Origin: Takakia lepidozioides | Taxonomy: Eukaryota > Plantae > Bryophyta | DNA length: 64,000 bases | NCBI GenBank assembly: GCA_030704615.1 | Contig: CM060733.1 | Coordinates: 49,290,001-49,354,000, forward strand | Direction: 5' to 3' | In this document: piece by piece, positions 1-64,000 of the stretch | Layout: the number at the start of each line of letters is the position of its first letter | Position numbering within the stretch: the first letter of the stretch is position 1 | Made by a program: the position numbers and the translations under genes | The notes under the pieces: generated by a model | What the model saw: the letters and a program-made list of their open reading frames with translations, nothing else | Told to the model about the DNA's origin: nothing | Databases searched by the model: none

Positions 1-197
1 CAAAGTTGGGTACGCCCTTCATTGCCCAAATAAAGTTTAGTCTGAACATGCAAGTATTGCAGAGTCTGCACTGCTCATCACAACCCCACAATGTACCCAA
101 ATCCTACATTGATGCGCACAATCACGAAAAAAAGGTGAAATCGATATGAAGTGGCGTTCAGTCAAAATTGCCTTCAAATTGATGGTCCCCCACAACC

Positions 198-2966
198 TCA
201 TGTTCGGGTCAGTTTGAGGAACTTGGCAGACCACAGGGCCGTGCTGCCTACAGTGTCACTGAGCATCACAATGGGAGGCCTAACATCATTGTTGGGGTAT
301 GGTAGAGCAACATCTGCCCCATGTACTGATTCAACCGAGACAACATGATAATCGGCATGAACGACATAAGCCAGCCAGTCAGTCGACATGCCCAATATAT
401 GGCCCACGCCTGCCTTCCGTTTGGGTGCATTGGGGTCAAACATTGTGACCTTGTCACCAACCTGAAACTGGGACAGCCAACACCACCAATGTGTGCCCTT
501 GTCATTTGTTATGCACATGCAACAGTTATGGACAGGGAAAACGTGAGATGCCATCATATAGCCCTACAAACAAAATACGGATGTACTTCCACGAAGGAAA
601 ACTTACAACAGGTGCCGGCGCTTTGAAGCTTCCCATACGGCTCCCATCAACGTTGCTGGCAGCAAGTCTTGCGGACTTCTTCCTCATCTTCACCGCAACA
701 ATTTCCTTTGGTGGCTTCTGAATCAATAGAAACCCACACATGTACACAGAAGTCATGAACGGCCTGCAGGTATTGCATAATCGACTTGGAACAGCACAAG
801 AATATAGGAACACGAGTACTTACCTTCCGTACAACGGCCAATTTTGTTGTTGAATCAATGTTCTTCCCTGCTCCAACAATAACCACTCCTGTGCCCTTAG
901 CCCCTGCCCCTATGTCTTGGGCACTCTGTCTAAGTTCACTGCCGGTGTGATCCTCCACTACAGGCACTCCCTTCTCAATAAGGGGGGATAGGTCATCATT
1001 GGCACCATAATTAAGGCAAGGATCGTCACATGCCATGTTCTGAACTTTGTTCTCACCTGTGGCATCTTCTTCCACAATACTGCCCCCTTTCCTTTGTCCA
1101 CTGCCTCCACTGCTAGGAGGCTGCTCACCTGTACTTGTCATTTCCACAGTAGTCGCAGGTGGGACAACACCATGATCAGGGGGCAACAACTCACACACAA
1201 TGTTTGATGTTGATGGAGATTCATCCCTCGGCAGGTCCAAACCGAGCTTCGCTGCCAATGCCATGTTGAACTTGTCTGTCTTAGATACTGCAGCGGCAAA
1301 CATGGATTTCACTATCTGCAATTCCAATTTGTGCTCCATTGAGCTGGCCTCCATTGTATGTTTCCAGCCTTCCAAGCCATCAAGCTGAGAAGCCAATGCT
1401 CCAAGGCCCTGCCACAAAAAGAGTGCAAATACGATTCAATACATCTATCGCACTAGCCATGCGAGGTAATTTATTGGACAACAACACAGGAAGGCAAAAC
1501 CATAAATAATTGACAAGCACATCATTGCAACAAATGCAGGTGGGTTAGTTACTTACAGATCGGGTGGCCCCTGCTGAATCAGAACCATACCCCTTGTTGC
1601 TATTCTTGCTCCCCGAAATTTCGGATAGAAGTGGAGGACGACCACTTGTCTTAGCCTACACATGGACAGGATATGGGATATTAGTGCCATCCTCTAAGAG
1701 TAAGATACAAATGACAAGACACCTCACTACCTGAATATATTGGCAATGTCATGAGACAGGCAGATTTACCAGACATTCCTAAACGCCGCTAAGGCCACTG
1801 CGTCAGATCTCGAAGGGGCACCAACATGCCCTCGTGCATGCTTGCCATTATCACGACTCTTTTGCCATTCGGGCGTGTTCCAATGCCTCACTAATTCTGC
1901 CCAAGTCTTGTCCGCAACATAGTGGGGCTTAGGTTTGCCACGGGAGTACACTTTTCTAAACAGTTTGATGCGCTGGTATTTAATGACGCCTCCAATCTCA
2001 GTTCGAAGTTGGGCGCCAGTTATCCCAGGAGCAAGGTAAATATTCCCAATCATCTGCTAATAGTTCACCCACCTCGTCAATCAGACTTTGAGGTTGAAGA
2101 TGGATGGGCACAGAACAGTCCAGCACACGTTGGCATTGCCCTCACAGGGCTGCCAGCCAGTCATTCCGTGCATCCCCGCATGGGCCCTTTTTGCCACACG
2201 CAACTATTAATCTCTTTTGCCCAACAGCTACATTTGCACAAGACGTTTCCTTCAACCCTCTCCGTGCTACTCTCCTCGCCTTGCGCAAAAAAATGGCTTT
2301 GTCCTTGCCAGTCAAATGTTGCGCATCTGGAGTCATATTGGAATCACAGACCTCCTCTCCTCCCTCACAACCTGCAACATGGGGCCCTTCGGGCGGACAT
2401 GAACCCTGCCACGCACCAACATGGGGTGTGGGGTGGGCAGGAACATAACCTGTGCTCGGAGCTGGTGAGCTTGGGAATTGAAGAGGCCACGAAGCGTTGC
2501 AATTGGGTGAAGCTATGGGCTGCCTGGAATAAGGGCCATGCAACGACGCACTATACATGGGGCTTCTGGGATACGTTGCCTGGGGAGGATGCGCAGGTGG
2601 GGGAGGGTTGGGATGAGGGTACCACACACCTTTGTGGTAGTGCCCATGCTAAACAGGAGCATGTTGTGCTTCCCCTGTTTGCGGAAATGCCCCACACGGA
2701 ACTGCACATGACCGGTTCTCCCCTGACGGGAAGTTTGCATTGTACGACTGAGAAAAGGGCGGGTGAATTTCAGGGGCGGCTGGAACATGAGCAGTCTGTT
2801 GTTCATACTGTGCATACCTCTGAATGCCAGGGGGATAAAATGCACCAGTGTTACGTGGAAAGGAGGGAGGGCCTCCTCCATCCGGGGTTGGTTGAAGACG
2901 TGGGGAGGGATGGTTGAAGACACCTGCAGGAGCAACTCCCTTCTTCTTTCTCACTGGATCGTGCAA
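198..2966 (-). pseudogene. CACTA/En-Spm TnpA-like gene remnant (multi-exon, disrupted)
   Basis: ORF 1766-2053 has KPHYVADKTWAELVRHWNTPEWQKSRDNGKHAR, resembling Ptta/En-Spm Transposase_24. ORF 198-557 has VVSVESVHGADVALPYPNN...LSDTVGSTALW, resembling the Tnp1/En-Spm C-terminal domain. The Pro-rich N-terminal part is broken by stops and a frameshift. No TIR found in the window. Confidence 0.65.
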
Positions 2967-3560
2967 ATCAACATGTGGGAAAGAGTTATGTAGGAAGATA
3001 AAGCATGAACATCATGTAGGATACATCAACAAAAAATGCGCTCTATAATATACATACACTGAATGGTCCCTTGTAGGCACAATCTGGCCCCGATGACCAT
3101 CGTACATATCAATGAGAGTACAATATGATAATGGCTGATAATGGCTTCACATATTATCAACATTTGACAATAGAGGGGGCAGGAAGATGGGGGAGGAAGA
3201 GTCGTGAGCGCCCCCTCTCGGACATGGCTGGCTGATGAGGCGGTTACCATCGTGCTCCTGGGGGTTCCTCCTCTCCCACTACAATTTCTTTCTTGTTGCA
3301 ACATGACACCACAATATGCAGCCCCCTACCTGTGCAGGTCCCTTCCTCCCACAACCCCCTTTGTGCTTTTTGGGTATTAAGACAGGCCATCACAAGTTTG
3401 AACCTCCTGTGAGGGAATCAGCAATCTGCAGAGTTGCATTTCTCATGGCACAAAATGGAAAAATGTATAGAAGACTTTAATAACAGATTTGGGTTCCAAG
3501 GAATAGACAGTAGATAAACCCTTGTATCATGAGGTATAGAGGGCAAGAAAGTGGTGCTTC

Positions 3561-4510
3561 TGTTAGAGGACTGTCTGGGACTTAGGCACTTTTACGGGAT
3601 CTGTGGGGTACCCTTAATTTTTGCACAGACTGAGACCAACAGGAGCCTTAGGGGTGACAACAGCGCACTTTAGGGGGGGGGGTTACACAGCCTGTCACAG
3701 CCGCCACAGCCAGACACAATCGTCACAGCCAATCACAGCCAAACACAGCCCGTCACAGCCCGACACAGCCCGACACAGTTGCACAGCCAGTCACAGCCCG
3801 TCACAGTTTCACACAGCCAGTCACAGCTTGACACAGCTGTCACGACCATAGGGAACGGATAGCAGGACAGGGAACGACTGTGGGGAACAACAACTGCGAA
3901 AGGAACATGTTAGTTCACAGATGACGGTTAGTGAGGGAAACGGTTAGAACAACGGGTAGGATGATAAAGCCAGGAGCGAGGACTGGAAAAGGATCACTTC
4001 TTGGGGAATCACTGCTGGAAGGACTTCGGGGGGGGGGGGGGGGGGGGGATGAGAACTTGGAAATGAAGCGGAGAGCGCATCTCTGAGCAGAAAGAGGGAG
4101 AGCACGGAGTAGGAGGAGAACGATCTGTTGATACTTGCTGAATGCAAGAAGTAGAGTTGTAATGTAGAACAGAATAGAGATACCATGGCTTCAGCCTGAT
4201 ACTTGATAGATATTAATCTGATACATACTTCATACTCACACTGTGTAGAGAGACCTGAGTGAAGCTGTGGAATGAATGGATGGAACTTGATAGATTTTTG
4301 AAGCAGACTGATACTTAATTGCAGATAGTAAGGTAACTCGCTAACATGAATGCGGGAAGGAGTACAAATAGGAAACACCCCATGATACACTAGCTGTAGG
4401 TCATGACTGATTGTTCTGAGCGGGCTGAGTGCTTAGAGATTTCCAACTCTTCTATCTTGGAGTTCCCGCCTCGGATAGCGAAGGGATGGGTGAGTAAAAG
4501 CCGCGCGACA
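3561..4510 (+). repeat. 5' LTR of A1 (950 bp) with (CACAGCC)-type minisatellite at ~3685-3845
   Basis: TG...CA ends; homologous to 6757-9992 (-), 20947-34115 (-) and 35588-36559 (+). Confidence 0.93.
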
Positions 4511-5005
4511 TTTGGCGACCATACTGGGGAACTGGGTCATGAACAACCAGATGTGACAGGCATCTGGTGGGATCACGGTGGTTGGAGAATTAAAGAATTT
4601 GATGTGAATCAAATTCCTTGTGAAACTGAAAAGGAAAGATTGTCCAAACGATTCTTTCAGAGGTTATTGGAATTGCCAGACGGTTGTAAAGAAAACATTC
4701 TTAAGAGAGTGCATGATGCTGACCCTGAGTGGGGTCTGGAGAAAGGAGTGATAAAGATTTATCAGGTGGCCTGTAGAGGAAGAGCACGTTGGTTACCAAC
4801 ACTGGTTTATGTGATAGCATTGCTATCCATTAAGCGAGTAGAGTTTGAAGGCTGGGAGGAAAGAAAGGTGAATGTTTATACTCATATGCATGAAGAGCTT
4901 GTACTGATAAAGAATTCCAAAGGATATTTTGTGGATCAAACTCACACAAAAAACAGCTTTCCAGACTTGTTTGCCATATGGTTATATGGTAACGGAGACT
5001 TCTAG
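4403..5005 (+). CDS. Extra 5' ORF of family A, unknown function (starts in LTR, spans PBS)
   Basis: 200-aa ORF. The equivalent is 231 aa in A3 (36452-37147) and fragmented in A2. It ends shortly before the gag ATG. Confidence 0.55.
   Translation: MTDCSERAECLEISNSSILEFPPRIAKGWVSKSRATFGDHTGELGHEQPDVTGIWWDHGGWRIKEFDVNQIPCETEKERLSKRFFQRLLELPDGCKENILKRVHDADPEWGLEKGVIKIYQVACRGRARWLPTLVYVIALLSIKRVEFEGWEERKVNVYTHMHEELVLIKNSKGYFVDQTHTKNSFPDLFAIWLYGNGDF
4513..4530 (+). promoter_or_regulatory. Primer-binding site of family A (tRNA-Arg-like)
   Basis: TGGCGACCATACTGGGGA lies 2 nt after the LTR end. Identical copies at 36562-36579 (+) and 20927-20944 (-). Resembles the tRNA-Arg PBS of Tat/Ogre-type elements. 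Confidence 0.8.
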
Positions 5006-5098
5006 TATAGCCAAGGGTGCATCAAGGCATATACGAGAGATATTACAGAAGAGAGTTTTGGTTATTGCCACATTAAAAAGAAATGAAAGACATGGGAC

Positions 5099-6756
5099 AT
5101 GAGTGATGAAAGAGAAGCTAGACTCTAGAGATATTCAGCAAAAAGAGAAAGCTATCTGAAAGCTAATTATCCATATCTTTGGGAGAGAGGAATAGACATA
5201 GGGGAATCATCTGGACCTCTCACACCAGTAAGATCAGGGAGTACATCACCCATACCGGAAGAACTAGAGTTGGATGCCACTCCTTCTTTTTCTTTGCAAG
5301 AAAGATTAAGGGAATTGGTACGGGAAGAAGATCAATCACGAGGTGAAAGATCTGAGGTACATCCCTGGATAAAAGATTTGACAGAATTCTTTGATAAGAG
5401 TTGGCATGGAACACCAAAAGCAGGAACTCCAGCTTCTGAAGTGGAGGCTGAAGAAGGAGGAGAGGATGTGGCAGAGCCAACGGAGAGTTCAGACTCTCCA
5501 ACACCATTGCAGTTGAGTTACATGAGTGAAGAAGGGCAGAACTTGGAGGATGAAAATAGAGAGAAGAAATTGGAAGATGAAGAGTATGAAGAAGTAGACC
5601 CAACAGCTGAGGTTGAGACTACAACCAGGACATCCCAACCCGTTGGACCTAGATCAAGTGGAGCACCTGGATCACACGCCAACGAAGGTGTCGGCTCAAG
5701 GGGATCAGGCGGGCTGCCTGGATCTGGCTCTGGGAGGACAGGGAGTGTGGGAAGTAGTGCAACTGGAGCTGGGAATACTGTGAATATCGTGGGGCCAGTA
5801 GCAAGGAGTGCTCAAGGGCCACCACTTGGTGGAAGATCCACCACAACAACAACAGGTCCTGAAGGACCAACACCAGCAAGGGTGCCAGCACCTGTCAGTG
5901 GGCAGAAGGTAGGGCCACAGATGGCGTTACAACCAACACGAGCAAAACCACCTTTTCCAATATATTCAGGAAAAGGGGATCCCGATGTACACATTAGCCA
6001 ATTTGAGCACATGTGTATAGTGAACAATGAGAATGGCGATGATGCCAAGATGAGATTGTTTCATTGTTCACTTATCAAGAAAGCAAGTGAATGGTATGCA
6101 ATATTCCCTGATAATCATTTCCTAACCTGGAATGGCTTGAATACAGCATTCCAAAATAGATTCAGGACAAGTAAAACTGAGGATGAAGTGTATGGAAGTT
6201 TACAACAGTTAAAGCAAAAGAAGCATGAAACTGTTGAGGAGTATATGGAAAAGATGGAATTGATGATGAAAAAGCTGGCTGCTGTACCAGCACCAGGTTT
6301 ACAGAAGACTTGGTTTGTGAGTGGACTAAGACCAGAGTTGCAAAAGAAAGTGGATATGTTACCCCATAATACAGTGGAGGAGGCATTTGAAACTGCAAAC
6401 AGAATTGAGCAATTGGGAATGCTCAGGAGAGAAAAAAGGGATGATGAGGACTCTGAGGATGAGTCAGATGAAGAAGAAGAGCAAGAACTAAAAAGGAAGA
6501 GTAAGAGAAAGGAGAAGTTGAAGAGGGATAACTATGAGAAAAGATTAGAAGAAATCATGAAGAAGTATGCCACAAAGGCTGCAACACATTGGAGGAAGGG
6601 TGTATGGTGTGCAAAGTGCCAGAATGAAGGCCATACCACCACAGAATGCCACATGAAGGAGAAACACTGTACTATCTGTAAAATGGATAACCATTATACT
6701 GAGAATTGTTACTACAACAGAAGGACAGCTGCAAGAGAACCTAGGCAAGTAAGGGT
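5099..6756 (+). pseudogene. gag: A1 gag, N-terminal part (capsid domain, two CCHC knuckles)
   Basis: FPIYSGKGDPDVHISQF...ASEWY...TWNGLNTAFQNRF capsid motif; knuckles CAKCQNEGHTTTEC and CTICKMDNHYTENC. Early TAG near 5126; cut by A2. Confidence 0.9.
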
Positions 6757-9700
6757 TGTCGCGCGACTTTTACTCACCTATCCCTTCGCTATCCGAGGCG
6801 GAAACTCCAAGATAGAAGAGTTGGAAATCTCTAAGTACTCAGCCCGCTCAGAACAATCAGTCATGTCCTACAGCTAGTGTATCATGGGGGTGTTTCCTAT
6901 TTGTTTTCCTTCCTGCATTCATGTTAGCTAGTTACCTTACTGCTGGTAATTAAGTATCACTTTGCTTCATCAATTTATCGGATTCCATCAACTCATCCAT
7001 TCATTCCACAGCTTCACTCAGATCTCTCTACACAGTGTGAGTGTAGTGTGAAAAGCAGGGGCGTGAATCCCCTTCTGGTTAATCCTAAAGCTGTGGTCCT
7101 CCCCTCCCCCCAGTTGATTGTCCAAGGAAGGGAAAGGAGCGTTCTTTCTCTGTCCAACCATCGTCACACGGCTATATGGGTTTTCCTTCAGGTTCGTTCG
7201 TGATTAGAGTTTACGGAATCCTCATCCACGCCGCAGCGGAAGAGAAGACATGGATGGGGAGTTTTTGAATTGTTCTTGCTCTCGGTTCTACTTCTATACA
7301 ATAGCCTGGCCCTATGATCACGGCGCCAACAGTGTTGGCGTGATCTTTTCTGTGATGCAAGCAGCCCAATGGCAGCGGTAAACATGACCCTTTATGTGAA
7401 GCCCCCTTGAGCAGTGACACGTCGGAAATCCCCTTTTGTAATGGTGACACAGATTTAGGAGAAGGCAGCTCAAATCTTCTTGAACTGCAGAGGCACTGGT
7501 TTCTTTCAGGGTTCAGGTTTTCTTCATCTCATCTCCCCAAATTGGCCATCCCCCCCCCCATCAGCCCTTTTGCTGAGCAGCTCTCTCATTTCCCAAATCC
7601 CCTTTTCTCTCTCTCTCTCTCTTTTCCCTTTTTCGTCTGTTTCTCTATCTCTGTCTATGTCTACAGGCTCCTCACTTCTTCACAGCATCACATCTATCAT
7701 GTAATGCAAATGCACACTCTGCCAAGCATCCAGTGCAGCCAACCTTGGTCTCTCAAGACACAACCATCCCATTCATCAGTCTCTCTTTCCCTCTCTCCCT
7801 CTTGTCCCTTTTTCTCTGTTTCTCTCTCTCTCTCTGTCAATGTTCAGCCCTTCACACTACCTTTTTCCAAAGAACCCATTGCCCAAACAGCTCTTATCCC
7901 TTCTTTAGGTTTCAACCAAATACCCCAACATCCCTCTTTTCCCTTCAACTGTGAAACGCAGTTGTTCATATCCAAACACCATACTGAAATCACCTTATCC
8001 TTTCTATGTTTTCAACAGTTCCAGCTAACCCTCATTTGATCTCTCCAAGCAAACAAGCTAGATCTACATTGGTTCCAGTGCATCACTACCCACGGCAGCA
8101 TTGTGTGCAGGTTTATAACACTGAAACAAGATGCAAGAATGAAGACAACAGTGACCATTCTGATTTCAGTGACAAACAGTCTCTCTCTCTCTCTCTTCAC
8201 TCATTTCTCTTACTGACACCACAACATCAGGTGCATCCATCCTTTCCATGTTCTGGTTTGAAGTCCAGAGTCTCCATTCCATTTCCAAAAAGCTTTCCTC
8301 TATCACATGGCTCCACCTTTTCTCTTCTACCAAGATGCAATCCTAAATCTACCAAAAGCAATTTCTAAGTTTCTCCCCCAAAAGAAGCCCCCAGTCTACA
8401 GACTTATCTGTTTTTATCCTCTAGTGAAGCGGTGGGTTTGCCTGTCAAGGTGGCACCTCGCCATTGCCTGTCAGCAGCCACTTCAACCTTTTCTCCTTGT
8501 CTTGATTCCAGTCTTTATCATGCCATGATGGCTCCTCTTCATCCCTTGGAACATCCTGTGGCTTGCCAACTAAATTACTCTATGCAATTCTTTCTTACGA
8601 ATTGACCTGGTCCTATAACAAGAAGACACAAAAGCAGCTAGAAGCTTGATGACAGAGAACCTGAGATGCTATACAGCCAGCACTTCACATGCCTCATCCC
8701 CTCCATTGATTGTGCCCACAACTCACTTCCTTGTGCTTCCGGCAGCTAGCCGTTTTCCTTGCTTGCTCATCTGCCCATAACTGTTTTCTTCAAGGCAATG
8801 GCGACAGCGGTGGTGCGCCGCTCTTCTTAAATGCTCCTACTCCAGGAATTGATCATCACTACGAGAGAAGCGGCACCGCTTTCCCTTACACAGAATACCA
8901 AGCAGAAGCACTTAATGCCGCTCTCAAAACCAAGCAGAGTCCCACAACGTAGGTACACCTCCCAACAACAGGCTGCCCTGCCAACACCACTGCTCGCAGC
9001 AGCTGCTACGAGTCACCCGTCATCTTCCTCTTTGTTTTCCTCAACCCGTGATTTTAGGTTAAGCACCAGTGATGAAAACGTTCATCGCGTGGATGAAAAT
9101 ACGCACTGTCATGACTTAGCCATTTTTTCTCCTGGCAAAGCATAAGCTTAGTGTGCCCATGAAATTACCTATATGAAGGGATATATCCCTCCTGCAGTTG
9201 TACAACGGGCACTCCCGTTGTAGTGATGCAGGGTCTTAACGGTAAGACAAAATGTAATGTCACTCCCCTGCATTCACACTACAGAGTATGAAGTGTGTAT
9301 CAGATTAATATCTATCAAGTATCAGGCTGAAGCCATGGAGTCTCTAATCTGCTCTACATTACAATTCTACTGCCTGCATTCATTAAGCATCAACAGATCC
9401 TCCTCCTACTCTGTGCTCTCCATCTTTCTGCTCAGAGATACGCTCTCTCCTCCTTTCCCCCAGTGATGTCCGAAGTCTTCCCCAAGAAGTGCTCCTCCCC
9501 CTCCTTCTAGCAGTGATTCCCCCCCCCAAGTGCTCCAAGAATCATCCCCCTTTCAGTCCTTGCTCCTCGCTTTATCTTCCTACCCGTTGTTCTAACCGTT
9601 TCCCTCACTAACCGTCGTCCGTGAACTAACATGTTCCATTCGCAGGCGTTGTTCCCCACAGTCGTTCCATGTCCTGCTATCCGTTCCCTATGGTCGTGAC

Positions 9701-9992
9701 AGCTGTGTCAAGCTGTGACTGGTTGTGTGAAACTGTGACCGGCTGTGACTGGCTGTGTCGGGCTGTGACTGGCTGTGCGACTGTGTTTGGCTGTGTTGGG
9801 TTGTGACTGGCTGTGTGGCTGTGTCGGCTGTGACGGGCTGCGATGGGCTGTGTCGGGCTGTGACGAGCTGTGTAACCCCCCCTAAAGTGCGCTGCTGTCA
9901 CCCCTAAGGCTCCTGTTGGTCTCAGTCTGTGCAAAAATTAAGGGTACCCCACAGATCCCGTATAAGTGTCTAAGTCCCACAGTCCTCTAACA
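6757..9992 (-). repeat. 3' LTR of A2, split by solo LTR B1
   Basis: Reverse complement of the A LTR; continuous across the 7042-9283 insertion. Confidence 0.92.
7042..9283 (-). mobile_element. Solo LTR of family B (B1, ~2.24 kb)
   Basis: Ends TGTAGTGTGAA...TTCACACTACA (11-bp inverted). Nearly identical to B2 LTR sequence (21865-23686 plus 29529-29928). GAG(T) duplicated at the flanks. Orientation inferred from which end abuts the PBS in B2. Confidence 0.88.
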
Positions 9993-9995
9993 TTA

Positions 9996-10008
9996 CCCCT
10001 CCCCTCTC
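9996..10008 (-). promoter_or_regulatory. Polypurine tract of A2
   Basis: GAGAGGGGAGGGG followed by TAA and then the TG of the 3' LTR. Confidence 0.9.
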
Positions 10009-10029
10009 AAAAAGCCGTGTCCTCACGGT

Positions 10030-13000
10030 TTACTGATTGGGATTAGCAAACCTTTGTGAGCGAGCACCTTTCTGACGTTGAGAGTTTCGTGAAGGACTGT
10101 GTACGAGCCCGAGGTCTGTCACTGGTTGACGGAGATGATTGAACACTACCTGGATATGTGAGGCCCTCTGGAGGCTGATATCGAGGTAACTTTCAGGCAT
10201 AGGAGACCCCCGTCGCTTCTTTTCTGCCATCTGAATGCATAGTCTTCTCCCATGTCAAAAAGTCCGCTGAAGAAACAGTTGTATCAGAATCCTCATCGCT
10301 CAGGTGTTTTAATTGTCGAACTTTTTGTGGAATCCTCTGGGGCATACAATGTTGTCCTACCATGTCTGGAAGTTTATATTTTAAAACTTGTTGTAAACGC
10401 TGAATGGCAAAATTGGTGAAGACCCTGAGCTCCTTGTCTGTCCAGGTGAGTGGGGTACCAATGACTTGTGAATTGTGCAAGTATTTCCATGCCACATGTC
10501 CCTTATAGAAAATATCATCAATGCCGAATTTCTGTGTTGACAAATTGTTCCAGGCCGCATGAAACCATGAACGAATTTGAGAATCCTTTTGTATCATAAC
10601 TTTTGCCTCATATAGGTACATATGAGGTGGCACTGAAGGTAAGACCCAATGATCCCCACTGGAATAACTCAGAAAGCGTTTGCATCTTGTGCTGCTCAAT
10701 GTGATAACGTACCAGAAAACAAGCAGCGTAGTAAACCCGCATCCCATGACAATACTTGCTACCTCCTTGGTCTTGGTATAAATGAATCCATGTACAACTT
10801 GGAAAGCAATTAATTCCTTCAACATGGTACCTGCCTCATGCCAGTACTGTGCAAAGTGATGATCCTCAATTGGTCGATTGTTCGGAAGAACTTTAGTCCT
10901 AGTTGCCACTGGCAGCCAATGCGCATGATTTGATAGTAATGTGCCAATGACTGCGGAGGACTAAATTCTTTCCAAACCAAATCCAACACAATGGGAATTT
11001 GGTTGAAGGGCATAATCATAGCCCTACTGTACTCCCTTGCAGCTGGAGTTTTAGGTGGGTTAAAAGCAGCATTGCCCCATACCTCAGGCTGTGGTGGCTG
11101 TGGTGTGGCTGTAGTAACAACAGGGTCAGCTACTGGCACAGTGACTTGTTGTGGTGTTGGTGGCACTGGCTCTTGTACATTGGCATCTCCTGCACCTCCT
11201 GTGAAGAAGACTGAAAAGCCAAAGTTCTGGCTTGTAAATAAGAAGCCATTAGCTGTTCCTCAGGTATATAGACTCTTTGTCGATATTGAAGTTAGGTCCT
11301 CCACTTGAGTCTGCAGTCCGTCTACATCCTCCTGTAACTCCGCTATCCTACTATAGACATTGTATAGTAGTTGTGGCAATGTTCTGCACTTGCAGTCTGA
11401 GCTCATTCATCTCGCTTTGGGTGAGCTTTCGTGGTGCTTTGCCCTCCACTGGCCCTTGTGCTAACCAGACCTGCATAAGGTGGTTATCCACCAAGTTGCT
11501 TGTGGTTCCCTGAGAGTGTGCTCCTCTCTGAGTTTGTACACATCTAACTGCTGTTGTAAAGCCTCCATGCGCTTCGCATGAGGTTCAACCAAATTCGCAT
11601 AGCAGCAAGCAGATTATTGGCTTCCTTCCAAGCCTTGTTAGTGACCGAGATTTCATTTCTATTGGCCATGACCGTTTGTTGCAACTCAGGATGTGCCTCT
11701 CTTGGTCAGCTTCAACCTGCCTGTATTGCTTGAAAGTATCCTCATTGCGACAGATTGTATTCTTCATATCGACAATGAGTTTCATTTGCTCAACATTCTC
11801 TTCCTCTGCCTTCGTACATTTTTCCGCTTGACTGTTTATTTCTTTTGTAGATTGGTCAAGCATAGTTGTGAGTGTAGCACATTGTATGGCCATCCTGTCA
11901 TGCACTGTCTGCAACTCCATATGTAGTGCATTCACTTCTTGCAACTTGCTTTCATGCTTCACCTGCATTTGGTATAGCTGTTGCTTATGTGCTTCGTGCA
12001 AGTGGTCTTGTGCGAGGCCTGCCTCAATCAATTGTTCCTTGGCCAATTGCAAAGCCGCTTCTGTACTCTCCAAGTCTTGCTGCATTTTGAGAGTGACCTC
12101 TTCATCGACCTTGTTTGCACACTCTGTGGCAAGTCGAGCCTCAAACTCTTTTCCTGAGTTCCTCTCAAAGCTGCCAATTGAGTAGTGGGAACATGGGATT
12201 TGACATAAGTACCCAACAAATTTGTCCTGCTTATGGAACTCATAAGCATGCCCATCCATGGGGTGTGTGATGCCTGAACCATTCAGGCCATTGCCCCACC
12301 AACAGGTGTGTGTAGCCGCAGGTTTCCACAACCGTTGCACCTCCGGAATCACTGTGTCCTTGACCATACCAGAATATTCATAGAGAAGGTCCCCCTTCTC
12401 AATTTCTGCCACCACCTGTTCTGTAGTGGGAATATCTAACCCTTCTTTTTCTAAAAATCAATTATTTCTGGTTGAACTGCATGGACAACTTGTGGTAACC
12501 TTTGACAAGCCGATCCTCTGGCTGTGATGGCTGTGATACTGAAGTAACTTCCTCTTCCCTCTCTGAAGGTCCTGCTTCCAGTAATAGCAGTTCTCTGTGC
12601 TGCTGTGCCCCTTCCTGCACAAAAACTTGGGAAACATTATCATGCGGATTCCGTGAAGCCAGTGGATCCGCACTACAGTCTTTCCCCGCCTCTGTCTCTC
12701 TGGGTTGCCCTGCCAGTCCACCCTCACTGTGTGAAGAGCCTGCTCTTCCATTGCAGTGGTTTTGGCTCAAACACTCCCATCTCCTTTCTTTCTCGCAAGT
12801 ATGCCAGAATCAAGAATTATTTGAGCAATGATTGGGCCAGACACTATGATAGGAGACTTTGCGGCAGTACCCTGTAATCTTTTCATCTCCTCTACCAGTG
12901 CGTTGTACATTATGTCCGCCCATTCTACCTCTCCTCTCAGGGCTTTGAGTATTTCCTCTGTGAAGGATCTGCTCAAATACTGTTGGTTCTGTTTCATGGC

Positions 13001-13631
13001 AAACAGAACGTTCAATACCTGGCCTACCTCCTTTAGCCCTGGGTACACGGCCTTGGTACAAGCATAACCCTGAGTTTTAAAGAAACTCCCTTCTTGGAAT
13101 AAGTCCCCTATTTGCAGTCTTGCCCTGTGCTCCTCCACATGCACCTGACCTGCTGGCAATCGAAACAATTGCTGGGTATAGGGGAGTAATTACTAATTCA
13201 ACTCCCTTCACCGTTGTTGCTCCTGTCCTTGGCTCAAAGTTCTGCAAGAATTGTAACATGTACTGTCTATGGTGCAATGTCCAATCTTTGCTTTGCAATC
13301 CTTGCAATCTCAGCTCCTTCAGTATCTGTATCGCCTGTGGGGTAGCAATCGTTTTTTTTCTGCAGAATTGTGGTGCTCTTCACCCTGATTTCCTCCATTC
13401 CTCTCACTCTCTTCATTCTAGACCCACAGAAATGTTTTGGCTGTAACAATTGAAGAAATGCCTGTAGTGCACAAAGCATAAACGTATGGTTGCCACAAAA
13501 AGCTATGGGTAATTTCTTGTAAGCCTGCGGGGCTTGCAAGCATCGATCAAGAGAAAAGATCCGCTCTGTTGTTTTTCCCTATGCCACTGCGTAAGTAATA
13601 TTGCGAGCGTATAGTCTGTTAGTTCCTCCAT
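10030..13631 (-). pseudogene. Large extra 3' ORF of family A (~1100-1200 aa when frameshifts are bridged), env-like position
   Basis: Chain of same-strand ORFs (13539-13267, 13168-12767, 12770-12462, 12415-11585, 11166-10819, 10909-10193, 10230-10030) ending just before the PPT. It has an N-terminal globular domain, a long coiled coil, a Pro/Thr linker and a C-terminal domain with a hydrophobic stretch. Confidence 0.75.
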
Positions 13632-14115
13632 AGCTTCAAAGCTATAGCATTGATGGTTTGTCCCGTCGAGACGCCCGTTACTCAGAACGACGCCGACTCT
13701 TGCGCTTAATTTCCCTCCAATTTCTTGATCCCTTCTCTGGCTTTCTATTGGCTGTAACCGCTGTGACTGGATTTTAGATTTAATTTTCTTTAGTGGACTT
13801 TCCCTGCTGGACTGTCCACTAGGATAACACATGTGACAAGAATTTCGCTTTTCTGTACTTGCCGTTTGTTCTGTTGCCCCTTTTCTGTATTCATTAATGG
13901 GCCCGCCATTCATCCAATTTGACGCCTGATTAGGTATTTTGACGGCCATTCTTGTCCTCTTTCTTGATGACATCCGTTCTTGCACTTCCTTCTCAGCTGT
14001 GTGTTGCGCCTTGACTTCCACGTGTCCCTTTTAAACTGGCTTCCGTCCTTTCTTCCGCCGGCCATTTCCTGAAGTTATCCGTCCCACCTGTCACTGATTC
14101 TATGGATTGTGTAAC

Positions 14116-17100
14116 CTAGTAGGCTGTGTTAGCTGTGACAGGCTGTGTCATACTGTGGTATGCCGTGATAGGCTGTGATACACTGTGGTAAGCTGTGATA
14201 GGCTGTGTGTGGTAGGTTGTGATAGGCTGTGTTGCGCCCTGGGCTGTGCTGTGATGGGCTGTGATAGGCTGTGATATGCTCGGCCTAGCGACAAGTGCTC
14301 CATACTCCGTTGGTAACACTGGCGCAGCCCGTGACTGCTTTTGCGTTTCAACATGCAAATCATGCTGCAATGGTTTGTCATGGATACCACTGTACCCCTT
14401 CAACTTATTGCATTGACTCTTCCCAGCATCTCTTTGTTAATGGTTTGTAACATGGCGGTGTTGTTATCATACATCTTTTGTATGACATAAGGTCCTTTCC
14501 ATGGTGATTTAAGCTTAGAAGCTTTAATCTTTCCCTTCTTCTGCAACCATAGAACCAAATCTCCCGTCTTAAAAGTCTTTAACTTGCCTTCATCAAACTG
14601 TTCCTTCCTCTTCATCTGAATTCTGGTCATATTATCAGCTGCATCAGCACGTACTTCTTCCACATGGTATAATTCATGTTTCCTGACCTTAATGGAATCT
14701 TGCAATTCCATTCTCTTTCCCCATTCCGTTCTCATGGTAGGTAACAGGAATTCCACTGGAAGTAAGGCTTCCATACCATAAACTAATTGGAATGGTGTAT
14801 ACTTAGTGGTGACTTTATATGAAGTCCTGTATGACCACAAAGCTGTCAGCAGCTTTGTATCCCAATCCGTTCTGTTTGCATTGACTATCTTAGCCAAGAT
14901 AGTACATAGTATTTTGTTGGTAGCCTCTGCCTGCCCATTACCCTGTGGGTAATATGTTGTACTCTTCCTATGCACAATCATGAACTCTTTAGTCAACAAT
15001 TCAATGGTCTCATTAATGAGTGACTTCCCTGATCACTGATAAATTCCAAGGGACAGCCAAATCGTGTAAGTATGTTCTCATACAGAAACCTTGCTGTGGA
15101 CTTGGCTGTGTTTGTCCCTCAAAGCTTTAGCTTCCACCCACTTCGTAGTATAATCAGTGGCTGTAATTATGTACCTGTTCTGTGTATTCTTGGCTGGTGG
15201 GTTAATTGGTCCAACAAAGTCTAGTCCCCATTTCTGAAATGGTTCCGTAGGCATTGTAGGATGCAAAGCCATTTTCCCAGATCTCTGCAAAGGTCCTAGC
15301 CTCTGACATTCATCACAACTCTGACAATACTTGTGTACATCTTTGAACAAAGTAGGCCACCAGTAACCTGCATGTAGTATTTTCCTGCTGGTAGTCTCTT
15401 CTCCAAAATGACCTCCTGCCACTCCTTTATGAACTTCCTCCAAAACTTTATTACTTCATGGTGGTATAAGCATCGCTTCAGCACTCCATCTGGTCCTAGC
15501 TTATACATTCTGCTCCTACCATAGTGTAAGGTAGAGCCTTGATAGCAATTCTCTTTCTCTGCTCCTTTCCATAACTTGGTGGGCACTGACCATGAGCAAG
15601 GTAGTATCTGATTGGCCACTGCCAATCTAACCAGTCATCTGCACTTCCTGCACCTCCACTGCAAATAGACTCGCATCTGGTAATTGATCATCTACTCCGT
15701 GGCTGGTTCTCCTGTTGATAACCGTGACAAGTGATCCGCCACAAGATGCAGTCTCCCAGGCTTGTAAACAACCTCGAACTCAAACTCGTGCAAGATTATC
15801 AACCATCTTGCTATTCTTCCGCTTATCAGAGGTTTGTTTACCAGGTATATCAGAGCCTGGTGATCCACATAGAACATAAACTTCTTGCCCAACAGGTAAT
15901 GCCTGAATTTCTTCACTGCATAGATCATTGCCAATGCTTCTCTTTCCGTTGTGCTATAATTTCTTTCGGCATTGTTCATCAATCGGCTAGCATAGTACAC
16001 AGGTGAATCTATCCTTCCTGTACATTTGGGCTAACGCTCCTTCTGAAGCATCACAGTGAACATGAAATATTTCTGCCAGTGAGGATTAATCAGCACAGGT
16101 GTAGTTGTTACTGACAATGTAAGTTCCTCAAAAGCCTGTTGACATTCAGGTGTCCATGCAAACACTGCATCTTTCTTCAGAAGTTTGCTCAATGGTGCTG
16201 CTATCTGTGCATACCGTCTGACAAATCTTCTGTAATAGCTGGTTTGTCCAAGGAATCTCCTTAGACTCTTAACATTCACTGGTGGTGGAGAGGCTTTAAT
16301 GGCCTCTGTGGGATCCACAAGAAGTCCCCTCTTACACACAATGTGTCCCAGAAGCACCCCTGAGTTCACACAGAAAGTACACTTCTCTGGATTCAGGCCC
16401 AGACCTCTCATCCTGCATCTGGCCAATAACTCCAATTTATGCAAGTGCTCATTCTTAGAGCTGTACACACTGAAATCATCCAAGAACACCTGCATGAAAT
16501 CATCCAGATACTCATGAAAAGATTCACTTATCACTCTCTGAAAGGTCGCTGGTGCATTACAAAGTCCAAAGGGCATGACTTTGTATGCATAAGCACCCCC
16601 AGTCTGTGATGAAAGCTTTTTTCCTTGGTCTTCTTCTGCCACTTGCACTTGATTATAACCACTGAAGCCATCCATGAATGAGTACATCTCATGGCCTGCC
16701 ACAGTGTCCAATACTGCTTCTGTGAATGGCAAAGGGAAAGGATCTTTCTTCGTACAAGCATTCAGCTTCTTGTAGTTCACACAAACTCTTAGTTTACCAT
16801 TCTTCTTGGGAACTATCACAATGGGTGACAACCAAGTTGTATACTCTATTGGGTATATAAACTTAGCCTCAGCCAACTTCTTGATCTCTTCTCCAACCTT
16901 CTGTGCGTAGTTGGGATTCATTCTGTACCTTGCCTGCTTGATTGGTACTGACCCTGGTTCCAGTTCAATCTTATGCTGACAGATTTCAGGTGGTATCCCT
17001 TTTATCCTCATAGCTCCAAGCAAATACATCTCTGTATTTGATGAACAAACTCTTAGCTTCTTCAAAGAATTCTGGCTCCAAATCAGCTCCTACCTTCACC

Positions 17101-20100
17101 ATCCTCGGTTCCTCTTTAGTTCCCACATTCACTTCCCTCACTTGCTCATCAGCTGTGATTGTCCAACCAGTCACCACTTCATCCTGTAACTCACAGTGGC
17201 TGGTTCCTCTAGGATTTCCATTTCTCCTTCTTTTTCTTCATAGAAATGTGATGGGTAACTGCTGGTTTCCTCTTCAATTGGTGTTGCTGACACTACACCA
17301 CAGCAGATACCCTTAAACAACTTAGGCCTTCCAGCCGCATCTCTGCAACCTGCTCCCACTCTGGGTGTGCAGCAAACAGGGTAGCTTCCTGCTCCTCATC
17401 CAGTCCTCCTCTCCTCCAGTCATACTCTCTGACTCCTCGAGGTCTTCTCGTAGCAGGTAATCTACTAGATTTCTTTGTGGTAATTTGTATCTCGTGTATC
17501 CCATTATGCACGGTTAGTAACTGAGAATTCCAGTCATGGAATACCCTGGCCTGTTTCAGCCACGGACGTCCCAATAATAAGGAGTAAGCCTCCATGACTT
17601 CATCCATCTTCAACACAGTTACTGTGATCATAAAGATCATCTTCTGTATCTGTATCTTAACTCCTCTTATTAATCCCAATGGCTGTACACTTCTTTGATC
17701 TGCCATTGTTACTGTAAATGGGGCTGGTTTCATGTTACTTAGACCAAGCTTCTTCTTAATTGGTCTGTCATGATATTTACTCCAGAACCTCCATCTATCA
17801 GTACATCAGTTAGTTCTGTGCTTCCAATTCTCAATTGGATTACTGGCATAGAATCATCAAAGTCCATGACTGTTTCTCGCCCTTCCGGCTTCACATTATA
17901 ACTGGTCACCTTGCTGTTCAGGTCTGTGTTTCCTGTCTCCTGGGCAATTCGATTGATTGCTTGATACAGCCTGTGCCTACAATAAGGTGCCACAGCCAAT
18001 AGCTGTCCAATGGTAATCTCTGCTTTGGTCTGGCATATTACTTCAGCCAAAGTCTCTTCATTACTTTGCATGTCTGCATCTTCTTTCTTCCTTTCATCCT
18101 CACACACTTCTTCTCCATCAGAATCAGAGGAATCTGCCACAGGAATATCAGTACTCTTCTGCATTTCCCTTATGGTATCTGCCACTTCCTTGTGCAGTTC
18201 CTTCTCATCTCTCCAAGCCTCATCATCTTCAGGCATATCACTGCACCTTCATTATCATCTCTTCCTCAACTACTGGAGGTATTAGTTTGGCTTTGCTTCT
18301 TGTTACTATCATTGTACTTACTTCTGGTACAACACATGGCCTAACCATGTGAGCTGCCACCACTGGGCCCTCATTCACAGGAGCTCTCATCTCATTCTGG
18401 TGTCTAATCCAGAATGAACAGGCTGCCTTGCGATGTCCTGGCTGATTACAATAGTAACATAGTTCTTCACCATTGGGTCCTCGCCCTTGGTCTGCTCTTG
18501 GATTATTTCTGTAATCCTGATTCCCGGCTGGTAATTCCCCCTTGGATTACCCTGATAGTTGCCTCTGGAATTTCCTTGGTAATTCCTCTTGAATTACCTC
18601 TCCCTTCCATGCCATTGTTATAACCACCAGACCTACCATAGTGGTCCTGATCATTGTTTCTTCTTGGCTGGGGCTGCACCTGATGCACCCTTACTTGCCT
18701 AGGTTCTCTTGCAGCTGTCCTTCTGTTGTAGTAACAATTCTCAGTAATGGTTATCCATTTTACAGATAGTACAGTGTTTCTCCTTCATGTGGCATTCTGT
18801 GGTGGTATGGCCTTCATTCTGGCACTTTGCACACCATACACCCTTCCTCCAATGTGTTGCAGCCTCTGTGGCATACTTCTTCAAGATTTCTTCCAATCTT
18901 TTCTCATAGTTATCCCTCTTCAACTTCTCTTTCTCTTACTCTTCCTTTTTAGTTCTTGCTCTTCTTCTTCATCTGACTCATCCTCAGAGTCCTCATCATC
19001 CCTTTTCTCTCTCCTGAGCATTCCCAATTGCTCAATTCTGTTGCAGTTTCAAATGCCTCCTCCACTGTATTATGGGGTAACATATCCACTTTCTTTTGCA
19101 ACTCTGGTCTTAGTCCACTCACAAACCAAGTCTTCTGTAAACCTGGTGCTGGTACTGCAGCCAGCTTTTTCATCATCAATTCCATCTTTTCCATATACTC
19201 CTCAACAGTTTCATGCTTCTTTTGCTTTAACTGTTGTAAACTTCCATACACTTCATCCTCAGTTTTACTTGTCCTGAACCTATTTCGGAATGCTGTATTC
19301 AAGCCATTCCAGGTTAGGAAATGATTATCAGGGAATCTTGCATACCATTCACTTGCTTTCTTGATAAGTGAACAAGGAAACAATCTCATCTTGGCATCAT
19401 CGCCATTCTCATTGTTCACTATACACATGTGCTCAAATTGGCTAATGTGTACATCGGGATCCCCTTTTCCTGAATATATTGGAAAAGGTGGTTTTGCCCG
19501 TGTTGGTTGTAACGCCATCTGTGGCCCTACCTTCTGCCCTGACAGGTGCTGGCACCCTTGCTGGTGCTGGTCCTTCTGGACCTGTTGTTGTTGTGGTGGA
19601 TCTTCCACCAAGTGGTGGCCCTTGAGCACTCCCTGCTTGGCCCCGATATTCACAGTATTCCCAGCTTCAGTTGCACTACTTCCCACACTCCCTGTCCCCC
19701 CAGAGCCAGATCCAGGCAGCCCGCCTGATCCCCCTGAGCCGACACCTTCGTTGGCCTGTGATCCAAGTGCTCCACTTGATCCAGGTCCAACGGGTTGGGA
19801 TGTCCTGGTTGTAGTCTCAACCTCAGCTGTTGGGTCTACTTCTTCATACTCTTCCTCTTCCAATTTCTTCTCTCTGTTTTCATCCTCCAAGTTCTGCCCT
19901 TGGGTTTCTTCTTCACTCATGTAACTCAACTGCAATGGTGTTGGAGAGTCTGAACTCTCCGTTGGCTCTGCCACATCCTCTCCTCCTTCTTCACCTTTCC
20001 GCTTCAGAAACTGGAGTTCCTGCTTTTGGTGTTCCATGCCAACTCTTATCAAAGATTTCTGTCAAATCTTTTATCCAGGGATGTACCTCAGATCTTTCAC

Positions 20101-20344
20101 CTCGTGATTGATCTTCTTCCCGTACCAATTCCCTTAATCTTTCTTGCAAAGAAAAAGAAGGAGTGGCATCCAACTCTAGTTCTTCCGGTATGGGTGATGT
20201 ACTCTCTGATCTTAATGGTGTGAGAGGTCCAGATGATTCCCCTATGTCTATTCCTCTCTCCCAAAGATATGGATAATTAGCTTTCAGATAGCTTTCTCTT
20301 TTTGCTGAATATCTCTGGCGTCTAGCTTCTCTTTCATCACTCAT
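14116..20344 (-). pseudogene. gag-pol: A2 gag-pol (gag, aspartic protease, RT, RNase H, integrase), frameshifted
   Basis: Protease VLIDGGSGVNIM; RT MPFGLCNAPATFQR and VFLDDF; RNase H EREALA and ADHLSRL; integrase GGHFG..CDECQR, WGLDF, GQAEATN and WKGPY. No additional RNase H and no chromodomain seen. Confidence 0.95.
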
Positions 20345-20946
20345 GTCCCATGTCTTTCATTTCTTTTTAATGTGGCAATAACCAAAACTCTCTTCTGTAA
20401 TATCTCTCGTATATGCCTGGGTTTTTTCAAGCTTCAATGCACCCTTGGCTATACTAAAGTCTCCGTTACCATATAACCATATGGCAAACAAGTCTGGAAA
20501 GCTGTTCTTGGTGTGAGTTTGATCCACAAAATATCCTTTGGAATCCAATTCTTTACCAGTACAAGCTCTTCATGCATATGAGTATAAACATTCACCTTTC
20601 TTTCCTCCCAGCCTTCAAACTCTACTCGCTTAATGGATAGCAATGCTATCACATAAACCAGTGTTGGTAACCAACGTGCTCTTCCTCTACAGGCCACCTG
20701 ATAAATCTTTATCACTCCTTTCTCCAGACCCCAGGGTCAGCATCATGCACTCTCTTAAGAATGTTTTCTTTACAACCGTCTGGCAATTCCAAAACCTCTG
20801 AAGAATCGTTTGGACAATCTTTCCTTCTCAGTTTCACAAGGAATTTGATTCACATCAAATTCTTTAATTCTCCAACCACCATGATCCCACCAGATGCCTG
20901 TCACATCTGGTTGTTCATGACCCAGTTCCCCAGTATGGTCGCCAAA

Positions 20947-21864
20947 TGTCGCGCGGCTTTTACTCACCCATCCCTTCGCTATCCGAGGCGGAAAACTCCA
21001 AGATAGAAGAGTTGGAAATCTCTAAGTACTCAGCCCGCTCAGAACAATCAGTCATGACCTACAGCTAGTGTCATGGGGGTGTTTCCTATTTGTTTTCCTT
21101 CCGCATTCATGTAGCTAGTTACCTTACTGTGGTAATTAAGTATCAGTTTGCTTCATCAATCTATCGGATTCCATCAACTCATCCATTCATTCCACAGCTT
21201 CACTCAGATCTCTCTACACAGTGTGAGTATGAAGTGTATCAGATTAATATCTATCAAGTATCAGGCTGAAGCCATGGAGTCTCTAATCTGCTCTACATAC
21301 AATTCTACTGCTGCATTCATTAAGCATCAACAGATCCTCCCCTACTCCCTGCTCTCCATCTTTCTGCTCAGAGATACGCTCTCTCTCCTCCTTCTCCCAG
21401 TGATGTCCGAAGTCTTCCCCCAAGAAGTGCTCCTCCCCTCCTTCCAAGTGATTCCCCCAAGTGCTCCAAGAATCATCCCCTTTCAGTCCTTGCTCCTTTT
21501 TCCTACCGTTGTTCTAACCGTTTCCTCACTAAACCGTCGTCCGTGAACTAACATGTTCCATTCGCAGGTGTTGTTCCCCACAGTCGTTCCATGTCCTGCT
21601 ATCCTGTCCCTATGGTCGTGACAGCTGTGTCAAGCTGTGACTGGCTGTGTGAAACTGTGACGGGATGTGACTGGCTGTGTGGCTGTGTCGGCTGTGACGG
21701 GCTGTGTTGGCTGTGATGGCTGTGTGTGGCTGTGACGAGCTTGTGTTGACTTTGTCTGGCTGTGTCGGCTGTGTGGGCTGTGACGGGCTATGTAACCCCC
21801 TCCTAAAGTGCGCTGCTATCACCCCTAAGGCTCCTGTGGTCTCATCTGTGCAAAATTAGGGTAC
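20947..21864 (-). repeat. Main part of A2 5' LTR (first 51 bp lie at 34065-34115)
   Basis: Homologous to the A LTR; split by B2 with GTAC duplicated. Confidence 0.92.
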
Positions 21865-23859
21865 TGTAGTTGAATGCAGGGAGTGACATTACATTTGTTT
21901 ACCGTAAGACCCTGCATCACTACAACGGGAGTGCCCGTTGTACAACTGCAGAAGGGATATATCCCTGCATATAGGTAATTTCATGGGCACACTGAGCTTA
22001 TGCTTTGCCAGGAGAAAAAATGGCTAAGTCATGACAGTGCGTATTTTCATCCACGCGCATGAACGTTTTCATCACTGGTGCTTAACCTAAAATCACGGGT
22101 TGAGGGGTGACGTCGTAGCAGCTGCTGCGAGCAGTGGTGTTGGCAATGGCCAGCCTGTGTTGGGAGGTGTACCTACGTTGTGGGACTCTGCTTGGTTTTG
22201 AGAGCGGCATTAAGTGCTTCTGCTTGGTATTATGTGTAAGGGAAAGCGGTGCCGCTTCTCTCGTATTGATGATCAATTCCTGGAGTAGGAGCATGTAAGA
22301 AGAGCGGCGCACCACCGCTGTTGCCATTGCCTTGAAGACAACAGTTATGGGCAGATGAGCAAGCAAGGAAAACGGCCAGCTGCCGGAAGCACAAGGAATG
22401 AGGTGGGCACAATCAATGGAGGGGATGAGGCATGTGAAGTGCTGGCTTGTATATCATCTCAGGTTCTCTGTCATCAAGCTTCTAGCTGCTTTTGGTGTCT
22501 TCTTGTTATAGGACCAGGTCAATTCGTAGAAAGAATTGCATAGAGTAATTTAGTTGACAAGCCACAGGATGTTCCAAGGGATGAAGAGGAGCCATCATGG
22601 CATGATAAAGACTGGAATCAAGACAAGGAGAAAAGGTTTAAGTGGCTGCTGACAGGCGATGGCGAGGTGCCACCTTGACAGGCAGACCCACCGCTTCACT
22701 AGAGGATAAAAACAGATAAGTCTGTAGACTGGGGGCTTCTTTTGGGGAGAAACTTAGAAATTGCTTTTTGTAGATTTAGGACTGCATCTTGGTAGAAGAG
22801 AAAAGGTGGAGACATGTGATAAGGAAAGCTTTTTGGAAATGGAATGGAGACTCTGGACTTCAAACCAGAACATGGAAATGATGGATGCACCGATGTTGTG
22901 GTGTCAGTAAGAGAAATGAGTGAAGAGAGAGAGAGAGAGACTGTTTGTCACTGAAATCAGAATGGTCACTGTTGTCTTCATTCTTGCATCTTGTTTCAGT
23001 GTTATAAACCTGCACACAATGCTGCCGTGGGTAGTGATGCACTGGAACCAATGTAGATCTAGCTTGTTTGCTTGGAGAGATCAAATGAGGGTTAGCTGGA
23101 ACTGTTGAAAACATAGAAAGGATAAGGTGATTTCAGTATGGTGTTCGGATATGAACAACTGCGTTTCACAGTTGAAGGGAAAAGAGGGATGTTGGGGTAT
23201 TTGGTTGAAACTTGAAGAAGGGATGAGAGCTGTTTGGGCAATGGGTTCTTTGGAAAAAGGTAGTGTGAAGGGCTGAACATTGACAGAGAGAGAGAGAAAC
23301 AGAGAAAAAAGGACAAGAGGGAGAGAGGGAGAGAGAGACTGATGAATGGATGGTTGTGTCTTGAGAGACCGAGGATGACTTCAAGGCTGGCTACACTGGA
23401 TGCTTGGCAGAGTGTGCATTTGCATTACATGATAGATGTGCTGCTGTGAAGAAGTGAGGAGCCTGTAGACATAGACAGAGATAGAGAAACAGACGAAAAA
23501 GGGAAAAGAGAGAGAGAGAGAGAGAGAGAGAGAAAACGGGATTTGGGAAATGAGAGAGCTGCTCAGCAAAAGGGCTGATGGGGGGGGGATGGCCAATTTG
23601 GGGAGATGAGATGAAGAAAACCTGAACCCTGAAAGAAACCAGTGCCTCTGCAGGTCAAGAAGATCTGAGCTGCCTTCTCCTAAATCGGGGGCTGCTATTT
23701 CATGAGCGGCATGAGCATGAGCGGAAAAAAAAAAAAATCCATGAGCAGACCATTGTTAAGTCCACGGAAATAGGGTTAGGAGGCACGGAAATAGGGTCAT
23801 GTGAAGTTGGAATGTGGCACCAGTGGACTTGAAATGCAACATTTTATTGCATTTACTTG

Positions 23860-25033
23860 CCGAAAATGGCTAAGTCCCAGATCTGACTAGGCCGGGAACT
23901 GGAAAAATGACGCCGAATTTCCGATTTTGGTGCCAGTCAGATCTGGGACTTAGCCATTTTAGGCCCCGAACTAAAACAATGGCGTTTTTTTTTTTTTTCG
24001 GTGTCATTTTACTAGTTCGGGGCCTAAAATGGCTAAGTCCCAGATCTGACTGGGCCCGGAACTGGAAAAATGGCGCCGAATTTCCGATTTTGGTGCCAGC
24101 CACCCTAGGGACTTAGCCATTTTCGGCCCTGAAAGTACCCACTGGCTATGCCTCTGCTTTCAAAAAACATGTGGTCAAACAAAAGTTGAGCCAATTGAAG
24201 TCGCTCTAGTACTTGAGATGGAGAGTGGGTGAGGTGGTCTGTATGTGGAGTCTTTTAGCAAAGGTGCCATTGGCTTGACTTTATAACGTGATAGAATGGT
24301 TTCTCCTCTTTTCACCATTTCCGTATCACTAGAAGAAGACCTGCTTACATCTATAAGTGCAAGGTGTTAGCATAGTTAACACTTGTGTGTGGAGAGAGCT
24401 TGATAGATAGCTCTTAAGTTACAAGCTGTTGCAGGGTTTGCAAGAAGAAAGTCTTGTGGTTTATGTACAAGAGGAGGTCTTCAAGAAGAGCATCATTGAA
24501 AGTTTGAGAGCTTGTGAAGAAGCTCTTGTTCTGCAAGTGTTGTAGGGTTTGAGGAGTTCAAGAAGAGCTCGGGTGTTAAGGAAGCAAGTGGTGCATGTGT
24601 GGAGTATGGTTTCAGCTTGTGGGAGTCTTCAACTTCCATTTTTCCAGTTCGGCCGAAAATGGCTAAGTTCCAGATCTGATAGGGCGCGGAACTGGAAAAA
24701 TGGTGTCGAATTTCCAGTTGCGGTTCCAGCCATCGTAGGGACTTAGCTATTTTCGGGGCCCGGAACTGGAAAAATGGCGCCATTTTTCCATTTCGGGGCC
24801 GAAAATGGCTAAGTCCCAGATCTGACTGGGCCCCGAACTGGAAAAATGGCGCCGAATTTCCGATTTTGGGTGCCAGTCAGATCTGGGACTTAGCCGTTTT
24901 CGGCCCCGAACTGGAAAAATGGCGTTTTTTTTTTTTTTTTTTTTGGCGCCATTTTTCCATTTCGGGGCCGAAAATGGCTAAGTCCCAGATCTGACTTGCA
25001 CCAAAATCGGAAATTCGGCGCCATTTTTCCAGT
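23860..25033. repeat. MULE subterminal repeat arrays in both orientations, interrupted by a unique segment at ~24130-24635
   Basis: Recurring AAAATGGCTAAGTCCCAGATCTGAC and GAACTGGAAAAATGGCGCC plus their reverse complements. Degenerate copies at 29100-29285. Confidence 0.9.
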
Positions 25034-25034
25034 T

Positions 25035-26047
25035 ATGCAGGTAATTCGAAGAGCGGATGGATGGAAATCCGGCGCCGGATTTCCATCCGCCAGCTAGGTC
25101 GGCGCGCAAAATTTCCGTCATGCAGGTAATTCGAAGAGCGGATGGATGGAAATCCGACACCGGATTTCCATCCGCAAGGTTGGTCGGAGAGCGGATGGAT
25201 GGAGATCCAGCACCGGATTTCCATCCTGCAGGTAAGTGGAATCCCGGATGGATGGAAATCCGGCACCGAATTTCCATCCTGTAGATAATTCGAATCCCAG
25301 ATGGATGGAAATTCGGCGCCGAATTTCCATCCTGCAGGTAATTCGAATCCCAGATGGATGGAAATTCGGCGCCGGATTTCCATCCAGCAGGTAAGTGGAA
25401 TCCTGGATGGATGGAAATTCGGCGCCGAATTTCCGTCCAGCAGGTAATTCGAATCCCGGATGGAGGGAAATTCGGCGCCGAATTTCCGTCCAGCAGGTAA
25501 TTCGAATCCCGGATGGACGGAAATTCGGCGCCGAATTTCCGTCCAGCAGGTAATTCGAATCCCGGATGGATGGAAATTCGGCGCCGAATTTCCATCCAGC
25601 AGGTTACTAGAATCCCGGATGCATCGAAATCCGGCGCCGAATTTCCATTCGCCAGGTATTTCATCGCTGAGAATTACCTTCCTGCAGGTAATTCTGAGCG
25701 AGGAATTACCTTCCTACCTTCGTCGATAAGAATTACCTGCAGGAAGGTAATTCATCGCTGAGAATTACCTGCAGGAAGGTAATTCTCAGCGATGAAATAC
25801 CTGGCGAATGGAATTCGGTGCCGAATATCCATACGCCAGCGATCCGACTTACCTGCTGGATGGAAATTCGGCGCCGGATTTCCATCCATCCGAGATTCAA
25901 CTTATCTGCTGGATGGAAATTCGGCGCCGAATTTCCATCCACCCGGGATTCTAATTACCTGCAGGATGGATATGCGGCGCCGGATTTCGATCGATCCGGG
26001 ATTTCAGTTACCTGCTGGATGGAAATTCGGCGCCGAATTTCCATCCG
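25035..26047. repeat. 53-bp tandem array with palindromic core, arranged as a large inverted repeat
   Basis: Unit GATGGATGGAAATTCGGCGCCGAATTTCCATCCWGCAGGTAATTCGAATCCCR (period 25300 to 25353). Orientation flips across the perfect arms 25651-25695 and 25761-25805. Confidence 0.92.
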
Positions 26048-26760
26048 GGGGCTGGTCTCTGTCGGAGAGGTGCCGGCCTCTCCGCCGCTCTGTTGGATAT
26101 TCGGTGCCGAATTTCCGTCCGGCGGTTGAAATATGACGGCCAGGTGCCGACCTCTCCCCCTCCCCAACCGCATTGGAACGGGCCCGGATTGAAATTCGCC
26201 GCCGTTTTCCCATCTGGGGAGGTTTTTATGTCGGCCAGTTTTCAGTCTGACACCCCGACAAGACTTCCTTGGGGGGGCCCGGATGGAAATTCGGCGCCGA
26301 ATCTCCATCCAAGGGATGCTCTCTATCGAACACGTGCCGACCTCTACGCCCGAGGCGACTTCATCCGGGCGTCCCCTGTTCGATATTCGGTGCCGAATTT
26401 CCGTCCGGGGGTTGAAATGTGACGGCCAAGTGCCGGCCTCTCCCCCTCCCCGACTGCATCCGAACCGCCCCGGATGGAAATTCGGCGCCGTTTTTCCATC
26501 TGGGGATGTTTTTATGCCGGCCAGTTTTCGGCCTGACCCCCCGACACGACTTCCTTTGGGGGGCCTGGATGGAAATTCGGCGCCGAATCTCCATCCAGGG
26601 GATGTTCTCTGTCGCACACGCGCCGGCCTCTGCGCCCGAGGCGACTTCATCCGGGCTTCCCCTGTTGGATATTGGGTGCCGAATTTCCATTCGGGGGTAG
26701 TAATGTGACGGCACGGTGCCGGCTTCTCCCCTTCAGCCGTCATCATCCGGACGGCCCCCC
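26018..26760. repeat. Higher-order repeat (~290 bp, three palindrome-plus-linker subunits, ~2.5 copies)
   Basis: The same palindromic core recurs every ~75-105 bp and the linkers repeat every third unit. Confidence 0.8.
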
Positions 26761-26993
26761 ACTTTCTGACTACATACCGTTGGCAGTTATTGCGCAAAGA
26801 CCAGGGGCCGCATTCCGGAGACAAGGTTCATTAACACTCTGACTGTGGATTTTTGAGATAGTTGGCTCCCTGGATTTGGATCAGGCTTCGTCGCTCGGAC
26901 AAATCGGCATCGCATTCATTCCCATCGCTGCACCCCCTTCTACCAGGGAGCTTCCCCGCACTCCATCCTGGGAGTCTTGTGTGCACATCTCCC

Positions 26994-29081
26994 ATGGCGG
27001 AAAACCCGAGCGCTACAGTGTACTGCCCTCCTCACGAGCATAGAGCTTCATTTCCGTGCAGAGGGGACACCTGCCGGGTGATGGAGAAATATTTGTGCGT
27101 TCGATACCACCTGAAACCGGGGTCGGTTTTTTTGGAGGAGGAAAGGAAGGACTCTAACGGCCTTGTTGTCGAGAGTATTGTTGTGCTCCACGATGATTTC
27201 GGCGATGGCAGGGAATGGCGAGTTCCACCATTGGACAGCGTCATATACAGGGCTGTTGGGGACTTCATTTGCCCGCCAAATGCACCTTCTATCCTGGCGC
27301 CTTCCACGAAACAATCCGCGAATCAGAGAGTGGCTACCTCAAAGAGAGAAGTCCGCAACGAAGTAAATCCAGAGCCGAACCCATCCATGCAGACGAGCCA
27401 GAACCGGGTTGTTCACAACCTGTCCGACTCAGACGAGGTCATGGAAGTTTCGAGGTCGTCTTGGAGATTAGGCAAGTCCTCAATGGACGTCAGTGGAGGA
27501 GGGAGTCATATTCCCAGCACGAGCACCGCAGTTCGATCTATTCTTGAAATTCTGCGAGGGCTTCACCTGGAGGGACACCGGTCGGAGCTGGCCGGGCTGG
27601 ACTACAGCAAGTTTGCAATTAAATCGGTTACATGCCTTCCCGCCGACGTCGACGGTAATATCTTCTTTGAGTTCCCTCCTCGGGCGGACTACTCGAGGGC
27701 GTCCGGAATGTTGACAGATATGGATAGAAAACATGACGGTCATCCTTGGTGCGTTACCAAAACCACCAGCATGAAGATGCTCGATGGTGTGCGGGTGCGC
27801 TACGTTGTTTGTGCGGGCGCGTTGCGGTGTTTCTCCCCAACTTGCTTCCACTTTAAATCAAGAGGTCACAGGAACGAGACTGATTGGACAGGCACAGCTC
27901 ATCAACCATTTCGAGCTCAGGAGAAGGTTCCGAACTCCACATTTAAGTGTGCGCATTGCAAAGAACCACCACACTGCATGTCTGTTTGTAATGCCAAGCA
28001 GTTCTATGTGTTGCACCGTTTCCCTGACCTCACCCGAGCTTGCATACACGTTGGTTCCCATTGTCACAAATTGGCGAGGGGGAACTCGCGGGAGGCTGCC
28101 CACGAAGCAGAGCAGCTCGTTCAGGAGGAGGTTAAGTTGAGACCGGGTGCCAAACCCAAACAGATACAGCTCCAAGCCGCCCATAAGATGGCATTGGCCA
28201 GAATTATGTCGGAAGACGGCTCCGATAGAGTTCCTCTCGACGAGAAGGAAATGGAGGCATTGCTGGAGTCGGTGTCCCACGTATGTTCACCGAATGTCCG
28301 AAACCACATTGTCTCATGCAAACAGAAAATTGGGCGTGGCTCGGATATGCACTCCATTCTGGAGGTGAAGCGACGATGTGGATATGACTACATTCATGGA
28401 AGTCGGTTTCCAGGACAAGGGACTGAGGCAGATCGTTGTTTCGTATTCAAAATGTCCACGTGTGGACGTGGCAGCGGCGTCGAACTGGTCGACAGGATGA
28501 CGAGTAGGAACTTGTCAAACAGTTGGGTCATGTTCGACCATATCAAGCGAATTACAAATCACCAGTGGGTGACAATGGGTGCACATGTCTACGACACCCA
28601 CTGCAGGATGCTAATGACAATTGCTATTTGTGAGATGAAAGGAGAGGACACACAATCGGAGATGCTTCTTTGGCAAGGAATAAACGAACAGATGGCCAAG
28701 GCGGGATTGCCCCCTCCGAATTTCCGTGGTTTCATGGCGGACAACGCACAAGCAAATTGGGCTGCTATCCGAAGGGTGTACGGGCAAGACCCCAATGTTC
28801 CCATGGAAGGCAATGAGAGATCTTGTGGGTTCCATTTTCTGCAGAGCCTTTCGCAGTACACAACCAGGCTCGTGGCGCCAGATTTCAGAGAGGAGCACAG
28901 TTCCATGTGCCTTGCGTGGAAGCGCGTTCCGACCTTGGATGATGCAGAGACACAGTTTGCATGCATACGGGCTTGGTGGACATCGTTAGGTGCTGTAAGG
29001 AAATCAGACGAGGGAACAATGGTCAGTTGGCTAGCATGGTGGCATTATCGTTTCCTCCAATTCGGCGACTATATGCGGGAG
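26994..29081 (+). CDS. MULE-type DDE transposase with GCM/WRKY-like zinc domain; C-terminus apparently missing
   Basis: HDGHPW..YVVCAGALRC..C..CAHC..C..IHVGSHCH zinc domain; catalytic-type motifs WVMFDH and FMADNA; CGFH (CxxH). After ...DYMRE a GT donor-like site at 29082 leads into repeat DNA. The ORF stays open to 29408 but no TN..ES-type third acidic motif is seen. Confidence 0.82.
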
Positions 29082-29928
29082 GTGATTTGCACGTCCAAAC
29101 ATGCTAAGTCCGAACTGGCTAAGTCCGAACATGCACTGGAAAAATGGCGCCGAATTACCTGTCATGAGGGGACCTATAGCCGCGGAATTCGGCACCATTT
29201 TTCGCCAGAGAGACCTATTACCGCGAAATACGTCGCCGTTTTCCAGATTACGGACCATATTACCGCGAAATTCGGCGCCATATTTGCACATGTCGCTGGG
29301 AATTGGCATGAGCGGAAGACGAAATATCATGAGCACAACTGTCAAAACTGCAATTTTCCCTTCAAGGGGCCGAATAATATATTTGTTTTTCCTGACACAT
29401 TGCATTAAATTATTGTTTTTTTATTGTTTTTTATTTTCAAAATTTGTACTTCTGCTCATGAAAACCGATTGTCTTACTACTCCGCTCATGCCGCTCATGC
29501 TCATGAAATAGCAAACCTCTCCTAAATCTGTGTCACCATTACAAAAGGGGATTTCCGACGTGTCACTGCTCAAGGGGGCTTCACATAAAGGGTCATGTTT
29601 ACCGCTGCCATTGGGCTGCTTGCATCATAGAAAAGATCACGCCAACACTGTTGGCACCGTGATCATAGGGCCAGGCTGTTGTATAGAAGTAGAACCGAGA
29701 GCAAGAACAATTCAAAAACTCCCCATCCATGTCTTCTCTTCCGCTGCGGCGTGGATGAGGATTCCGTAAACTCTGATCACGAACGAACCTGAAGGAAAAC
29801 CCATATAGCCGTGTGACGATGGTTGGACAGAGAAAGAACGCTCCTTTCCCTTGCTTGGACAATCAACTGGGGGGAGGGGAGGACCACAGCTTTAGGATTA
29901 ACCAGAAGGGGATTCACGCCCCTTCTTT

Positions 29929-29939
29929 TGGTATCAGAG
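29929..29939 (+). promoter_or_regulatory. tRNA-iMet primer-binding site of B2 (copy 1, truncated)
   Basis: TGGTATCAGAG directly after the LTR sequence ...CCCCTTCTTT. Confidence 0.85.
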
Positions 29940-29988
29940 TAATGTCACTCCCCTGCATTCACACTACATATGTAGTGTGTCTCCCTTT

Positions 29989-32900
29989 TTAAGTGTCAGG
30001 GTCCTCACTGACCACCTTCACTGGCTGACCACCCACTGGTGGTATGAATGGTTTCAAATCCCGCCTACTTCTTACCCATTCCTTGTTTGCCCCATCTCTT
30101 AGCCTGCATTTGCGTGCAGCTTCCCTTCCAGGATCATAAGGTACTCCCAACAGGTACATTGTGTTAATTCCCCTTCTGTTTCTGCTCCAGATATCTTGGA
30201 GAGGTCCGTTCATAATATTGTTTTTGATTGTCATGCCTTGGCCTTCAGCAAAGGGAAACCCCTCTCTACTCATAATCTTCATGGCCACTTCTGTCTGGCT
30301 GGTGCGAGCAGGGTTGTTCTCAAACTGACACCACCACCTGGTTTCCATGCAACTCATCATGCCAATTTCATGGCCTTCTTCCCTGGCCACAGTTTTCGTG
30401 CTCCATCCCTGAGCTTGCATCGTCGTCCAGCCTCTCTTGTTTAAGTGACAGCGTCCCGGCTGTCCATTTGTTCCGCCGGCCAGAGCAAATCCAATTTGTG
30501 ACAATGCCTTCTTCCTCTTCTTGTAGTTCATGCCAGGCAGGTCCTGATCTCCTTCCCACACAAACCAGCGTTTCCCAATTTTGTTGTTGCTCCCTGGCTC
30601 CTTGTTTTGAATCGCAGCTACCACTTGTGCTCCCATCGACACTCGCACCTTTCGTACTGCCTCATTTTCTGCATGCAGGTTGTCCTCAACAGCAGGCTGC
30701 AATTTCATTTGCATTGTTGGTGGCAAGTCATGGGCAACCCTCTGGTTACCATGCCTTCCTTCTTCCCTTTCAACCAGCCTGCCCTCTTTAAGAGATTCAG
30801 GGTGGTGTATGCCTTGCAAGTAGAAGTGATCGTGACATGGGTAGGCTTCATAGCCTCCCACATCAACTGCCCATCCATCTCCTGAGCCTGAATTTCACAA
30901 CCATGCTGGGCATATCCTGAAATCATTGCACTCCATGAGAGCAGATTGGGTGGCATACCTTCCTGCTCCATTTGTTCAAACAGTTGCAGGGTCTGTGCTT
31001 CAGAGCCATGCTGGGCATAACCTGCAATCATTACTCTCCATGACCCCACTTTTCTGTGAGACATATTGTCACACACTTGTTGTGCACCCTTCATGCTCCC
31101 ACGTTTGGCATACCTGTCAACAATGGCAGTCTCCATAATGATATCTGGTGCAATACCAGATTTGATACTGTCACCATGGACCTCTTCGCCTTTTACCAGG
31201 TCTGCCAGGTTCGCACATGCATTCAACACACACAGGAACGTCACCTGTTTGGGCTTCTCTCCTTCATTTCCAGCATCTGTAGAAAGCTCATTGCCTCTAT
31301 ATTGAATTACCTCTGCTGGTATATCTCTGACTCCTTCAGGTATGTCCACAGAAATTACACGCCAAAGGCAGCTCCCCAAACTTGCTCCCCTCTTGAGCTG
31401 GTGTCTTGGTGTGTATGCAGGTCCTTTCTCTGCCCATGTTTGCTTCCATCTTCCACCAGGGCCAGCCATTCTTTTACAACCTTGCTTCAGATTGCTGAGC
31501 TGCATATACCATATGTATTGGCAGCACAAAATCGTCATTAGCATGGCCTGCTCCAACCAGTTCTTCACTGTTTGCCATAGGCACCTGCAGCACATAATTA
31601 CCATCAAGATAGCATGTCGTATCCATGCCTTAGCACCCTTTCTCCGTCCTTGACACTTCGGTACACAGCTTGTGAACCTGAGTATGCTGCAGTCAGCAAT
31701 GAATGATCTCCTTGTGCCTTGCCACCACTTTTGACACCATTTGCCCTCTTTTCTTGGCGGATCTATTCCCGGAAGAACCTCCTCATTGTCATGCATCTTC
31801 TCTGTGTGACCCTCTTCCACATAATGCAAGCCTTCGCATGTCCAAACTCTCAGCTTCCACACATGGTTTTCGGCGCCTTTGCATGCCCTAATGACTTCTC
31901 CACTTTTCATGTCATCATGTGCAAGCTTAGGTGTTGTCAGGTCTCGATCTTTCAGGCTCCTTTTCACCACTTCTTCCATCACTGGAGTGATCTGTAAGCT
32001 CTTTCCTCTTAGACAGATTTCTTCTCCAATCTGCAGGGCCTCTCCCTTGCATGAATCCTCCAACACTTGATACTCCATGTTCCCTTCATCTCTCCCAACA
32101 TTTGTCAATGGTCCAACATCCAAAGAAGCTTCTATTTCCTCTTCTTTGTCCTGACTTAGGGTACCTGGTGTCCCCATGAACATGTCATTGACTGATGACG
32201 TACTCGACTCCAAAAGTAGCTGGAGCCGTTGCACATCTGCCTGAAGATGCTTGTTATCACCACGGAGCTTATCCACGCACTCTTATCCACGCACTCTTCT
32301 TTGGCCCCACTCAGCTCTCGGTCAGCTTTCTCGAGGGCCAACCGTAAATGTTGATTTTCCATGACTAGGTTCTCCACCTGGACTTCAGTTTCTCTCCGTA
32401 GGACTAGGGCAGCTACAACGTCATCTCGTGCATCTTTCACCTTTAATTCCTTCTCCACCAAGTCTGTTCTTAATCGAGATGCAACTTCTCTCAGCTCCCC
32501 AAGTATGTTTTGATCTAGGTGTGCATCTTGATCTATATCCTGTCTAGTTTGAGCAAGCAATGTACACTCTTCCTCCACCCATTCCATCAGATCTGTCCAA
32601 GACTCCTTGACATCTTCCTCTCTTATGACACTCACTTCACCGGTTGTACCACTATTGCTTGGGGAGTTGGTGGTATCATGCCCAAACTCCCCAGGTATGT
32701 CTTGCCCTACATGTGCCCTTGTATAAGACCTTGGGAACTGCACAAGAACTTGCAATCTAGGTGTACACTCTTCATTGACACCTGATTGATCCTCTATTGA
32801 ACAAAAGATGTCTTCCATGATCTCTCCTTCCTCATCACAAAACACATTCACAATGTTTGTGCCAAGAGAGCTTACACATTCGCACTCCATCCTTTTGCTG

Positions 32901-33535
32901 CTCTTCGATTCCCATTGTTCAAACATTCCACAGCATGAATCTTGCATTCCACATGTTCCCACTTGCAGCCCCAGCCGGTGATTCTTTTCACTTCGGATCT
33001 GATTCTGTCTTGATGGACATGCAGTGCAACACTCTACTTGCTGCCTTGTGCTGTTCAAGCTGAGAACTCGAGGAAGCATTGCATGGACTTCGCTGATTTG
33101 GTTCTTCTCCCTAAAGCACCTCCGTGACATGGTTTTGTGATCTGGTATAGGTTCATGATCAATAGAACTCACAGGTGTGAACCTGTTGTGAGTATCCTTC
33201 TCAATCAGAGACAATTTCTCTTCCATTCCTGTAGCATACTCTTCCACATTTGTATCTATCCCATCAAACTTCCTTGCTAACATCACTTTACTCTTACTTG
33301 ATTGACCTTCTTCTCCAAATTTCAAGATTATGGCTACTTGAAAATCATGCCAGTTCATGGACCTTGGTTTTGGCATTCGATGCCAAGTGTCAGCCCGTGC
33401 CTTGAGATTCAGCCTTGCCGATATAAATAACTTGTGCTCGTCAAAGCTCCGCCTCTCACCATCCCTTTTCAGATTCTGGATCCAGCTGCAAACATCCTCA
33501 TCCTTCTTTCAGTAAAATGGAATGTTAGTCACCAT
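29989..33535 (-). pseudogene. B2 polyprotein: Gag capsid-like, coiled coil, hydrophobic repeat, PLS-class PPR motifs, degenerate C-terminus; no RT/INT
   Basis: ATG at 33535 gives MVTNIPFY*KKDEDVCSWIQ..ARLNLKARADTWH..NWHDFQVAIILKF (gag-like). A 14-bp tandem duplication (32268-32295) explains the first frameshift. PPR motifs at ~31290-30770. A second frameshift lies near 30800 and the ORF stops at the PPT. Confidence 0.8.
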
Positions 33536-33600
33536 TGCTCGCAAATCACTCTCCTATCTTGCTACACTGAAAACCTACATCTCTCAGACAAGATCCAGCG

Positions 33601-33614
33601 TGGCTCTGATACCA
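33601..33614 (-). promoter_or_regulatory. tRNA-iMet primer-binding site of B2 (copy 2, in inverted segment)
   Basis: TGGTATCAGAGCCA, matching the plant initiator tRNA-Met 3' end, upstream of the gag-like ATG. Confidence 0.9.
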
Positions 33615-34120
33615 AAAGAAGGGGCGTGAATCCCCTTCTGCCTTCTCCTAAATCTGTGTCACCATTACAAAAGGGGATTTCCGACGTGTCACTGCTCAAG
33701 GGGGCTTCACATAAAGGGTCATGTTTACCGCTGCCATTGGGCTGCTTGCATCACAGAAAAGATCACGCCAACACTGTTGGCGCCATGATCATAGGGCCAG
33801 GCTGTTGTATAGAAGTAGAACCGAGAGCAAGAACAATTCAAAAACTCCCCATCCATGTCTTCTCTTCCGTTGCGGCGTGGATGAGGATTCCGTAAACTCT
33901 GATCACGAACGAACCTGAAGGAAAACCCATATAGCCGTGTGACGATGGTTGGACAGAGAAAGAACGCTCTTTTCCCTTGCTTGGACAATCAACTGGGGGG
34001 AGGGGAGGACCACAGCTTTAGGATTAACCAGAAGGGGATTCACGCCCCTTCTTTTCACACTACAGTACCCCACAGATCCCTTATAAGTGTCTAAGTCCCA
34101 GACAGTCCTCTAACAAGGGT

Positions 34121-35587
34121 GCATCAGGTGCAGCCCCAGCCAAGAAGAAACAATGATCAGGACCACTATGGTAGGTCTGGTGGTTATAACAATGGCATGG
34201 AAGGGAGAGGTAATTCAAGAGGAAATTACCAAGGAAATTCCAGAGGCAACTATTAGGGTAATCCAAGGGGGAATTACCAGCCCGGGAATCAGGATTACAG
34301 AAATAATCCAAGAGCAGACCAAGGGCGAGGACCCAATGGTGAAGAACTGTGTTACTATTGTAATCAGCCAGGACATCGCAAGGCAGCCTGTTCATTCTGG
34401 ATTAGACACCAGAATGAGATGAGAGCTCATGTGAATGGGGGCCCAGTGGTGGTAGCTCACATGGTTAGGCCATGTGTTGTACCAGAAGTAAGTACAATGA
34501 TAGTAACAAGAAGCAAAGCCAAACTAATACCTCCAGTAGTTGAGGAAGATGATGATAATGAAGGTGGCAGTGATATGCCTGAAGATGATGAGGCTTGGAG
34601 AGATGAGAAGGAACTGCACAAGGAAGTGGCAGATACCATAAGGGAAATGCAAAAGAGTACTGATATTCCTGTGGCAGATTCCTCTGATTCTGATGGAGAA
34701 GAAGAAGTGAGTGAGGATGAAAGGAAGAAAGAAGCTGCAGACATGCAAAGTAATGAAGGGACTTTGGCTGAAGTAATATGCCAGACCAAAGCAGAGATTA
34801 CCATTGGACAACTATTGGCTGTGGCACCTTATTGTAGGCACAGGCTGTATCAAGCAATCAATCGAATTGCCCAGGAGACAGGAAACACAGACCTGAACAG
34901 CAAGGTGACCAGTTATAATGTGAAGCCGGAAGGGCGAGAAACAGTCATGGACTTTGATGATTCTATGCCAGTAATCCAATTGAGAATTGGAAGCACAGAA
35001 CTAACTGATGTACTGATAGATGGAGGCTCTGGAGTAAATATCATGACAGACCAATTAAGAAAGAAGCTTGGCCTAAGTAACATGAAACCAGCCCCATTTA
35101 CAGTAACAATGGCAGATCAAAGAAATGTACAGCCATTGGATTAATAAGAGGAGTTAAGATACAGATACAGAAGATGATCTTTATGATCACAGTAACTGTG
35201 TTGAAGATGGATGAAGTCATGGAGGCTTACTCCTTATTATTGGGACCTCCGTGGCTGAAACAGGCCAGGGTATTCCATGACTGGAATTCTCAGTTACTAA
35301 CCGTGCATAATGGGATGCACGAGATACAAATTACCACAAAGAAATCTAGTAGATTACCTGCTACGAAAAGACCTCGAGGGGTCAGAGAGTATGACTGGAG
35401 AGGATGACTGGATGAGGAACAGGAAGCTACCCTGTTTGCGGCACACCCAGAGTGGGAGCAGGTTGCAGAGATGCGGCTGGAAGGCCTAAGTTGTTTAAGG
35501 GGTATCTGCTGTGGTGTAGTGTCAGCAACACCAATTGAAGAGGAAACCAGCAGTTACCCATCACATTTCTATGAAGAAAGAGAAGGA
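34121..35587 (+). pseudogene. gag-pol: A1 gag C-terminus (third knuckle) and protease
   Basis: Continues VHQVQPQPRR; contains CYYCNQPGHRKAAC and VLIDGGSGVNIM. Confidence 0.9.
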
Positions 35588-36559
35588 TGTTAGAGGACTG
35601 TGTGGGACTTAGACACTTATACGGGATCTGTGGGGTACCCTTAATTTTTGCACAGACTAAGACCAACAGGAGCCTTAGGGGTGACAGCACCGCACTTTAG
35701 AAGGGAGTTACACAGTCCGTCACAGTCAGTCACAGCCAACACAGCTCGTCACAGTCTGACACAGCCGACACAGCTCGTCACAGCCGACACAGCCCGTCAC
35801 AGCCAGTCACAGCCGTCACAGTCAGTCACAGCTCGACACAGTCGCACAGCCAGTCATAGCTTGACACAGCTGTCACGACCATAGGGAACGGATAGCAGGA
35901 CAGGGAACGACTGGGGGGAACAACATCTACGAATGGAACATGTTAGTACACTGATGACGGTTAGTGAGGAAAACGGTTAGAGCAACGGGTAGGAAGATAT
36001 AGCGAGGAGCGAGGACGGGAAAAAGATGACTTCTTGGGGGAATTCTGGGAGAGGGGGGAGAGATCACTTGGAGAGGGGACTTCGGACATCACGGGAGGAA
36101 AGGAGGAGAGAGCGCATCTCTGAGCGGAAGGAGAGAGAGAGCACAGAGTAGCAGGATGACGATCTGTTGATGCTTAATGAATGCACGCAGTAGGGTTGTA
36201 ATGTAGAGCAGATTAGAGACTCCATGGCTTCAGCCTGATACTTGATAGATATTAATCTGATACATACTTCATACTCACACTGTGTAGAGAGATCTGAGTG
36301 AAGCTGTGGAATGAATGGATGAGATGATGGAATCCGATAGATTGCTGAAGCAAACTGATATTTAATTACCAACAGAAAGGTAACCAGCTAACATGAATGC
36401 GGGAAGGAAAACAAAATAGGAAACAACCCCATGATACACTAGCTGTAGGTCATGACTGATTGTTCTGAGCGGGCTGAGTGCTTAGAGATTTCCAACTCTT
36501 CTATCTTGGAGTTCCCGCCTCGGATAGCGAAGGGATGGGTGAGTAAAAGCCGCGTGACA
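35588..36559 (+). repeat. 5' LTR of A3
   Basis: TGTTAGAGG...CGTGACA followed by the PBS. Confidence 0.92.
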
Positions 36560-37147
36560 TTTGGCGACCATACTGGGGAACTGGGTCATGAACAACCAGA
36601 TGTGACAGGCATCTGGTGGGATCATGGTGGTTGGAGAATTAAAGAATTTGATGTAAATCAAATTCCTTGTGAAACTGAGAAGGAAAGATTATCCAAACGA
36701 TTCTTTCAGAGGTTCTTGGAATGGCCAGACGGTTGTAAAGAAACCATTCTTAAGAGAGTGCATGATGCTGACCCTGAATGGGGTCTGGAGAAAGGAGTGA
36801 TAAAGATTTATCAGGTGGCCTGTAGAGGAAGAGCACGTTGGTTACCAACACTGGTTTATGTGATAGCATTGCTATCCATTAAGCGAGTAGAGTTTGAAGG
36901 CTGGGAGGAAAGAAAGGTGAATGTTTATACTCATATGCATGAAGAGCTTGTACTGGTAAAGAATTGGATTCCAAAGGATATTTTGTGGATCAAACTCACA
37001 CCAAGAACAACTTTCCAGACTTGTTTGCCATATGGTTATATGGTAACGGAGACTTCTAGTATAGCCAAGGGTGCATTGAAGCTAGAAAGAAACCCAGGCA
37101 TATACGAGAGATATTACAGAAGAGAGTTTTGGTTATTGCCACATTAA
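36452..37147 (+). CDS. Extra 5' ORF of family A (231 aa), unknown function
   Basis: Open frame from within the LTR through the PBS to 22 nt before the gag ATG (37170). Confidence 0.6.
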   Translation: MTDCSERAECLEISNSSILEFPPRIAKGWVSKSRVTFGDHTGELGHEQPDVTGIWWDHGGWRIKEFDVNQIPCETEKERLSKRFFQRFLEWPDGCKETILKRVHDADPEWGLEKGVIKIYQVACRGRARWLPTLVYVIALLSIKRVEFEGWEERKVNVYTHMHEELVLVKNWIPKDILWIKLTPRTTFQTCLPYGYMVTETSSIAKGALKLERNPGIYERYYRREFWLLPH

Positions 37148-37169
37148 AAAGAAATGAAAGACATGGGAC

Positions 37170-40100
37170 ATGAGTGATGAAAGAGAAGCTAGACTCTAGA
37201 GATATTCAGCAAAAAGAGAAAGCTATCTGAAAGCTAATTATCCATATCTTTGGGAGAGAGGAATCATCTGGACCTCTCACACCATTAAGATCAGAGAGTA
37301 CATCACCCATACCGGAAGAACTAGAGTTGGATGCCACTCATTTTTCTTTGCAAGAAAGATTAAGGGAATTGGTACGGGAAGAAGATCAATCACGAGGTGA
37401 AAGATCTGAGGTACATCCCTGGATAAAAGATTTGACAGAAATCTTTGATAAGAGTTGGCATGGAACACCAAAAGCAGGAACTCCAGTTTCTGAAGCGGAA
37501 GGTGAAGAAGGAGGAGAGGATGTGGCAGAGCCAACGGAGAGTTCAGACTCTCCAACACCATTGCAGTTGAGTTACATGAGTGAAGAAGAAACCCAAGGGC
37601 AGAACTTGGAGGATGAAAACAGAGAGAAGAAATTGGAAGAGAAAGAGTATGAAGAAGTAGACCCAACAGCTGAGGTTGAGACTACAACCAGGACATCCCA
37701 ACCCGTTGGACCTGGATCAAGTGGAGCACTTGGATCACAGGCCAACGAAGGTGTCGGCTCAGGGGGATCAGGCGGGCTGCCTGGATCTGGCTCTGGGGGG
37801 ACAGGGAGTGTGGGAAGTAGTGCAACTGAAGCTGGGAATACTGTGAATATCGTGGGGCCAGTAGCAAGGAGTACTCAAGGGCCACCACTTGGTGGAAGAT
37901 CCACCACAACAAAAACAGGTCCAGAAGGACCAGCACCAGCAAGGGTGCCAGCACCTGTCAGTGGGCAGAAGGTAGGGCCACAGATGGCGTTACAACCAAC
38001 ACGGGCAAAACCACCTTTTCCAATATATTCAGGAAAAAAGGATCCCAATGTACACATTAGCCAATTTGAGCACATGTGTATAGTGAACAATGAGAATGAC
38101 GATGATGCCAAGATGAGATTGTTTCCTTGTTCACTTATCAAGAAAGCAAGTGAATGGTATGCAAGATTCCCTGATAATCATTTCCTAACCTGGAATGGCT
38201 TGAATACAGCATTCCGAAATAGGTTCAGGACAAGTAAAACTGAGGATGAAGTGTATGGAAGTTTACAACAGTTAAAGCAAAAGAAGCATGAAACTGTTGA
38301 GGAGTATATGGAAAAGATAGAATTGATGATGAAAAAGCTGGCTGCAGTACCAGCACCAGGTTTATAGAAGACTTGGTTTGTGAGTGGACTAAGACCAGAG
38401 TTGCAAAAGAAAGTGGATATGTTACCCCATAATACAGTGGAGGAGGCATTTGAAACTGCAAACAGAATTGAGCAATTGGGAATGCTCAGGAGAGAGAAAA
38501 GGGATGATGAGGACTCTGAGGATGAGTCAGATGAAGAAGAAGAGCAAGAACTAAAAAGGAAGAGTAAGAGAAAGGAGAAGTTGAAGAGGGATAACTATGA
38601 GAAAAGATTGGAAGAAATCTTGAAGAAGTATGCCACAGAGGCTGCAACACATTGGAGGAAGGGTGTATGGTGTGCAAAGTGCCAGAATGAAGGCCATACC
38701 ACCACAGAATGCCACATGAAGGAGAAACACTGTACTATCTGTAAAATGGATAACCATTATACTGAGAATTGTTACTACAACAGAAGGACAGCTGCAAGAG
38801 AACCTAGGCAAGTAAGGGTGCATCAGGTGCAGCCCCAGCCAAGAAGAAACAATGATCAGGACCACTATGGTAGGTCTGGTGGTTATAACAATGGCATGGA
38901 AGGGAGAGGTAATTCAAGAGGAAATTACCAAGGAAATTCCAGAGGCAGCTATCAGGGTAATCCAAGGGGGAATTACCAGCCCGGGAATCAGGATTACAGA
39001 AATAATCCAAGAGCAGACCAAGGGCGAGGACCCAATGGTGAAGAACTATGTTACTATTGTAATCAGCCAGGACATCGCAAGGCAGCCTGTTCATTCTGGA
39101 TTAGACACCAGAATGAGATGAGAGCTCCTGTGAATGGGGGCCCAGTGGTGGCAGCTCACATGGTTAGGCCATGTGTTGTACCAGAAGTAAGTACAATGAT
39201 AGTAACAAGAAGCAAAGCCAAACTAATACCTCCAGTAGTTGAGGAAGAGGATGATAATGAAGGTGGCAGTGATATGCCTGAAGATGATGAGGCTTGGAGA
39301 GATGAGAAGGAACTGCACAAGGAAGTGGCAAATACCATAAGGGAAATGCAAAAGAGTACTGATATTCCTGTGGCAGATTCCTCTGATTCTGATGGAGAAG
39401 AAGTGGGTGAGGATGAAAGGAAGAAAGAAGATGCAGACATGCAAAATAATGAAAAGACTTTGGCTGAAGTAATATGCCAGACCAAAGCAGAGATTACCAT
39501 TGGACAGCTATTGACTGTGGCACCTTATTGTAGGTACAGGCTGTATCAAGCAATCAATCGAATTGCCCAGGAGACAGGAAACACAGACCTGAACAGCAAG
39601 GTGACCAGTTATAATGTGAAGCCGGAAGGGCGAGAAACAGTCATGGACTTTGATGATTCTATGCCAGTAATCCAATTGAGAATTGGAAGCACAGAACTAA
39701 CTGATGTACTTATAGATGGAGGTTCTGGAGTAAATATCATGACAGACCAATTAAGAAAGAAGCTTGGCCTAAGTAACATGAAACCAGCCCCATTTACAGT
39801 AACAATGGCAGATCAAAGAAGTGTACAGCCATTGGGATTAATAAGAGGAGTTAAGATACAGATACAGAAGATGATCTTTATGATCACAGTAACTGTGTTG
39901 AAGATGGATGAAGTCATGGAGGCTTACTCCTTATTATTGGGACCTCCGTGGCTGAAACAGGCCAGGGTATTCCATGACAGGAACGCTCAGTTACTAACCG
40001 TGCATAATGGATACACGAGATACAAATTACCACAAAGAAATCTAGTAGATTACCTGCTACGAGAAGACCTCGAGGAGTCAGAGAGTATGACTGGAGAGGA

Positions 40101-43100
40101 GGACTGGATGAGGAGTAGGAAGCTACCGTGTTTGCTGCACACCGAGAGTGGGAGCAGGTTGCAGAGATGCGGCTGGAAGGCCTAAGTTGTTTAAGGGGTA
40201 TCTGCTGTGGTGTAGTGTCAACAACACCGATTGAAGAGGAAACCAGCAGTTACCCATCACATTTCTATGAAGAAATGGAAATCCTAGAGGAACCAGCTAC
40301 TGTGAGTTTACAGGATGAAGTGGTGACTGGTTGGACAATCACAGCTGATGAGCAAGTGAGGGAAGTTAATGTGGGAACTAAAGAGGTACCGAGGATGGTG
40401 AAGGTAGGAGCTGATTTGGAGCCAGAATTCTTTGAAGAAGCTAAGAGTTTGTTCATCAAATACAGAGATGTATTTGCTTGGAGCTATGAGGATTTAAAAG
40501 GGATACCACCTGAAATCTGTCAGCATAAGATTGAACTGGAACCGGGGTCAGTATCAATCAAGCAGGCAAGGTACAGAATGAATCCCAACTACGTACAGAG
40601 GGTTGGAGAAGAGATCAAGAAGTTGGCTGAGGCTAAGTTTATATACCCAATAGAGTATACAACTTGGTTGTCACCCATTGTGATAGTTCCCAAGAAGAAT
40701 GGTAAAGTAAGAGTTTGTGTGAACTACAAGAAGCTGAATGCTTGTACGAAGAAAGATCCTTTCCCTTTGCCATTCACAGAAGCAGTATTAGACACTGTGG
40801 CAGGCCATGAGATGTACTCATTCATGGACCTTCAGTGGTTATAATCAAGTGCAAGTGGCAGAAGAAGACCAAGGAAAAACAGCTTTCATCACAGACTGGG
40901 GTGCTTATGCATACAAAGTCATGCCCTTTGGACTTTGTAATGCACCAGCGACCTTTCAGAGAGTGATAAGTGAATCTTTTCATGAGTATCTGGATGATTT
41001 CATGCAGGTATTCTTGGATGATTTCAGTGTGTACAGCTCTAAGAATGAGCACTTGCATAAATTGGAGTTATGTCTGGCCAGATGCAGGATAAGAGGTCTG
41101 GGACTGAATCCAGAGAAGTGTACTTTCTGTGTGAACTCAGGGGTGCTTCTGGGACACATTGTGTGTAAGAGGGGACTTCTTGTGGATCCCAGGAAAACAG
41201 AGGCCATTAAAGCCTCTCCACCACCAGTGAATGTTAAGAGTCTAAGAAGATTCATTGGACAAACAAGCTATTACAGAAGATTTGTCAGACGGTATGCACA
41301 GATAGCAGCACCATTGAGCAAACTTCTGAAGAAAGATGCAGTGTTTGCATGGACACCTGAATGTCAACAGGCTTTTGAGGAACTTACATTGTCAGTAACA
41401 ACAACACCTGTGCTGATTAGTCCTCACTGGCAGGAAATATTTCATGTTCAATGTGATGCTTCTGGAGAAGCAGAGGAGCAGTGTTAGCCCAAAATGTAAC
41501 AGGAAGGATAGATTCACCTGTGTACTATGCTAGCCGATTGATGAACAATGCCGAAAGAAACTATAGCACAACGGAAAGAGAAGCATTGGCAATGATCTAT
41601 GCAGTGAAGAAATTCAGGCATTACCTGTTGGGCAAGAAGTTTATGTTTTATGTGGATCACCAGGCTCTGATATACCTGGTAAACAAACCTCTGATAAGCG
41701 GAAGAATAGCAAGATGGTTGATAATCTTGCACGAGTTTGAGTTCGAGGTTGTTTACAAGCCTGGGAGACTGCATCTTGTGGCGGATCACTTGTCACGGTT
41801 ATCAACAGGAGAACCAGCCACAGGAGTAGATGATCAATTACGAGATGCGAGTCTATTTGCAGTGGAGGTGCATGGTGGGCACTGACCATGAGCAAGGTAG
41901 TATCTGATTGGCCACTGCCAATCTAACCAGTCATCTACACTTCTCTTGTCAGAGTTGTGATGAATGTCAGAGGCTAGGACCTTTGCAGAGATCTGGGAAA
42001 ATGGCTTTGCATCCTACAATGCCTACGGAACCATTTCAGAAATGGGGACTAGACTTTGTTGGACCAATTAACCCACCAGCCAAGAATACACAGAACAGGT
42101 ACATAATTACAGCCACTGATTATACTACGAAGTGGGTGGAAGCTAAAGCTTTGAGGGACAACAGAACCAAGTCCACAACAAGGTTTCTGTATGAGAACAT
42201 ACTTACACGATTTGGCTGTCCCTTGGAATTTATCAGTGATCAGGGAAGTCACTTCATTAATGAGACCATTGAATTATTGACTAAAGAGTTCATGATTGTG
42301 CATAGGAAGAGTACAACATATTACCCACAGGGTAATGGGCAGGCAGAGGCTACCAACAAAATACTATGTACTATCTTGACTAAGATAGTCAATGCAAACA
42401 AACGGATTGGGATACAAAGCTGCTGACAGCTTTGTGGTCATACAGGACTTCATATAAAGTCACCACTAAGTATACACCATTCCAATTAGTTTATGGTATG
42501 GAAGCTTTACTTCCAGTGGAATTCCTGTTACCTACCATGAGAACGGAATGGGGAAGAGAATGGAATTGCAGATTCCATTAAGGTCAGGAACATGAATTAT
42601 ACCATGTGGAAGAAGTACGTGCTGATGCAACTGATAATATGACCAGAATTCAGAAGGAACAGTTTAATGAAGGCAATTAAAAACTTTTAGGACGGGAGAT
42701 TTGGTTCTATGGTTACAGAAGAAGGGAAAGATTAAAGCTTCTAAGCTTAAATCACCATGGAAAGGACCTTATGTCATACAAAAGATGTATGATAACAACA
42801 CCGCCATGTTACAAACCATTAACAAAGAAATGCTGGGAAGAGTCAATGCCAATAAGTTGAAGGGATACAGTGGTATCCATGACAAACCATTACAGCATGA
42901 TTTGCATGTTGAAACGCAAAGGCCGTCACGGGTTGCGCCAGTGTTACCAACGGAATATGGAGCACTTGTCGCTAGGCCGAGCATATATGACCGGGGCGGG
43001 CAGAACAAGCGCGACACAGCCTATCACAACCCATCAAGGTGCGACACAACATATCACAACCTACCACAGCGTGTCACAGCCTATCACAGCTTACCACAAT

Positions 43101-44255
43101 GTATCACAGCCTATCACGGCATACCACAGTATGACACAGCCTGTCACAGCTTAACACAACCTACTAGGGTTACACAATCCATAGAATCAGCGACAGGTGG
43201 ACGCAGGATAACTTCAGGGAAATGGCCGGCGGAAGAAAGGACGGAAGTCAGTTTAGAAAGGGACACGTGGAAGTCAGGGCGTAACACACAGCTGAGAAGG
43301 AAGTGCAAGAACAGATCTCATCAAGAAAGAGGACAAGAATGGCCGTCAAAATACCTAATCAGCGCGTCAATTTGGATGAATGGCGGGCCCATTAATGAAT
43401 ACAGAAAAGGGGCAACAGAACAAACGAGAAGTACAGAAAAGCGAAATTCTTGTCACATGTGTTATCCTAGTGGACAGTCCAGCAGGGAAAGTCCACTAAA
43501 GAAAATTAAATCTAAAATCCAGTCACAGCGGTTACAGCCAATCGAAAGCCAGAGAAGGGATCAAGAAATTGGAGGGAAATTAAGCGCAAGAGTCGGCGTC
43601 GTTCTAAGTAACGGGCGTCGCGACGGGACAAACCATCAATGCGATAGCTTTGAAACTATGGAGGAACTAACAGACTATACGCTCGCAATATTACTTACGC
43701 AGTGGCATAGGGACGAAAGAACAGAACGGATCTTTTCTCTTGATCGATGCTTGCAAGCCCCGCAGGCTTACAAGAAATTACCCATAGCTTTTTGTGGCAA
43801 CCATACGTTTATGCTTTGTGCACTACAGGCATTTCTTCAATTGTTACAGCCAAAACATTTCTGTGGGTCTAGAATGAAGAGAGTGAGAGGAATGGAAGAA
43901 ATCAGGGTGAAGAGCACCACAATCCTGCAGAAACAAACGATTGTTATTCCACAGGCGGTGAAGTTACTGAAAGAGCTGCGATTGGAAGGATTGCAAAGCA
44001 AAGATTGGACATTGCACCATAGACAGTACATGTTACAATTCTTGCAGAACTTTGAGCCAAGGACAGGAGCAACAACGGTGAAGGGAGTTGAATTACTAAT
44101 TACTCCCCTATACCTACAGAATTGTTTCGATTGCCAGCAGGTCAGGTGCATGTGGAGGAGCACAGGGCAAGACTGCAAATAGGGGACTTATTCCAAGAAG
44201 GGAGTTTCTTTAAAACTCAGGGTTATGCTTGTACCAAGGCCGTGTACCCAGAGCT
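37170..44255 (+). pseudogene. gag-pol: A3 gag-pol continuing into the extra 3' ORF; stops, frameshifts, inversion-deletion in integrase
   Basis: ORFs 37327-38367, 38380-40185, 40128-40844, 40807-41487, 41481-41885, 41908-42426 and 42701-44182 carry the same motifs as A2. Confidence 0.93.
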
Positions 44256-44640
44256 AAGAGAGGGTTTCTGGCACGTATCGATTTTGATTTTGGCTCAATT
44301 TTGTTCAGCGGCTTCCAGCATCCCACCACTACTCCCCCGCCTCCTTTGCAATGGTTTGGCACCCAAAGTCAAAATTTATAGAATGTATATAAACTGTTCA
44401 TTGCATAGTCTGTTCATTGCGGTATTGCAGTCATTGCTCCTTCAGGTTTTGACCTCATCCAACATTGGCTGTTCTGGTCCTAGCACATACACCCATCTCA
44501 TCAAGACGTTCAATCAGCAGGTGATGCAGGCTTGAGTATATGAAGGGCCAAAATGTTGGTATGCTGTGGGAAACTCTAAAAGCTTTGGGAATGAAGCATG
44601 AGTATGTTATAAACGTAAAGGCTGGTGTGGTGTGTTGCAG

Positions 44641-45117
44641 CATGTCGGGTCAAGACATTCATGACGTGTGCCAACAAGCCGAGCGGCGCTGGGCTTCCGA
44701 GGTTTGTACCTTTAGTGAAATGCTGAATGATTGCAGAATTTTCTAGATTCACCAAAGAGACTTACAGATAAATTTTCCGGTGAGACTCATCGGCTACTGT
44801 GATTAATATCAATAGATAGCTCACAACAGGAAACTCAGTACTTGGTTCATTACTAACAGTAGCTTGCAGTATGAGGCTCGATGGGGTTCCATCTGTTGCT
44901 AAGAGTGCTGTCATTACTTCCATATGTGCAGCTTATTAGAGGCCTTGCACGCACCCTACCAACACATGGCCTTCTTCCAATCCAAGAGTACATTGACTGT
45001 GCTGACCAAAGGCGGCAGACCATCATTAGCTGGACTCACAGCAATGGAGACTATTTTCGCGTGGGTCAAGTTATACATGAGGCCAGGAGAGGTTCTGGCT
45101 ACCGAGCCTTTGGCTAG
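44641..45117 (+). pseudogene. Last two exons of an AAA+ ATPase gene (At4g04180-like)
   Basis: AG-44641..44701-GT encodes MSGQDIHDVCQQAERRWASE. AG-44932..45117 encodes LIRG..LLPIQEYIDCADQRR. Together they resemble MSGRDIRDVCQ.AER.WASKLIR..LPPIQEY. Splice phases are compatible. Upstream exons not found. Confidence 0.72.
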
Positions 45118-45775
45118 TGCTAGAAAGGTCTCAGCTGGAAAACAATGGAATCGTTACCTGCAGGACAAGAATTAGGTGTAAGTTGGGTTGGTAGAATGGT
45201 CACAAGTGGATGGCCTGGAAAGAAATCTCATCTTTCCTCCAGATTTTGTTTACACTGTGATTTCACGTCTTAGTGAGTGTGTTCTGGAATGTTTGCTATT
45301 CACTGTGATGTGCATATTGGTCCCAGATTGATGTACATAATCTCTACTACCTGGACATTGAAGTAACTTCTGTGGCACCCTTTCAATACGGCACTGATCT
45401 TTCAGTCAGGTTCCTGCATTTTACAAAGAGAAGTTAAGCCAATGTGGTACTCCACTACAAGCAGAACACAGTTTCGAATTTTCTGATTGGCTGTATTCAA
45501 AACTCTGGAGGAACAACTTCAGCTGATATGCATGCTAACGTAGAAGCAAGTGCTGGTGAATGGAACCCAATCGCAAAAATGGCACAAATGGAACCCAATG
45601 GCAAGTTGGGTGGGTGAAAGTGTATGGATAATCCCAAGGAGGACATGCTTGCATTGTACACCTTATCATCTGCTAAATTCAGGGCTGATGTTTGAGACGG
45701 CTGAAGGATTTAGTAGGATGTTGTCGTCAGTTCGTAGCAAAGGTACTTTCCTTAAGGACACACAAACTTACAAAC

Positions 45776-46589
45776 CAGTGTTGTGCGGGTACCCGCTTAG
45801 GCGGGTTGGAACCGGTCGTTCCGGTTCTTGCGAACCAGTCCTAGAACCGGCGCCCAGGAACCGGAACCAGGGGAGCAGGGACGAGCCGGTTCCAGAACCG
45901 GAACAAGCGGGTACGGGTTTTTCCAGGAACCGGAACCGGGGTCAGTGGCGGTTCCGGATCCGGTTCCCGTACTAGGGTGTTTTTTTCTTCTTTATTTCTG
46001 TTTTGATTTTTTTTCCCTGCGATCTGTTGTCTCTCACCTCCAATCTACGCGATCTGCTGCAGTAGCGCGACTTCAGCGCGGGGGAGGGAGCAGTGCATAG
46101 CAGCGCGGGCCAGAGGGATCAGCGCACCAGCGCGTGGGGGAGGGAGCAGCGTAGCAGCGCGGGGCGAGGTAGCAGCATTTTTCTTTTTCTTTTTCTTTGG
46201 GGGTGTTTTGTTTGTCCTGGTTCTGTGGTCTCGCACCTCCCACCTGCGCGATGTGCTGCAGCAGCGTGGGGGAGGGAGCAACGCCTCAGCGCGTGGGGGA
46301 GGCCGAAGCGTAGGCAGCGGGGTTTTTTTTTGTTTGTTTGTTTATGTTTTCCACGTTGTATATGAATGTTGTTTCTTTTCAACATAGTCAAAATATTTGA
46401 TATAACTAATGGGGATTCACAAATCATTTTCAGATTTATAAAAAAAATGATCAAAAATTTAATATATATTTTTAAATTCATAAGAGGCGGTTCCGGTTCC
46501 GGGTATTTTTTGGGAAGGAACCGCCGGTTCCAGTTTCCGGTTCCGGTTCTCTATTTATACCAAGGAACCGGAACTGGCGTTGAACTCTA
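45776..46589. mobile_element. Probable non-autonomous DNA transposon (hAT-like) with GAACCGG subterminal repeats
   Basis: Dense GAACCGG/CCGGTTC at 45810-45970 and 46488-46575. Imperfect ends CAGTGTT / AACTCTA. No clear TSD. Confidence 0.5.
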
Positions 46590-47049
46590 GACCTAAAGGC
46601 CAAACGAAACTGGTTGTGACCATGAAACTGTTCATCCAAGGGACGTCATTCATTAGAAATATGGACATAACGACATAGCATTCTGGTGGCAACTGTCTCG
46701 ATCGAATTGGAAGCCTAATCGAAAGTATCGGTGCTAAAGCAGCTGAAACCTTTTGCGTAGTTCTGCCTTAGGAAGGCAGGGCCAACAAACAAGCTACCTT
46801 GATTCATATATTGAAAAACCAAATTTTTTTTTCCATGAAATTTATTGAATAGTAATATATCCAATCATTGGATCGGTGGCCCATGTGTGAAGAACTGAAA
46901 AAAACACTTGATTTCATATCTCCATTCATATATTGATGGGTTTCTATAGAATTCTTGGATTCTTTTGGGGCACATACCTAAGTTCTTGGACTACATAGTA
47001 CGTGAACATTCATAGTGTAGACTGTATCATTGAGCACATACTATACAAC

Positions 47050-47570
47050 ATGTTTGTTTCCAGCTTGGTGACGCTTAACAAATTAATTAAAAAACACCTA
47101 GGATGGGATGATTCGAGAACCTCGTCACTTGGTCACGTCATGCATTGCAAGTTGCTCAGAGAAAGAGGCCTACATGCATATATTGGAATGGTTGGATACT
47201 GCATGAAAGACAGGGACGAATCCAATGTTACAAGCGATGAAATCAACGAGGGTATGGAACAATACATTATGTACGGCACCTCAGTATGTCTCACCCATCA
47301 AAATATTGTACAGCAAGCTTAGATGCGGTCTAAATACAAGATGTACACTTATATGTCTTCTACGTTGCCATAGGTGTTACTAGATATAGGTGTTACTAGA
47401 TATGTTAAGATCTCGACAATTTTACCCGGCTACATGGTGGGTTGTTCCATTTCATAACAGTGGTATGGATTTATAAAGGTAAAATGCAATTTGGAAATAC
47501 ATGATCAAATCTAACTAGTTGCAAATGGTTGATGTGATGCGTATCTTCTACGATGTTTCTACACCATCTA
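47050..47570 (+). pseudogene. Replitron-like HUH transposase remnant
   Basis: SSLVTLNKLIKKHLGWD..HCKLL...GLHAYIGMVGYCMKD..NVT...G...Y..YG..VCLTHQNI. Beyond stops and a 16-bp duplication (47370-47401) it reads MLRSRQFYPATWWVVP..GMD..IWKYM. The HUH motif itself is absent. Confidence 0.7.
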
Positions 47571-49257
47571 CTCGTATACAGGAGTGCAGGCACACAAATA
47601 TTATGAATCGTTTGTAAAATTATGATGTTCATCCTGCTCCTGAACGCCCATTCGATCTTGCGCTTCTTCTTTGAGCAATTTTCAGGAGGTCGGCCATGAG
47701 CATAATCATGACCGCAGTCTCACATACGTCCAATACATATACCCATTGGGAGCAAGAGTCGGTTGTTGCACGAAGCATTTTAGATTCAACATCCATATGT
47801 TTTTTTTCTGTACATCCTACCAAAGCATGTCACATGGCCAGGAAAGCAAGAAACAACAGTCATGGGTGCTACCCTTGATGTAGTATCATTCCCGTGCTTG
47901 AGGGCATTCCCGTGCTTGAGGGCATTTCCGGGGGTGAGGCCATCCCATGACCTTAGTAGTACAACTTTATACTGCTGTGGCCATTTTCTATTTTATGTAT
48001 AGAAGCTCTGCTTCCTGGACTGTAGGTGCAACATGATTTTTTTTCCACAAATGCACAACAATCATCACAAAGCTAATGCAAACACGAATAAATACTGAAA
48101 ATACTACATACTAGATAATACATTTCAATGAGAGCAAATTGTGGAGCCAAATAAGCAGGACTACCCACTCGTGCAATATCAGCATGCTCGGCCGATTCTG
48201 CCAGCATAATCACACAATATATGCAGTCCAATCAGACATGCGCTCTAAACATTATAGAGCAACCACCTAGGTCTGATTGCACAAGGCAAGCACATCAGAT
48301 AAGCCCACACTGGCTCAGTACAAATGAGCTATTGAGTTTCCATTACTAACTCCTAGTTATTTAACTGTAGGTACCCCCCTTCCGTTCCACCCACACCAAA
48401 TTATTCGGCCCTTAGTAGGTCTGTTGGAGCCATGACACCTAACAATTTGTCAAGGTTGTAGTCATGGTTAATTATGTTAGATACTTCCAACCAATTACTG
48501 ATTAAAACATTTTGAACACTTCTATTTTGTGCTTTTTCTGTTAGCACTTCATTTGAACTCATATGCCACATGAGATATCAAGCCTCACTTGGGAGTTAAC
48601 CATAGGTTTTCCACTTGAGTAAGCTTCTCTTTGGCTCATTTTTCTTGTAATTGAGCACTGCAGCATGACTTTCGATGTAACTAAGCCAAGCATAACACAC
48701 TAGAAGGTCATGTCACAATGCTCAAGTACATGACGATGTGTATTGTGGCAAGATGCTTAGGTCCCCGACAAGTTGGATTAACTGGCCTGCTAACAGCTTC
48801 GGTCAGTCTTTTTCTTCTGCTTGTAGATGGAGAGCCGCCTCACCCTGCCAAGCACATCTCAATGTTGATGTTGGCTGTGATTAATTCTTGTAGTGTTGTA
48901 ATACCCAGGGCTCAGAAAGAGTAGGTCAGCGATGATAAAAAAAAAAAAGAGCCAACACTCGCATATAGCCAGATTGAATTTCCATGGCTAACAATTTGTT
49001 TTAATGATTTGTAGCACAAAGCGGCCAGAGTTCGGCTCACCAATAGAAGGTGCCATGAATGGAGCTGGAGAAGAAAGCTTCTGAAGCTCCACAAACCCAG
49101 GTCCAAAACTGCCCGTGATTGTGTTTTCCTGAACACGCCAAAAGAGCTGTAAAACTAGTAGTTCCCGCCACCAACAGCCAGGCCAAACTCTTCTGGGATG
49201 AAAGCTAACAAAAAGTGTACATCAGTATGTACCATGCCCTTCGATGTGTCCGTCTCA

Positions 49258-52200
49258 TCATCCGATGGCTTTAAAGTAATCCTTGCTGAGTTTGGTGTCA
49301 GGCTTCATTGTCTTCTCCCCGGGCTTCCAGCCAGCAGGGCACACCTCATCAGGGTTGGTTTGGACATACTGTACAGCCTGAAACACACATTAAACAGTAT
49401 TAAAGAAATGTTTCTTGGCTACATGCCTCAAACCTTGATTTGGCCTTCCCCAAGTGTCAACCATTAGTTTCAACAACCAGCTCTAGTGCAGCTGGAAGCA
49501 TGGACAGTGCATAGAAAACAGTGAGCATCAAGCATGGCTAATGGCACATTTTTCCATCTAAACATCTCCTCGTAAAGGCTACTTCATCCACCCCAGCATG
49601 AAGCTAGTGAGAAGAATAAGAAAACCTGCCATCAGAAGAGACTGCCTCAAGTGAAAACACTGTCATTCACCGCTCATAGCAAAGCAAGAGTGACGGATAC
49701 TTAGTTTCCTTCATCCAGATAATATTCCAAGAAGCGCATCTAGCACTTGGATGCAGACTGTTTCAGATTAGCCCGTTTACCACTTGACCTCAAGGTACAA
49801 TCTGTTCTCTGTGAGTCTCTCCAAGATAAAAAGCAAACCCTCAAAGGATACCTGCAAGGTGCGGAGAGTTTCCTCAACACTGCGGCCAATAGCAAGGTTG
49901 TTGATGGTAGCATGCTGGATAATCCCCTCCTTGTCTATGATGAACAACCCTCTCAATGCCACCCCCTGCTTCCCCAGAAACATATATGTTATCCATTTCT
50001 CACCATAATGACCATAACTATTCACTGCAACAGTGGTTGATGATGACAGATACTATCCACACTACCAAATACTAACATCGGTAATCTGAAAGAAGAAAAA
50101 ACCAGCAGTAAAATTTTGTTACATGGACTCCCTTGCTTCCAAAAATCTGAAATCAAAGGGAGAGGGAGAGAGGATACGAACAGTACCTGGTCTGGGATCA
50201 GCACATTGTAGGATTTTGCAATCTTCTTTGTCAGGTCGGAAACAATAGGGTAGGCCAAATCACCCAGCCCTCCTGCCTTCCTGTCTGTCTGGATCCAAGC
50301 CAAGTGGGAGAACTGCAACAAACATACACTTGATCAGAAAATCACAACCAGTCTAACAAATGCTAGTTTTCTACCCCTACCTGGAAGACAAATCCTGTTG
50401 AAGATCTCCTTGCCTTGATTGTCAGATAACATCCTTCCAAGTACCCTTCTCTACCTGTTCCAAACATTCTGAATTCTAAGAAAGCAGACAAAAATACAGA
50501 AACTTGCAACCTGCCATTACTTTGAACAGAAGCCATCAATGAAATGTTCAGCAAGTACTACAAATTGAACAAACAACAAAGATGTCATACCACACTGTCA
50601 CAGGAGACCCCAATCACTTCAGTGTTGAGCTTCTCAAACTCGCTATACTTGTCACTGAAGGCAGTAATCTCTGAACAACAACGACCATATGAGAGTGACG
50701 TCAAGAGCACCTCCTGTACAACCGCAAGGGATTCTATCTAATCCAAATTATCAACAGAAACACAACAGCTGGACACACACTAAACTTCCAAGAAAGAAGA
50801 GTGATGGGGCTTGGAAAACATGAGCTGCTATGAATGCATCTGTGACTCTCAAACTAGGGGAGTACTACAGATGGACCATACTCCTCCATCAGTAACAAAG
50901 CTCACGTTGCTTTGACCTTTTAAGGCATAAGTCCACTGCAGGATTGTCCAGTTGGTACATGACTACCTTCAGAGAGCATATGACAGCATTCAAGTTATGC
51001 ACAAAAACAAAAAAATCTATGCAAGAAACACAAGATTGGAGGGCACAAAAGTACCTGTGGGGCAGACAAATGTGAAGTCCAATGGATAAAAGAACAGAAC
51101 CACATACTTCTTTCCAATGTACTCAGAGAGCTTGATCTGCAAATGCAAATGCAAAAAAAAACAATCAACAAAGATTTGCAAAGTCACCACATGCAATAGA
51201 TTACCCACCATCAATACGCAATATTAAACCGGCAGAAGGGGAAGTGGTACAAACAAATCGTCCAATCTCCCAATCACATGGACCTCTGAACAACTGACGA
51301 GTTGTAACAAATGTAGCCAACTCCCTTAACCAAGAGATAATCACATTGGAATATGTGAAGCAGGTTTTGTGACCTGTCAAGCCTGGAACACTGCTGGCCA
51401 TCACATAAGACAACATCTCAATCTTCTCTAATGAGATTATAAGTTACACCACCAGAGAGGTACAAACCTTCAAAAACTCTTGGTCAAACACGGCCTCAGC
51501 TTCGAAGTCAGGGGCCACATTTCCAACAAGGGGCAATTCCGAGGACTGTAACACACCACATACATTTCCACATGAGAGACCAGTATGACTGACAGCTACA
51601 GGATATGAGACATAAGACTGGAGAGGACCTCATTATTATAATGGACTCTGTTGATAAGAGTTCCTGTAAGAAGATACGATCCCCTTAGCCATAAAGTCAG
51701 GGTCTAAAGAAGATGTTAGAAACTTGTTTCCCACATATCTTATCAATTTATCATCCATATTGCCATTAAGCCGGTGTCCTTTCAATAACCTCACCGCGAT
51801 TCTCCCTATCGTCCCAGCATACTACCCCTCTACACTCGATTCTCCCTGTGGCGCAGTAATTTAAAGACGATGCAATGAGAGGTAGACGGAAGTCAATGAA
51901 TCCCAGCAAAATTTCTCTGAAATGCACACGTATCCTGAAGCATTCTTCCTATCTCCGAATGGCCTCGTATACTCATCCACACGAGACACGCCACAGCAAT
52001 ACTTGAAGCAAAATTTTAAAACACCAATGCTGATCTCCACATTCCCCAAATCGAATCTACTACACACCATGGATCACACAACCATGGTCCTCCACATGCC
52101 AAGACACGGAGGAAAGGAACCCGAAGACATTCGCCACAGTTATCATCCTGCTCCGACATAATTGCCTAGCATACATCAAGGGCCGGCACTTACAGCAGAA

Positions 52201-52439
52201 ACCGAAACACTTCGGCGCGATTTGCTATGTGACACTCCGGCTGCTGCACTTCTCTTGGCAAACGAGGTAGAGCGAGTAGCGAGACGGGCATGAAACGTCT
52301 TCCCCAAACCACTGAACGACCGCGGTACAGCAACAAGCGATGTGGTGGAGGTGGTGGATGCCGTGGCCGACGTGGAGAGCCGAGAAACGGCCAATGTGGA
52401 GGCTGCGGAGATGCCTGAGGCTGCACACGCCATCGCCAT
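49258..52439 (-). CDS. BAS1: Chloroplast 2-Cys peroxiredoxin, 7 exons, 281 aa
   Basis: Exons 52439-52194, 51545-51468, 51136-51055, 50670-50591, 50312-50187, 49965-49852 and 49377-49258, all GT-AG and in frame. Ser/Ala/Thr-rich transit peptide; [14 protein letters not shown] and DEVCPAGW; GGLG and terminal YF motifs. Confidence 0.96.
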
Positions 52440-55280
52440 GGCCGCACCAAGCTCCCGATCCCTCGCAGCTCCCGCAACGACGCAAGGACGCAGCAGCGAG
52501 CGAGGCAGCGATGCTCCAGAAGCTTCCGTTGGCGCTGCGCAGGACACGTTCCCAATCCTTTAGGTCACAGGATAATCCGTCGGGGCTACGGCTTATCCTG
52601 CTACCCTCGCTTGGCTACGCACCACCTGCACCGGCTATCCCCGGTGAGCTACGCTACCGGATTTATCGGTTTCCCCTGAGGTCAACCGGAAATCACCAGT
52701 AAAAGCAGTTTATTCATCCATCCATGATAACAATGAATAGTCTGTGTACCATGTGATTCGGGGTTCAAATCCTGTTACCTTGTTATGTGTAGTATTGTCT
52801 GGCTTTGCCTAACTTTTATTTCTTGGAAGCAAAATCCCTACATCTGAGTTTTGCCCATTTTGAGGCCATGGGGACGAAGAATCGCGAAAATAGGAATTCC
52901 AAGATCAAGGCTCACCTTAAATTTGAGCCCTTGCGTAGGAAGAAATAGTGCTTGGCTAGGTTTATCAGCGCTTGGTCTGTTAGGTGTAGGAGCCTCTGTA
53001 TGTTTAGGCCATGGACAATTTTGACTATGGTTCTTTGCTAGACTGTCTAATCGGTGAACCAGCTGTGTTTCTGGCTGCCCATTGTGGCTGCTTTGGGAGG
53101 CTCCCCATGATTGTATTTGCTTTATGGATCTGCCAATTGGTCAATGCCTGAAGGGGTAGGGATCTCCATCAATTGGAAGGGGGCCAACTCAGCATTTGAG
53201 GCCATTTTGGCACCCCTAACCTGCCCAAGTTGCTGACATGGCAACTGCGGTCAGGTTAGGGTGAATGAATGATACCCCATAAAGGGATGGGCGGCATGCT
53301 TCCCCCAACCCATTGATTGCCCCCCGTGGGAATGGCTGCCTGCGCAGGTTGGGTATTCCTAGGCCCGCATCCTAACCTGAGATCGACGGAGATGGCTGCT
53401 CCAACCAACACGATGGGCTCATAGCAGGGCGGGCTGGAGGAGTGCAGCCGCGATGGCGGGAGAGCTCGCGGCTCAAGAAAATCTCGGGTGGGCCAAACCT
53501 AGTCTCAGGGGGTTTGATAGGGTTGCGGGTGGAGTGGCCCCCCATGAAAGCAGGGCCGGGTAGCCATAGGAGCTCCCAAACCCCGCGCCCTTCTGGGCTA
53601 TGGCTCCAAATATCCTAGGCCTGCAGGCTATACCAAAGGTGTGCCATTTGAAGTCTTGGGCAGGGAACCTAAGGATGCGGTGCATTGGCTGATTGGCCTC
53701 AAAGTTTTTCGGGGACTTCATATGGAAGCCCATGACATTTCAACCCGAGGGATTAGGGATTGACCGGCTGAAGTTTTTGGTATAATTTTAGGAAGAGAGA
53801 TTTTGGCCTGCCCAAAGAAAATGGCATATTTTGACCCCCCAATTTGTAACTACAAAGGAGCCCACTTGAGAACATTTCAGAAAAAACTGAAATTTTATGA
53901 GAATGTGTGTTATCAGGTATGGAACAACATTCTTGAGACTCTCAACCAGAAAAATTAAAAATGCCCAAATGCGAGCAAAAAACTGCTATTTTTTCCACCT
54001 AGTTCTTAGTGGAGATTTTTTTTTTGTCCCCACTCTACACTTTATAATCTTCAGATCTGGCAGTTGGATTTTGGTGAAACTTTTTGTGGTAGGAGGTGGG
54101 GTAGGTGGGAAGTAATTCCAACAGTCAGTTTTACAGGGACACGGAGATTCTCTAGATAATTTTTTTTTTTGGGCCAGGGTCATGTTTTGCCACGAGAGGG
54201 TGAAAATGAGTTTTGACACTTGAGGGTTAAACTGGTGAATGAAGGGCTGAGAACTGGTGAAAGCCCTTGCTCCAGTCCTTTACCGAGCGTGAAAAACATT
54301 CAAATTTGAACTAGCGATCCCGTAAGCTCCTTGCCAACCTGGCACGGGCGCTCCGCATTGTAACGCACAGGGCTTGCTTACGTACGCCCCGCGTCTTACA
54401 CAGCGGTAGGCGTTGCTGCTCGACCTTTCCAGCACGTTAAGGGTTTTGAGTGTTCATGTGTCACGTGTCATATTATCATTGGAACAGCAAAGCAAAACAA
54501 CGCATTATGAACCGTAATCTGCACTTAGGGCGCATTACGTCCGTTATGTGCAGACTAACATGGACACGGGAATATAATGAATATTATTAGTCTATTTAAT
54601 GTTGTAATAAACACCCAAAATCCTTCAAAACGCATTACTAGGCTTACGCCCTATAAGGCCACGCAAAATACACCAAAAAAATTTGAAGCGTTTTATATGT
54701 CCATTTAGAAAGTTACAGGATCCACATAATATAGGTGCGTTTGGGCAAGGAAGTGTATCCTCTAATGGCTACTATTGGAAGATGTCAAAATCACAATAGT
54801 AATGAAGGACCAACGAAATATATAATTTATCAAGTAGGGTCGTAGAAGTTAACACAAAAAAATTGGTATATTATTGCACAAATAGTAAATTAACAGTGAT
54901 GTAAAGTTCTCAAAACAAAGAAAAAATCACAACTCTAGTATAGTAAACTAGAGAATGAGAGCTTCGGCTACTCGTGGGGGCATAAGTGTCTCCCCCATTT
55001 GCGACCCTCAAGTGAAAACCCCTTTAGTTGAGGCAATCAGGAGGCAATCTCAAATAGTTCCTCACGTTTGGTTGCTTTCCAGCTTGCTCAATTGCAGCTT
55101 CACTAGCACCATTCTCGGGGGTACTACTATTGTTGGACTGGTATCATATTTTAAACATACTAGGTTGGCATTGGTATAGAGGCCTTCGTTTGATTGCCAT
55201 ACCAGGGAAGCAATGATATTGTGAAAAATCTGATATTTGAATATCATGGTGGTATCAGTAATACATTATCGGCGTAGTGT

Positions 55281-56341
55281 TTGTTTTTTTTTTGGTTAAG
55301 AGAAAGGGGATAGAGGCCCTTTTAATCAAATTAATTTAAAGAAGGTTTCACAAAGGTGGAAAAAATAACCACCAAGGGAGGCCATGGAGGCTAACAGAGG
55401 GGGAACTTCCCCATGACCCTAGCAAACCTACCAAGTAGAGAGCGAAAGCACGATTCTAGAACTGAGCAGAGAGAGTGTCGGAGCAGCAAAGCAAGACGCA
55501 AAACCAAGGGGTAACTATGGTAGAAAGTGGAGAGAGATGCGACAGAAGCTAAGAGTAGAGATTAACAGAAGCAATGATTTCTAAATAATAAGAAAGGCCT
55601 GAGGTGTAAGGCCCGGGGCTGGGGATATGAGTTGGGAAAGTATTGGGGTTAGACTCTGCAGCAGTCATGTTGATGTGAGATAATGTACTATCGCTGCAAA
55701 AGGAGCTAAGTGGAGTTGAGGCAACAAAGCAATTCGCCAGTATCAGAACTTGAGCTGAGCTCTGAATTTTGGATCTCTCGTCTTCTTGTGTCGCCAATTA
55801 AAATCTAAGTCATCCCCTTCACTAGGGGACTTTCCCATTGGGGGGGGGACTGATTGCTTCCAAGCAAAGCGCATGTTGGGAAGACCGAGCCGAACAAGTT
55901 GTGTTTGCCCCGGGAGTCAGAGAAATTTTGAAGCAGCTTCCTCCCCCACTGTTCCGAAGTTCTGGGAATAGATGCACATACAGCAAACCAGGCTTTCCTC
56001 TCCTCAGTGAGCAGATCATGGTAAATATGAAACAAAATTGACCTTTGGCCTGGGGAGTTTCCCCTCAAAAACCCAAGTACATCTGCTTTTCCACAAGTTT
56101 CACATAGTGATAGCTCTAAGAGATGCCCAAACTGGGCACACATTATGGGGTTGACCCTGTATGAAGTTCAGCAGAAGCAGAGATGGAGGAGGACTAGGGG
56201 ATGGGAAATAGTCCCAGTGAAAGTAGAAAGTGAGGACTTCTTTCCAGATTCTACCAGACAGGTTGCAAAGCAGCAAGCAATGTTAATCTATCGATTCCGA
56301 TTCTGTCAGGTAGAGGGTGCAGACTGGGTTATCCTCATGAG
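55281..56341 (-). mobile_element. L1-type LINE 3' remnant with poly(A) end
   Basis: Minus strand at ~56330-56230 reads DNPVCTLYLTESESID*HCLLLCNLSGRIWKEV (zf-RVT-like). The T-run at 55281-55293 is a poly(A) tail. Confidence 0.78.
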
Positions 56342-56859
56342 TATCAAGGACGAGAACACGACTGGACACAAACAAGAGATCAGACTAGAGATGCAAGACT
56401 AGACAAGAAGCCAAGGTCGGTGTGGCCGAATACATGATGGGTAAACAGGAATCAAGATGAACTTTATAACAATGACAAGAGTACAAGATACTGGAACTGG
56501 AAACAAGAATAGCTGAACTTGTGTTGGCGAGACTGAGAGTGTCCAGTCTCGCCTTCTATATATATTAGCTACTAGGAAGTTCCTTAAGAAGCTTCTCTAA
56601 TGGAGGTTTCTTGTCGATGGAAAAGTTTCCTTAAACAAATGAGGTTTGTTGATGGAGAAGTTCTTCTTGATGGGGAAGTTTCTTCCAAATGGAGCTTCTT
56701 GAGCAGTTTCCCAAGTTACCCTCGATAATTTGATAAACTCCCAGTATCTTGGTAATTCATAGTAATCTACGGCAATTTTTTGTAACTTGGTAACTCCTGA
56801 TAACTCGATAACTTTTGGAAATTATTCTCAGTAAGTTATTCTTGGCTATGTCTGTGACA
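56342..56859 (-). repeat. 3' LTR of element C
   Basis: Starts TGTCACAGACATAGCC; homologous to 62851-63380. Confidence 0.9.
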
Positions 56860-57549
56860 TCACCCCCTCCTCTAGCGCCGAGTTCCTCGAGGAGCGGTAA
56901 AATCTTGGACTTGCTTAGAGTTGAAGGAAATCCAAAATTCGGCGAATGGTAATTGTCATGTATTCGGCTCTTCGTTCTTGACTCAAATGATTGATAGGTC
57001 CCTGCAACTATCGATATTGTCCAACACCTTGAACTTGAGACCACGCAGTGATTTGAGCATTCTGACCTTCGAAGCTGCCTTCAAACATGATTTAGTTGTC
57101 TTCTGGGTTCGAAGCCTCAACCTCCAACAGGATTATCAGACTTCGAGTATCCACTTGTCATCGTACGGGGTCCAGACGAGGAAGTACGCATCGCATTGGT
57201 GGTCCGTCGTCTCGAGGGCGTCGAGATGATGTTGAAGGTTGTGAAAGTCGGAACGGCTGGTCTGGTAGTTGGGTAAGCGACAACTCCAATGTATCCGATT
57301 CATGTGACTTCATGCTGCCAATAGAAGATGCAAGAGTGTTGGAAGTGTAGCTATATATATTGATGTGAGGTGCTCCTCCCTCCTTAGCGTGTATCAGGTA
57401 CACTAAATGTGGAGTCTTCACCTTGAAGCTAACTTGGCTGACATCATCGTTGTGACGTCTTATTGACGTGTAGCTCAAGGCTTAGCTGAATATCGTTGAT
57501 GAAACTCTTGGACTTTGTCAGATGCATTAGCGAGGTTAGATGAAGGTTA

Positions 57550-60500
57550 TCATGTTTGTTCGTTAATGTCGTAGCTTTTCCAATGTATAAAGTACTTGAG
57601 TCGTCCACGCTTGATGCGAGAGTCCAGGACTTCGTCGACTTTATACTCGGTTTCATACTTGACTTCAATTGATGGAGGTGGTACCGAAACTCTCCTTGGA
57701 ATATTCGATGGATGATGCAACTTCAATAATGAAACATGAAAGACTGGATGGATGCGCATACTTCGTGGGAGTTCAAGCCGAAAACTGACCGGATTTATTT
57801 GACGAATAATTTTGAATGGTCCCAAGCATTGATAATCCAACTTCCTTGATGGTCGCGAGGTTTGTATGTCCCGTCAAATAAGCCATACACGATCTCCGAC
57901 CTTGAACTGAGGTTGAGGTTGTCGATGTTGATCTGCATACTCATTGTATTATTTTTTAGCTTCTACGAGGTGGAATGTAAGCTCTTTGTGAATCGTAGTA
58001 AGATGAGTAGCAAGGTTTTCTGCAACAGGGCTTCCAACAATCTTCATGTGGAAAGGGTTTGCTCGAGGATGATGACCATAATTGGAGAAAAATTGAGTTT
58101 GATTGGTCGAAGAATGTATAGTGTTGTTGTAGGCAAACTCAGCCAATGGCAGAATATTCGTCCAATTATCTTGGTGATAATTTATCGTACAGCAAAGATA
58201 CTGCTCCAAAATCCGGTTTACGCGTTTGGTCAGACCATCAGTCTGTAGATGATTAATTGTAAAGAAATTGATCTTAGTATCCAATTTGTGAAATAACCCC
58301 TCCAGAAATTTGATATGAATTGTGGTCATCGATCAGATACGATGTCCTTCGGGAGTCCATGAATGCGGTAGATATTATTGAGGAATAATCTTGCAGTTTC
58401 CTCGCATGTAACCGTCTTATTACATGGAATGAAATGTGTCATATTCATAAAACGATCCACAATAACAAGGATTGAATCGGTGGTATTGGAAATTGGAAGG
58501 TCCATAATAAAGTTCATAGACAATGACGACCATGGACCCTTGGGAATGGGTAATGGTTGAAGAAGGTCGTAAGGTCGATGTCGTGGTCATTTCGCTCTAG
58601 CACACGTGTCGCAAGATTTTATAAATTCTTTCATCAGTTTCCACATCGGCGGCCATCAACAGTCCCTGGATATCAATTCCATTGTTTTGTTGAAGCCAAA
58701 ATGTCCTACAACCGGAAAGTCATGACATGTTTGAAGAATTCAAAGTCGTGTAGGTCCTGGAGGTACATAGAGAAGTCATTTGAAATAAAGTAAGTCATCT
58801 TTGAACTCGAAATCGTTTGTAATATGTGGGTGGTCTGGAGGTTGATTCAGTTGACTTCGTAGTGTTTTAGCAAATGGGTCAATTTTCAGTACTTCCTGAA
58901 TCTCTCTTATGATCGTTGTCTCGTCATAGGTAGACATGGATAACGTATTCACTACAACAGATCGCGGTAATTATGACTGTCAAATCGTGATAATCATGGT
59001 TTTCTTGACTTTGACCATGACTACACCATGTTTTTATATAAAATTGACCTCCCGCAGTCGTTCATACGACTGTAGTCATATAAACGACTATCTAAGTAGT
59101 CGTCTGTATGACTACATGACTCCGGAATGGACGAAAGGCTGGTCAACGGCAATTGACCAGATTTAGCTCACCACTGATAGTCATTTCCATGACTACAATG
59201 TACATGGATGAGGTTACATAGTCATGATGACTACTGAGGATTTTGTAATTTGGTGTGTATAATACAATTAAAATACCATATGATCATATGAATGACTAAT
59301 GGGTATATTGGTTAGCAGGTAGTGAACTATAACTCTTATAGTAAAGAGGTTGGAGATTCAAACTCCTCTAAGTACAATCAAATGGACAAGATGGCCTTAG
59401 GGTTAGTAGGCGAGCTAGGGATAGCACGTGGCACCTTAGATGGGCTGCCACGTGGTTTTTTTTCATTATTATAAAAAATATTATGCCACGTGACACAACG
59501 CGGTATGACGTGGCGTCTGACATTTTTTATTTTTATTTTTATTTTTTTTTGAAAAAAAAATCAATTGTGCCTCGCCACGTGGCGCGGCAGCGGCGATTGC
59601 AGTACGGTATATATGATTGCAGTGAGAGATATCACTTGGTTTATTTGACTGTAGTCATCCGGACCGTACCACCCTGTACTCATTGTATTGACTTGGTTTG
59701 CACGACTTACAGTCATAGAAGTCATATGTACCATTTATGACTGTAGAATAGTCATATATACAGTCATACATACCGCGATCTGTTGTAGTGATTCCATTGG
59801 AGATTTGTTGGTTTCAAGATGATGGATTTCTGTTAGTCGAAAGTTGTCTCCCCTTCTTGTGGTGCAAGAGACGATTGTCGAGAAAGAGCATCTAGTTTCC
59901 CTTGAAGATGTCCGAGACGATAGGTAGTAACAAAATCAAACTTTGCTAGTGATATACCTCATCTTGCTTGACGTCGATTTAAAACACGAGCACTCATAAA
60001 ATATTCGAGGTTTTTGTGATCGGTGTAGACAGTGATATGATGTTTATCACCTTCTAATAGATGACGTCACTCCTCAAAAGCATCGATAATGATCGCTAAA
60101 AGTTTTTTGTCATGGATTTTATAATTGATTTTTGCAGCAGAAAATTTCCAAGAGCAAAAACCAACAGGGCGAAGTCGGTCATCCGCGTCAAGTGCAAAGT
60201 CTGATGCATCTGCTTCCAAGAAGAATAGTTTGGATGGGTCTGCATATACCAGAATTGGGACCGTTATAAATGTCTACTTTAGTATTTCAAATGCATGGTC
60301 AGCCTTCTCGTCCCATACAAACTTGTCTTTCCCTGTGAGTTGTGTCAATGATGCAGCAACTTTGGAGTAGTCTTTGATGAAGATCATGTAAAAATTTGCA
60401 AACCCTAAAAACATTGTACATCTCGAACCAAAGTTAGTTTAATCCACTCGATGATGGTTTGTATTTTCATCTGATCCATAAAGACACATTTGTCAGAAAT

Positions 60501-62812
60501 AATGTAGCCCAAAAATTCGATCTCAGATTGATGGAAAAGACATTTTTCCAACTTGACATATAGTCCTCTTTTTTCTCAATTTATCAAGGACAAGGCGTAC
60601 ATGGCGGCCATGTTCTTCTTCATTATATGAAAATATGAAAATGTCATCCAAATAGATGACTACAAAATCATCTAAAAATTCTCGAAATATGTCATTCATC
60701 ATATGTTGGAAAATTGCTGGAGCATTTGTAAGGCCGAAAGGCATAACAGTGTATTCAAAATGTTCATACCTTGTTCAAAAAGTTGTTTTCCATTCGTCTC
60801 ATTCTATTACCTGTACAAGGTTATAAGCTCATCTCAAGTCGATTTTGGTGAACATCTTCGCTCGTCCCAGCTGATCGAAAAGCCCATAAATCAGTAAAAC
60901 GGATAACGATTTTTAATTGTGACTTTGTTGATACCGCAATAGTCTACACACATGCGTAACGATCCGTTATTCTTTTACACAAACAAGATAGGCACCCCTG
61001 CAGGTGATTTTGAATATCGGATGAAATTCTTCGACAAATTGTCATCAATGTATTTGCGTAATGCAGCCAACTCCGTCTGGGATAAGTTATAGATTGGGCT
61101 GAATGGAGGTTGGGTTCCTTCTTGCAACTCAATTGCACAATCATAAGGTTGATGTTCTAGCAACTTGTATGCATTTTTCTTCTCGAAGACATCCTCAAAA
61201 TCTTGATATTGAGTGGGTAATGTTGAAATACCTTTGTCTGTTGTAGTCTTGATCGGAGTCGGATAAAGTGTAAATGCCGCATCTTTTTTTGTAGCTCTCA
61301 TGAAGGCTCTAACTTCAAAAAATAGAAGTTGAATACCCTTGATACTTCTGTATTTTTGTCTTATAGAAATTTTTCGCGATCGCCAGTCGATGTCAGGATT
61401 GTGAAGTATGAACCAGGGAAGTCCAAAGATCACATAATTCACTGGAGACTGGATGATGTTGAAAGCAATATGTGATGCTTGATCCTTAAGCTTCACGTCA
61501 AGTGATCGAGTTTTATGGTCAACGTTTCCCGATGCTAACGGTCATCCATCGATGACTTCAACAGGGGTCGGAAATTTCTTTTATACGAGCATTAAATTGT
61601 GTTGTTTCGCAAAGTCTTTGTCAATAAAACACGCTGAAGCGTCAGAGTCCGAAAGTGCTTCTGCGGAGATATCTTGATTTTGTATCTGATATTGTGAAAC
61701 AAGATGCAAGGTCTGGAGGTAGAAAGAGACTATTTTTAGGTGAAGAATTGGTGGTGTCCAGCCGCGTGGTCCCTACTGTGACTAGACATCTTCATTTTCC
61801 GACCTCCTCGTATCGAACAATGGGGTTGCACCCCGAGCTTTGAATCTTCTCTTGTTAGGGTAGTTTAATGCAATATGATCTTCTTCTCCGCAATAGAGAC
61901 ATAATCCATTTGAGCGTCGTCGTTGTTTTTCTTGTTGCGTCAATGGCTTGAATCGGACAGCATCAATCTGCATATGATTACTACCGGATGTCTGATGGAT
62001 CGTTGTGTTTGGTATCGTAGTAGCAGCGGCATGGTGCGTCGTCGACCATCCAGATCGCTTCTTTTTACGTCTTTCGAACAAACGATTATCGCATGCAATG
62101 ACTTGGGTGATGAATTCGCTCAGTGTACCCACATTTGGAATTGTCAGCAACAAGTCTTTTACATCCTCTTTTAGCCCACATCGAAACTGACTATTAAGGC
62201 TCTTCTCATTCCAGTCGAGGTCGCACGCAAGTTGTCAAAATTCGGAAGCATAAACGGAAGCAAGACGCGCTCTTTGTCATAGGTTTCGCATCTTTGTCTT
62301 TGCAACTCTTTCTCTATCATTCTCTCCAAACGTTGCAGTGAACTCGGACATGAACGCTTCAAAATTGTATAGTAAATGTGGATTTTTCTCTAATAGTGGT
62401 GCAAACCAAGATAGGGCAATGCCTGATAGAATGGTGCCCACGAATCCCACTTGAATATCTTCATCAGGGTAGCGTTGTGGATGTCGTCGTAGGAACAATC
62501 GTACTTTTTGAACAAAATCGTCAAATCTTGATCTCGTTCCATCAAATTTCTCGGGCATGCTGACCTTTGGTTCTCTCGTAATCTGTTGAAGGTTTGGAGG
62601 AACGTTGCAGTAGGAGCTGTTGCAATAGAGACTCATATGGTTGAAGATCCATTGTTCGACTCCTTCAACTCTGAAATTTGCAAATTGTTGAGAGCGTTGC
62701 CAAGATCTTGAGACTGATCGGCTTGTAGTTGGGCAGTAGAAGTACGAAGTTCTTGCATTTGGAGCTGGAGACCTTGCAAAGTAACGACCATTCCCGCAAA
62801 TTTGTCTTCCAT
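57550..62812 (-). pseudogene. gag-pol: Element C gag-pol with chromodomain
   Basis: Gag PEKFDGTRSRF..ALSWFAPL; knuckle CLYCGEEDH; RT MPFGLTNAPA..YLDDI; integrase SMNFIMDLP..IVSDR..QTDGLTKRVN; LGPF; chromodomain [25 protein letters not shown]. Many stops. Confidence 0.93.
58950..59790. mobile_element. Non-autonomous CACTA element (841 bp) inside element C pol
   Basis: Perfect 20-bp TIR CACTACAACAGATCGCGGTA, 3-bp TSD ATT, ATGACT-type subterminal repeats. Confidence 0.95.
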
Positions 62813-62850
62813 CTTAACTAGCTAAGGAACAAACTTTAGTTTCGCCAAAC

Positions 62851-63380
62851 TGGCAAGGATGAGAATACAACTAGACACAAATAAGAAATCAGACTAGAGA
62901 TACTAGACAAGAAGCCAAGGTTGGTGTGGCCGAATATATGATGGGTAAACAGGAATGAAGAAGAACTTTATAACAATGACAAGAGTACAAGATACTGGAA
63001 CTGGAAACAAGAGTAGCTGAATTTGTGTTGGCGAGTCTCGCCTTCTATATATATTAGCTATTAGGAAGTTCATTAAGAAGCTACCCCAATGGAGGTTTCT
63101 TGTCGATGGAGAAGTTTCCTTAAACAAAAGAGGTTTCTTGATGGAGAAGTTTCCTTAAACAAATGAGGTTTCTTGATGGAGAAGTTCATTTAAACAAATG
63201 AGGTTTCTTGATGGGGAAGTTTTTCCAAATGGAGCTTCCTGAGCAGTTACCCTCGATAATTTGGTAAACTCCCGGTAACTTGATAATTCATGGTAATCCA
63301 CGGTAACTTTCGATAACTCGGTAACTCAGTAACTTCTGGAAGTTATTCTCGATAAGTTCTTCTTGGCTATGTCCGTGACA
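62851..63380 (-). repeat. 5' LTR of element C
   Basis: Starts TGTCACGGACATAGCC; ~35-bp internal tandem repeats at 63092-63230. Confidence 0.9.
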
Positions 63381-63385
63381 ATGAG

Positions 63386-63530
63386 TGTGTTGTCTGATAG
63401 GTAGAATTCAATGAGTGAGCTTCTAGAGAAAGCCTGAGAGCTTAGCAGATCTGTCATTTCTCCAGATGTCATTCCATATTTTGTTCCATGTTCCCTGACC
63501 AGCAAGTGTTTTGTTGGTATCAATAGCAAA
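63386..63530 (-). mobile_element. Upstream continuation of the L1 LINE remnant
   Basis: Reads GTWNKIWNDIWRNDRSAKLSGFL*KLTH*ILPIRQHTH and joins in frame across the TSD to EDNPVC. Confidence 0.78.
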
Positions 63531-63883
63531 CCTTTTGAAAAACCAATACCAGGGCATTATTAATATTGATATGGTCTAAAAGAAATTCAGTATATAGATT
63601 GTGATATTTATATCCATCAATATTGATTATATTGATTATATATCTAATATTGATTATATCTAGTGTGCCGCATACACTGTTGATACTCGTACCTAAGTTT
63701 TTCCTCACAAAATGGATCTGATGTTAGTACGAGGTACCACACCTCGAATCTTTAGGCCTCTAACGAGTTCCACACCACTTCCACTATGTCTCCATACTCC
63801 ATACCTCTTGATTAGCCCATTTAATGAAGCCCCCACTGCTTCTGGTTGAGGGGGCCCGCCCACTGAGTATTGCCCACACTCCC

Positions 63884-64000
63884 TGTTAGAGGGTTGTCTA
63901 GGACTTAGACAGTTTCACGGGTTCTGTGGGGTACCCTTAATTTTGCGCAGACTTACGGATGGTAGACTCAGACCAATAGAGGCCTTAGGGGTGACAGACA
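63884..64000 (+). mobile_element. Start of an LTR related to family A (runs off the window)
   Basis: TGTTAGAGGGTTGTCTAGGACTTAGAC...CTGTGGGGTACCCTTAATTTT...CCTTAGGGGTGACA, a diverged match to the A LTR 5' end. Confidence 0.85.

What the first reader, a model, noticed from the sequence alone, without database searches (positions are those of the whole stretch)
30705..33535. LTR retroelement encoding a Gag / coiled-coil / PLS-PPR fusion instead of Pol
Seen: PPR motifs at ~31290-30770 (KPKQVTFLCVLNACANLADLVKGEEVH; AIVDRYAKRGSMKGAQQVCDNM; SWRVMIAGYAQHG..LQLFEQMEQEG; SWSAMISGYAQHG; KPTHVTITST..ESLKEGRLV). Removing one stop, one 14-bp duplication and one frameshift gives a single ~1170-aa ORF from just after the PBS to the PPT, with no RT or integrase. 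Known: PLS-class PPRs are sequence-specific RNA binders used in organellar RNA editing, are mostly intronless, and are greatly expanded in ferns, lycophytes and hornworts. Inference: the element captured PPR sequence and kept it in frame. It could be a vehicle for PPR amplification, or PPR motifs could substitute for the nucleocapsid knuckle (none seen) in binding RNA.
Basis: partly seen in the sequence, partly recalled or inferred. Interest (0 to 1): 0.8.

Follow-up and report, generated by a model that had tools for sequence, protein, structure and literature searches.

The report
PPR fragment inside a retrotransposon ORF
A young LTR retrotransposon copy with no polymerase gene, in a land-plant genome, carries about 190 residues of a PPR (organellar RNA-editing factor) gene in frame within its own long, otherwise orphan reading frame; this looks like ordinary host-gene capture, and the PPR piece shows decay rather than a new function.

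Summary
The PPR motifs are real (Pfam PPR E about 1e-13). They lie on the minus strand at about 30729-31277. They sit inside a 4.5-kb unit bounded by two 98.8%-identical direct repeats, with a perfect tRNA-iMet-type PBS and a polypurine tract.

Almost the whole interior is covered by three stop-free stretches of 450, 525 and 301 codons. No dinucleotide shuffle reached these lengths (0 of 1000). There is no protease, RT, RNase H, integrase or CCHC knuckle.

"Gag" rests on one sub-threshold Pfam hit. The coiled coil is supported by a confident long-helix model. Everything except the PPR tract has no relative in 1.84 billion proteins.

The PPR tract is a short piece from the 3' end of the repeat array. 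It has no E or DYW domain. Its specificity and near-invariant residues are almost never seen in real PPRs.

No other copy and no donor gene could be found, because the host genome is not in any collection. The other repeat-bearing unit in the window has a different, non-coding interior.

Verdict: a non-autonomous LTR element with a transduced, decaying PPR fragment, of the kind described for maize Bs1.

The parts
33639..34064 (-). 5' LTR ('B' repeat), 426 bp, with TGTAG...AGGCA termini
   Evidence: Alignment of the three copies defines both ends. Self-BLAST gives 98.4-98.8% identity to 29518-29929 and 7042-7468.
33615..33638 (-). 24-nt spacer between the LTR end and the PBS; it is the reverse complement of LTR nt 12-35
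   Evidence: Sequence read; inverted match 33604-33658 to 29885-29939.
33603..33614 (-). Primer-binding site TGGTATCAGAGC (complement of the 3' end of plant initiator tRNA-Met, from my own knowledge)
   Evidence: It is the only perfect match in the window.
32159..33508 (-). ORF piece 1, 450 stop-free codons. An ATG at 33535 lies upstream of an in-frame stop at 33509-33511. The piece has no known relatives.
   Evidence: No relative was found.
33218..33412 (-). Gag-like stretch (residues 33-97 of piece 1)
   Evidence: Pfam Retrotrans_gag scores 14.3 bits, E 0.047, profile positions 5-72 of 97. The best, non-significant, local BLASTP alignment to the gag of the neighbouring gypsy element falls in that protein's Retrotrans_gag domain.
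32200..32608 (-). Charged segment free of Gly and Pro, predicted as one long helix (coiled-coil-like); it spans the frame break
   Evidence: AlphaFold2 single-sequence model: helix 2-139, mean pLDDT 88. Composition and heptad signal.
32269..32296 (-). 14-bp tandem duplication (GAGTGCGTGGATAA, two copies) at which the reading frame changes
   Evidence: Sequence read; three-frame translation.
30708..32282 (-). ORF piece 2, 525 stop-free codons: 331 orphan residues followed by the PPR tract, with the stop at 30705-30707
30729..31277 (-). Captured PLS-class PPR tract of about 183 residues, read as L, S and P motifs, a second P-type motif and an L2/S2 remnant. No E or DYW domain was detected.
   Evidence: Pfam PPR E 1.2e-13. 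Coverage by 120 real PPR proteins. Alignments.
29992..30894 (-). ORF piece 3, 301 stop-free codons with no known relatives. It overlaps the end of piece 2 by about 190 nt in the -1 frame. Its stop codon TAA (29989-29991) overlaps the polypurine tract.
   Evidence: No family or homolog was found. No PPR similarity.
29980..29990 (-). Polypurine tract AAAAAGGGAGA
   Evidence: Sequence read.
29971..29979 (-). CACACTACA, the reverse complement of the first 9 nt of the LTR. It lies head to head with the 3' LTR, separated from it by TA.
29516..29968 (-). 3' LTR. It starts TGTAGTGTGAA. It carries a 29-nt insertion (29929-29957) that contains the reverse complement of the PBS. It lacks the terminal CA. 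No target-site duplication is present.

Best explanation
WHAT IT IS
This is a copy of a non-autonomous LTR retrotransposon on the minus strand, about 29516-34064. It has kept the cis signals for reverse transcription: LTRs, a tRNA-iMet primer-binding site and a polypurine tract. It has no protease, RT, RNase H or integrase, so it would have to be mobilised in trans by an autonomous element.

ITS READING FRAME
The interior is almost entirely one sense-strand reading frame, now in three pieces. It begins with a weakly Gag-like stretch and continues through a long coiled-coil helix and orphan sequence.

THE PPR TRACT
The frame contains about 183 residues copied from the 3' part of the repeat array of a host PLS-class PPR gene. 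The most likely route, which is inferred, is template switching onto a co-packaged host mRNA during reverse transcription, or recombination. This is the way maize Bs1 and many rice and sorghum LTR elements acquired host gene pieces.

The PPR tract is passenger sequence. It is too short to act as an editing factor and lacks the E and DYW domains. Its RNA-specifying residues have drifted to combinations that real PPR proteins do not use.

SHOWN AND INFERRED
- Shown: the anatomy, the PPR homology and its limits, the openness of the frames, and the absence of pol and of any relatives.
- Inferred: the capture mechanism, mobilisation in trans, and passenger status.
For: LTR ELEMENT SIGNALS
- Direct repeats are 98.8% identical, and the 5' copy has TG..CA ends.
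- There is a perfect 12-nt tRNA-iMet-type PBS, unique in the window.
- The polypurine tract is overlapped by the stop codon of the last ORF piece.

CODING INTERIOR
- The reading frames cover 3517 nt, 33508 to 29992, of the interior between PBS and PPT. None of 1000 dinucleotide shuffles reached 525 or 301 stop-free codons.
- All pieces show coding-like codon-position composition.
- No pol domain and no CCHC knuckle.
- Retrotrans_gag gives 14.3 bits at the expected N-terminal position. For this one pre-specified family, E 0.047 over 24,736 models corresponds to p of about 2e-6.

THE PPR TRACT
- Pfam E is about 1e-13, in one frame only.
- Its 3' end aligns to L2/S2, and nothing aligns to E1/E2/DYW.

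SIGNS OF DECAY
- Fifth/last residue pairs: (T,K) occurs in 0 of 414 S motifs, (R,N) in 0 of 701 P motifs, and (S,T) in 0.6% of P motifs.
- Scaffold residues M, C and F of the ..MYAKCG..VF.. pattern are replaced by residues seen in at most 0.24% of real motifs.
- Median similarity to real PPRs is 103 bits, against 178 for real windows of equal length; only 0.8% of real windows score as low.
- The best-preserved core sits at the 4th percentile.

PRECEDENT
Host-gene transduction by plant LTR elements is documented. Examples are Bs1 and the 672 rice and 1343 sorghum LTR-captured genes, among which PF01535 (PPR) is one of the most frequently detected domains (PMC7264820, PMC3726574).
Against: - No second copy and no donor gene could be examined, so capture is inferred from the mosaic structure alone.
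- The best database PPR matches are only 40-50% identical. That is the ordinary level between paralogs.
- The frames stay open across about 1170 codons even though the PPR residues have drifted. This could mean selection on the reading frame rather than mere youth.
- This copy is not a clean single insertion. There is no target-site duplication. The 3' LTR lacks its terminal CA and carries a 29-nt variant start. The PBS lies 24 nt from the LTR. LTR-to-LTR identity is no higher than identity to the third repeat at 7042-7468.
- The Gag assignment is below Pfam's threshold and has no homolog support. The structure model of that stretch is unusable (pLDDT 37).
Confidence: 0.62

Rival explanations
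1. The ORF is a working element protein, and the PPR-derived helical repeats have been co-opted. They might bind the element's RNA in place of a zinc-knuckle nucleocapsid, or the element might spread PPR-coding sequence around the genome.
For: - The PPR tract is in frame with 331 upstream codons and has no stop in 525 codons. All three ORF pieces are far longer than chance allows.
- No CCHC knuckle is present.
- The LTRs are young (98.8% identical).
Against: - Residues at the positions that specify the RNA base are non-canonical in all three code-bearing motifs, and near-invariant scaffold residues are lost.
- The tract is an outlier of low similarity among PPRs.
- With only 4-5 motifs, any target would be 4-5 nt long and would occur by chance many times in a 3.6-kb RNA.
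- There is no E or DYW domain.
- The only other unit with this repeat in the window lacks the segment.
- The copy itself is broken in at least two places.
Confidence: 0.07
2. The locus is not one insertion. It is either a recombinant between two 'B' elements or two adjacent units. Unit 1 would run 34064 to 29971 and end in a short inverted LTR start. Unit 2 would be truncated and begin at 29968. The PPR-bearing ORF would still be cargo of a B-type unit, but LTR identity would say nothing about its age.
For: - The LTR start forms a head-to-head palindrome (CACACTACA, TA, TGTAGTGTG) at 29971-29979 and 29960-29968.
- The 3' LTR has a 29-nt variant start that also occurs, inverted, at 9255-9283.
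- There is no target-site duplication, and the terminal CA is missing.
- LTR5-LTR3 identity (98.8%) is about the same as identity to the 7042 copy (98.4-98.5%).
- Unit 7042-9283 consists of one repeat, a body and an inverted 29-nt end, with a 3-bp duplication (GAG). Clean empty sites are seen in three gypsy copies.
Against: - The PBS sits next to the 5' repeat and the polypurine tract next to the 3' repeat.
- An ORF fills exactly the space between them. That is the classic single-element layout.
Confidence: 0.3
3. The 3.6 kb is host DNA, for example a decayed PPR pseudogene region, trapped between two independent insertions of the same repeat. It would not be the interior of an element.
For: - No target-site duplication.
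- The interior is unique in the window.
- The flanks on the two sides are unrelated: a 51-nt piece of a gypsy LTR on one side and an 848-codon ORF on the other.
Against: - The sense-strand frames start about 70 nt after the PBS and end inside the polypurine tract.
- PPR homology covers only about 550 of about 3600 nt, with no PPR similarity elsewhere in any frame.
- A Gag-like hit lies at the 5' end.
- The sense strand is rich in purines and in A, which in my experience is usual for retroelement sense strands.
Confidence: 0.06
4. The whole ORF is a retrocopy of one host mRNA encoding a coiled-coil-PPR protein, placed between LTRs by LTR-mediated retroposition. It would not be element sequence plus a captured fragment.
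For: - There is a single long sense ORF without introns.
- LTR-mediated retroposition of host mRNAs is documented (PMC5131818 and PMC4838847, listed).
Against: - The first 450 residues have no relative in 1.84 billion representative proteins, which include many plant proteomes.
- The N-terminus is Gag-like.
- The PPR tract starts and ends inside motifs and lacks both the N-terminal and the E/DYW parts of a PLS gene.
Confidence: 0.05

Closest known systems
Maize Bs1, a gene-transducing LTR retrotransposon (Elrouby and Bureau 2010, as cited in PMC7264820)
   Same: - An LTR element that has transduced sequences from host genes (as stated in PMC7264820).
- From my own recollection of the primary paper, which I could not read: Bs1 lacks a working pol, keeps a gag-derived 5' part and reads its host pieces in the sense frame as a chimeric ORF.
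   Different: - The cargo here is a PLS-class PPR fragment.
- Most of the ORF is orphan sequence with a long coiled coil.
- Expression and copy number are unknown here.
LTR-captured genes of rice and sorghum (PMC3726574)
   Same: - Host genes or fragments lie between the LTRs, PBS and PPT of full-length elements.
- PF01535 (PPR) is among the domains most often found in the captured proteins.
- Many captured genes are pseudogenes evolving neutrally.
   Different: - Those are angiosperm cases identified from annotated genes.
- Here the best PPR matches are from lycophytes, Ginkgo and ferns.
- Here the fragment is fused in frame to the element's own Gag-like ORF.
Non-autonomous LTR elements that keep gag but not pol, and LARDs (from my own knowledge: BARE-2 of barley; LARD as defined by Kalendar et al. 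2004)
   Same: LTRs, PBS and PPT are kept, pol is missing, and mobilisation in trans is expected.
   Different: - LARD interiors are non-coding.
- BARE-2 retains a clearly recognisable gag and pol remnants.
- Here gag is barely detectable and the interior is one long orphan ORF.
PLS-class PPR RNA-editing factors
   Same: The characteristic L, S and P motifs and the L2/S2 signature (LLGRAG-like) are recognisable.
   Different: - Only 4-5 motifs are present.
- There is no N-terminal part and no E1/E2/DYW.
- Code positions are non-canonical.

Membership tests
LTR retrotransposon | Two long direct terminal repeats of high identity | tested here: met
   412 nt at 98.8% identity.
LTR retrotransposon | TG...CA termini on both LTRs | tested here: inconclusive
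   The 5' LTR and the 7042 copy have TGTAG...AGGCA. The 3' LTR starts TGTAG but lacks the terminal CA.
LTR retrotransposon | tRNA primer-binding site just inside the 5' LTR | tested here: met
   A 12-nt perfect tRNA-iMet-type PBS lies at 33603-33614 and is unique in the window. It sits 24 nt from the LTR end, which is further than usual.
LTR retrotransposon | Polypurine tract just inside the 3' LTR | tested here: met
   AAAAAGGGAGA lies at 29980-29990, 11 nt before the LTR start.
LTR retrotransposon | Target-site duplication of 4-6 bp | tested here: not met
   The flanks are GGTAC and TTTGC/TGCTA.
LTR retrotransposon | Gag domain | tested here: inconclusive
   Retrotrans_gag scores 14.3 bits against a cut-off of 24.1. 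No homologs were found. The structure model is unusable.
Autonomous Ty1/copia or Ty3/gypsy element | Protease, reverse transcriptase, RNase H and integrase domains | tested here: not met
   Pfam found none in any ORF piece even at E up to 10. tblastx found no similarity to the gypsy pol in the same window.
PLS-class PPR protein | Tandem PPR motifs of P, L and S type | tested here: met
   Pfam PPR E 1.2e-13. Alignments to 120 PLS proteins.
PLS-class PPR RNA-editing factor | C-terminal E1/E2 (and DYW) domains after the S2 motif | tested here: not met
   A profile of 37 PPR C-termini matches only L2/S2. Nothing downstream matches in any of the six frames.
PLS-class PPR RNA-editing factor | Canonical fifth/last residue combinations in P and S motifs | tested here: not met
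   (T,K) occurs in 0 of 414 S motifs, (R,N) in 0 of 701 P motifs, and (S,T) in 0.6% of P motifs of real PPRs.
Gene-transducing LTR element (Bs1-like) | Host-derived sequence in sense orientation between PBS and PPT, with an identifiable donor gene elsewhere | tested here: inconclusive
   The sense orientation and position are met. No donor was found, because the host genome is absent from all collections.
Multi-copy element family that carries the PPR segment | The same interior present in other copies | not testable with these tools
   The interior is unique in the window. Nothing was found in the protein or contig collections.

The most novel reading that the evidence does not exclude
A lineage-specific family of pol-less LTR retrotransposons keeps a single long Gag-like, coiled-coil and PPR-derived protein under selection. 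The PPR-derived helical repeats would serve as an RNA- or protein-binding module of the particle. Alternatively, the family would scatter PPR-coding fragments that recombine with host PPR genes.
Probability: 0.06. Interest if true: 0.75.

Novelty: new member of a known kind. Interest (0 to 1): 0.3.

Why it matters
PPR genes are mostly intronless and have expanded greatly in some plant lineages, and retroposition has long been suspected as the cause. A retroelement caught carrying PPR sequence would be a concrete example of PPR sequence travelling through an RNA intermediate.

This copy shows that a PLS-type fragment can ride inside an LTR element and be read in frame with the element's own ORF. 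That makes it a possible source of chimeric ORFs and of PPR pseudogene fragments, which inflate gene counts in large genomes.

It does not show amplification of working PPR genes, and it does not show a new function for PPR motifs.

Tried and rejected
SEARCHES FOR COPIES, DONOR AND HOST (all negative)
- Exact look-ups of five window ORFs in the assembly index found nothing.
- A protein-pattern scan and an LTR DNA-pattern scan of the metagenome contigs found nothing.
- The host genome therefore appears to be in no collection. Copy counting, dN/dS and donor finding were impossible.

SEARCHES FOR RELATIVES OF THE NON-PPR PIECES
- Piece 1 and piece 3: word-index searches found nothing.
- Piece 1: full HMMER against 1.84 billion representatives gave 0 hits.
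- PDB sequence searches of piece 1, the non-PPR part of piece 2 and piece 3 gave only noise.
- The non-PPR part of piece 2 was not searched on its own in the large protein collections.

OTHER TESTS
- The AlphaFold2 model of the Gag-like stretch had pLDDT 37, so no fold search was run.
- I tested whether PPR homology extends into the upstream 331 residues, into piece 3, or into E/DYW remnants in other frames. It does not rise above shuffled controls.
The original frame aligns to L2/S2.
- I looked for a -1 slippery heptamer in the overlap of pieces 2 and 3. Only a near-match, CTTAAAG at 30791, is in frame.
- Rfam and tRNA scans of the window found nothing.
- Predicting a PPR-code target was not worthwhile. 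Three code-bearing motifs with non-canonical pairs specify nothing searchable.
- The Bs1 primary paper is not held in the library.
Full report
OBSERVATION

The region lies in a nest of plant retroelements. On the minus strand, two direct repeats (29518-29929 and 33644-34055) are 98.8% identical. Aligning them with a third copy at 7042-7468 defines a 426-bp LTR with TGTAG...AGGCA termini.

Downstream of the 5' LTR, after a 24-nt spacer, lies TGGTATCAGAGC (33603-33614). This is the only perfect match in the window. From my own knowledge it is the complement of the 3' end of plant initiator tRNA-Met, the commonest plant LTR-retrotransposon primer site. Upstream of the 3' LTR lies the polypurine tract AAAAAGGGAGA (29980-29990).

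Between these signals the sense strand is almost entirely open, in three pieces:
- Piece 1: 450 codons, 33508-32159.
- Piece 2: 525 codons, 32282-30708.
- Piece 3: 301 codons, 30894-29992.

None of 1000 dinucleotide-preserving shuffles reached the observed longest stretch. This holds both for the whole interior (525 codons) and for the last 929 nt taken alone (301 codons). The third-longest stretch of the whole interior was never matched either. All pieces show the purine-rich first position and the GC1 > GC2 pattern of coding DNA.

THE BREAKS

An ATG at 33535 is followed by an in-frame stop at 33509-33511. The change from the frame of piece 1 to that of piece 2 coincides with a 14-bp tandem duplication at 32269-32296, and coiled-coil-like sequence continues on both sides of it.

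- A profile built from the C-termini of 37 DYW-type PPR proteins aligns DGQLMWEAMKPTHVTITSTCKAYTTLNLLKRAGWLKGKKE, in the frame of piece 2 and without a gap, to the L2/S2 motifs.
- Pairwise alignments agree.
- Piece 3 has no PPR similarity above shuffled controls.

The PPR tract therefore runs to within about 7 codons of the stop of piece 2 (30705-30707). Piece 3 overlaps the end of piece 2 by about 190 nt in the -1 frame. Whether the two were once one frame, or two overlapping frames as in many gag/pol pairs, cannot be told from one copy. Only a near-slippery CTTAAAG is in frame.

I searched the three pieces apart. I did not build, print or search a joined or mended ORF.

WHAT THE PIECES ARE

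The PPR tract is unmistakable.
- Pfam PPR gives E 1.2e-13, and PPR_2, PPR_3 and PPR_1 are also above their cut-offs.
- 120 real PPR proteins cover 30729-31277 in one frame only and match nowhere else in the window.
- The best matches are lycophyte (Diphasiastrum), Ginkgo, conifer and fern PLS proteins at 40-50% identity. That is the ordinary level between paralogs, so no donor was found.
- I read the tract as an L motif, an S motif, a P motif, a second P-type motif, and an L2/S2 remnant. This is the last part of a PLS array.
- No E1, E2 or DYW was detected in any frame downstream.

No protease, RT, RNase H or integrase domain is present, even at E up to 10. There is no similarity to the Ty3/gypsy element next door. 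There is no CCHC knuckle.

'Gag' rests on one Retrotrans_gag hit of 14.3 bits (E 0.047, cut-off 24.1) at residues 33-97 of piece 1. Because this family was specified in advance, the single-model p-value is about 2e-6, and the hit lies where Gag should be. The best (non-significant) BLASTP alignment to the neighbouring element's gag falls inside that protein's Retrotrans_gag domain. I rate Gag as probable but not shown. A single-sequence structure model of this stretch was unusable (pLDDT 37).

The coiled coil is supported. Residues 301-440 of piece 1 fold as one helix with mean pLDDT 88. The segment has no Gly or Pro and is 34-49% charged.

Apart from the PPR tract, no relative turned up:
- Piece 1: none by word search or by full HMMER against 1.84 billion representatives.
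- Piece 3: none by word search.
- Piece 1, the non-PPR part of piece 2 and piece 3: nothing in the PDB.
- The non-PPR part of piece 2 had no search of its own in the large protein collections.

IS THE PPR TRACT FUNCTIONAL?

Evidence against canonical PPR function is fairly strong. I compared it with 701 P-type and 414 S-type motifs from the 120 real proteins.
- The element's fifth/last residue pairs are (T,K), found in 0 of 414 S motifs; (R,N), found in 0 of 701 P motifs; and (S,T), found in 0.6% of P motifs.
- The scaffold residues M, C and F of the ..MYAKCG..VF.. pattern are replaced by R (0 of 414), R (0.24%) and C (0.24%).
- As a whole, the tract scores a median of 103 bits against real PPRs, whereas equal-length real windows score 178. 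Only 0.8% of real windows score as low.
- The best-preserved 122-residue core sits at the 4th percentile.

These comparison sets were chosen by similarity to the tract, which if anything favours it. The frame is nevertheless open. This may reflect youth (LTR identity 98.8%) or selection on the frame as such. With one copy I cannot separate the two.

IS IT ONE CLEAN ELEMENT?

It is not quite.
- There is no target-site duplication, and the 3' LTR lacks its terminal CA.
- The 3' LTR has a 29-nt insertion after nt 11 that contains the reverse complement of the PBS. The same variant LTR start occurs, inverted, at 9255-9283.
- The spacer between the 5' LTR and the PBS is the reverse complement of LTR nt 12-35.
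- A reverse-complement copy of the first 9 nt of the LTR sits head to head with the 3' LTR.
- LTR-to-LTR identity is no higher than identity to the third copy.

That third copy begins a 2242-bp unit (7042-9283). The unit has a non-coding interior and an inverted 29-nt LTR start at its far end. It is flanked by a 3-bp duplication (GAG), and clean empty sites are seen in three gypsy copies.

This locus may therefore be a recombinant or a tandem of two units. Either way the PPR-bearing ORF lies inside a B-type mobile unit, so the cargo conclusion holds. The age estimate from LTR identity does not hold.

COMPARISON WITH WHAT IS KNOWN

Host-gene transduction by plant LTR retrotransposons is established.
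- Maize Bs1 has transduced sequences from several host genes (PMC7264820). My recollection of the primary paper, which is not held here, is that Bs1 lacks pol and reads those pieces in a gag-fused chimeric ORF.
- Surveys found 672 rice and 1343 sorghum LTR-captured genes. PF01535 (PPR) is among the most frequent captured domains, and many captured genes are pseudogenes (PMC3726574).

The present case is a further member of that kind. Its particular points are the probable non-angiosperm host, the in-frame fusion to a long orphan Gag-like and coiled-coil ORF, and the odd termini.

VERDICT

The two functional ideas (a vehicle for PPR amplification, or a nucleocapsid substitute) are not supported by what can be tested here. 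The decisive tests need the host genome, which none of the available collections holds.

Noticed in passing
window 7042-9283 (+), with a related stretch at 21864-23686 (inverted): This 2242-bp unit starts with a complete B repeat (7042-7468) followed by a degenerate PBS-like leader. Its 1.8-kb interior is non-coding and low-complexity, and it ends in an inverted 29-nt LTR-start variant (TIR TGTAGTGTGAA / TTCACACTACA). It is flanked by a 3-bp duplication (GAG) and sits exactly at the LTR/internal junction of a gypsy copy; three other gypsy copies show the empty site. A unit with only one LTR that still inserted as a unit is unusual.
   Followed up: partly
window 35587-44263 (+), 13027-21864 (-), 3561-6756 (+), 34115-35597 (+): Several 92-97%-identical copies and fragments of a large Ty3/gypsy element are present. 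Its LTR is about 690 bp, with Retrotrans_gag at 37327-38367 and RT/RNase H at 40807-41487. The PPR-bearing element abuts a 51-nt inverted piece of this element's LTR at 34065-34115.
   Followed up: partly
window 26862-29408 (+): An 848-codon ORF lies immediately beside the truncated end of the 3' LTR. It is Cys/His-rich, has no Pfam family and has no exact record in the assembly index. It may be a gene or a transposase-like protein of an uncharacterised element.
   Followed up: partly
window 23859-26758: A block of tandem and inverted repeats lies directly upstream of the 848-codon ORF. Periods are 53, 85, 95, 146 and 286 nt, many built on the palindromic core GGATGGAAATTCGGCGCCGAATTTCCATCC, and local GC is about 56%. 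It could be the subterminal repeat array of a DNA transposon.
   Followed up: no
window 30705-30894 (-): The PPR-bearing ORF and the last ORF overlap by about 190 nt in a -1 relation. The stop TGA of the former overlaps an ATG of the latter (ATGA). Only a near-slippery CTTAAAG at 30791 is in frame. This resembles a gag/pol-type overlap but is unproven.
   Followed up: partly
window 31560-31700 (-), residues about 215-260 of the 523-aa ORF: This hydrophobic stretch is rich in Cys, Trp and Met and has very low charge. It gave only a noise-level hit to a membrane protease family. It might be a membrane-like segment or sequence read in a non-native frame.
   Followed up: no
window 56345-56859 and 62854-63380: A pair of direct repeats 78% identical and about 6.5 kb apart may be the LTRs of an older element.
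   Followed up: no
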